Positions 1-64,000 of a stretch of DNA of 64,000 bases are shown here, in pieces. Both the position numbers and the translations under genes were made by a program. The DNA comes from Eledone cirrhosa (lineage: Eukaryota), in NCBI GenBank assembly GCA_964016885.1, contig OZ024741.1, positions 170,934,001 through 170,998,000 on the forward strand, given 5' to 3'. Below the pieces are notes generated by a model. The model did not search any database and was not told the DNA's origin. It worked only from the letters and a program-made list of their open reading frames with translations. Each line of letters begins with the position of its first letter. Positions within the stretch are counted from its first letter, which is position 1.

Positions 1-69
1 CTTTACAGAAATGTGACATAAACGACATATTATTTTCCAACTTGTGACTTGAAGAACTCTATATTGTTT

Positions 70-427
70 GTTTAATGAGATATCTCAACTCCAATACTAC
101 AGGTATGAGGTTACAATGTCTCAGGAAAGAATCGCTGTACAGATTTTACGGGCAAAGTCATCGGACAGGAGACGCACTGGTTGATCCCTAGCAAGGTGTT
201 TGGATAACATCCATGATCTTGGTTGGTTTTATTTGGGGATCCAGGCGAATCAATTGTGAGACGATGGCTTCTGACAGGATCCGCTGGAAGATGTGTTTGA
301 GGACTCTGCTCTCATGAGCCTCCCAGGAATACGTGGGCGAAGAAGAAGAAGAAGAAGAAGAAGAAGAAGAAGAAGAAGAAGAAGAAGAAGAAGAAGAAGA
401 AGAAGAAGAAGAAGAAAAAGAAGAAGA
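70..427 (+). mobile_element. Degenerate 3' end of an RTE-clade (Rex3/Expander-like) LINE with a (GAA)n tail
   Basis: Alignable by eye to the reverse complement of 60610-60790 (shared TTGGATAACATCCATGA and AAGAATCGCTG). Ends in (GAA)n at 339-427. Confidence 0.65.
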
Positions 428-599
428 ACGATTATAAAATGTTGGTATTATATGCTTTCATCACACTACCTCTGTTGACAGTGTTCCTTTGTATTATATT
501 TCAACAATTATCCATGAACTTTGACCAAATTCTATATCAATGGAATATCTTGCTCGGCATTGAAAACGGTTTTAGTATAAAACTATAAATCATTCACAA

Positions 600-1480
600 A
601 GATATTACAGGTTAGATTGGTTTCTCATACTGTTGTAGACTAGCATATAACCACTATTTTCGTAAATGAAATGACAATGACTTTAGTGCCGACATAAACT
701 GAAGCGCTCTCATTGCAGTTTTTTCCTTGAAATATTTATAACATCGCAGTTGCAAGTATCAGCTACAAGTGTGGAGCTTGTTGACCAGTTTTTTCCTGGT
801 GGCTGCATATATGACAGCAGGAACCTTTCCCAAATGCAACGGGTACAGTAACTATGGAAGGAGAATAGAATCAATTGCTGTTTTGTTTTTGTAATTAAAC
901 CATGCTGTCACAAGTTTTCTTAGGTCTTTTCTTACCTTTGACAGCACAAATATACTTATTACTAGTTGGTAGGCAGATACGCGCATTAACTTCTTTCCTC
1001 GTACCTGACAGGATATTGGTGGACTCGCAAGTATCTCAGGAGAATTGGTTGAGGCAGTTTTTGTTAGGTTTGTACATAACGTTTAGGCAAGCAATGGGCT
1101 TAGAGTTTTTTTTTACCAAATCAGCTTACATTCTTCACTACATGGTGAGTATGTGATATTTCAATCTGTTCCTCAATGGTTCTTTTAAATATACATGTCA
1201 GTAACTCTCTGTAAAACGTCAACCTCTTGTATTAGCATCTAATTATTAGGTCATTTTTTGACGATGTTTCATTATATAGCTTCCCCATAACTTTGGTGAA
1301 AATATAAAAATCAATTGTATAAATTTTACTGTTTCTGGGTTGCATTTAGCCATGATGAATTCTGATTAGAATCTTCCTTCGTTCCAGGTCTTAGAGCAAA
1401 TTGCCTTAAACTTTCTTACGAAGATAATATTTTCTTCGATATAAAGTACCAGGATGAAATGGAAGTATGATTAATGCCGA
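600..1480 (-). pseudogene. Highly decayed Penelope-like element fragment (RT C-terminus and GIY-YIG region)
   Basis: Frameshifted minus-strand peptides YFHF..IEENIIFVRKFKAICSKT (~1380-1470) and TCNCDVINIS..NCNE..VYVGT (~685-760) resemble PLE thumb and GIY-YIG motifs. Confidence 0.35.
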
Positions 1481-2541
1481 CCTGTACAGTCAAGGCTAAA
1501 TATTTAAAACCAGCCTACATTTTTAATAAAAGTGACGGTAACATATCATAAAAGAAAAATCAAATATAATATGCCAAATGCATTAAAGCTGTTTTCTCAG
1601 ATATCAATTTCACTATGAACTACTAGTTTGCACGCCGAACGTTTCCATTGACGAGCGACTAAATACGACGAAGCATACTAGAGATAGGAGCGTACGATAT
1701 TCCTGCGAAAGATCTTCAGTTCATAGTCATTAATATTGTCTACTAAGGTGTTTACGCTGAATGGTGCTCTACATTACATAGACACAACGTTTCAATGGTA
1801 TTGAAGTCAGTGCTATCTCTCTTGTGTTGTGACTGTAACCTTTTAAAGGTATTCTTGCATACTCTTTGCTCTGTAGAAAGGAGGACCAGGGTGCATGAAT
1901 ATCACATCATTCTGTGTGGATGTGTATTTTCAGTTTGTGCTTCAACATTTTCAGTGCCTGGATGGTTGTTTCATTTTCTGTATGGTGTCTTTTTCATCAA
2001 AACTTTTCCATAATTGAAAGATTTTTAATTTTCGCTTCGTGCTCTTTTACTTTTATCTATGATTATTTCTCACAGCGAGTTTTTCACTTAGTCGCTTGAG
2101 TTTGGATTTAAAATTGCTATGCGTTATTTTCAGAGAGCCGTGAACATGCAGATATTGATTGTCAAGTAAATCTCACCAAATCTTTGCAGGTTTTCATATA
2201 TTCTCTATTGATATCATCAATAAATTTTAACATAAATCATGGTTGGTTTCCTCCTTACGCTCGACAAGGAAGGGATGACATTGAATGACAGCTTAAGGAA
2301 ACGAAACAATTATTTTCAAACTATGGTTTAAGTTGCATATATTTCACCGTATCCAGCGGCATTTATGTCAGAGCAGTTACACGTGGAGATATTGATATAC
2401 GAGTGTTGAGCGACGCTGATAACGATGGCTGTTTGCTTACGTTCTGATCAGGGGCTTCACTGGTAGATATTGACATTTTCAAACGCTCAACTACAGTTAC
2501 AGAAGCTAGAATAAGAAATATATTTGACAGCCGTTTTTCAA

Positions 2542-2817
<276 letters not shown>

Positions 2818-3278
2818 ATGTTATACTTTGTGAAGGTCACGCTGCCAATAAAAACACACACACCTGTTAGTTTTCACTTCAATTTATTATACATTTCCGG
2901 TTGCTTTGTTGGTTGGCTGGTTCAACAATCGGATGGTTGTTTATATATTGTCAAAGCTCTTTCGTCACACATATATATAGTAATTTCCGGAAATGGCTAA
3001 CTGTTCACAGGGTGCTTCATATAGGAAAATTCGTTTATTTATTCTTACTATACTCTATCATTTAACTTAAATAGACCTTCCAAACAAGTCAACTCCGATT
3101 ATCCGATCGATCCTTTAAGTCACTCCTAGGCATACTCGCTTGATAATAGGTTTTAAACCCGAAATATTTGGGATCATTAAATTTGCTAAGGTTAGATTCT
3201 TTTGTTATTTCTGCGATTTAATTTTCTTTCTAATGCATTGTTAGGTTTTCAAAATTATTTCAATTTGTGTTTCATATA

Positions 3279-3319
<41 letters not shown>

Positions 3320-3327
<8 letters not shown>

Positions 3328-3601
3328 TAAAATAACAGATTAAAGTTTAAGCAAAGAATAGCTGCTTTCACCCTTAACGGGATCTTCTGAAACTAAAAAA
3401 TCAATCTGGGAACGCAGAAATAATTATTTCAAAAAATGTTGCAACCGAAGGAAGATAGGAAGACGATATTTTGGTTCGTGGAAACGTTCCCCGGCAAAGA
3501 ACGGATAAAGACAAAGTCATGCTCTACGGTTCTTATATATTTGATATATATTTATCCTTATTGAGCCCTCTCTGTATTTTAGTCCTCAAATTTATTATTA
3601 T

Positions 3602-3605
<4 letters not shown>
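3320..3605. mobile_element. Small non-autonomous repeat family D (other copies 32070-32222, 33329-33600, 34195-34305)
   Basis: Shared AATAACAGATTAAAGTTTAAGC..GGGATCTTCTGAAAC..TGTTGCAACCGAAGGAA. 3525-3605 is the reverse complement of 33329-33410. Confidence 0.75.
3344..3394 (-). ncRNA. Hammerhead-like motif, family D, variant core
   Basis: Minus strand AGTTT CAGAAGA TCCC GTTAA GGGT GAAA GCA..TGC TT AAACT. All three stems close, but position 4 is A and 10.1/11.1 is U.U. Confidence 0.45.
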
Positions 3606-3699
<94 letters not shown>

Positions 3700-3709
3700 A
3701 TATATATAT

Positions 3710-3795
<86 letters not shown>

Positions 3796-3930
3796 CACAC
3801 TTATTTGTGTATGAATATATTTCAATAATTCTCTGAAGGCTCAATTTTAATTGAATTCTATCTTGAGCTGTCTTTAGAGACAAGCCATAAGTTTGATTTT
3901 GTATCATTCATGACACTCTTTGCTTTGAAA

Positions 3931-3963
<33 letters not shown>

Positions 3964-4014
3964 TATATATATATATAAAAGAAGAATTTAAAAGATGATT
4001 AAAAATGTTCCATA

Positions 4015-4084
4015 TATTTTATTATGCGCATTTCGTAAACAACATCGTCCTGGGACAAAAATTGTGTTTTCATCAGATAAAATA
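4015..4084 (-). ncRNA. Type I hammerhead ribozyme, family A
   Basis: TATTTTAT CTGATGA AAACA..TGTTT AC GAAA TGCGCA TA ATAAAATA: 8-bp stem I, canonical core, palindromic minimal stem III. Confidence 0.7.
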
Positions 4085-4247
4085 AGTTAACATGATATGA
4101 GGCCTAAAACACTTTCAACAGGAAGTGCAAAGTCCTACATATGACCGAAATATAAGAGTAAGAAAAAGAAAGGAAAATAGAAGAAAAGGAAAGAAGGAGA
4201 AAAAGGAAAAAGAAGGAGAAGAGAGCAAAAAAGGAAAAAAGAAAGAA

Positions 4248-4319
<72 letters not shown>

Positions 4320-4624
4320 TTTGATCAGGAATGCTGTCAAAATGAAACTAGCTGTAAATAACGGTTAAAAAGTAAATTGATGATGTGTATGTGCGAATAT
4401 TATAGATGGTATTCAAATATTAGAGGTCTAATAACTTGGTATATTATTTTATATCTCTCTCTCTCTTTTTTTCATGTTTTGCTCTCTTCTCCTTCTTTTT
4501 CCTTTTTCTCCTTCTTCTATCCTTTTCTTCTATTTTCCTATGTTTTTCTTACTCTTATATTTCTGTCATATGTAGACTTTGCACTTCCTGTTGAAAGTGT
4601 TTTAGGCCTCATATCATGTTACCT

Positions 4625-4691
4625 TATTTTATCTGATGAGAACACAATTTTTGTCCCAGGATGTTGTTTCCGAAATGCGCATAATAAAATA
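4625..4691 (+). ncRNA. Type I hammerhead ribozyme, family A
   Basis: TATTTTAT CTGATGA GAACA..TGTTTCC GAAA TGCGCA TA ATAAAATA. Predicted cleavage after A4683. Confidence 0.75.
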
Positions 4692-4809
4692 TATGTAACT
4701 TTTTTAACCATCTTTTAATTTCTTCTTTAATATATACTCCAGTTCTACCAACTGTTGAGTGCTACTTATCTGATATATGCATAGTTTTATTGTTCTACAA
4801 TATTACTCA

Positions 4810-4844
<35 letters not shown>

Positions 4845-4868
4845 GATATTAATAAGTGGAAACTAAAT

Positions 4869-4980
<112 letters not shown>

Positions 4981-5269
4981 AGGGGGAGAAATAAACATAC
5001 ATACATTAGTACAGGAATACACCTATGGACATCCACCGATTTCGACGTTTCATGTTCTATTTCTTCGATCAACGGTACAGCCTAATCAAGAAATTAACTT
5101 GTAAATAGCAGATTATGCCACCGATTCTTGTAATCTTAACCTAATACTCATCCATCTCAGTTAGTGTGTGATAAGTCTGAACTTTTAAATAAAGTACCGT
5201 CCATCCGACAGGTTTTCGAAACAAATTTCATTTACCCAATTCCATTCATAAACTGCACGTCAACTCGCG

Positions 5270-5355
5270 GCTCTGGTATGTTACGCCTTGGGATCGAGTC
5301 CGGGACATTCCTATTGCAAAACAAACCTTTAAATCACTCAGTCATGCTACGTCCA
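5270..5355 (-). mobile_element. Degenerate tRNA-derived SINE head
   Basis: Minus strand has A-box-like TGACTGAGTGATT and B-box-like GGACTCGATCCC at tRNA-like spacing. Confidence 0.35.
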
Positions 5356-5485
5356 CACTCATATATATATATATATATATAAATGAATATATACATTCGT
5401 TTTATTTCGATACGTATGTATATATCTATGTTAGCTCCTGCGTATGTACATGTTTATGCGTATATGTGTTTGTGTGGGATTGTGC

Positions 5486-5948
<463 letters not shown>

Positions 5949-6239
5949 CAGTGTCAGACTAAAGAAAGTTGCAGAATTGAGTAACCACTGCGTGTGTTGA
6001 TTTAACTGAATTACGAACACCGGCTAGTCATAGACAGTCTATTTAATTAAGTTAATCAAATTAAACGGACGATGTTTGATTTAAATCTGTCGCTTCATTC
6101 TTTATTAAAGCATAACATCAAAAGTGAATATTGATAATGCGAAAGTAATCACACACACACACGCACACGCACATATATATATATATATATATATATGTAT
6201 TTGTGTGTGTATGTCATTACTCTCGCATTATCAATACTC

Positions 6240-6284
<45 letters not shown>

Positions 6285-6433
6285 GAAAAAACGAAGAAGT
6301 CTCATTTACATATGAAAAATATTTATCGCATATCGGCCTCTTATGCGCGTTTCGCAGAAGATTGGCTCAAGGTGACCTATTGGAGTTATGGACCGGATTC
6401 TAGTATCGATCTGGTCTTGACACTGGGGATACG

Positions 6434-6472
<39 letters not shown>

Positions 6473-6646
6473 CTGCAACCCGTTACGCAATATTGGGCTC
6501 CCGAATAATATTACCGTTATCAATTAAGATGTGTTCCTTCTATATCGTACTCCTGCCAAGCTGTTCACTCTTGTTCTAACAACATCACCTATTTATAAGT
6601 CTCAAACTACTTTCTCTATATGTATCTAACAATTCATTCGCCCACG

Positions 6647-7330
6647 TCATCTACGTCTGTTTTCACTCCTTACATTTGCCAGTGACATAACACCTTGACG
6701 AATTTCGTGTAAATTTTCTGATGGTGGAAAGATTCTAAAACTACAGATAACAAAAACTGGCCATATATCTTTCCAAACATCATTATTAGCTGAAGGTTTC
6801 ACTTCACTCCATGACACTGACATGGAATTCACATGACTCATAACTTTGGAATTTTCCGTAGTTATGTTACCTTAGTTTTAACCTCGCTATCAATTTTTTG
6901 TATGAAACACCTTCTTAGATAATATTCATTGAGGTTCAGCAGCGCACATTGATCCATTGGATGAAGAAAGATGATATGTTGTTTAGTATATGTTGCACCT
7001 TCGCATTTTTAGACAGATAATTCAATTTTACTTGGTGGCTTTTTGACTTGTCTAAAAGTAGCATTGATTTGTTAGAAATAGTATGCCCAGCACTCTAATT
7101 GTGTAAAGCAGGGACAAAGATGCTGAGCTTAGCCCTTGAAAGCCAGTCAGATTTCAGAGTGACACACGCTCTACAATCATTTGATGGCATCTTTTTACTC
7201 ATCTTGAATAAGGGTAATGCACTATAATGTGTGCGAATGTAGTTAAGTTCAACAGCAGCGGCAACAAACAAAAAAAATCCACAAATTGTAAAATACCACA
7301 ATCAGAAAAAAAGGACTGATGTTTGGCATG
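6647..7330 (-). pseudogene. Tigger/pogo DDE transposase relic
   Basis: Minus-strand peptides in the expected order: SNDCRACVT..FVP, KSMLLLDKSKSH (cf. LLLDNAPGH), HPMDQCALLNLNEYYLRR (cf. QPMDQGVI..FKAYY), SWSEVKPSANNDVWKDIWP. Confidence 0.7.
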
Positions 7331-7508
7331 GCAACAGGTACTAGTCTCAAAACTATGAATGTCAGAAAGGAAAGAAGAAACCGAAAGAATTGGAAGAATA
7401 AAAGAGTAGGGATAATTGCATGATTAAATTTAGTCGAAAATAGTGTATGCACAAATTCGAAGAATCAATGAAAAACACAGTCAGTTGAATTGCTGCACGG
7501 ATTCCTAC

Positions 7509-7641
<133 letters not shown>

Positions 7642-7642
7642 C

Positions 7643-7735
7643 CTATCTGCTGATATGCAAATCTGGCTTATCGGTGGGTCTGCTAATATGCAGATCTGAC
7701 TGATCAGGCAGTCTGCTAATATGCAAATCAGATCG
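7643..7735. repeat. Three-copy ~32-bp minisatellite
   Basis: TCTGCT(G/A)ATATGCA(A/G)ATC at ~7646, 7679 and 7711. Confidence 0.75.
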
Positions 7736-7806
7736 AACAGTCACTGCATATTTCAGAAAATATCCTATATTTTCGCTAGCTCCGACAATTGTCAGGTAAG
7801 AATCAC

Positions 7807-8407
7807 TTACCAGTGCTGGGCCCACGGCACCATGCGACAACAAGTGCAGAGAGATCTCCATATATAAAGCAATGCATGTGCAGTGAAGCTTTTATAGTGA
7901 ACAAAGGCACTGCACAAAGCCAGTCCAACTCTCTTAACCAAGATGATATTTACCAAAAAGAAGAACAAGTGAACATACATACATACATACATGGTGGCTG
8001 CCAACTCGTTTTCGAGTACGGCCACTACTTTATATCCATGTAGGAGAACACCTACCAATGCGCTGAACGAGTGTGACTTTTTAGTCCAGCCAGCGACTTG
8101 AAAACTCTGGTACAAACACTACACCTGTGACAATTATTGACACAGTGCTGGGCCCATGGTACCATGTGACGACAAGTGCAGAGAGATCAGAGATCTCCAG
8201 ATATAAAGCAATGCCTGTGCCGTGAAGCTTTTATAGTGAGCAAAGGCATTGCACAAAGCCAGTCCCACTCTCTTAACCAAGATAATATTTACCAAAAAGA
8301 AGAACAAGTCAACATCGTTGGATACCATCAGGGTTGCAGGTGTTATATCAGAGTTTTCCTTCTCCTAGAATTCTGCCTTGACAAAGGCTAAGGGGTCATC
8401 TCTCCCA
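7807..8407 (-). mobile_element. Non-autonomous bipartite RTE derivative (7973-8407) plus partial tandem duplicate (7807-7972)
   Basis: Head resembles the RTE 5'UTR at 14610-14702. 8052-8123 encodes [23 protein letters not shown]. 3' end GGCCGTACTCGAAAACGAGTTGGCAGCCACCAT followed by (GTAT)n. Confidence 0.8.
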
Positions 8408-8460
8408 GATACATACATACATACATACATACATACATACATACATACATACATACATAC

Positions 8461-10310
8461 ATTAAGGCTTTACAGTTAGCTAAAGTCCCACAACCATTGG
8501 TAGCTGCTGTTGAACGCCTGACCAAGAACTGGTACACCAATTTGATCCTTAGAGGTGAGAAGGAGCAGGTTAAGACTGATAAGATACATTACCAGAAGGG
8601 CATCTTTCAGGGTGATAGCTTGTCAGTGCAACTTTTCGTTCTCTCACTGAATCCACTATCTTACCTACTCAGGAAACAAGGTGGACAAAGAAGTGGGCCC
8701 AGAAGTATCTCCCATCTTTTCTTTGTTGATGACCTGAAGTTGTATGGGCCAAATATCAATGACATCAACAAACAATTGGACCTCATTACACAATTTTCAA
8801 CCGACATCAAAATGAAATTTGGTGAGTCCAAGTGTGCATATTTGGCAGCAAAATGTGGAAGAGCTGTGCCCTCCTCTGGAAATCTAGAGATGAACGCCCT
8901 GACAATACAACCTCTGCAGTCAAATGACAGGATGAGAATGTCAGATATGATGGACCCATAAATAAAGAGAGAACCAGAACTGAATACCTCAGAAGAGTAA
9001 AGAAAATATGGTCATCAGAACTGTCAGCATACAACAAATACATTGCCCACAATACTTATGCTGTGCCAATTCTAACGCCAACATTTGGCCTGCTGAACTG
9101 GTCATTGCAAGAACTAAGTGAGATGGATGTTAGAACTCGAAAACTTCTCAGTGTTACTGGGAACTTTAACATCAATCGTGATGTGGATAGGCTATACTTC
9201 TCACGCAAGGAAGGTGGCCGGGGTCTAAAATCAATATTAACAACATATGAGACCCGGATAGTAACACTGAAGCAACACCTTCAACAGAGGAAAAAGGTTG
9301 GCAACCATCTTGTCCAGGTTTATGAGCATGAAAAAAAAAATCATTAGAATAGCGACTGATCTAGAGGAGAGATATGGAATAAAGCCTGATATAAATCTCT
9401 CACCCAGAGAAATCGGAAGATCCTATTCAATGTTCAAACAAGATAAAAAAATTGACCAATTTACAGAAAAGGTTGTGCATGGATACGTGAGGCGTAAAAC
9501 ACAGACCAAAGAGGGGATAAACCACTCAAAAAGCCTGGCACGGAGTTCCGACAAGTTTATGACATCACACATTGAGGGATATCTCTATGCAATACAGGAA
9601 CAAGAACTCCCTACCAAATATATGCTGCACAAAAGAGGAGGGCCAGCAGCTGACAATAAATGTAGGCTATGTAAAACAAAGATCGAGGATGTAAGCCACA
9701 TTGTTGCCAGCTGCGAAAGAATGTCATCTCGCTACTACCTCCCCGTGAGACACGATGGGATAGCTAGAACCATCTGGAACGCACTTCGGAAAACAAAATT
9801 AACAACAAACGAGGAAGAATTTATTGAGATAGATGGCACTAAGGAATACTGGTGGAACCTCAAAATAAAAACTGCCACCAAATTAAAGCACAACCGGCCT
9901 GATATTGTTGTTTGGGACCACACATTGAAAACGTGTTCTTTTGTGGAGATCAGCTGCCCACTTGATGGAAACGTTGTCAGAAAAATAGAGGAGAAAGACA
10001 TCTACGGACCATTGATGAGGAGTTTACAAATCCAGTATCCAAGATACACCTTTAGCTTCATACCCATCATTATTGGAGCTACGGATTATATACCAACCCG
10101 CTTGGAACAAAGTATGACTGAACTTGGATTAGCGGACAAAAAGCGCAGTTCCCTAATTCATAGTCTACAAATGGCTGCGATAGCTGGCACCATGAAAATT
10201 TGCAAAACATTCTTGCGATTCAAGGGATGACAATTTCTTTTCTTTTACAACCTTGCCACCAGGAAGGTGGCCGGTCAAAAACATATAATCGAAATTAAGA
10301 GAAAGAGATA
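8461..10310 (+). mobile_element. 5'-truncated R4/Dong-type LINE (RT, CCHC, restriction-like endonuclease), frameshifted
   Basis: GIFQGDSLS and HLFFVDDLKLY (RT); CRLCKTKIEDVSHIVASC (CCHC); RHD, NRPDIVVWD, VEISCP (RLE); stop at 10230. Flanked by (TACA)n at 8409-8460 and 10311-10345. Confidence 0.9.
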
Positions 10311-10416
10311 ACATACATACATACATACATACATACATACATACATGATGGCTGCCCCCTCGTTATCGAGTATGGCCATTGCACAATAAGAAAAAAAAAA
10401 AAAAAAAAAAAAAAAA

Positions 10417-10458
<42 letters not shown>

Positions 10459-10489
10459 AAAAAAAAAAAAAAAAAAAAAAAGGGAAAAG

Positions 10490-10522
<33 letters not shown>

Positions 10523-10644
10523 TATACACATATATATATATACACATATATATACACACACACATACATACACATACATACATATATACACACACACATA
10601 CATACACATACACTCACACATATATACACACATACATTAATAAC

Positions 10645-10693
<49 letters not shown>

Positions 10694-10772
10694 GCAATAA
10701 TAATAATAACGACAACAACAATAATAATATACATATTCATATATATATACACACACACGCACGCACATAAGC

Positions 10773-10816
<44 letters not shown>

Positions 10817-13800
10817 GATAGCAACTAACAGTGCTGCGATCGAATGTGGCTTTTTAGCCCAGCCAATGATCTAAAATGTCTTGCACAGAGTCGGCAACCA
10901 AAACATTTACTGGGAATAGTCGGCTGTGGTTGGAGTTCGTGTACTTTTGCATGTCGCTTGAGTCCTCCTGCTGATTTACATTCTCTACCACATGTTTGGC
11001 AAGCATGATGAGTAGCATCTCCAACAGCAGCCTGGTAGTCAACCACTGGTCTTACTTTATGACTGCGAAGATGACTTTCGAGTCCAGCTTTGCTTAGGCA
11101 GAGTCTCGCACAGACGCTGCATGTCAGAAACATAGGAGGACCCTCGCCGTCTGGAAGTGCAACAGCAATACCCTTCCTCACGTCCCGCCTTACTTTCTCG
11201 TGTGCGATTCGAGATGCCTCAAAGGCAACTTTTCCCTCATATACAGTCTTTCTCCATTTACTACGATCAGCAGCAATATTTTCCCATGTATCAGCAGAGA
11301 TGTTAGCGTCTTTCAGAGAGGCCTTCAAGGAATCCTTATACCTCTTCTTTGGTTTATGTGGCGGTCGTTTTCCTTTAACCAACTCTCCATAGAAGAGTTG
11401 TTTTGGTATTCTAGAATCCTTCATCCTGGCAAGGTGACCACTCCAACGGAGTCGCTGCTTAAGCACAAGAGCTTCTATACTGTCACACATAGAGCTTTCC
11501 AAAATCTCGACATCACTGATGTGGTCCCTCCAGTGAACGCCATGTATCCGTCTGAGACACATCTGATGGAAACGCTCCAATTGCTTAAGGTGGCGTCGAT
11601 ATGTGACCCAGGTCTCGCAGGCATAAAGAAGACAAGAGAGTACACATGCCCTGTACACCCTTACCTTTGTCCTCCTGCATATGTCTCGCCGACCCCAGAG
11701 TCGCCTTTCTAGCTTTCCGAAAGCATCACTTGCTTTCCTAATCCTAAGTGAGATTTCACTGTCAAGGTTGCCGTATCGATTGACAGTGCTTCCCAGGTAG
11801 ACAAATTGATCAACCACTCCAAGTCGTTTGCCATACACATAGATGTTTGGTTCAGTGTACTGCCTACCAGGTGCAGGTTGGTACATGACGACGGTTTTCT
11901 TGAGACTGACAGTCAAACCCAGGGCAGTGCAAGCGTCAGAAAATACATTCAAAATGTGCTGCATATCACTCTCTGTGTGCGCTACAAGATCGCAATCATC
12001 TGCATACAAGAGGTCTCTTATGACTGATGTAAATACTTTTGTCTTCGCAGCAAAGCGCCTGATGTTAAATATGCTGCCTGAGGTTCGATATCGGATGTAA
12101 ACACCATGCTCGCAATTCCTGAATGCAATACAGAAAACCATTGCAAAGTATATGGCAAACAGGGTCGGTGCTGGAATATCCCCCTGTTTCAATCCATTTT
12201 TTACTGAGATAGGCTCCGACATGTTACCTCCGACATTAACCCAAGCCTTCATGTCGTCATGGAAAGACCTAACTAAAGCAAGGAACTTATCAGGGCAACC
12301 AAGTTTCTGGAGAACCTTCCATAATGCATCTCTGTTGACAGTATCGAAAGCCTTTGTCAGATCGACAAAAACCTGATACAGATCCAAGCCCTGTTCAATG
12401 CACTTCTCCTGGAGCTGTCTAGCTGAGAAGATCATATCAGTAGTGCCGCGTCCAACACGAAAACCAGATTGACTTTCAGGAAGGACACAATCTGCAATGT
12501 GTGTCAGCAGACGGTCCAGAAGCACCCTACATAAAACTTTCCCCACGACAGAAAGCAATGATATACCTCTGTAGTTCCCACAATCATTCCTGTTACCCTT
12601 TCCCTTGTACAAGACCACCATTACTGCATCTCTCCAGTCCTCAGGCACGGATTCATTAGCCCATATCCTTCCAAACAGAGAGTGAAGATGTTGCAGGAGT
12701 CTCTCACCACCATATTGTAGGAGCTCAGCATGTATGCCATCCATACCTGGAGATCTTCCACTGTTCAGCTTCGAAATAGCCACTGCAACCTCCACAAGTG
12801 TCGGAGGTTCTGCGAGAGCTACTTTCACAGGACTTTCCGGAATGAGATTGAGGAAATCTTCACTGACGACAGACGGCTGATTCAAAAGATCATCAAAGTG
12901 CTCTCGCCACCTTCGTAGAATTCCCTGTGAGTCACGAAGAAGTTCTTTGCCATCCCTGCTGCGAATCGGTGTCACCAGAGAAGAAGACGGTCCATAAACC
13001 TCACGCAAGAGACTGTACAACAGCTTTGTGTTATTGCAATCAGACGCAGTTTGTATCTCACCAGCCTTCTCACTCCACCACTGATCCTTCATCTGAGAAA
13101 GACTCCGCCTAACACGTGATTTTACATCCCTGAGCTCCTCATGCAACGTATTCCTCTCCTGTGGTTTTGCCGTCAAGTAGCGTGACAGAGCGCGCCTCTT
13201 ATCAGCCAACAAGTCATCTATATGCACATCTTTCTCATTAAACCAGTCCTGATGTTTTCTCTGCACCAATCCCAGAACACGTCTGCCTACATCATAAACC
13301 GACTTTTTAAGGGTCGGCCAATCCTCACCAAGATCTGCAGCCTGCATCTCTTCTTCCAATGTCCTCTTCACATTTTTATCCTTAAGACGAGCAGCATTCA
13401 ATCTTTTGGGCAGGGTAACACCAGGAGCCCGGATTTTACGTTTGGTGATTAGATTCACTTTTGCGCGTACCAGGCGGTGGTCCGTCCAGCACTCAGCTCC
13501 ACGAATAACACGAACACACTGCACATCCTGTCTGTCACGCATCCTGACTAGGACGTAGTCCAAAAGATGCCATTCCTTAGATGCAGGATGCATCCATGTG
13601 GTCTTGAATTTGTTCTTTTGTTGGAACATGGTGTTGGTAACACACAGATCCAGCTCCTCACACATCTGCAGCAAGAGCATACCATTGCTGTTACACTTTC
13701 CCACCCCATGCCTTCCGATTACATTCCATGTGTTAAAATCCCTACCCACTCTAGCATTAAAGTCACCAAGCACGATGACTTTGTCTGCCTGAGGGATATT

Positions 13801-14378
13801 TCTTAAAACACCTTTCAAGGCATGGTAAAAGGACAGTTTTTCTTCATCGACAGAATTCATAGTTGGAGCATACACACTCACCAGGGTAGCATATCTTCCC
13901 TTGTCCAGCGGAACTCTCATGGACATAAGACGCTCACTAATCCCCACTGGGAATTCTTCTAATTTATTCACCAGTACAGTCTTAACAGCAAATCCTACCC
14001 CAGCCTCTCTTCTGGTTCCTTCATCTCTTCCTTTCCAGAAGAATGTATATTCTCCACAAAATTCCGTAAGATGACCATCTCCAGCTAACCTCGTCTCAGA
14101 CAAAGCCACGATGTCAAGATCGTAACGTCGAAGCTCCTTCGCAACAAGAGCGGTCCTTCGTTCAGGACGCTCCAAAGAATCCCTGTCAAGCAGCGTCCGT
14201 ACGTTCCAGCAGCCAAGACTAAATGCCCTGTTTGGCTCTATTACAATGGCACGATGACGGGCGGGCCCAGGTTGTGATAACTTGGGGCCCCTGCCCTTAT
14301 TGCCAATGATCCTTTTTGTTCCAGAACCCAAATTGGCAATTATCTCGTTTACATTGTTCTGGAACATCATTGAATTGG

Positions 14379-14411
<33 letters not shown>

Positions 14412-14416
14412 TAATA

Positions 14417-14454
<38 letters not shown>

Positions 14455-14757
14455 ACACTATTAATAATTATTAATGCACTCGTGCAATGCCTGTGCGTGA
14501 CGAATATTTTTAAAGTGAGGAAAGACTGTGCACTGAACCAATCCCACTCTCTGAGCGACAGTAGCTATAACCCGAAAAGAAGAAAAGATCAACATCATCG
14601 GTAACTACTGAGCCGCAGGTTTTATATCGGAGTTAACCCAGTTTCCTGAGATGCCTTCTCCTAGAAGAATACCCTGACATGGGCTAGGGGTTCTTCACTC
14701 CCAGTGGTTTAACTGCGCGATCGGGCATCCAGCCCGATTATTTCTATGTCCCCGCGC
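10311..14757 (-). mobile_element. Near full-length RTE/BovB-clade LINE
   Basis: 5'UTR motif CTAGGAGAAGG..ACTCCGATATAAAACC; intact ORF; 3' terminus GGCCATACTCGATAACGAGGGGGCAGCCATCAT followed by (GTAT)n. 5' boundary uncertain. Confidence 0.88.
10825..14370 (-). CDS. RTE-clade polyprotein, 1181 aa: APE endonuclease, reverse transcriptase, three C-terminal C2H2 zinc fingers
   Basis: Uninterrupted ORF with WNVRTL, ALSETR, GDFNARVG, LDYVLV, TDHRLV (APE); YRGISLLS, QSGFR, FVDLTKAFD, GLKQGD, LLYADD, YLGS (RT); three C2H2 motifs. Confidence 0.96.
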   Translation of the reverse strand: MMFQNNVNEIIANLGSGTKRIIGNKGRGPKLSQPGPARHRAIVIEPNRAFSLGCWNVRTLLDRDSLERPERRTALVAKELRRYDLDIVALSETRLAGDGHLTEFCGEYTFFWKGRDEGTRREAGVGFAVKTVLVNKLEEFPVGISERLMSMRVPLDKGRYATLVSVYAPTMNSVDEEKLSFYHALKGVLRNIPQADKVIVLGDFNARVGRDFNTWNVIGRHGVGKCNSNGMLLLQMCEELDLCVTNTMFQQKNKFKTTWMHPASKEWHLLDYVLVRMRDRQDVQCVRVIRGAECWTDHRLVRAKVNLITKRKIRAPGVTLPKRLNAARLKDKNVKRTLEEEMQAADLGEDWPTLKKSVYDVGRRVLGLVQRKHQDWFNEKDVHIDDLLADKRRALSRYLTAKPQERNTLHEELRDVKSRVRRSLSQMKDQWWSEKAGEIQTASDCNNTKLLYSLLREVYGPSSSLVTPIRSRDGKELLRDSQGILRRWREHFDDLLNQPSVVSEDFLNLIPESPVKVALAEPPTLVEVAVAISKLNSGRSPGMDGIHAELLQYGGERLLQHLHSLFGRIWANESVPEDWRDAVMVVLYKGKGNRNDCGNYRGISLLSVVGKVLCRVLLDRLLTHIADCVLPESQSGFRVGRGTTDMIFSARQLQEKCIEQGLDLYQVFVDLTKAFDTVNRDALWKVLQKLGCPDKFLALVRSFHDDMKAWVNVGGNMSEPISVKNGLKQGDIPAPTLFAIYFAMVFCIAFRNCEHGVYIRYRTSGSIFNIRRFAAKTKVFTSVIRDLLYADDCDLVAHTESDMQHILNVFSDACTALGLTVSLKKTVVMYQPAPGRQYTEPNIYVYGKRLGVVDQFVYLGSTVNRYGNLDSEISLRIRKASDAFGKLERRLWGRRDICRRTKVRVYRACVLSCLLYACETWVTYRRHLKQLERFHQMCLRRIHGVHWRDHISDVEILESSMCDSIEALVLKQRLRWSGHLARMKDSRIPKQLFYGELVKGKRPPHKPKKRYKDSLKASLKDANISADTWENIAADRSKWRKTVYEGKVAFEASRIAHEKVRRDVRKGIAVALPDGEGPPMFLTCSVCARLCLSKAGLESHLRSHKVRPVVDYQAAVGDATHHACQTCGRECKSAGGLKRHAKVHELQPQPTIPSKCFGCRLCARHFRSLAGLKSHIRSQHC

Positions 14758-15015
14758 AAAAAAAAAAAAAAAAAAAAAAAAAATTACTTATTGACACTTA
14801 TACGTACGACATACACACACACGCATACATATGCGTGCACACAGCAACACTCACACACACAACAAACACACACACACGCTACTCTACTCACTTACACGCA
14901 CACACACACATATATATATATATATATTACCGTCATTACTGATACAAGATTACCAGATTATGTCAACTGTTGACTTTCAAGAGTTTGTATAGTTTGTATA
15001 GTTTGTATACATACA

Positions 15016-15046
<31 letters not shown>

Positions 15047-15202
15047 TTTTGCATAGAAACTACAGCCTCATTGTTAGGAAGACGAATCTTTCCAGAAGCG
15101 AAATAAATCTATTATAAGTATTTTCTTACCAATTTTTTTTTTGAAAATTGATATGGATTTCACTTTGAATTACGGTGGTCATCAATAAATTTGAACCAAC
15201 TT

Positions 15203-15312
<110 letters not shown>

Positions 15313-15425
15313 TACGTATATAAGAATGCTTATATTAATTGATTCCTCGCTACATTATTTAGAATATATTGATATGTTAATAGACATGCAAATATATGTT
15401 TATATAGATGAATATAGTTGTGTGA

Positions 15426-16075
<650 letters not shown>

Positions 16076-16160
16076 GTGTCTATCATTATTATCATATTTA
16101 TCTTAAGCTATATTCCAGATGTCAACAGACGCATTCACATACAGACACATTCACATACAG

Positions 16161-16249
<89 letters not shown>

Positions 16250-16286
16250 TATACATACACATACATATATATATATATACATATAT

Positions 16287-16357
<71 letters not shown>

Positions 16358-16404
16358 TATACACATACACACACACGCACACACAGATATATATGTATAT
16401 ATAT

Positions 16405-16475
<71 letters not shown>

Positions 16476-16541
16476 GAAGAGAGAAGAAACATTTAGATAT
16501 AATTAGTAATAAAATGTATCATACCTAAACTGCTCCTAGAT

Positions 16542-16631
16542 TCCTCGACTACGTAGTTTCGTGGCATAAACAAAAACAATACATCATAAAGATATAGAGT
16601 CCTTGCGAGGTCTGCCGACTTATCAAGAGGA
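16542..16631 (-). ncRNA. Type I hammerhead ribozyme, family C, U3-A8 core variant
   Basis: TCCTC TTGATAA GTCGGCA..TGCCAC GAAA CTACGTAG TC GAGGA: GUC site and palindromic stem III. Confidence 0.72.
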
Positions 16632-17134
16632 TACCTCATTTTACTAGTCTCAAGAACGCGTCTACACGACGTGAGAAAGAATCCCAAAAGGCGGAGGGGG
16701 AGATAGTCACGCGATATAACGGTCGAGAAACAGAGCTAAGCCTCTTATAACCCCGAAGAAAATACTACGAAGGCGGAGGGGGTATTTATATCGAAGCCGC
16801 AGAAGAGGTGGTGAAGGGGGCGAGAAGTATGAGTAATTGAAGCTTTCCAGCAGTCTCTACACTTCAAAGATTGCTCGACCAGAGGGAGTTATTAACAATA
16901 TATTTAGAAACACACAGATACATGCGGACACACACATATACATGAATGCATCCGCACCCAACCGTGAGTTAAGGGTGCCAACTTCACCGATGTTGCTCAA
17001 TGAATGACTGGGACAGACCAATCCGGTTGAACTAGACTGAACCAGTATCAGAGTTAAAAATACATTATGAAGAGAGAAGAAACATTTAGATATAATTAGT
17101 AATAAAATGTATCATACCTAAACTGCTCCTAGAT

Positions 17135-17224
17135 TCCTCGACTACGTAGTTTCGTGGCATAAACAAAAACAATACATCATAAAGATATAGAGTCATTGCG
17201 AGGTCTGCCGACTTATCAAGAGGA
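17135..17224 (-). ncRNA. Type I hammerhead ribozyme, family C, second copy
   Basis: Same core and stems as 16542-16631; one substitution in loop II. Confidence 0.72.
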
Positions 17225-17426
17225 TACCTCATTTTACTAGTCTCAAGAACGCGTCTACACGACGTGAGAAAGAATCCCAAAAGGCGGAGGGGGAGATAGT
17301 CACGCGATATAACGGTCGAGAAACAGAGCTAAGCCTCTTATAACCCCGAAGAAAATACCACGAAGGCGGAGGGGGTATTTATATCAAAGCCGCAGAAGAG
17401 GTGGTGAAGGAGGCGAGAAGTATGAG

Positions 17427-18420
<994 letters not shown>

Positions 18421-18971
18421 ATACACAAACATGTCCATATGCAGGTACATGTGAACGCACGTACACACAGCGATACGCATACAAACGAACGGCCACTCAT
18501 ACAAATACATACAAACATGTACTCATAAATATACACATATACACAGGCACACAAAGACAGCTCTACAAGCAGAAAATGCAGATAGGTAAGAGGTACTGAC
18601 ATAACCATAGTGCTGTGTTTCAGGTTGAGGAGGATTAGGGGTAGGGTGGGAAGGAGGTAGAGGGGCTATTTTGGGGGGGGAAGTCGTTTTTAGCCATTGG
18701 GCATTAACACTTGCTTAAGATATTTGAAAGTGGCTAAGTTTTTCTTCCTAATGTATATATATATATATTACAGATATGTAGGAGGTGAGTTTTATTGTAG
18801 TACAATAAAGCAATGCAGATATCGGATAAGAAGCACTCTACAGTTTGTAGGACTGGAGTATACATAATATATAAGATCAAAAGATGGTTAAAAGAGTTCC
18901 ATGTATTTTATTATGCGCATTTAAAACTGCACTATTCACAAGTGTTTTTTAACCTTCATATCATGTCTTCC

Positions 18972-19042
18972 TATTTTATCTGATGAAAACACAAATATTA
19001 TGGCATGATGATATTTGTTTTTGAAATGCGCATAATAAAATA
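18972..19042 (+). ncRNA. Type I hammerhead ribozyme, family A, diverged third copy
   Basis: TATTTTAT CTGATGA AAACACAAATAT..ATATTTGTTTTT GAAA TGCGCA TA ATAAAATA. Stem II sequence differs from 4625 but still pairs. An inverted partial copy lies at 18866-18925. Confidence 0.7.
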
Positions 19043-19434
19043 CATGGAACTCTTTTAACCATCTTTTGATCTTATATATATTACAGATATATATATAGAT
19101 CACAGATAACTCCCCAAAATAGTATCCTGCTATAGGAATAATCAATAACGATCTACACAGTGTGGTTCGATATATAGTTCTTTTTTTAAGACACCTGAAA
19201 TATAGGCATTGTTAGCTTAAGAGAAACTTAAAAATAGGGAGTGTCACCCCATTCCGAACTTGTTTATAGAATTCTTTCTGCCTTTGTCACTCTAAATATA
19301 AATTATAGCCTTAAAGAATTAGCTTTTAATGAATTCCCTTTTCTTTCAACCAATGACCTCCACCCATCCCACTCCCCACCCTCTCCTACCACCTGAAAAG
19401 ATATAAATACCACAAAATTTATTTTTGGAAAGCC

Positions 19435-19485
19435 AGATTCCTGATGATTTCTAAAGAATGAAACAGTTGTAGTCCTGTAGAATCT
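19435..19485 (+). ncRNA. Type I hammerhead ribozyme, family B
   Basis: AGATTC CTGATGA T TTC TAAA GAA T GAAA CAG TTGTAGTC CTG TA GAATCT. Confidence 0.68.
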
Positions 19486-19511
19486 CATCTATATATATAT
19501 ATATATATATA

Positions 19512-19718
19512 AGGGTAGTAGAGTGGGTAATAGGAACGGGTAGGACCCCGGCGGGTAGGACCCCGACGGCTGAGCTCAAGCCGTTTCGACGGCTAATTCT
19601 GGACTAAAACAAAAATATTTTTTAAAAAATTTTTTCTTTAGTCCAGAATTAGCCGTCGAAACGGCTTGAGCTCAGCCGTCGGGGTCCTACCCGTTCCTAT
19701 TACCCACTCTACTACCCT
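19512..19718. repeat. Near-perfect ~200-bp palindrome with GC-rich arms
   Basis: Arms are exact reverse complements apart from a ~14-bp duplication in the left arm. AT-rich loop at ~19609-19637. Confidence 0.93.
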
Positions 19719-19829
19719 AAGTATTGAGTACTTTGGTGCGTTATGGTCCACCTGGTTCCTTACCACATTTCCTTCGTTATATATATATATATATACACAT
19801 TGTTACAATATTGCCAGAAATAATACACA

Positions 19830-19974
<145 letters not shown>

Positions 19975-20434
19975 ATATATACATATATTTATATATACGT
20001 ACTTACACAATTCAAAACGAGATTTCATTGTAAAATTTTGCAAATAAACACATCCATAATGTGTTGCAATATTCTCCATTTTAAAACCTTTATTTAATGA
20101 ATTTTACCTATCTTTTTATTTTCTTCCTAATGTATATATATATATATATATATTACAGATATTTTAGCAGATCACAGATAATTCCCCAAAATAGTATCTT
20201 GCTATAGGAATAATCAATAACGGTCTACACAGTGTTCGACATATAGTTCTTATTTTAAGACGCTTATATTAATTCTTATGTTATATAATGCGTCTTTTGA
20301 TATTGGGTTCTATATCACATCCAATTTTACTTTGTATATTTTCTAAGGCATATCTATAAATATAGATATATGTCCTTGGGAATATTAAATGCACATATAT
20401 ATATTTAAGTATAGCTAGCTATCTATCTCTATCT

Positions 20435-23400
20435 CGGATTCTGTCTAACACGTGGAAAACGCGCCGGTGAGTAAATGTTTTAATTTCATTGGAAATTGCA
20501 TGAACTGAATCTACATTCTTACACCATTTTGTAGATAAGCTGCCACCCTACACTTTGTAGGTGGTAGCAACCCCAAATAATAAGCCCATCAGGGCGAAAA
20601 ACGGAGATATTCCACAACATTTCTACCGGAATTTTGAATATAGCCAAAATGGCCAAATTCTTTGACCTCATCTTCACAAAAAACACATCAGAGAATTGAG
20701 GAGATGGGCTGTTAATATCACCTTCCACAGCACTAGTAGCAGCTGAAGGCTGCCTGCCTGCTGTTATCACCAACAACAACAACACTAACAACAACGGCAA
20801 CAAAAACACCAACAACATCAAATCTGTCAGCCAACAATTAGACAGAGGTGGTGGAGGGACGGTAAAACTGTCAAGCCAAGAAGCAGCTCGCACCGACCCA
20901 TTGAAACACTTCGATATGTTTAAAACACACCCTGACAACAACACCAGCACCACCAACACGAAAATTGTGAATGGCACAAACCAAAACAACGCCATTAACA
21001 ACAACAGTGACAACGAGAACAAGAAGAACAACAACGACAACAAAACCACAACCAACAACAACAACAACACCAACAACGGAAAAAACGAAAACAACATCAA
21101 CAATAAGAACAATAATAACAACAACAAGACCAATAACTGCAACAAGGAAGTAAACGACAAAATATCATTTGCGCAAACCGTAAAGGAAACGGTAAGCTAC
21201 ACTCCGGTAGATATTTCAAATGCAAATGAGCTTTTGAATAACGCAGACAATATGTAACTTTTGGGGAGACAGATCACTCTCCATAAACTCTCCTCCAGAT
21301 TTACGAAGAGAAGCTGCCTTGAAAACTGTGATTTTCAGGACAATCTCAAACAAAACACGAAAACCGACTCAACTTTCACAAGGCGAAATTGAGTTGGTTT
21401 TAAAAAACGCCTTAAAAGACATTGCTTTTATTCAGAAGGGTAGACTCGACGGGAGTTTATCCATTCTAATGAAAGATCAATTGACGGCACATAAACATTC
21501 TGTGTCGCCAATTGTGTCACCGCTGTTCACATTTTCCCCCACTTACATGGGGAAAAGGACACAGAAAATAAAAATCCAAAGTATCACACCAAATATTGAC
21601 ATTTGGTGGGTACTATGTGGATTTTTAAACCACGAAACATACTATATAATATCGGTAGGTAAGTCCTCCGGCGACCTGTTCAGCGGAACTAGCCTGGAAG
21701 TTCTGGTCCAAATGACACAATAACGAATAGCTAGGATCCCGGAACGTGTGTTGCTTGATGGGCTTATATACATAAACATTTCGGTCGAGGGTAGGGGCCC
21801 TCATGTTACCACTGCTCAAGAAGGGATCACCTGAGAGCTTTCTGTCCTCGGTTAACTAGCCAAAAAAAGGCACTACTGCAAACACCTGCAACACCAGCAC
21901 AACATTCACCACCACCACAACAACAACAACAACATAAAAAAATAGTGACAACAAAACAAACGACAAACACAGTCCCACCCAACCCCTCCCCACCTAAAAC
22001 AACTCCAGAAACAACCACACACATAACAGCTCCCCAAAACGTACCCCTCCCCAACAACACGGATGGGGCCTCATCATCGTCACTCATTGACGATGAGGGA
22101 GTGCCTTTGCGACCAGTAAAAAGAAAAAAGAAAAGACATAACACAAACAAAAATGCAACAAACACACAAACACCAACACAAGCGACGCAAACAGGATAAA
22201 CAAAAACACCCCTCCTGAAAACAAAACACCTACTACAAAACGTAAACACATACAAGAACCACAGACAAAAAGCAACCCAACACAACAAATATGTTACACC
22301 TACATAAATACTAACAATAAAACTTTAACAGACACCATATATAAAAACCCTTCGGTGGAGACCGAAGGGAAAACTTTTACACACTCTTCGGAGGATCCTA
22401 ATCTTAAAATGATTAGGCCATCCATGGACGCACATAAACAGTTAAAAGAAAAATTTCCTAACGATGTAGGTAACCCCTGCGTCAAACGCTAAAATCGAGT
22501 CCTGTTTAAATGTTTCCCCACCCCACCCCCACCCCACCAGACACCCCTCCCCTCCCCTCCAGAGACCACCACCCCGCCAATTAACCCCTCCAACACCCCC
22601 ATGGAAATTGTACAGCCTGGTCCCCCAGGAAACAAAGAGGTGAGTGATTTCTTTTCCTCTTCTGTTAACTTTTCAGCACCAACATGGCCAATATAAGAGT
22701 TGGATGTGTGAATGAACGCGGCCTGGGGATGCCCTGGAAACAGAGCAAACTCTTAAACGACCTCAGGTCGCACAGCATGGATGTAGTAGCCATTTGCAAG
22801 TCCAGGATCCACAGCGAGCGACAACTGGCCCCCATCTTCGACGACTTTGAGATCTACGCATCTCTCTGTCAGCCGGGAGGGGGGGGTGCTGTTCTGCTGC
22901 GGAAACACCTGGATCTCGTAACACAGACGGTACATCTGGGCCCGGACAGTCGACTGGTGGTCCTAGACGTTGACGGTAGTGAAGGTGGAGCCTTCAGGCT
23001 GGTGGCCGCATATGCCCCATCCGGGAAACCGCGGTCAGACTTCTTCAAACGTCTAGAGACTTTTCTGGGAACGTCCCGCTCCCTGCTGTTAGTGGAGGAC
23101 TGGAATGGAATCCTAGATGCACGTTCGGACTATGTGGGAGCATGTCCCGATAGAGGGGGGTGTAACAGCCTCAAACAGTTAATCGGCCGATTCGACCTGG
23201 CCGATAGATATCGACTAGATTTTCCGACTGTGCCACTGTGGACGTGGACTAATCTTAGCGGAACATATAGATCGTACCTAGATAGGGTTCTAGTTAGAAA
23301 GAAGGATAGGGACATGTTAAGCTGTCCACAAATGTTAATGGTTGCCTATTCAGATCACAAATTAGTGACCTGCTTAGTCAACCTTGACAAAACCCATGGA

Positions 23401-26333
23401 CCGGCTACTGGAAGCTGAACTTGTCGTTACCGAGATGCAAAGCCTACAGTAGACAGATTAACACTTTAGTTAAGCAGCACTTGACAGGGGCCATTGTCAA
23501 CAACAGATGGTGGTACTCAAGAGAGCAGTTAGATTAGAATCGATAGGTTTTAGTAAAGAATTAGTGTTAGACAGAAATAAGACCGAAAAGGAACTGGTAG
23601 ATAAAGTAGAAAAGGCACTTAGGAGCGGCAACGTAGCCAGAGTGCTAGCGACGAGAACGGCTTTGGAGCAGTTCTTCGACGCAAAGCATGAAGGCTGCGT
23701 TGTCAGAAGCAAAATACGTGCTCTGGGAAACGAAGGAGCCAAAGCTGTTAGCGGAGCCCGAGTGACGGAGGCGAAAAGTGGCAACAAGTCCATGATTCGG
23801 TCTTTGAAGGACCAAGACGGACGCGTGATGCGTGAACCGAAGCAAATACGTGCGACCTTTCAGCGGTACTTTGCTCAACTGCTCGGGCAGGGCGGCGCGC
23901 CGGGAAGGGCTATGGATTTCGGTTCATACCTCGACGGCCTACCGCGTCTCTCGGACAGCGAGGCGAAGTTCTGAGAAAGGCCAATTTCAGCCGTTGGGAT
24001 AGGGGACGCGCTGAGCCAATGCGGCAAACGCAAATCTCCAGGTCTCGACGATCAACCCTACGAATTTTACGTAGCAATGCCGGACTTGTTCTCCGGTCTC
24101 CTGGAAGCGGTCTACTGTAACTGGCAGTAGAACGGGAGAATTCCCAGTTCTGTGACCAAGGGCGTATTCACGTTAGTCAGGAAGGACGAGAACAAGGAGG
24201 ATGACATAGGCAACTTCCGGCCCATAACTCTGCTCAACACAGAGTTACAGATTTTGGCCAAGGTGTCGGCAAAGAGGCTGGCGCTTGCCGTCGAAAACCT
24301 GGTGGGAGAATCGCAGACATGCGCAATCCCGACCAGGTCCATACACGACAACCTCCACCTCATGCGATACATCATAGAGAGGGTAGGGTGTAAACCCAGC
24401 TTCGGTGGGGCCCTGATCAACTTGGATCAGTCTAAGGCTTTCGATAGTGTTGACCATCGTTACCTGGATGCGGTGCTCGAGGCGGCAGGCTTCGGTCCCG
24501 TGTTTAGGGGCTGGATTTCTGCAATGCACAACAGCAACATCTGCTCAAGGGTCAAGGTGAACGGCTACCTCTCGGAGCCGTTCCATATCACGCGATCCAT
24601 CCGACAGAGATGCCCTCTCTCCTCCCTCCTGTACGTAGTGACTCTCGAGCCACTACTGCGGAAGTTGGAGCTATTGCAGCGCATCCCTTTGGAACCGGGA
24701 CTGCGAAAAGCGGCGTCAGCCTACGCCGACGACGTGACAATAATTGTGTCGAGCACCTCGCAATCGGGGAGATCGGCACCTTACCGGAGGAATACGAAAG
24801 TTTCACAGGAGCGAAGCTGAGCCGGGACAAAAAAGTCGGTTTGCAACTCGGAACGTGGAGAGTCAAACCAATGCCTTCCGATGACGTCGTCGGTCGCTGG
24901 ACGGAAGGACCGGTAAAGCTGCTCGGGGTCTGGTTTGGTCCTGACCTCCAGGTGGAGAAGAACTGGAACGAGGTGACGGCCAAGGTGTTTGCGCTCACCC
25001 AGAAGTGGGCCGAGTGCAAACTATCCTTGAAAGGTCGAGCGGAGGTGGCGAACACTTTTATAGCGTCCGTCATCTACTACCACTTGACCGTTGTGCCTTG
25101 ACCAGCCAAAACGCTCACCAAAATGGAGCGTGCGCTCTTCCAATTCCTTTGGAAGAAACGGGCTCCTTTGGTGAGAATATCCATCTCCTGCCAACACCCT
25201 TCAAACGGAGGGCTGGGGATGCCGTGGCTGACGATGCGCAAACACGCGCTCAGGCTGCGGCACCTCCACGTATTCCTCACCAGACAACCAGGTGTGGGAC
25301 CCGTTCGTGAGGCGAGCCTTCCCACGACTCGTCTCGCTGACCGAGCTGCAGACCTGGGTCAAGCAAAGACCGAGGAAAATGGGCGACTGCCATATCGAAT
25401 GTGCTCAGGCGCTCACAGTCCTCTGGCAAACGGACCCGGCGATCAGTGGAGACTCCACTTCGACATTCTATAGAGGGTTGGTCCGCAGCAAGTGCGACGA
25501 CCCGCTCGGAGAAACTCTAGGCGTAGTGGACGAACTGACCATTCTGTTCAGTAGGACCTTCCCCCTGGGACCAATGGACAACTTCCAAAAGTCCCTGGCC
25601 TGGCAGTGCTAGCGAGGAGCTCTACCAGTTCGAGACATGCTCTACAGACACGGGCGCCCGGGTAGAGCCCCTTCGAAAAAGATATGTCGCAGATGCGTGC
25701 GCGACGAGGAAACCGTCGCACACGCATTTGTACACTGTCCGGTCGTTACCGACCTGTGGGGCTATGTAGAACGACTATTGTCGCGGGTGGGACCAATCCA
25801 GTTAACCACCGAGTCCATTGTCATGATCAAACCGCCACCCTACTTCAAAAACGAGGGAGAGGCGGTTTTCCTATGTGTTATGGCTATGGTGAAAGAGGTT
25901 ATATGGTGGACGAGGTTAAAAGTGCTGAAGTCAGACACCTTTCTCTCCGGCGAGCAACTGATTTGTTTTTTCAAATATCATTTTGGAAGAAGAATCAGGA
26001 TGGAGAGAGAGGTGCTCTGTACCCCAGCAAATTTTATAAAAGGTGGGTGAATGTGGCAAAGATGGCCCGAGTGGTTGGGCCTTCTCTCTATTTAAGCCTA
26101 TAGGTTGTGGAAAAAAAGGAAGAGAGGAAGGGAGTACTCACTCTTGGTGCTCCTGGAGATGAGGGTTGTACATTTTTTCGGGGTGTGTACAACCCCTGTG
26201 TAACACCTCCCCCTATCGGGGATTTCAATTGTTTTTTGTTATTGTATTAATAGTTTTATTTTCATATACCTGTATGTAAACTCCCCATTTGTATTTGTCC
26301 CCTTCTTTTGTGCCCTTGTGGCTAATAAAGAAA
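20435..26333 (+). mobile_element. Full-length, inactivated Tx1/L1-clade LINE (copy 1)
   Basis: 5'UTR; ORF1 from ATG 20649 (Asn-rich, CYHCSRRDHLRAFC knuckle); ORF2 from ATG 22684; AATAAA at 26324; (ATCT)n on both flanks. Confidence 0.9.
22684..26103 (+). pseudogene. Tx1 ORF2 (APE, RT, C-terminal zinc finger) with stops and frameshifts
   Basis: VGCVNERGL, YLDRVLV, YSDHKLV, FRPITLLNTE, LDQSKAFD, AYADDVT, LLGVWF, GGLGMP, CRRC..ETVAHAFVHC. Confidence 0.92.
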
Positions 26334-26352
26334 TTTATCTATCTATCTATCT

Positions 26353-29300
26353 CTGGGATGGACACGTGTGTTAAACTTGCTCGGTAAGTTTTGTTTAAAT
26401 TTCTTTAGAAATTCGTCATTGTGAACTTTTATTTTTATACCAATTTGTAGAGGGACTGACAGGTCAAACTTTGATCTGGTCAGTCTCCCAAAATATCGTG
26501 CCCTTCAGAGCAAAAACATCAAAAATATTTTCGAAAAAAATAAATGTTTGCAAAACACTTTCATTTTTTAAAAATGGCTGAAGCAAAGGCACCTACTTAT
26601 TTGTCAAAACAAGAAGATTGGAATGGAAAGCCATGCCTACTTGACCAGCAGGTAGTATCAGACATGGACAAAGGAAGGCCAACATTATCGCCTCAACATT
26701 TAGAAGAGGAACAAGCTTCAGCTGCTTGTAAGCAACTGAACAAGCCTGACGTCACAAACGTCACATGTATCCACACACAGAAGGAAGTATGTGTAGCAAA
26801 TAATAACACCACCACAAGCAACAACAACAACACAATAAATGAGAACAACAACAAACCAACAAAAGGAATCAGTGGCAACACAACGAATGAGACCATCATC
26901 ACCACCAACAACAACAATAACAACATTTCATTTGCAGCAACAGGATTTTAAATACTACATCCATGGACATTTCCCAAAAGTCCCAATATTTGGAAGAAGC
27001 TTCCAACTATGTGACGTTTGAGGGAGACACCCCACACATACACATCCCCCACAAGTAAGAGAAATGACACAGAAAAAGAAGTTAATTTATAGAACAGTTG
27101 ACATCACTACCAAAAAACCCATAACGCTCCCAACAAGCACTATCGAAGCTGCACTAAAAGACATCAAGCCAGACGTTGCATACCTCCAAAGAGGTAAACA
27201 GTATGGAAGTGTGTCAGTGTTCTTTAAGAGCGAAACTCTGGCACAAAAACACTCGGTTCACCCAATAAAGACGGATCAACACATCTTCGCCACATACATG
27301 GGAAGAAGATCCTACAAAATAAAAATAACCAGGATCCCAGCAGAGGTCAACATATGGTGGATCCTACGCTGCATCCTGAAGAAGGATGAAGACACCCTCC
27401 TATCTGTAGACAGGAAAGACCGGCATAACTGGTTTGGAACCTGCATCGAGGTTCTGGTACAAATAAGGCCAGAGATAAATACCGGACAGGATCGTCCTTG
27501 AGGAAGATGTCATCTCCATTTTAGTGGAGGGGAAAAGACCTCAGTGCCATAAGTGTGAGAAAACCACACACTTAAAGGCCTTTTGCCCTCTCTTAAACAA
27601 ACCGAAGACAAACAAGGTGTTATTACCAACACCAAAACCCCAACATCAACACTCCAAACCAAACACAACACAAACACCCGTAACATCCACTCCCACACCA
27701 CCACAGCACACACAATCCCACTGAAAAACCCTCCATTGCCTCTCCCCCCTCCCCTGTCAAATACTTCCACAAACACCTGCCCAAACACTCTACCACACGA
27801 CATACCCCTCCCATCTACCCCTGATTCAGAAGTTTCAGATACGGGAACCTCTACATCTCCAAGTGAGAATGAAGAGGAACCCCAAAAATCCAAAAAACCA
27901 AAAAGACACAAAAAAGACGCAAAAACATCTACAGAAAAGACGCACACACTCAACCCCACCATAAACACACCGCCACAAACGACAAACGCACCAACAACAC
28001 AATCACCACCAACACAACCAAACACTTCACCAACAAAACAAACACACATACCACCATAATCACAAACCCCAACCACAAAAAAAAAACTACAAACAGAAAC
28101 AGGACACATAAAAAACAAAACACACTACACATACATAAAAACAAGAAACAAAGAACTGGTGGAAACTGTCCGAAAGGACCCCACAATACAAACGGAAGGG
28201 AAATCGTTCCCCACCAAAGACCCACCCCCAAACCTCAAACTTATCAGGGTAACAACCCTACAATATGAAACTTTAAAAGAGAACTTCCCACATTATGTGG
28301 GCCCCTCTTGCCAAAAGCCCCTTAACCGTGTCCTGCTAAAAGGATTCCCTCCCTCCCCAAACACCACCAATCTGGACATGGAGATCGAACAACCCGACCT
28401 CCAGGAAACGAAAAGGTAAGTGTTCCTGCCTTTTCTTTCCTTAACTCTTCTTCACCAACATGGCGACTATACAAGCTGGATGTTTGAATGTACGTGGCCT
28501 GGGCATGTCCTGGAAACAGGACCAGCTTTTAAATGATCTCAGGTGACATCGTATAGATGTGATAGCCATCACCGAGTCCAGAATTCACGACAAGCAGCAG
28601 CTAACCCCCAAGGGGGAGGGGGAGTTGCTGTTCGGTTTCGAAAAGACTTAGATCTCAAAATACAGACGATTCACTTGGACCCGGAGGGCAGCCAGGTGGT
28701 CCTGGACGTGAATGGTAGTGAAGGTGGAGCTTTCAGGCTGGTGGCTGTATATGCCCCTGCTGGGACATCGCGACCAGAGCTCTTCAAGCGTCTGGAGCCA
28801 TTTCTGGGAACGTCTCGCTCCTTAGTGTTAGCGGGGGACTCGAATGGCATCTTAGACGCACGTTGGGACTATGTAGGAGCTTGTGATAATAGAAGGGGGT
28901 TAATAGCCTCAAAAATCTCATCAGTCCAATTCTAACTGGCTGATAGATATCGAATAGACTTCCCAAGTGCAGCACTGTGGACGTGGAGCAAACGCACTGG
29001 ATCGTATTTAGATAGATTTTTAATTAGACAGAATGATAAGGAAACATTAAGTTGTCCACAAATGCACATGGTTGCCTATTCAGACCACAAATTAGTCACC
29101 TGGGTAGTCAACCTTGATAGAACACATAGACTGGGACCCGGATACTGGAAGCTAAACATGTCGCTCCCGGCGTGTAAGGCCTACAGTGAATGGATTAGCA
29201 CCTTAGTTAAGTGCCAGGTGACGGGGGCGATCGTCAACATCAGGTGGTGGAGCTCTCTGAAGAGAGCAATTATAGAATCGATAGTATTTAGCAAGGAAGT

Positions 29301-31980
29301 AGCTTTAGAAAAAAACAAAACTGAAAAGGAACTGGTAGCTAAAATAGAAGAGGCACTTAGGAATGGCAGTACAACTGATGTGCTAGCGGCGAGAACGGCA
29401 CTAGACCAGTTCTTCAACGTGAAACACGAAGGTTGTATTGTCATAAGTAGAACACGTGCTCTAAGAAACGAGGGAGCCAAAGCTGTTAGCTGTGCCCGAG
29501 TGGCAGAGGCGAAAAGTGGCAACAAATCCACAATTCGGTCTTTGCAAGACAAAAATGGACGCATTACACTTGAATCCAAGCAGATGTGCGCAGCCTTCCA
29601 GCAGCATTTTGCACAACTGTTCGGGCAAAGCGATACATCGAACGAGGTAATGGACTTCAGCCCCTACCTCCACGGCGTACCGCGACTCTCGAGCACGGAT
29701 GCGGAGAGCTGCGAAAGGCCGATCACAGCGGGCGAAATAGAAGATGCCCTAGGCCGCTGCGGGAAACGCAAATCCCCCGGTTTAGATGGTCTACCCTATG
29801 AGTTTTACATAGGCATGCCAGACTTGTTCTCTGGCGTCCTCGAAGCCGTCTACTGCAACTGGCAGCAGAACGGGAGGATTCCCAGTTCTGTAGGCAGAGG
29901 TGTAGTAACGCTGATCAGGAAAGATGAGAACAAGGGGGATGAGATAAGAAGTTTCAGGCCCATAACTCTGCTCAACACAGAGTTAAAGATTTTGGCCAAG
30001 GTTTTAGAAGCAAGGCTGGCGCTTGACGTCGAGAACCTGGTAGGGGAAGCCCAAACGTGTGCAATCCCAACCATATCCATACACGACAACCTCACCTCAT
30101 GCGATACATCATAGAGAGGGTAGGGTGTAAACCTGGCTTTGGTGGGGCTCTGATCAATTTAGATCAGTCTAAGGCATTTGATAGGGTTGACCATCAATAC
30201 TTGGAAGCAGTTCTCAAGGCGGCCGGCTTCGGTCCTATTTTCAGAGGCTGGATCGCTGCCATGCACACCAGCATCTGCTCGGCAGTCAATGTGAATGGCT
30301 ACCTATCAGAGCCATTCCAAATCATGCGTTCCATTCGTCAGGGATGCCCTCTCTCCTCCATTCTGTATGTACTGACTCTCGAGCCGTTACTGCGGAAATT
30401 GGAGCTGTCGAACCATGACTGCGGAAAGCAACGTCAGCCTATGCCAACGACATAACCATAATGGTGTCGAAAACCTCGGAAATCAGGGTAATCGGCAACC
30501 TATTACAGGAATACGAAACATTGACAGGAGCAAGACTAAACCCAAACAAGTCTGTCGGTTTGCAACTCGGCACATGGAGAGGCAAACCCATGCATTCTGA
30601 CAGTGTCGTTGGACGCTGGACGGAAGGACCGGTGAAATTGCTCGGTGTCTGGTTCGGTCCAGACCTCCAGGTGGACAAGAACTGGAACGAGGTCACGGCG
30701 AAGGTGTTTGCACTCACCCAGAAGTGGGCTGAGTGCAAACTCTCCTTGAAAGGTCGAGCGGAGGTGGCGAACACTTACATAGCGTCCGTCATCTACTACC
30801 GCTTGACTTTCCCCCGCGAATACCTTACCAAAATGGAACGCCTACACTTCAAGTTCCTCTGGAAGAAACAGGCTCCATTGATGAGGAGATCCATCTGCTG
30901 TCTGTCAACACCCTTCTAACGGAGGGCTGGGCATGCCGTGGCTGATGATGTGCAAACATGCGCTGAGGCTACGCCATCTCCAGGTATTCCTGGCCGGTGA
31001 ACCGGTGTGGCTGTCATTTGTGAGACAAGCTCTTCCACAACTTGTCTCACTAACAGAGCTGCAGTCCTGGGTCAAGCGAAGACCGAAAATGGGTGCCTGG
31101 CACCTTGAGTGCCTACAGGCGCTCACAGCCCTCTACCAAGCAGAAACGGCAATCAGCGGAGTTTCCACTTTTGACATTCTATAGGGGATTAGTGGAGGAT
31201 AAGTGCGACGACGTTCTCGGGGAAACTCTAGGCATCGAGGAGGACGAACTGACCAGTCTGTTCGGGAGGACTTTCGATCCAGGGCCTATGGATAACTTCC
31301 CGAGGTCTCTGTCCTGGCAGTGCTACCGAGGAGGACATCGAAACCGTTCTGCACGCAATTGTTCAGTGCCCGGGTGACAGACCTGTGGAATTATGTCGAA
31401 CAGCTTCTGTCACGTGTGGGACGCATCCAGTTGTCAGCCGAGTCCATCGTGAGGATCACCCCGCCGCCTTCATTTAAGAACGAAGGAGAGGCGGTTTTCC
31501 TCTGTGTGGTGGCTATGGCGAAAGAGGTAATATGGTGGACGAGGTTAAAAGGAGTGAGGGCAAACACCGTTCTCTCCGGACAACAACTTATCCCCTTCTT
31601 TAAGTATCACTTCAGACGGAAGGTGCGAGTGGAGAGAGAGGTGCTACACCCCAGTAAATTCGCTGAAAGGTGGGTGAATGTGGCAAAAATGGCCTCAGTG
31701 AATGGGCCTTCTCTGTATATAAACCTGTAGGTTGAGGAAGATAAACAGAGGGAAGATAGGAACACCTACAAAACGTGTTCCGGGTGTTGAGGGTTGTTCT
31801 ATCCACGCGGTGTAAAACAACCCTGCAGTAACGTTTCCCTCTATTGGGGATTTCAATTGTTATTTTATTATATATAGTTTATTGTTATTTATTAATGTTA
31901 AAGTTATTTTTATGTAAAACCCCTGCCGTCACGTCTTGTAATGTCCCATTTTTGTACGCCCATGTGGCAAATAAAGAAAG
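26353..31980 (+). mobile_element. Full-length, inactivated Tx1/L1-clade LINE (copy 2, different subfamily)
   Basis: ORF1 from ATG 26574 with CHKCEKTTHLKAFC; ORF2 from ATG 28460; AATAAA at 31970; followed by (TC)n. Confidence 0.9.
28460..31730 (+). pseudogene. Tx1 ORF2 (APE, RT) with frameshifts and deletions
   Basis: YSDHKLV, GPGYWKLN, KSPGLDGLPYEFY, FRPITLLNTE, LDQSKAFDRV, SIRQGCPLS. Collinear with copy 1. Confidence 0.92.
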
Positions 31981-31981
31981 A

Positions 31982-32074
<93 letters not shown>

Positions 32075-32524
32075 ATAATAATAAATGTGAAGACTAAAAT
32101 CGGAAGAGGGTTCCATAAGGATAATATATATAAATATAAACCCTAGAGCAAATATTTATTAAAATAACTGATTAAAGTTTAAGCAAATAATCGCTGCTTT
32201 CACCCTTAACGGGATCTTCTGAGTTTTTGTCGTAGACATAGAATACAACAGGAGGGAACATAATAGTACCTCTGATGATGTTGCAGATGTGCATCGAAAG
32301 AAATGTGTTAGACTATATATATGTATTAATATCTGCATTTTTTACCGTTGGTCAGTCAATGATAAACACTGAGGACCAAATGAATTAACTATGGAGATAT
32401 AAAAGATACAGAAGCGAAAGCCAACCAAACAGTGAGTGTGTTCTGTTATTATTTCTTGACCCTCCCCACGTATAGCAATATTTGTTTCGACACACGATTT
32501 CATATCAAAAACCTCGCAAAACAA

Positions 32525-32612
<88 letters not shown>

Positions 32613-32617
<5 letters not shown>

Positions 32618-33321
32618 TAAAGTGGTCCTTCATCAGTGATCTTCCAACCATCACAGGTATTTCTTCGCTTTAAAGACCATATACCTCCGGTTGGTGCGAG
32701 CAACGGCTAAAAAAAGTCGTTGGGACACGTAAATAAAGGGAACAGCGAGAGTGTAAACAAACAAAGATGGTGAAGCAACGAAAAGTGAGGAAGAACGAGT
32801 CAAGTCCCAAATTTCCATGAATATAAGTTCGGTGAAATCGTGAACGAGCGAGAATAAAGACCATCAAACCTGGTTGGAATGTGAGCAAGGAAGGAATTCC
32901 GTACAGGTCTAACGGGAGGAAGAAGGAATCTAGTCTGTGAATTGGGTGAACATAAGTTCTGTGAAATCGTAGACGAGAGAGAGAAAAAAGGCGAATCAGC
33001 CTGACCAAGCGTGCGAAAGAAAAGAATTACGCACAGGTCAAACGGGAAGAAGGAGGAGGAGGAGAGGTAGTAACAGAGAGCGAATGAGTGAAGGGTGTGG
33101 AAGAGGCTAACAGAGAGAGTGACTGTTAGAGACGGTAAACATACAGAGAAAGAGGAAGCAGTAAGAACGAAATAGACGGGTCACAGCGGGGGAAAAAATA
33201 TGTGTAAATATGAGAATAAACGTGCTGCGTGGTTGCAAATGGGTAACATATGAATAAAGTGGTCCTTCATCAGTGATCTTTCAACCATCACAAGTATTTC
33301 TTCGCTTTAAAGACCATATAC
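32613..33321 (-). mobile_element. Unclassified non-autonomous repeat: 637-bp unit with a ~72-bp terminal direct repeat (related copies 54392-54525 and 55059-55360, + strand)
   Basis: ATGAATAAAGTGGTCCTTCATCAGTGATC..GACCATATAC at 32613 and 33250. Reverse complement aligns with 55059-55360. Confidence 0.7.
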
Positions 33322-34429
33322 AAAAGCAGTAATAATAATAAACGAAGACTAAAATCCAAATAGGGCTCGATAAGGATAAATATATATCAAATATATAAGA
33401 ACCCTAGAGCAAATATTTATTAAAATAACAGATTAAAGTTTAAGCGAAGAATCGCTACTTTTACCCTTAACGGAATCTTCTGAAACTAAGAGAATCAATC
33501 TGTGAACTCAGAAATAAATATTTCGAAAAATGTTGCAACCGAAGGAAAAGGGGAGGACGATATTTTGGTTCGTGATGACGTTGCCTGGCAATGAACAGAA
33601 AAAAAAGAGAGGATAATACGTGGTTATCTGGAGCGAAGAGAACAAATACACGCAAAGACAAAACCACGTTTACAGTATAAATGGAGTCGTAGACTAATAT
33701 TCTATTCAGGAAACCGAATGATTCTCGACTACGGAGTTAAGAATAATGTAAATAAATTAGTAGAACGAAAATGACAGAGGTAATTAAAGTAATAATTATT
33801 AAATATATACGTACATAAAAATGCATACGCGAAAACACACGCCATGCATGCAAATACATGCAGGTACACATAAACTCACGCACACGTACGAACGTATACA
33901 CCAAATACATATGTAAAAGTATGTGTGTGTGTGTGTATATAATATAATTATATAAACGTATATAAATATACACACATAAATACGCATATAACGCACGCAC
34001 ACACATACCTACAGGTAAATACACATATGTTCACTAAACGTACATATACCAAAACTCAATGTACACATATAAACACCATACATACGTGCAAATACGCATA
34101 CACACACAAAAACGAAATACACATATACACATAACCATATAACAGATACCAGTATATATAATATATACACCTATAACAGATACAAGCATATATACGGGAA
34201 CTTCTGAAACAAAAAAAACTCAATCTGTGAACGCAGAAGTAAATATTTCGAAAAACGTTGCAACCGAAGGAAAACTTTGGTTCGTGAAGATGTTCCTGGC
34301 ATAAGAATATATATATATATACACACTATATATACATATATACACACTCACACTGATCGCGTCATAATAACGTAATGCAGACATTTAGACATGCAGACAG
34401 ATATTATAAGGGCGCAACGTTATATTTAT

Positions 34430-34705
34430 GTATCTATCTAAAAAGAAAAACTAAGAATTATAGAGAGAAATCGCTATATTGCCTAATGCGGTCCCTAAGG
34501 CATTGAAAATTTGAAATTTTCTTTGCTCAAAACACTCACAGGACCATAAGTATTACATATGTAAAGTTTGAAAACAATCGGTTGGGTGGTTCTCGAAATT
34601 TAGTGAGCTGACAGACAGATAGACATACAAACATACAGACAGACATACATCTTCTGTTATATATATATATATATTCTAGCAGAGGAACCCGGCGTTGCTC
34701 GGGTA
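34430..34705 (-). mobile_element. Non-autonomous Helitron-like termini (5'-type end abutting a 3' hairpin-CTAG end)
   Basis: Minus strand CCCGAG CAACG CCGGG TTCCTCTG CTAG at 34677-34703. Adjacent AAAGTTTGAAAACAATCGGTTG..(GACA)n..TATATA is typical of Helitron-derived repeats. Confidence 0.55.
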
Positions 34706-35704
34706 TTAAATAGCAGTTATGTATACCATTTATGTCAATACTTCAGTGCTGCTTCGAGAACTATACTTTTACAAAATGATCAGCTTTTTCCAGAAACGAA
34801 TTCAAATTGGCTAAGAATTGTCACGTGGCTAGTGGTCAAGTCAGAAAGCTTGTGATTGGTGCCTGTCGGCGAGTAGGCTGGCTTTTCTGGCGGGGATCAT
34901 TTGAGAAAAATCTTTATCTAATTGAGTTTGATTTATCCGAGATCTGATATTTCCAAAAAGCGAATAAAACCTTCTGGGGTAGAGATATATTTTGATGATT
35001 TTGGTATGTTTATGCACATTTGTTCTTCTAACTTTGATTTTGTACCTAATTATGTATGGTTAGCTATATGTCTAGTCAATTTCTACAGTCTATCGGAAAT
35101 AATAGGTAAATTTTCTGTGGCTGTGAATCGCGGTTAAAAAGCTATCATTCATTTATCTATTATTTCTTCATTGGTATATTTTAAACTTATAGCCTCGTTT
35201 AATTGATTTTTTGTGTGTTTGATTATGCTGATTGGGAGAGGAAATACTGTATATATTTTATCTAATGATTCTATGGAATTACTTTCTTATATATATATAT
35301 ATATATACAATACATACATACACACACATATATATACAAACACACACGCGCACACACATAGATATATACATGCGCGCGCGTGTATGTGTGTGTGCGAGTG
35401 TGTGTGTGTGTTAGTATGTATAATTATAGCTATAAATGTAGTAAAATACTCTTGCGCAAGTGGAAGCCAATGATGAATCTATTCATTAGCATTACCCTGA
35501 CAATTTTGAACGTTTCAACACATTGTATTTCTTAGACAAAACACAGTTTCACCGTTACTCCAGACATTAGATAATTAGTGAAATATATACGATGTTTCTG
35601 AAGACTAAAGTGTATAGTCATGGTTGTACGTATATGCGTACGAAATCATATTTATTGTGTCGGCAAGTATGAAATTTGTAGAGATTTGTAGAAAAAAAAA
35701 CAAA

Positions 35705-36060
35705 TTTCTTCAAATTTCGTACTTGATGACCCAAAATATACATTTAAACCCCCTCCCCCCACTAACACACTTGCATACACGCAAAAAAACACACACACAC
35801 ACACTTACACTTACACATATATACACACACATATATACACACACATACACACATATATATGAAGTTTCATACTTGACGACCCAATACATACACTCATTCA
35901 CACAAGCATACATACACACGCACACAACACCCACTTACATATACTTACACACACACATACACACACATACATACACACATATACACACACCACATATATA
36001 CTTCAAATTTCATACTTGACGACCCAATACGTACATACATTCACACAAGCACACACACAC
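35705..36060. repeat. Three-copy ~147-bp tandem repeat with CA-rich spacers
   Basis: TTTC(G/A)TACTTGA(T/C)GACCCAA at ~35715, 35865 and 36008. Confidence 0.7.
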
Positions 36061-36552
36061 ATTCGCACAAACACACACACACACACACACACACACATTC
36101 ACACAAGCACACACACACAGATACACACGCTCACATATTTACACTACACACACACATATATATATATACAGGCACACACACACACACATTTACACTTACA
36201 CACACACATGCATACATACATACAGACACACACACACACATTTACACTTACACAGACATGCATACATACACGCACGCACACTTACACACATAGACACACA
36301 CACACACACATACATACACATATACACACACATACATACATATATACTTTGCTAAATACACGTAGGATCCATACAATACTGTATCAGCCCAATATTATGT
36401 TTTAATTTATCTGTTTCAATTTTTTTCTCTGAATTGACGAAATAATCAATTTAATCACCTACTTTATTTCTTTCCACACATTTTAACTTAGTACAGCGTT
36501 AAAAATGATCCCCGCAGACATCTTGCTACCACAACTAGGCATCTTCGCCTTC

Positions 36553-36919
36553 GTTGTTGTTGTTGCTGTTGTTGTTGTTGTTGTTGTTGGTGGTGGTGGT
36601 GTTGTTGCTGTTGTGGCTGTTGCTGTGGTTGTTGTTATTGGTGGTGGTGGTGGTGGTGTTGCTGCTGTTGTTGTTGTTGCTGTGGTTGTTGTTGTTGTTG
36701 GTGGTGGTGGTGTTGTTGCTGCTGTTGTTGCTGTGGTTGTCGTTGTTTTTGTTGTTGTGGGTGGTGGTGGTTGTGGTAGCGGTGGTGGTGGTGGTGGCGG
36801 CGGTGTTATTGTGGTTGTTGTTTTATGTTCTTGTTGTTGTTCTTGTCGTTGTTGTTGTTGTTGTTGTTGTTGTTCTTCTTCTTCTTCTTCTTCTTCTTCT
36901 TCTTCTTCTTCTTCTTCTT

Positions 36920-37001
<82 letters not shown>

Positions 37002-37075
37002 TTCATCGTTTTCTTCTTCTTCTTCTTCTTCTTCTTCTTCTTCTTCTTCTTCTTCTTCGTCTTCTTCTTCTTCTT
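36553..37075. repeat. Compound trinucleotide block (GTT/GGT)n-(TCT)n-(TAT)n-(TCT)n
   Basis: Directly visible. Confidence 0.95.
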
Positions 37076-37114
37076 GTCTTTCTCTCCGTTTGTTCTTTTT
37101 TCTTTTTCTTCTTG

Positions 37115-40100
37115 CACCACAACCTCCACTACCACCACCACCGCCACCACAACAACAACAACAAATAACACCACCACCATCACCACCACAACAACAACTA
37201 ACACCACTACCACCACTATCACCACCACCACAACAACAACAACACCAATCACTACCATCACCACCACAACAACAACTGCCACCACCACCATCACAACCAC
37301 AACAACAACTACCACCACCACCACAGCCATCACCACCACAAAAACAACTACCACCACCACCGCCATCATCACCACAAAAACAACTACCACCACCACCACC
37401 ATCACCACAACAACAACTACCACCACCACCACCATTACCACCACAACAAAAAGTACCACCACAATCACCACCACAACAACAACTACCACCAGCACCACAA
37501 TCACCTTCACCACAACAACAACAAATACCACCACCACCATCACCAGCACAAAAACAACTACCACCACCACACCGCCATCACCACCTCGACAAAAATAACC
37601 ACCACCACCATCACATCACCACCAAAATGACAACTACCACCACCACCACAACAACAACTACCGCCACCACCATCACCATCACCACCACAACGACAAATAA
37701 CACCACCATCACCATCACCGTCACAAAAACAACTACCACCACCACCACCACCATCACCATCACAACAACAACTACCACCACCACTACCACCACCACAACA
37801 ACAACAACTACCAACACCACCACCATCACCACCACAATAACAAATACCACCACCACCATCACCACCACAACGACAAATACCACCACCATAACCATCACCG
37901 CCACAAAAACAACTACCACCACCACCGCCATCTCCACCACAACAACAACTACTACGTCCACCACCACCATCACCACCACAATAAAAACTACCACCACCAC
38001 CACCACCACCACCACAACAACAACAACTAACACCACCACCACCATCAACACCAAAACAACTACCACCACCACCATCACCATCACTGACACAATGAACACT
38101 ACCACCACCACCATCACCATCACCACCACAACAACAACTACGACCACAACCACCATCACCACCACAACAACAACTACCACCACCATCAACACCATCACCA
38201 CCACAACGAACACTACCACCACTACCATCACCATCACCACCACAACAACAACTACCACCACCACCACAACAACAACTACCACCACCACCAACATCACCAC
38301 CACAACAACAACTACCACCACCACCAACACCACCACCACAACAACTACCACCACAACTGCCATCACCACCACAACACCAACTACCACCACCAACACCACA
38401 AGCACCACCACAACAACAACTACCACCACCACCTCAGTCACCACCACAACAACAACTACCACCAACCACCATCACCACCATAACAACTACCACCACCACC
38501 ACCACCACCATCACCACCGCAACAACAACTATCACCAACGTTACCATCACCACCACAATAACTACCACCACCACAACAATAACTACCACCACCATCACCA
38601 CAACAGCAACAACTACCACCACCACCACCTCAACAACAACTACCACCACCATCACCAACACCACAACAACTACCACCACCACCACCATCACTACCACAAC
38701 AACAACTACCACCACCACCACCATCACCACCACAACAATAATTACCACCATCACCGCCATCACCACCACAACAACAACTACCACCACCACCACCATAAAC
38801 ACCACAACAACAACTACCACCACCAACATAACCATCACCACCAAAACGAACACTACCACCACTACCATCACCATCACCACCACAACAAAAACTACCACCA
38901 CCACCACAACAACAACTACCACCACCACCAACATCACCATCACAACAAAAACTACCACCACCACCAACACCACCACCACAACAACTACCACCACCACTGC
39001 CATCAGCACCACAACAAGTACCACCATCACCATCACCAAAACAAAAACTACCACCACCACCACCATCACCACCACAATAACAACTACCACCACCTACACC
39101 ACCATCACCACCACAACAACGACTACCACCACCACCATCACCACCACAACAACTAGCAGAACCACCACCACCATCACCACAACACCAACTACCACCACCA
39201 ACACCACCAGTACCACCACAACAACAACTACCACCACCACCTCCATCACCACCACAACAACTACCACCACCACCACCACCACCATCACCACCGCAACAAC
39301 AACTACCACCAACCACCATCACCACCATTACAACTACCACCACCACCGCCACCACCATCACCACCGCAACAACGACTATCACCAACGTTACCATCACCAC
39401 CACAACAACTACCACCACCACTACAACAACTACCACCACCACCACCATCACCACCACAACAATAACTACCACCACCACCACCACCACAACAACAACTATC
39501 ACCACCACCACCTCAACAACAACTACCACCACCACCATCACCAACACCACAACAACTACCACCACCACCATCACTACCACAACAACTATCACCACCACCA
39601 CCACAACAACAACTATCACCACCACCACCTCAACAACAACTACCACCACCACCATCACCAACACCACAACAACCACCACCACCACCATCACCACCATCAC
39701 CACCACAACAACTACCACCACCACCACCACCATCACCACCACAACAACAACTACCACCACCACCACCATCACTACCACAACAATAATTACCACCACCACC
39801 ACCATCACCACCACAACAGAATTACCACCATCACCGCCATCACCACCGCAACAACAACTACCACCACCACCACTAACATCACACCACTACAACAACTACC
39901 ACAACCACAATCAGCACCACAACAACAACTACCACAACCACCATCACCACCACAACAACAACTACCACCACCACCACCATCACCACCACCATCACCACCA
40001 CAACAACAACTACCACCACCACCATCACCACCACAACAACAACTACCACCACCACCACCACCATCAGCACCACAACAACAACTACCACCATCACCACCAT

Positions 40101-43100
40101 AACCACCATCACCACCACAACAACAACTACCACCACCACCATCACCATCACTACCACAATGAACACTACCACCACCACCATCACCATCACCACCACAACA
40201 ACAACTACCACCACCACCTCCATCACCACCCCAACAACAACTACCGCCACCACCATCACCACCACAACGACAAATACCACCACCATCACCATCACTACCA
40301 CAATGAACACTACCACCACCACCACCACCATCACCCCACAACAACAACTACCACCACCACCACAACAACAACTACCACCACCACCATCACCATCACCACC
40401 ACAACGAACACTACCACCACCACCATCACCATCACCACCACAACCACAACTACCACCATAACCACCATCACCATCACAACAACAACTACCACCACCAATA
40501 CCACCACCACAACAACAACAACTACCACCACCACCATCACCATCACCACCACAACGACAAATACCACCACCATCACCATCACAATCACCACCACAAAAAC
40601 AGCTACCACCGCCACCACCATCACCACCACAACAACAACTACTACTACCACCACCACCATCACCACCACAACAAAAACTCCCACCACCACCATCACCACC
40701 CCAACAACTACCGACACCACCACAACAACAACTACCACCACCACCACAACAACAACTAACACCACCACCATCGCCACCTCAACAACAAATACCACCACCA
40801 CTATCACCATCACCACCACAATAATAACTAACAACACCACGACCATCACAACAACAACTACCACCACCACTACCAGCACCACAATAACAACAACTACCAC
40901 CTCCGCCACCATCACCACGAAAACAACAACTACCACCACCACCGCCATCACCAACACAACAACTACCACCACCACCACCACCATCACCACAACAAATACT
41001 ACCACCACCACCACCACCACCATCACCACCTCAACAACAACTACCACCACTACCATCACCATCACCACCACAACAACAACTACCACCACACCACCATCAC
41101 CACCACAACAACAACTACCACCACCACCATCAACATCACCACCACAACGAACACTACCACCACTACCATCACCATCACCACCAAAACAACAACTACCACC
41201 ACCACCACAACAAAAAAAAATACCACCACCACCACCACCACCATCACCACCACAACAACAACTACCACCACCACCATCAACATCACCACCACAACAACAA
41301 CTACCACCTCCACCAACATCACCAACACAACAACAACTACCACCACCACCAATATCACCACCACAACAACAACTACCACCAACACCACCACCACAACAAC
41401 TACCACCACCACTGCCATCACCACCGCAACAAGTACCACCATCACCATCACCAAAACAACAACTACCACCACCACCACCATCACCACCACAACAAAAACT
41501 ACCACCACCTACACCACCATAACCACCACAACAACAACTACCACCACCACCATCACCACCACAACAACTAGCAGAACCACCACCACCATCACCAAAAGAA
41601 CAACAACCACCACCACCACCATCACCGCCACAGAAGCAACTACCACCACCACCACCATCTCCATCACAACAACAACTACTACCACCACCACCACCATCAC
41701 TACCACAACAATAATTACCACCACCACCACCATCACCACCACAACAGAATTACCACCATCACCGCCATCACCACCGCAACAACAACTACCACCACCACCA
41801 CTAACATCACACCACTACAACAACTACCACAACCACAATCAGCACCACAACAACAACTACCACAACCACCATCACCACCACAACAACAACTACCACCACC
41901 ACCACCACCATCACCACCACCATCACCACCACAACAACAACTACCACCACCACCATCACCACCACAACAACAACTACCACCACCACCACCACCATCAGCA
42001 CCACAACAACAACTACCACCATCACCACCATAACCACCATCACCACCACAACAACAACTACCACCACCACCATCACCATCACTACCACAATGAACACTAC
42101 CACCACCATCATCACCATCACCACCTCAACAACAACTACCACCACCACCTCCATCACCACCCCAACAACAACTACCGCCACCACCATCACCACCACAACG
42201 ACAAATACCACCACCATCACCATCACTACCACAATGAACACTACCACCACCATCACCATCACCACCACCACCACAACAACAACTACCGCCACCACCATCA
42301 CCATCACCACCACAACGAACACTACCACCACCACCATCACCATCACCACCACAACAACAACTACCACCACCACCATCACCCCACAACAACAACTACCACC
42401 ACCACCACAACAACAACTACCACCACCACCATCACCATCACCACCACAACGAACACTACCACCACCACCATCACCATCACCATCACAACAACAACTACCA
42501 CCACCAATACCACCACCACAACAACAACAACTACCACCACCACCATCACAATCACCACCACAAAAACAGCTACCACCGCCACCACCATCACCACCACAAC
42601 AACAACTACTACTACCACCACCACCATCACCACCACAACAAAAACTCCCACCACCACCATCACCACCCCAACAACTACCGTCACCACCACAACCACAACT
42701 ACCACCACCACCACAACAACAACTAACACCACCACCATCACAACCTCAACAACAAATACCACCACCACTATCACCATCACCACCACAATAATAACTAACA
42801 ACACCACCACCATCACAACAACAACTACCACCACCACTACCAGCACCACAATAACAACAACTACCACCTCCGCCACCATCACCACGACAACAACAACTAC
42901 CACCACCACCGCCATCACCAACACAACAACTACCACCACCACCACCACCATCACCACAACAAATACTACCACCACCACCACCACCACCATCACCACCTCA
43001 ACAACAACTACCACCACTACCATCACCATCACCACCACAACAACAACTACCACCACACCACCATCACCACCACAACAACAACTACCACCACCACCATCAA

Positions 43101-46100
43101 CATCACCACCACAACGAACACTACCACCACTACCATCACCATCACCACCACAACAACAACTACCACCACCACCACAACAAAAACAACTACCACCACCACC
43201 ACCACCACCATCACCACCACAACAACTACCACCACCACCATCAACATCACCACCACAACAACAACTACCACCACCACCAACATCACCAACACAACAACAA
43301 CTACCACCACCACCAATATCACCACCACAACAACAACTACCACCAACACCACCACCACAACAACTACCACCACCACTGCCATCACCACCGCAACAAGTAC
43401 CACCATCACCATCACCAAAACAACAACTACCACCACCACCATCAACATCACCACCACAACGAACACTACCACCACTACCACCACCATCACCACCACAACA
43501 ACTACCACCACCACCATCAACATCACCACAACAACAACTACCACCACCACCAACATCACCAACACAACAACAACTACCACCACCACCAATATCACCACCA
43601 CAACAACAACTACCACCAACACCACCACCACAACCACTACCACCACCACTGCCATCACCACCGCAACAAGTACCACCATCACCATCACCAAAACAACAAC
43701 TACCACCACCACCACCATCACCACCACAACAAAAAATACCACCACCTACACCACCATAACCACCACAACAACAACTACCACCACCACCATCACCACCACA
43801 ACAACTAGCAGAACCACCACCACCATCACCACCACAACAAAAACTGCCACCACCACCATCTCCACCCGAACAACTACCACCACCACCAACACCACCACAA
43901 CAACTAGCAGAACCACCACCACCATCACCAAAACACCAACTACCACCACCAACACCACCAGCACCACCACAAAAATAACTACCACCACCACCTCCATCAC
44001 CACCACAACAACAACTACCACCAACCACCATCACCACCATAACAACTACCACCACCACCACCACCATCACCACCGCAACAACAACTATCACCAACGTTAC
44101 CATCTCCACCACAACAACAACCACCACTGCCTACAGCACCACAACAACAACTTCCATCTCCACAACACCAACTACCACCACCAACACCACCATCACCACC
44201 ATAACAACTACCACCACCACCACCACCACCATCACCTCCTTAACAACAACTACCACCAACCACCATCACCACCACAACAACTACCACCACCACCACCACC
44301 ACCACCACCATCACCACCGCAACAACAACTATCTCCAACGTTACCATCTCCACCACAACAACTACCACCACCGCCTCCATCACCACAACAACAACTTCCA
44401 CCACCACCACCTCAACAACAACTATCACCACCACCATCACCACCACAACAACAACTACCACCACCACCACCATCATTACCACAACAACAACTACCACCAC
44501 CACCACCATCACCACCACAACAAGAATTACCACCACCACCAATATCACCACCACAACAACAACTACCACCACCACCACCATCATTACCACGACAACAACT
44601 ACCACCACCACCACCATCAGCACCACAACAAGAATTACCACCACCACCAACATCACCACCACAGCAACAACTACCACCACCAACATCACCACCACAGCAA
44701 CAACTACCACCACCACCATCACCACCACAACAACAACTACCACCACCACCACAACAAAAAAAAATACCACCACCACCACCACCACCATCACCACCACAAC
44801 AACAACTACCACCACCACCATCAACATCACCACCACAACAACAACTACCACCTCCACCAACATCACCAACACAACAACAACTACCACCACCACCAATATC
44901 ACCACCACAACAACAACTACCACCAACACCACCACCACAACAACTACCACCACCACTGCCATCACCACCGCAACAAGTACCACCATCACCATCACCAAAA
45001 CAACAACTACCACCACCACCACCATCACCACCACAACAAAAACTACCACCACCTACACCACCATAACCACCACAACAACAACTACCACCACCACCATCAC
45101 CACCACAACAACTAGCAGAACCACCACCACCATCACCAAAAGAACAACAACCACCACCACCACCATCACCGCCACAGAAGCAACTACCACCACCACCACC
45201 ATCTCCATCACAACAACAACTACTACCACCACCACCACCATCACTACCACAACAATAATTACCACCACCACCACCATCACCACCACAACAGAATTACCAC
45301 CATCACCGCCATCACCACCGCAACAACAACTACCACCACCACCACTAACATCACACCACTACAACAACTACCACAACCACAATCAGCACCACAACAACAA
45401 CTACCACAACCACCATCACCACCACAACAACAACTACCACCACCACCACCACCATCACCACCACCATCACCACCACAACAACAACTACCACCACCACCAT
45501 CACCACCACAACAACAACTACCACCACCACCACCACCATCAGCACCACAACAACAACTACCACCATCACCACCATAACCACCATCACCACCACAACAACA
45601 ACTACCACCACCACCATCACCATCACTACCACAATGAACACTACCACCACCATCATCACCATCACCACCTCAACAACAACTACCACCACCACCTCCATCA
45701 CCACCCCAACAACAACTACCGCCACCACCATCACCACCACAACGACAAATACCACCACCATCACCATCACTACCACAATGAACACTACCACCACCATCAC
45801 CATCACCACCACCACCACAACAACAACTACCGCCACCACCATCACCATCACCACCACAACGAACACTACCACCACCACCATCACCATCACCACCACAACA
45901 ACAACTACCACCACCACCACCACCATCACCCCACAACAACAACTACCACCACCACCACAACAACAACTACCACCACCACCATCACCATCACCACCACAAC
46001 GAACACTACCACCACCACCATCACCATCACCATCACAACAACAACTACCACCACCAATACCACCACCACAACAACAACAACTACCACCACCACCATCACT

Positions 46101-49100
46101 ATCACCACCACAAAAACAGCTACCACCGCCACCACCATCACCACCACAACAACAACTACTACTACCACCACCACCATCACCACCACAACAAAAACTCCCA
46201 CCACCACCATCACCACCCCAACAACTACCGTCACCACCACAACCACAACTACCACCACCACCACAACAACAACTAACACCACCACCATCACCACCTCAAC
46301 AACAAATACCACCACCACTATCACCATCACCACCACAATAATAACTAACAACACCACCACCATCACAACAACAACTACCACCACCACTACCAGCACCACA
46401 ATAACAACAACTACCACCTCCGCCACCATCACCACGACAACAACAACTACCACCACCACCGCCATCACCAACACAACAACTACCACCACCACCACCACCA
46501 TCACCACAACAAATACTACCACCACCACCACCACCACCATCACCACCTCAACAACAACTACCACCACTACCATCACCATCACCACCACAACAACAACTAC
46601 CACCACACCACCATCACCACCACAACAACAACTACCACCACCACCATCAACATCACCACCACAACGAACACTACCACCACTACCATCACCATCACCACCA
46701 CAACAACAACTACCACCACCACCACAACAAAAACAACTACCACCACCACCACCACCACCATCACCACCACAACAACTACCACCACCACCATCAACATCAC
46801 CACCACAACAACAACTACCACCACCACCAACATCACCAACACAACAACAACTACCACCACCACCAATATCACCACCACAACAACAACTACCACCAACACC
46901 ACCACCACAACCACTACCACCACCACTGCCATCACCACCGCAACAAGTACCACCATCACCATCACCAAAACAACAACTACCACCACCACCACCATCACCA
47001 CCACAACAAAAAATACCACCACCTACACCACCATAACCACCACAACAACAACTACCACCACCACCATCACCACCACAACAACTAGCAGAACCACCACCAC
47101 CATCACCACCACAACAAAAACTGCCACCACCACCATCTCCACCCGAACAACTACCACCACCACCAACACCACCACAACAACTAGCAGAACCACCACCACC
47201 ATCACCAAAACACCAACTACCACCACCAACACCACCAGCACCACCACAAAAATAACTACCACCACCACCTCCATCACCACCACAACAACAACTACCACCA
47301 ACCACCATCACCACCATAACAACTACCACCACCACCACCACCATCACCACCGCAACAACAACTATCACCAACGTTACCATCTCCACCACAACAACAACCA
47401 CCACTGCCTACAGCACCACAACAACAACTTCCATCTCCACAACACCAACTACCACCACCAACACCACCATCACCACCATAACAACTACCACCACCACCAC
47501 CACCACCATCACCTCCTTAACAACAACTACCACCAACCACCATCACCACCACAACAACTACCACCACCACCACCACCACCACCACCATCACCACCGCAAC
47601 AACAACTATCTCCAACGTTACCATCTCCACCACAACAACTACCACCACCGCCTCCATCACCACAACAACAACTTCCACCACCACCACCTCAACAACAACT
47701 ATCACCACCACCATCACCACCACAACAACAACTACCACCACCACCACCATCATTACCACAACAACAACTACCACCACCACCACCATCACCACCACAACAA
47801 GAATTACCACCACCACCAATATCACCACCACAACAACAACTACCACCACCACCACCATCATTACCACGACAACAACTACCACCACCACCACCATCAGCAC
47901 CACAACAAGAATTACCACCACCACCAACATCACCACCACAGCAACAACTACCACCACCACCATCACCACCACAACAACAACTACCACCTCCACCATCAGC
48001 ACCACAACAACAACTACCACCACCACCACCATCACCACCATCACCACCACACAACAATTACCACCACCACCATCACCACCACAACAACAACTACCACCAC
48101 CACCACCATCACCACCACAACAACAACTACCACCACCACCACCACCATCAGCACCACAACAACAACTACCACCACCACCACCATAACCACCATCACCACC
48201 ACAACAACAACTACCACCACCACCACCACCACCATTAGCACAACAACAACAACTACCACCACCACCATCATAACCCTATCACCACCACAACAACAACTAC
48301 CACCACCAAAACCACTATCACCACCACAACAACAACTACCACCACCATCACCACCACAACAACAACTACCACCACCACCACCATAACCACCATCACCACC
48401 ACAACAACAACTACCACCACCAAAACCACTATCACCACCACAACAACAACTACCACCACCACCACCATCACCACCACAACAACAACTACCACCACCACCA
48501 CCATCACCACCACAACAACAACTACCACCACCACCGCCATCACCACCACCACAACAACAACTACCACCACCACCACCATCACCACCACAACAATTACCAC
48601 CACCACCGCCATCACCACCACAACAACTACCACCACCACCATCACCACCAAAACTACTACCACCACCACCACCGCCATCACCACCACAACAACTACCACC
48701 ATCACCACCACAACAACAACTACCACCACCACCACCATCACCACCACAACAACTACCACCACCACCGCCATCACCACCACAACAACAAATACCACCACCA
48801 CCGCCATCACCACCACAACAACTACCACCACCACCACCATCACCACAAAAACAACAACTACCACCACCACCACCATCACTACCACAACAACTACCACCAC
48901 CACCACCACCACCACCATCACCACCACAACAACTACCACCACCACCACCATCACCAGTACAACAACTACCACCACCACCACCATCACCGCCACAACAACT
49001 ACCACTATCACCACCGCCATCACCACCACAACAACCACCACCACCACCACCGCCATCACCACCACAACTACCACCACCACCACCGCCATCACCACCACAA

Positions 49101-52100
49101 CAACTACCACCACCACCACCATAACCACCACAACAACTACCACTACCACCACCATCACCACCACAACAACTACTACCACCACCACCATCACCACCACAAC
49201 AACTACCACCACCACCACCATCATCACCACAACTACCACCAACACCACCGCTATCACCACCACAACAACAACTACTATCACCACCACCAACATCACCACC
49301 ACAACAACTACCACCACCACCGCCCCCATCACCACCACAACAACAACTACCACCACCACCACCGCCACCACCACCACAACAACAACTACTACCACCACCA
49401 CCACCATCACCACCACAAAAACTACCACCACCACCGCCGCCATCACCACCACAACAACAACTACCACCACCACCACCGCCATCACCACCACAACAACTAC
49501 CACCACCATCACCACCACAACAACTACGACCACCACCACCATCACCACCACAACACCTACCACCACCACCGCCATCACCACCACAACAACTACCGCCACC
49601 ACCACCATCACCACCACAACAACTACTACCACCACCACCATCACCACCACAACAACTACCACCACCACAGCCATCATCACCACAACAACTACCACCACCA
49701 CCACCGCCATCACCACCACAACAACAACTACTACCACCACCACCACCATCACCACCACAACAACTACCACCACCACCACCGCCAACACCACCACAACAAC
49801 TACCACCAACACCACTGCCATCACCACCACAACAACTACCACCACCACCACCATCACCACCAACAACAACTACCACCACCACCACCATCATCACCACAAC
49901 AACAACTACCACCAACCACCATCACCACCATAACAACTACCACCACCACCACCACCACCATCACCACCACAACAACTACAACCACCACCAACATCAGCAC
50001 CACAACAACAACTACCACCAACACCACCACCACCAAAACAACTACCACCACCACTGCCATCACCACCACAACAAGTACCACCATCACCATCACCAAAACA
50101 ACAACTACCACCACCACCACCGCCATCACCACCACAACAACTACCACCACCACCGCCATCACCACCACAACAACTACCACCACCACCACCATCACCACCA
50201 ACAACAACTACCACCACCACCACCGCCATCACCACCACAACAACTACCACCACCACCATCACCACCACAACAACTACCACCGCCACCACCATCACCACCA
50301 CAACAACTACCACCACCACCATCACCACCACAACAACTACCATCACCACCACCATCACCACCACAACAACAACTACCACCACCACCAACATCACCACCAC
50401 AACAACAACTACCACCAACACCACCACCACCACAACAACTACCACCACCACTGCCATCACCACCACAACAAGTACCACCATCACCATCACCAAAACAACA
50501 ACTACCACCACCACCACCGCCATCACCACCACAACAACTACCACCACCACCATCACCACCACAACAACTACCACCGCCACCACCATCACCACCACAACAA
50601 CTACCACCACCACCACCACCATCACCACGACAACTACCACCATCACCACCACCATCACCACCACAACAACTACCACCACCACCACCATCATCACCACAAC
50701 AACTACCACCACCACCACCGCCATCACCACCACAACAACTACCACCACCACCACCATCATCACCACAACAACAACTACCATCACCACCACCATCACCACC
50801 ACAACAACTACCACCACCACCACGGCCATCACCACCACAACAACAACAACTACCACCACCACCACCATCACCACCACAACAACTACCACCACCACCGCCA
50901 TCACCACCACAACAACTACGACCACCACCACTGCCATCACCACAACAACTACCACCACCACCACCACCATCACCACTACAACAACTACCACCACCACCAC
51001 CACCATCACCACCACAACAACTACCACCACCACCACCACCATCTTCACCACAACAACTACCACCACCACCACCATCACCACCACAACAACTACCACCACC
51101 ACCACCACAATCACCACCACAACAACTACCACCATCACCACCACCATCACCACCACAACAACTACCACCACCACCACCATCACCACCACAACAACTACCA
51201 CCACCACCACCGCCATCACCACCACAACAACAACTACTACCATCATACCACCATCACCACCACAACAACTACCACCACCACCACCACCATCACCACCAAA
51301 ACAGCTACCACCACCACCATCACCACCACACCAACAACTACCACCACCACCGCCATCACCACCACAACAACAACTACCCACCACCACCGCCACCATCACA
51401 ACAACAACGACTACCACCATGATCACCACCAGAACAAAAACTACCACCACCTTCACCACCATCACCACCACAACAACTACCACCACCGCCATCACCACCA
51501 CCACAACAACTACCACCACCACCACCACCATCACCACCACAACAACTACCACCACCACCACCATCACCACCACAACAACAACTACCACCACCACCGCTAT
51601 CACCACCACAACAACAACTACCCACCACCACCACCACCATCACAACAACAACAACTACCACCATGATCACCACCAGAACAAAAACTACCACCACCACCAC
51701 CACCATCACCACCACAACAACTACCACTACCAACACCACCATCACCACAACAACTACCACCACCACCACCATCACCACCACAACAACAACTACCACCACC
51801 ATCGCCATCACCACCACAACAACAACTACCCACCACCACCACCCCCATCACAACAACAACTACCACCACCACCACCGCCATCACCACCACAACAACTACC
51901 ACCACAACCACTGCCATCACCACCACAACAACTACCACCACCACCACCATCACCACCACAACAACTACCACCACCATCATCACCACAACAACAACTACCA
52001 TCACCACCACCATCACCACCACAATAACTACCACCACCACCGCCATCACCACCACAACAACTACCACCACCACCACCATCACCACGACAACAACTACCAC

Positions 52101-52958
52101 TACCACCACCATCACCACCACAACAACTACTACCACCACCACCATCACCACCACAACAACTACCATCACCACCACCATCACCACCACAACAACTACCACC
52201 ACCACCACCATCATCACCACAACAACTACCACCACCACCACCGCCATCACCACCACAACAACAACTACTACCACCACCACCACCATCACCACCACAACAA
52301 CTACCACCACCACCACCGCCATCACCACCACAACAACTACCATCACCACCACCATCACCACCACAACAACAACTACCACCACCACCAACATCACCACCAC
52401 AACAACTACAACCACCACCAACATCACCACCACAACAACAACTACCACCAACACCACCACCACCACAACAACTACCACCACCACTGCCATCACCACCACA
52501 ACAAGTACCACCATCACCATCACCAAAACAACAACTACCACCACCACCGCCATCACCACCACAACAACTACCACCACCACCATCACCACCACAACAACTA
52601 CCACCGCCACCACCATCACCACCACAACAACTACCACCACCACCACCACCATCACCACAACAACTACCACCACCACCACCACCATCACCACCACAACAAC
52701 TACCACCACCACCACCATCATCACCACAACAACAACTACCATCACCACCACCATCACCACCACAACAACTACCACCACCACCACGGCCATCACCACCACA
52801 ACAACAACTACCACCACCACCACCATCACCACCAGAACAACCCACCACCACCACCATCACCACCACAACAACTACCACCACCGCCATCACCACCACCACA
52901 ACAACTACTAACACCACCACCACCATCACCACCACAACAACTACCTCCGCCACCAACG
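37115..52958. repeat. ~15.8-kb CAC/CAA-derived minisatellite (unit ~33-36 bp, CCACCACCACCACCATCACCACCACAACAACAACTA) with higher-order duplication
   Basis: Unit visible throughout. Rare marker variants recur at 3544-bp and 3277-bp offsets. Confidence 0.95.
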
Positions 52959-53352
52959 CAACACTATCCTTCCTTACCTTTTGTGTATAAACTATTCTTT
53001 TTCCTTTTAAATTGTATTCAATTGCTTTTAATTTTTTACCTTCATTACTTTTTAATTTGATTCGAGATTCGCTTGCTCCTCGTCTTTCTCTCTCTCTCTC
53101 CCGCTCTCTCTCTTTCTCTTCCTTACACTTACACACAATCACAATACCACCCTCTCTCTCTCCCTCTTTCTCTCTCACATACACAATATCCATCTCTCTC
53201 TACCCCACCCCCCTCTCTCTCTCACACTCAGACTCACATACACAATATCCCTACCCCCTCTCTCTCTCTCTCTTTCTCTCTCACACACACATAAACACCA
53301 TCCCTCCCCCTTCTCTCTCTTTCTCTTCCTCACACTTACACACATACACAAT

Positions 53353-53416
<64 letters not shown>

Positions 53417-53631
53417 CCTTACACTCACACACATACACATTTCCACCACTATCATATGAATAGTTATGATTTTTTCTAAAAAGGCATTGTTGAGGGACAT
53501 AGCGCGTAATTCCCATCTCGCGGAGCTCTATCCTAGGACGGGATGCCCTAGGATAGAGCCCTTTAAATATTGCGTGTCCAGTCAGCCTTCAACCTTCTTA
53601 ATTAGCCACTGACATATGCATATATATATAT

Positions 53632-53663
<32 letters not shown>

Positions 53664-54000
53664 TACATGCACATATATATATACACACACACACACACAT
53701 ACATGCACACATATATACACACATACATACACGCACACATACGTACACGCGCACACGCATACGTATTAGTGATGGGGGAGGTTGGAGAGCTTTACTTTTC
53801 AAGATAGCAAACGTGAAGGTTGCGTCGTTCTTGCCTTTTTCTTCGAAGACATACCATTCCATCAATAACCTTGGTGCTTCACATTTAGAGTGAGAAGCCA
53901 CAGTAAGATGTTGTGGCTCTCTTGTCTTTCCTATGTGCTTCGGATATAGATCGGCACGCATAGACGTACAAGCACACACGGACATGTATATATTTATACA

Positions 54001-54172
54001 TATAGTAATATATATGTATAAATAAACACAGTAAATCTCGTGTCTCAAATTACGAGGGTATAAGATACCACTAATGTTTAAAAATTTTATCTTAACCATT
54101 AATGGTATCTTATACCCTCGTAATTTTAGACACGAGATTTACTGTGTTTATTTATACATATATATTACTATA
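54001..54172. repeat. Near-perfect 172-bp palindrome
   Basis: TATAGTAATATATATGTATAAATAAACACAGTAAATCTCGTGTC.. is mirrored by ..GACACGAGATTTACTGTGTTTATTTATACATATATATTACTATA. Confidence 0.93.
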
Positions 54173-54174
54173 TA

Positions 54175-54349
54175 ATTGTTTCTACTTTTGGCACTAGGCC
54201 AGCAATTACCCAGTACATTACTGGTACTTTATTTTATCGACCCCGTAAGGATGAAAAGCAAAGTTTACCTCAGTGGGATTTGAACTCAGAATGGCAAGGG
54301 CCGTAACTCTATGCGTCAAAGCATGGCGTCCGACCCTCTAACGATACTG
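54175..54349 (-). mobile_element. tRNA-derived SINE (same family as 63639-63825); extra 3' fragments at 54354-54385 and 54535-54600
   Basis: Reverse complement aligns with 63652-63825. B box GAGTTCAAATCCC. Confidence 0.85.
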
Positions 54350-55390
54350 ATATAATTGTTTCTACTTTTTGGCACAAGGCCAGCAAAAAAACGCTCACAT
54401 TTCGACCAGGTCGGATGGTCTTTATTCTCTCGTCTACGATTTCACAGAACTTATGTTCATCGATTTCAGGGACTTGACTCCTTCTTCCTCACTTTTCGTT
54501 GCATTACCATCTTTGTTTGTCTCACAAAAAAAACGATACTGATATAATTGTTTCTACTTTAGGCACAAGGCCAGCAATTGTCCAGTGCAATACTGGTAAT
54601 GCTCGGTATTTATACTTTGAGCTTGTTTTAATTGCAGGGTACCTATATGAGTTAATAACTCTATATTTTATTTGTATATTTATACATACACATAATACTC
54701 AAGACAGCAGCAATGACAACGACAACGATAAGATCAACAACGACAACTACAGGAACACCACCCCATCGCCCACACTGTCCGTGCAGTTGTAGTGATGTTA
54801 GTTCCCAGCAAATACCCGAGAGCCAGGCAGCGACAACAGTACCAACAACAAGAACACTAGTAATGAACCCGACACGACGACGACGGCAACAAAAAAGACC
54901 TAGTGGTGCCGGTCGCTGTAAATAAAATAATAGTACTAAAATATTTGTTTCTACAATTGGCACATATATGTGCATGCTTATAACAAGACACATCATTTCA
55001 TGTATGACCCATTCTATGACCCATTGTGTATCTTTATATGACTTTGTGTATATATAATCTCGCTCACATTTCGACCAGGTCGGATGGTCTTTATTCTCTC
55101 GTCTACGATTTCACAGAACTTATGTTCATCGATTTCAGGGATTTGACTCCCTCTTCCTCACTTTTCGTTGCATTACCATCTTTGTTTGTCTCACTGGTTC
55201 CCCCTATTTACGTGTCCCAACGACTTTCTTTAGCCGTTGCTCGCACCAACCAGAGGTATATCGTCTTTAAAGCGATGAAATACCAATGAAGGCTGGAAGA
55301 TCATTGATGAAGGACTAATTTTATTCATTTGTAACCCATTTGCAACCACGCAGCACGCCATTTTTTCATATACTTATATATATATATATA

Positions 55391-55775
55391 CAATATGTTG
55401 AAAAGGTAACACACTAGAGAGAGATACAGTGCGCTATCAATAAAACAGGGAAAAACCACCAGTGTATGGAATCTATAACCAATGAAAGGCAGAGTATAGA
55501 CAAGATAATTAAAAAATATAAATTAAAGCGTAAATAAATACCTCTATAACTATATAACACACGTACAAATCCAAAGTGATCTTTTTCGCCAGTAAGCTGT
55601 TGACAGAAATGAAATAACCCAGGTTCATCAGCGTGTGTATTAAATTTATATTTTTAATTATCGTGTCTATACTCTGACTTTTATAGGTTATAGATTCCAT
55701 ACACTGGTGATTTTTCCCTGTTTTATTGATAGCGCACTGTATCTCTCTCTACTGTGTTACCTTTTCAACATATTG
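55391..55775. repeat. Inverted repeat with ~135-bp arms enclosing a hammerhead
   Basis: 55391-55526 is the reverse complement of 55641-55775 with few mismatches. Confidence 0.9.
55557..55638 (-). ncRNA. Type I hammerhead ribozyme, family E, partly decayed
   Basis: ACACACG CTGATGA ACCTG..CTGGC GAAA AAGATC ACTTTG GATTTG TA CGTGTGT: 7-bp stem I, intact core, mismatches at the bases of stems II and III. Confidence 0.6.
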
Positions 55776-55858
55776 TATTTTAAAGAGCTCAGAATTTCCT
55801 CTCCGTTGAGCACATTACTTACCGGGAACGGCGAAAGTCTATGGCTCCGTTAATGTAT

Positions 55859-55922
<64 letters not shown>

Positions 55923-56715
55923 TTGTAGGCGTGCGTGGGCCTGTATGTGAATATGATGTTTTTGACGCTAACACCCCAGTGAAGGAATTTGCTCCGAAAT
56001 CAGTAGGCGTGTCCGTCGAACCTGCAGATCCAGAATCAGACAGATCCACACAATGATAGTGTCTCAAGCTGTCCGCCGGCGAAACAATTGTAACACACAA
56101 TAAATTGAGTTCAGATGCATCACTGATTTTTCGTTTTATATTATATATATATATATATATGTAATAACAACATTTGAAAATTGAGTATCTGGAAAAAAAT
56201 AACTACCAATTTGCACATAGCATGACTAGGCTGTGTAACTACTAAAGAAACATTTGTAAGCACTAAGAATAAATTACCTTTTTATGATGTCTACCTGTTT
56301 TATTATTCATTGTTTATCTACACCCTGGAATACATAAGAATCGGAAACCGAATTTCTTTAACTGTTCTTTCATAACTCGTTGAGTAACCCCTCACTGTAC
56401 GTCGACTCTATCTAGTGTAGTAATTAACCATTACTGCATTCAGGATAATTCTAAGCATTTTTTGCATAACCTAATATATATATGTATATATATGTACATA
56501 TATGTGTGTGTATATTTATGTATATATATATGTGTATATATATATGTATATATGTGTATATATATGTGTATATATATGGATATGTATGTATATATGTGTA
56601 TGCGTATATATATATATATATATGTCTGTGTGTATGTGTGTATGTGTGTATATATATATGTGTATATATGTATATATGTATATATGTGTGTGTATATATA
56701 TATATATTTAATACC

Positions 56716-56760
56716 CTGATGATTCCTCCCGAATGAAACAGTTCTAGTCCCGTAGAAGCC
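56716..56760 (+). ncRNA. Hammerhead remnant, family B (5' arm of stem I lost)
   Basis: CTGATGA TTCCTCCCGAAT GAAA CAGTTCTAGTCCCG TA GAAG. Confidence 0.45.
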
Positions 56761-56991
56761 ATTTCTATATCAAATATTTATACTCTGCTTTGCATTGAGT
56801 ACCATACTTACTGTGGTTACAACCGATTGAACGAGGGATAAACTTATATATGTGTGTGTGTGTCTGTGTATATGTGCGTATGTATGTATGTAAGTATATA
56901 TATATTTTGTGTGTGTGTGCATTTAAATGTATGTGTCTGTGTATATATGCGTGGGTATATGTATGTATGTGTGTATATGTATATATATGTG

Positions 56992-57076
<85 letters not shown>

Positions 57077-57080
<4 letters not shown>

Positions 57081-57678
57081 TGGCTGCCAACTCGTTTTCG
57101 AGTACGGCCACTACTTTATATCCATGTAGGAGAACCCCTACCGATGCGCTAAACAAGTGTGACTTTTAGTCCAGCCAGCGACTTGAAAACTCTGGTACAA
57201 ACACTACACCTGTGACAATTATTGACACATAGTGTTGGGCCTTTGGTACCATGTGACGACAAGTGTAGAGAGATCTCCAGATATAAAGCAATGCCTGTGC
57301 CGTGAAGCTTTTATAGTGAGCAAAGGCACTGCACAAAGCCAGTCCCACTCTCTTAACCAAGATGATATTTACCAAAAAGAAGAATAAGTCAACATCATTG
57401 GATACCATCAGGGTTGCAGGTGTTATATCAGAGTTTTCCTTCTCTTAGAATTCTGCCTTGACAAAGGCTAAGGGGTCATCTCTCCCGGTAATTTTGGATG
57501 GCCATTGACTCTTAAGAGCTCCTTTGCCAGGTTTTGTTTTTAGTCCTGCCGGATGTCCAAAGTCACCCTCCTCACCAAGAAACCTTGGTGGGGTTGCCAG
57601 TTTAGTCGCCAACGACCCGACCATGGGACAGGTTGTACTGGGATACATGTTACCAGTAGCACCAACTGGTGACCTGAC
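57077..57678 (-). mobile_element. ~600-bp non-autonomous bipartite RTE derivative in (TA)n
   Basis: Closely similar to 7991-8407 and extends ~190 bp further 5'. Has an RTE-like 5'UTR head, a terminal zinc-finger remnant and the RTE 3' end. Confidence 0.82.
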
Positions 57679-58280
57679 ATATATGTATACATATATATAT
57701 ATATATACACACATATATATATACATACACACATTATAGTTATATATACATACACACATTATAGTTATAAGGTTGGTAATTTAAAACTCTGCCTCAGAGA
57801 TTTGATTCGGACTTAGTTTTTTTCTATTTAATTGCTAAACCTGTAGATATTGTTCTCTATGCAGTAACGGTAAAAATCACTTGTAATAATTCTTTACACA
57901 CATCTCACTGTGTAACACACTTCTCTTTGGGTAATATATTTATATTTGTATTTGAGCTGAGAAGAAAATTCTCTATTCCTCTTTGAGCTAATATTATTAT
58001 TATTCCTGTGAACTTCGGAATACTTTTAATTCCAATCCCCGTATACTATATATATATATATATCTTTAAGTCGTTTGGAAGCCTCGACAATGCAAATGGG
58101 TAAATCTCCGGGTAACAAAATCCGGTGGTGGAGAGTGATGTAAGTGGGTGTACGTTGAGATGCGTGGTGTGTAAAGATGTGTAAATGTGTAGAAGAAAGA
58201 AGGGAAGAGTATAAAGGATAAAATAAAATAACACAAGAGAGAGTTACCTTGGGAGAGATTTTATATTTATATATATATAT

Positions 58281-59150
58281 AAGTGGAAGCTTAGGAAAAT
58301 CAAAATTTGGCTGTGGCCAAGCAAAGTCTACCTACAATAAGGAATGAGTAGCAACGCACTCAATCAGGGTAGGTGCTTAGAGTAATAACATACGTTTAAA
58401 TAGCTTGACAAATTGAAAATTGCGGCAGGCAAAACCCAACCATACAATACCAAAGTAACGAAAGAACTAATCAGGTTAAAAACAGACCAGGACAGATCGG
58501 ACGATATTCTGCAATACGTCCGATATGTTTCTATGAATTCGAAATCATCTATCCAACTTACGTAACACGTAAGTTTGTGGTATTCCATGATCGAACAGGG
58601 GATTCATTTCATCAACAGGCATCCCGTTCTATTGCCTTAAACTGGTGTGAACAAACTAAATACAACCGCCACAATAGACAGCCTTCAAACATTTCGTTGT
58701 CACGTGTTATTTCCAACAAGGGAAGCAACCCCCGGTTTTGGTGAGTAAATTCAAAGTGTTAAGAAAGAAAAAAATATTTCCGCTCAACATTCCGAATTAA
58801 AGCTATCAACTAGACGTTATTAAACAAACACAAATAATTAACCAATGAACAGAATTGTCTAATTAAATTAATTAGTAAATTATTAAGTCTAGGAGAAAAT
58901 AATACAAGTGGAAGCTTAGTAAAATCGAAGCTTTGGCAGTCGCCAAGCAAAGTCTATCTACAATAAGGAATGAGTTAGCAAAGCACTCAATGAGGGGAGG
59001 TCCTTAGAGTAATAACATACGTTTAAATAGCTTGACAAATTGAACATTGCGGTAGGCAAAACCCAACCATACTATACCTAACCAACGAAAGATGTAATCA
59101 GGTTAAAAATAGACCTGGACGGATCGAACGATATTCTGCAATACATCGTA
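58281..59150. repeat. Diverged direct repeat (~240 bp, period ~625 bp), possibly Helentron/DINE-like
   Basis: AAGTGGAAGCTTAG..TTGGC-N4-GCCAA hairpin..GATATTCTGCAATAC at 58281 and 58906. The family assignment is a guess. Confidence 0.6.
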
Positions 59151-59744
59151 TGTATATATATATATATATAAACTAGAAATAGATTGACATATATATATAA
59201 AATAAACATATGGAACGATCACAGGGAATCATTTGTAAAGAATGTAAGCACCCATAGCTAGGTAGCATTTGTGCGTTTGTATGTACGTGCGCGTGTGTTT
59301 ATGTGTGTGTGCGTGCGTGCAGCGTTCCACAGAAAGTAAAAACTATAAACATGTTTGAGTGTGTACGTGTGTGTACGTGCACGGGTGCGTGTGTAAGTTT
59401 GCGTGCGTGTGCGCGTTTCCATGCGTGTATGTGTGTGTACGTGCGGCGTTCCACAATCGCCACGCAGTTTTTCTGTCTGTGTGCTTGTCTGTCAGTCTAA
59501 CATACACAGAGTTGTGAATGAAGTAAATAGGGACTTTTTTTACATTGACAGATATCTTTTATATTTATTATTGTGTCATTTTTTGAGAATTGCTCGAAAT
59601 AACGAAGAATCTGGTATATCTGGAAGATTTGTTTTACTGTTTTTTGTATCGCACAGACACCACGGACTCGCCTCATACTGTAACCAGACAAACATCCAAT
59701 ACAATCATTTTCTCTTTTACCTGTCTTCTCTTATCATCTGTTTA

Positions 59745-59773
59745 CCCGGGCGAAGCTCGGTACGTCAGCTAGT
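59745..59773 (+). mobile_element. Helitron-like 3' terminus
   Basis: CCGGGC GAA GCTCGG TACGTCAG CTAG T: subterminal hairpin plus CTAG. Confidence 0.55.
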
Positions 59774-60604
59774 ACATATATATATATACGCGTTTTTATA
59801 GTGTAGTTACTGGACATTTTATAACCATAAATTGCTAAAGCTTAAAGTCATAATTCCGCATAAATATGACTCTTTCACAAACATAAAAGAACAAAAGCAA
59901 GCAGATTGACAACAATTATCAGTAAATATATCACGTCTGCCATTTTGCAGATTAATAATTTGAATTGTAGAATAAGTAGGAATTTGCCAAAACCTTACGG
60001 TAGCAAGTTATTCCCCTTTCTTTCTTCTCTTTATATCCTAACCTATTTGACATTTTCTTTCATACGTTTCGAGTCGATAAACTAGAGTATAATCTTAAAT
60101 ATTTCCATGGATTTAATCGACTATATTCTACCGCTATAACGTGCTAACATCTGCCTGCCAATATTAAAAATCAATGTATTCTATTGAAGTTAATCATACG
60201 ATATATTGTGCCACGATTGTTCGTAAAAAAATACAAAGGTACAGGTAATTTTACTTGCACTACTAACCTCCATGGGAAAAGTAAAAATAACGCATAGATC
60301 ATGTTCATCAATTTTTCTTTCAAATGCTAAAAACAAATGTCAGTAGCAAGTGTCTAGAGAACGTCTTCATGAAGAACAAACAGTTAGGTCATTCCATTAT
60401 TAATACTAGCTGAAAATCCGCCCTTCGGGCGGTTTTCTGCTAGCATGTGCAGTATACATATTGGTATTATACGCAAATATATGTGCATATAGATATATGT
60501 AAATTGAAAAGTAAATTGACAATATATTGTTCTTCAACCACTTATTTCTGAGGGTAGAATCTTTCTCAAACACTCCTTCCAGCGAGTCTGTAAGTATCAA
60601 CCAT

Positions 60605-61140
60605 CTCTAACTGATCCAGCTGGATCCCAAAGCATGACCAGCCAAGCTCATGGATGTTATCCAACTATCTTGCTCAGGGTCTACCTCTGGGTCTCTTGCC
60701 TGTTGGTTTTGCCTGTAAAATGTGTCCAGCGATTCTTTACTTGGACATTCTAACCACATGCTCATAATATCGGAGTTGTGATCTCTCAATTCGGAGAAGT
60801 AGCAGCTCTACCAGGAGTGACTCTCTGGTCTCTGCATTATGCACTTTATCGAGTAAAGTTACTCCAAAGACCCTTCGGAGGAATCCCATTTCTGCCACTT
60901 CTATTTGCAATTGTATTCTTTTGGTCATTACTCAAGATTCATGATCCTCGTTAAGAGTTGGCAGGAATACCAGGAAGACAGCAAGTTGGCTTTTACACCT
61001 ACCCCCTTCATCTGATTGCTGAGGCTTGCACTTAATTCAGTCTCCTGCATTTCATCACTCATGAACACCGCTCCAAGATACTTGAACCTCTCTAACTGCT
61101 TCAGTAGAACTCCATTCACATGTATATAAATTTGAGGGAC
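60605..61140 (-). pseudogene. Degenerate Rex3/Expander-like RTE LINE 3' fragment
   Basis: VNGVLLKQLERFKYLG and MTKRIQLQIEVAEMGFLRRVFGVTLLDKV..LLLRIERSQLRYYEHVVRM. Confidence 0.8.
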
Positions 61141-61304
61141 TTCTGTCCACCCGCCCATCATGCATTGTGTATGTGTGTGTAAAAGGAAGGAAAGGGGTAC
61201 ACACATATATGTCTCTAACTTAAAAACAGTGACACACACACGTGTCTCTAATTTAAGAACACCGACAAACTCACGCGCGCGCACATACACACACTGTCTT
61301 ATTA

Positions 61305-61998
61305 CCACGCAAGAGCTTTGGCCTGGACAAACATCCCCTCAATTTTGGAACCGTCTGGGATGTCCTGAATTGATGAGAAACTTGACGGTCTTACTCTGTG
61401 CTCCTGGTCAAGAGGCAGGTGCCTTACCTGGGAAGTCAGAGTTAGTGACTCTTTTGCTTCTTCCCACATCCTGGATCCAGCGGTAAGGGCGAGAGCTACA
61501 GCATCCGCAGCTGAACGGAACAAAATCATAAAATACCGTGTTCTGTCAACTAACTACATTATCGAGCCTGTGGAGTTCGAGACGTTTGGGGGAGTCGGGC
61601 TACTGACAGCGAGATTCTTATCTTCACTGGCGGCTCGCGAAACAGCGGTAACTGGTGATGCTCGTGAGGGCACTTGGTTGTTCCAGCACCTCAGCCTCGC
61701 CATCACCCCAGGTAACACTGCGAGTGTGTTGGCCTGTTTCAAAATTTATTAGAGAAGTTTCCCAGTGCTCCTCGCTATATTGCTATCTTTTGTTCTGGTA
61801 GCGGCTCGTTTTTGCACCCCTTTTGTCTGCATTTTGTTCTATGAGGTCTAAGATGTGGGTATTACGTGCTTGTGTATTTTTTCTCTTTCTTTTTTTCATT
61901 TCCCTTTCCTTTCTATATATTATATTTGTTAGTATGTTCGTTCTGTAACCATTACATTAATTGAGTTTTTAAAAAAAGAGTTAATAAATAAATAAAAC
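61305..61998 (+). mobile_element. 3' fragment of a CRE-clade (RLE) non-LTR retrotransposon
   Basis: RALAWTNIPSILEPSG..LDGLTLCSWSRGRCLTWEV..AAERNKIIKY..ETFGG..TGDAREGTWLFQHLSLAITPGNTASVL, then a T-rich UTR and AATAAA. Confidence 0.8.
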
Positions 61999-63638
61999 AT
62001 TATACTTGTTTTACCCTCACAACTCCAATTAAACCGAACGATATCATGACTGTATGTGTATGTTTATGTAAATGTATATGTGTGAATGTATGTATGTTTG
62101 TGTGAAAGTATGTGTGAATGTATGTAAGTTTGTGAGAAAGTATGTATGTTTGTGTGAAAGTATGTGTGAATGTATGTATATTTGTGTGAAAGTATGTGTT
62201 ATTGTGTTAATTATGTCCGTGAGACTGTATTTTATAAATTTGTGTTTGCGCGATTATAGTTATATACTCATTCATATAGATGTATGTATGTGCACAATCA
62301 TACGCGTCAGCGTGTAGAAAGTCATAATCTCTCTATCTCTCTCACCACACACTCTCTCTCTTTCTATATATATGGTAGTTGAAGTAGTGCTAGTGGCGAC
62401 GATATACCGGAAATGCAACTTTGAAAAGAAGTCAATTTGAAACTATTTATTTTTACTAAATTATTTTTGTATACGAAATTGAGTAGATAAATTATTTAAT
62501 ATTGATTCATTATTTATTCAAAGTAATCCAACTTATTTTACAAACGGGAAAAAAAATAAACCGTGCACAATCAGGTAGACCTTCCTTTATTATAGTTTAG
62601 ACATTCTTAATGTAATGACCTAAACAATTTCAACAACTTAAAAATACGCTCGAAGGAGAGAAAACGTAAATACGTTGAATGGGAAGCAAGTTCGAAATTT
62701 GGAATTGAATAAGAGTGTGGGTATCTTTTGAAAGTATGATGACAACACTAGACATATTTGGTTCTTATTACACTTCCTTATGAAGGAAATATATTACTTT
62801 TAACTTAGTCAACAATCTGTTCTAAAATATAGCATGTATATTGTTGTTGTTTTCATATTAATGCGTAAGATATAGAGCTGCGGGACCTATCATATTCACA
62901 TGAACTTCAAGACTGGCGACGTACGTGTAAGTCAAAATGAGTCGGAATTGTCACTTATTGAAAGGACATCCTCAGGAAATCATGAGACTGATGAGAGTCT
63001 TCACGTAACATTACATAATCTCTACGAAGTCGCTCGAACAAAAACAGACGCTCCTTTAGGACAACTTCGCTTTCACGCAAGCGTGAATTTGTTAGCAGTG
63101 GGAAGATCGTTACAGGCTGGTAAATCTACTTTTTTCAGTTAGAAGAGTCTAGATTAGCAAGATTATGCAAGTGTTAGACTGATATTCATAACCGACTGCA
63201 TAAAAAAAGAAAATTCATATGAGCCAGATCACTGTATAATATTCTTTATATAATGCGCACGTAGCATCTCTGTGACAAAAAAAGAAAATGTTTAAATATG
63301 TCTATCTATCGATCAATCGATCTATCTATCTACACACACACACGCATATAAATATATACATATAAATATATGTATATATATTCTAGAATTAGTTTGAAGC
63401 AGAATCAGTGTTATGGTTATAAATACTTCTTATGGTGGTGATTTTCATCTAACGACACTCACATCCTCAATTTGTTAACTTAGAAACTGTCAATTGTAAA
63501 GAAATATCAACATCGACCTAATACAATCTAACCGCATCGTTGATGAATACACGAATACACGAATACACGAAACTAGAGATCACACGGTTCTTGGAGAAAT
63601 ATCATTTTTTTTAATTAGCATTGTACACGCTCTGTTTT

Positions 63639-63825
63639 GGTGGTGGATTGGCAGTATCGGTAGAGGGTCGGACGCCATGGTTTGACGCTTAGAGTTACGG
63701 CCCTTGCCAATCTGAGTTCAAATCCCGCCGAGGTCAACTTTCCCTTTCATCCTTACGGGGTCGATAAAATAAAGTACCTGTAATGCATTGGGTAATTGCT
63801 GGCCTTGCGCCCAAAGTAGAAACAA
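63639..63825 (+). mobile_element. tRNA-derived SINE resembling octopus SINEs
   Basis: A box TGGCAGTATCGG, B box GAGTTCAAATCCC, central CTTTCATCCTTACGGGGTCGATAAAATAAAGTACC. Confidence 0.85.
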
Positions 63826-63912
63826 CTGTTTATCTACATCATGCGTCTGTGTTATGATACGGTCTACGAAACTTAAAGAGAGAAATATTCAGCACAACGT
63901 CACATCTACCAA

Positions 63913-63945
<33 letters not shown>

Positions 63946-64000
63946 AACGGAAAAAATGAAACGAAATTTCATTTCCCTCTCTTAGTACGGCTGTTACTTA

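What the first reader, a model, noticed from the sequence alone, without database searches (positions are those of the whole stretch)
20449..26450. Conserved intron-like segment in the 5'UTR of both Tx1 LINEs
Seen: copy 1 has CG|GTGAGT..TTTTGTAG| at 20467-20534 (68 nt). Copy 2 has CG|GTAAGT..ATTTGTAG| at 26384-26450 (67 nt). Position and length match, both contain TGAACT, and both follow a CACGTG (20449, 26363), although the UTRs are otherwise diverged. Known: LINE copies are reverse-transcribed from RNA, so efficiently spliced introns should be lost; intron retention is known mainly from Penelope-like elements. Inference: this lineage may use a spliced mRNA for translation and unspliced RNA as the transposition template.
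Basis: partly seen in the sequence, partly recalled or inferred. Interest (0 to 1): 0.8.

Follow-up and report, generated by a model that had tools for sequence, protein, structure and literature searches.

The report
Intron-keeping LINE with two splice donors
A family of copy-and-paste jumping genes in this animal keeps a short intron-shaped piece at its front end in every copy counted, plus a second splice-donor motif at the end of its first gene, which likely means it uses the host splicing machinery to separate RNA that is translated from RNA that is copied back into DNA.

Summary
The two GT..AG segments are at the stated coordinates and are homologous. The elements are tandem, degraded, microsatellite-targeting Tx1-like LINEs.

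Of 13 leader types sampled from this genome, all carry a donor (GTRAGT, one GTAAGC) 22-83 nt from the 5' end. The first AG beyond 40 nt falls 60-69 nt after it in all 13, including four types where the donor has moved about 30 nt; in three types it is a weak AAG. Genome-wide, 792, 461 and 28 copies keep the segment and none lacks it; human L1 yields about 2% spliced copies.

New: a second donor sits at the end of ORF1 in 68 of 75 junctions, in all three reading phases, with no consistent acceptor.

No RNA data were available, so splicing is not shown. Best reading (0.45): a real Penelope-like leader intron whose spliced RNA is not a template. Rivals: U1 binding without splicing (0.3), a promoter or RNA motif that mimics a donor (0.18). 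New variant of a known kind.

The parts
20435..26335 (+). Element 1 (head type A): full-length, degraded Tx1-like LINE starting after a short TATC run and ending in AATAAA plus a few bases
   Evidence: about 71 candidate heads in the genome
20447..20454 (+). DPE-like box 20 nt before donor 1; a variant of the RGACGTGY element of Drosophila LINE and Penelope promoters; function inferred
   Evidence: motif named in PMC2377424
20467..20534 (+). Leader intron-like segment, 68 nt, GTGAGT..TAG, no AG between the donor and the acceptor
   Evidence: 28 of 28 exon-1-anchored family-A copies keep it
20539..20569 (+). Hairpin 1 directly 3' of the acceptor (z -4.3 for the 81-nt stretch)
20649..22645 (+). 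ORF1, broken in this copy; Asn-rich N-terminus and one CCHC knuckle
22640..22645 (+). Donor 2, AG|GTGAGT at the end of ORF1, at the stem/loop of a small predicted hairpin; in types A and G a CAG follows 30-37 nt later
22684..26103 (+). ORF2 (APE endonuclease, RT, zf-RVT), broken; stop TAG at 26101 followed by GT
26336..26351 (+). (TATC)4 target microsatellite between the two elements
   Evidence: the same flank occurs in most copies
26352..31981 (+). Element 2 (head type B): full-length, degraded Tx1-like LINE, about 76% identical to element 1 over ORF2
   Evidence: 1135 first-look candidates for its post-intron leader
26360..26368 (+). DPE-like box; the family majority reads CACATG at the place where this copy reads CACGTG
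26384..26450 (+). Leader intron-like segment, 67 nt, GTAAGT..TAG
   Evidence: 792 B/C/D heads with it, 0 without
26452..26488 (+). Hairpin 1 of element 2, same place as in element 1 but different sequence (z -3.2)
26574..28421 (+). ORF1, broken in this copy
28416..28421 (+). Donor 2, AG|GTAAGT containing the ORF1 stop TAA; no AG before the ORF2 ATG at 28460
28460..31730 (+). ORF2, broken; stop TAG at 31728 followed by GT

Best explanation
The segment is present in every counted copy of a microsatellite-targeting Tx1-like LINE lineage and is likely a real minimal-length spliceosomal intron sitting just behind an internal promoter, which would split the element's RNA into a spliced pool used only for translation and an unspliced pool that alone is copied into DNA. 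Shown: the donor, an AG 60-69 nt later, a second donor at the end of ORF1, and no spliced genomic copy. Inferred: transcription starts near the repeat/element boundary, driven by the DPE-like box; U1 binds donor 1; some transcripts are spliced. Inferred, weaker: spliced transcripts mostly serve ORF1 and lose or fail to translate ORF2, with donor 2 likely marking that branch. ORF2p would then be made from, and copy in cis, the intron-retaining RNA. This explains zero spliced copies without giving up cis preference, and resembles the Gag-only mRNA of plant Copia elements.
For: Donor in 13 of 13 head types and first AG beyond 40 nt at 60-69 nt in 13 of 13; shuffle probability per type 0.005-0.10 for the donor and 0.17-0.23 for the AG window. 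Twelve subtypes of A, B, C, D, I keep GTRAG..TAG at 67-69 nt with no AG in the last 33 nt; interior identity between main types is 0.41-0.57, B versus D 0.86. In G, H, E, F the donor is lost at that place and present about 30 nt further 3', again with YAG|G at 60 or 69 nt in 5 of 6 heads; F has a CACTAAC branch-like site. The (ATT)n-flanked families J, K, M (ORF2 DNA about 73% identical) also have it. Copies with/without: 792/0, 461/0, 28/0; the any-acceptor probe gave 4 hits, none spliced. At the 2% of human L1 (PMC5860796) about 16 of 792 would be expected. Donor 2: 49 of 55 and 19 of 20 junctions, phases 0, 1 and 2, all three stop codons used; 1479 unspliced and no spliced copy among 76 probe hits, 30 of which were read in full. 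Precedent: Penelope DPE, donor and 75-nt leader intron, mostly spliced in RNA yet retained in copies, and needed for reporter protein output (PMC2377424, passages).
Against: The acceptor is weaker than the donor: AAG in J, K, M; GAG in one H copy; pyrimidine fraction only 0.45 in I types; exon-2 starts vary. The 58-70 nt window was chosen after seeing the data and the types are related, so the products of probabilities overstate significance. In group 2 the AG lies in or beside hairpin arms, which could supply it for structural reasons. A branch point is clear only in F and some D copies. Donor 2 has no acceptor at a shared place: the next AG lies 28-54 nt on or beyond the scanned stretch, and joining ORF1 to ORF2 is not frame-consistent. 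The ORF2 stop looks like an acceptor (TAG|GT in 63 of 77) but has AG within 18 nt upstream in 7 of 13 types and reads TAG|GC, TAG|AC or TAA in distant families. Zero spliced copies is also what no splicing at all predicts.
Confidence: 0.45

Rival explanations
1. The donors are U1 snRNP landing sites that work mostly without splicing. Donor 1 would stimulate the internal promoter and shield the A-rich ORF1 from early polyadenylation; donor 2 would do the same for ORF2. The AG is incidental or rarely used, and local hairpins keep the donors from firing.
For: The donor is conserved more strictly than any acceptor. Donor 2 has up to 10 of 11 U1 pairings and no consistent acceptor. All 12 full-length elements carry 1-6 AATAAA upstream of ORF2. 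Donor 1 is predicted paired above the leader mean in most types. U1 blocks early termination of the Copia element EVD (PMC5580714, passages). It predicts zero spliced copies directly.
Against: It does not explain the 60-69 nt spacing to an AG in 13 of 13 types or the AG-free 3' zone. ORF2 has no AATAAA in 12 of 12 elements, so donor 2 has little to shield. Pairing probabilities come from single-sequence folds of AT-rich RNA and are weak evidence.
Confidence: 0.3
2. GTRAGT is a DNA promoter or transcription-factor site, or an RNA motif bound by the element's own proteins, that only resembles a donor, as the L1 5'UTR donor is kept by a RUNX3 site. Donor 2 would belong to a stop/restart hairpin that couples ORF2 translation to ORF1.
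For: In human L1 the donor lies inside a conserved RUNX3 site, which the authors propose as the reason it is kept (PMC5860796, passages). Donor 1 lies 20-24 nt behind a DPE-like box in A, B, I, J, K. A palindrome AATTTC-N4-GAAATT lies inside the segment in A, B, D. Donor 2 sits in a purine:pyrimidine hairpin whose loop usually holds the ORF1 stop; F has no ATG at the ORF2 start, which suggests reinitiation.
Against: The motif varies as a donor does (A or G at +3, one GTAGGT type, AG before it in most donor-2 sites) and is kept in three reading phases. It moved about 30 nt in four types, which a fixed-spacing core promoter element would not. The same motif at two unrelated places is more simply one ligand, U1.
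Confidence: 0.18
3. Chance in one ancestor followed by common descent, with no function.
For: The two window segments are homologous; all sampled types belong to one lineage.
Against: It is kept across types whose segment interiors are 41-57% identical and whose ORF2 DNA is 66-96% identical, regained at a new place in four types, and present twice per element.
Confidence: 0.05

Closest known systems
Penelope (Drosophila virilis) and Chlamys-3_cRei leader introns, Penelope-like elements
   Same: Internal promoter with RGACGTGY-type DPE, a conserved donor shortly behind it, a short 5'UTR intron (75 nt in Penelope), intron kept in genomic copies (PMC2377424, PMC8557442; passages).
   Different: Here the element has APE endonuclease, RT and zf-RVT in a two-ORF LINE, not GIY-YIG; splicing is untested; there is a second donor at the end of ORF1.
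Human L1 5'UTR splice sites and SpIREs
   Same: L1-group LINE with a long-conserved 5'UTR donor near the 5' end.
   Different: L1 sites use distant acceptors and leave about 2% spliced copies (131 of 6609; PMC5860796). Here the unit is 60-69 nt with full consensus and 0 of 1281 counted copies are spliced.
Arabidopsis Ty1/Copia EVD shGAG system
   Same: A conserved U1 site governs a spliced structural-protein mRNA versus an unspliced full-length template (PMC5580714, passages); this is the inferred logic here.
   Different: That is an LTR element with the intron inside Gag-Pol and mapped RNAs; here no RNA is mapped and no partner acceptor or poly(A) site is known for donor 2.
Target-specific Tx1 families (Kibi, Koshi, Keno)
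   Same: Microsatellite targeting, two ORFs; groups with (TC)n-flanked relatives in the quick tree; clade description from PMC4494074 (passages).
   Different: Targets are (TATC)n and (ATT)n; donor 2 is absent from distant relatives (1 of 50); no leader intron of Tx1 turned up in my searches.
Tad and TART non-LTR elements
   Same: Non-LTR elements with introns in transcripts (PMC1636488, passages; Tad only as cited there).
   Different: TART introns are in antisense RNA; I did not read the Tad paper.

Membership tests
Tx1 clade of non-LTR retrotransposons | ORF2 with APE endonuclease, RT and C-terminal zinc domain | tested here: met
   Pfam RVT_1 7.8e-21, zf-RVT 4.3e-6, Exo_endo_phos 7.6e-5 (just under its cut-off) on window ORF pieces; intact 1145-aa ORF2 in L107
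Tx1 clade of non-LTR retrotransposons | Separate ORF1 with CCHC knuckle | tested here: met
   593-aa and 611-aa ORF1 with one CCHC motif in L107 and L101, read from the translations; three window ORF1 pieces had no Pfam hit
Tx1 clade of non-LTR retrotransposons | Target-sequence preference | tested here: met
   (TATC)n flanks; (ATT)n for J, K, M
Tx1 clade of non-LTR retrotransposons | RT phylogeny inside Tx1 | tested here: inconclusive
   Quick IQ-TREE, 70 rows, no bootstrap: own elements join (TC)n-flanked relatives (SH-aLRT 92) within a 58-row group holding U2- and U1-flanked elements (97), apart from plant L1. No named Tx1 reference was on hand; relatives were labelled by flanks, with U1 and U2 ends recognised from recall
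Tx1 clade of non-LTR retrotransposons | Target-site duplication | not tested
   Flanks are the same repeat on both sides
U2-type spliceosomal intron | GT donor matching U1 | tested here: met
   13 of 13 types; 6-8.5 of 11 U1 pairings for donor 1
U2-type spliceosomal intron | YAG acceptor with pyrimidine tract and AG-free zone | tested here: inconclusive
   YAG in 10 of 13 types, AAG in 3; pyrimidine fraction 0.45-0.77
U2-type spliceosomal intron | Branch point | tested here: inconclusive
   YTRAY-like site clear in F and some D copies only, judged by eye
U2-type spliceosomal intron | Removed from RNA | not testable with these tools
   No RNA run could be laid
SpIRE-forming L1 splice sites | Spliced copies integrated in the genome | tested here: not met
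   0 against 792, 461 and 28
Penelope-like elements | GIY-YIG endonuclease with PLE-type RT | tested here: not met
   APE endonuclease, two ORFs; works like, is not a member
Known structured RNA head (snRNA, SL RNA, ribozyme) | Rfam match over the leader | tested here: not met
   Two chance-level hits elsewhere at E 1 and 8; only two tRNAs in 12 loci

The most novel reading that the evidence does not exclude
A canonical APE-type LINE is built like a gene: short exon, minimal intron, an ORF1 exon closed by a second donor, and the whole of ORF2 removed as an intron ending at its own TAG stop. Splicing would make an ORF1-only mRNA, while only the unspliced RNA makes ORF2p and is copied. This would be a splicing-based control of the ORF1:ORF2 ratio and of template choice that my searches did not find described for LINEs.
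Probability: 0.13. Interest if true: 0.88.

Novelty: new variant of a known kind. Interest (0 to 1): 0.62.

Why it matters
How Penelope-like elements keep introns through reverse transcription is described as unexplained (PMC8557442, passage), and is attributed there to their unusual mechanism. A standard target-primed LINE doing the same would show that intron retention needs no special enzyme, only a split between translated and template RNA. The family has over a thousand full-length heads, intact young copies and natural variants (moved donor, weak acceptor, three phases of donor 2), so the question is directly testable with RNA reads and a reporter. If U1 binding without splicing is the answer, it is a clear case of a LINE selecting for U1 sites.

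Tried and rejected
RNA evidence: no RNA holder listed; this is no evidence either way. The three listed runs are of unrecorded kind and one sample; laying them showed no joint at either leader among the rows shown (one search hid 271 joints), and I draw nothing from it. Protein searches for spliced ORF1 variants found no ORF1 relative at all. The first metagenome scan and the viral scan found nothing. SL-RNA, snRNA or ribozyme head: rejected on Rfam. ORF1-ORF2 fusion by a short junction intron: a local acceptor exists only in some types and frames disagree. ORF2 as an intron: 0 ORF2-less copies and mixed acceptor quality; kept at low odds. The 76 hits looked like a donor-less subfamily; the 30 read in full were a chance match inside RT of families J/K, 45 of the other 46 show the same matched context, and one (C28) reads as a shifted donor and was not opened. 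The careful tree did not finish; the quick tree is used. Hairpin covariation was judged by eye, not counted. Earlier-findings look-ups were empty. Host intron lengths were not measured.
Full report
Observation. They lie in the leaders of two tandem LINEs separated by (TATC)4, upstream of ORF1. The leaders align at about 70% over 122 nt, so this is one inherited feature. The shared CG, CACGTG and TGAACT do not hold across copies: family A mostly has TG before the donor (29 of 34 other copies), family B mostly CACATG (21 of 29 by eye), and TGAACT is missing from most other subtypes.

What the elements are. The genome is 3.0 Gb in 1796 contigs; an octopus-like host is my guess from size and repeat content, not tested. 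ORF2 has APE endonuclease, RT and zf-RVT; intact relatives have a roughly 600-aa ORF1 with one CCHC knuckle and a 1145-aa ORF2. Copies start after (TATC)n and often stack in tandem. In a quick RT tree of 70 rows (two own rows dropped for short matches) they join (TC)n-flanked relatives inside a group with U2- and U1-flanked elements. That fits Tx1 as described in PMC4494074, but no named reference was available.

Sampling other subfamilies. To avoid selecting for splice signals I took tandem neighbours and ORF2-matched elements; types C and D were also reached by leader patterns. This gave 13 head types. Types A, B, C, D, I (12 subtypes) keep GTRAG and TAG 67-69 nt apart, with no AG in the last 33 nt and interiors 41-57% identical between main types, B versus D 86% (ends anchored, so their invariance there is by construction, but the free alignment also lines them up apart from a one-base slip in A). 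Types G, H, E, F have lost the donor at that place and carry one about 30 nt further 3', with YAG|G 60 or 69 nt later in 5 of 6 heads. Types J, K, M flank (ATT)n, have the donor at +32 to +37 and a first AG at 60-68 nt, but as AAG. Per type, shuffles give a donor in 0.5-10% and the AG window in 17-23% of trials. The window was set after the fact and types are related. The donor evidence is strong; the acceptor evidence is moderate.

Copies with and without the segment. Exact gap patterns found 792 B/C/D heads with the segment and 0 without, 461 F heads with and 0 without (only acceptors upstream of the 3' anchor are covered), and 28 of 28 A heads with it. A probe for any other acceptor gave 4 hits: 2 unrelated, 2 small duplications; it misses partners with A at +3 or T at +6. 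Zero in 792 puts the spliced share under about 0.4% (rule of three); human L1 has about 2% (PMC5860796). So spliced RNA is not a template, or is not made.

A second donor. Each full-length element has only 2-4 GTRAGT, and 12 of 12 have one in the leader and one at the end of ORF1 (window 22640 and 28416). It is in 49 of 55 and 19 of 20 junctions; the misses include three GTAGGT, one truncated copy and point variants. It is read as Arg-stop, Glu-Val-Ser or Gly-Lys/Glu-stop, so in all three phases, and all three stops occur. It is therefore kept as nucleotides. It sits at the stem/loop of a predicted purine:pyrimidine hairpin, with a by-eye compensatory change between A and B. No shared acceptor was found. 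The ORF2 stop reads TAG|GT in 63 of 77 and is a YAG in 13 of 13 types with the second-highest pyrimidine content among 32 conserved YAG columns, but upstream AGs are common and distant families differ. There are 1479 unspliced junctions and no spliced one. Distant Tx1-like loci lack donor 2 (1 of 50), but 12 of 24 hand-picked leaders have GTRAGT against 3.9 expected and 5 on the antisense strand (24 of 80 loci, partly redundant), so donor 1 may be older and wider.

How it likely works. A DPE-like box lies 20-24 nt before donor 1 in A, B, I, J, K, the same order as in Penelope, where the DPE, a donor and a 75-nt intron follow the start site, most transcripts are spliced, copies keep the intron, and deleting it abolishes reporter protein (PMC2377424). 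I infer a real minimal intron with two RNA pools. Because L1-type ORF2p prefers its own mRNA (recalled), the simplest way to get no spliced copies is that spliced RNA serves ORF1 and not ORF2, with donor 2 marking that branch, as the Gag-only mRNA does in Copia (PMC5580714). Confidence 0.45. U1 binding without splicing (0.3) fits the donor-over-acceptor conservation and the AATAAA sites in ORF1. A mimic motif (0.18) has the L1 RUNX3 precedent. Chance is at 0.05. None of the RNA steps is shown.

Literature. Ten searches found no description of a retained leader intron or paired donors in Tx1; the library lacks most subscription papers and Repbase reports. I saw the abstract and passages of PMC5860796, and passages of PMC2377424, PMC8557442, PMC5580714, PMC4494074, PMC1636488, PMC13282606 and PMC10294476; other papers as listings only; no supplements, which for the octopus repeat annotation could hold these families.

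Verdict. New variant of a known kind; interest 0.62, limited by the lack of RNA data.

Noticed in passing
window 37115-52955: A 16-kb degenerate (CAC/CAA/ACC)n array with 33-36 nt higher-order periods, almost no G on the + strand and long open frames in several phases (His- or Thr-rich); looks like a satellite rather than a gene.
   Followed up: partly
window 10825-14457, minus strand: Another LINE with a 1209-aa open frame (APE, RT, C-terminal C2H2 fingers), only 22% identical to the Tx1-like ORF2; apparently intact ORF2.
   Followed up: partly
window 8392-10350: 5'-truncated RT plus zf-RVT fragment flanked by (ATAC)n on both sides and not matched by the Tx1-like ORF2; may be a further microsatellite-targeting LINE.
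   Followed up: no
L101 6080 and L093, L104, L255 (type F): Type F has no ATG at the ORF2 start; the ORF1 stop TAG overlaps an ATA codon there, suggesting non-AUG reinitiation; 461 F heads counted.
   Followed up: partly
G000:C1:423363000-423411000 (L275-L281, L295): Head-to-tail array of at least seven near-identical type J elements at a 5.83-kb period; J and K flank (ATT)n rather than (TATC)n.
   Followed up: partly
L244, L245, L251, L106: Mosaic elements: a head of one type joined to the ORF1 end or body of another, so leaders are swapped between subfamilies.
   Followed up: no
L155, L158, L159, L167, L169 (metagenome contigs): Tx1-like elements whose leaders start with the U1 5' end (recognised from recall) also carry a donor-like GTRAGT downstream, which could pair with their own U1 head.
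   Followed up: partly
all head types, e.g. window 20539-20600 and 26452-26515: Two hairpins follow the segment in the heads examined, with different sequences between types; covariation not counted.
   Followed up: partly
L095 8959-9990: Three tandem 345-nt units made of about 8 nt of a type A head joined to a Tx1 3' end.
   Followed up: no
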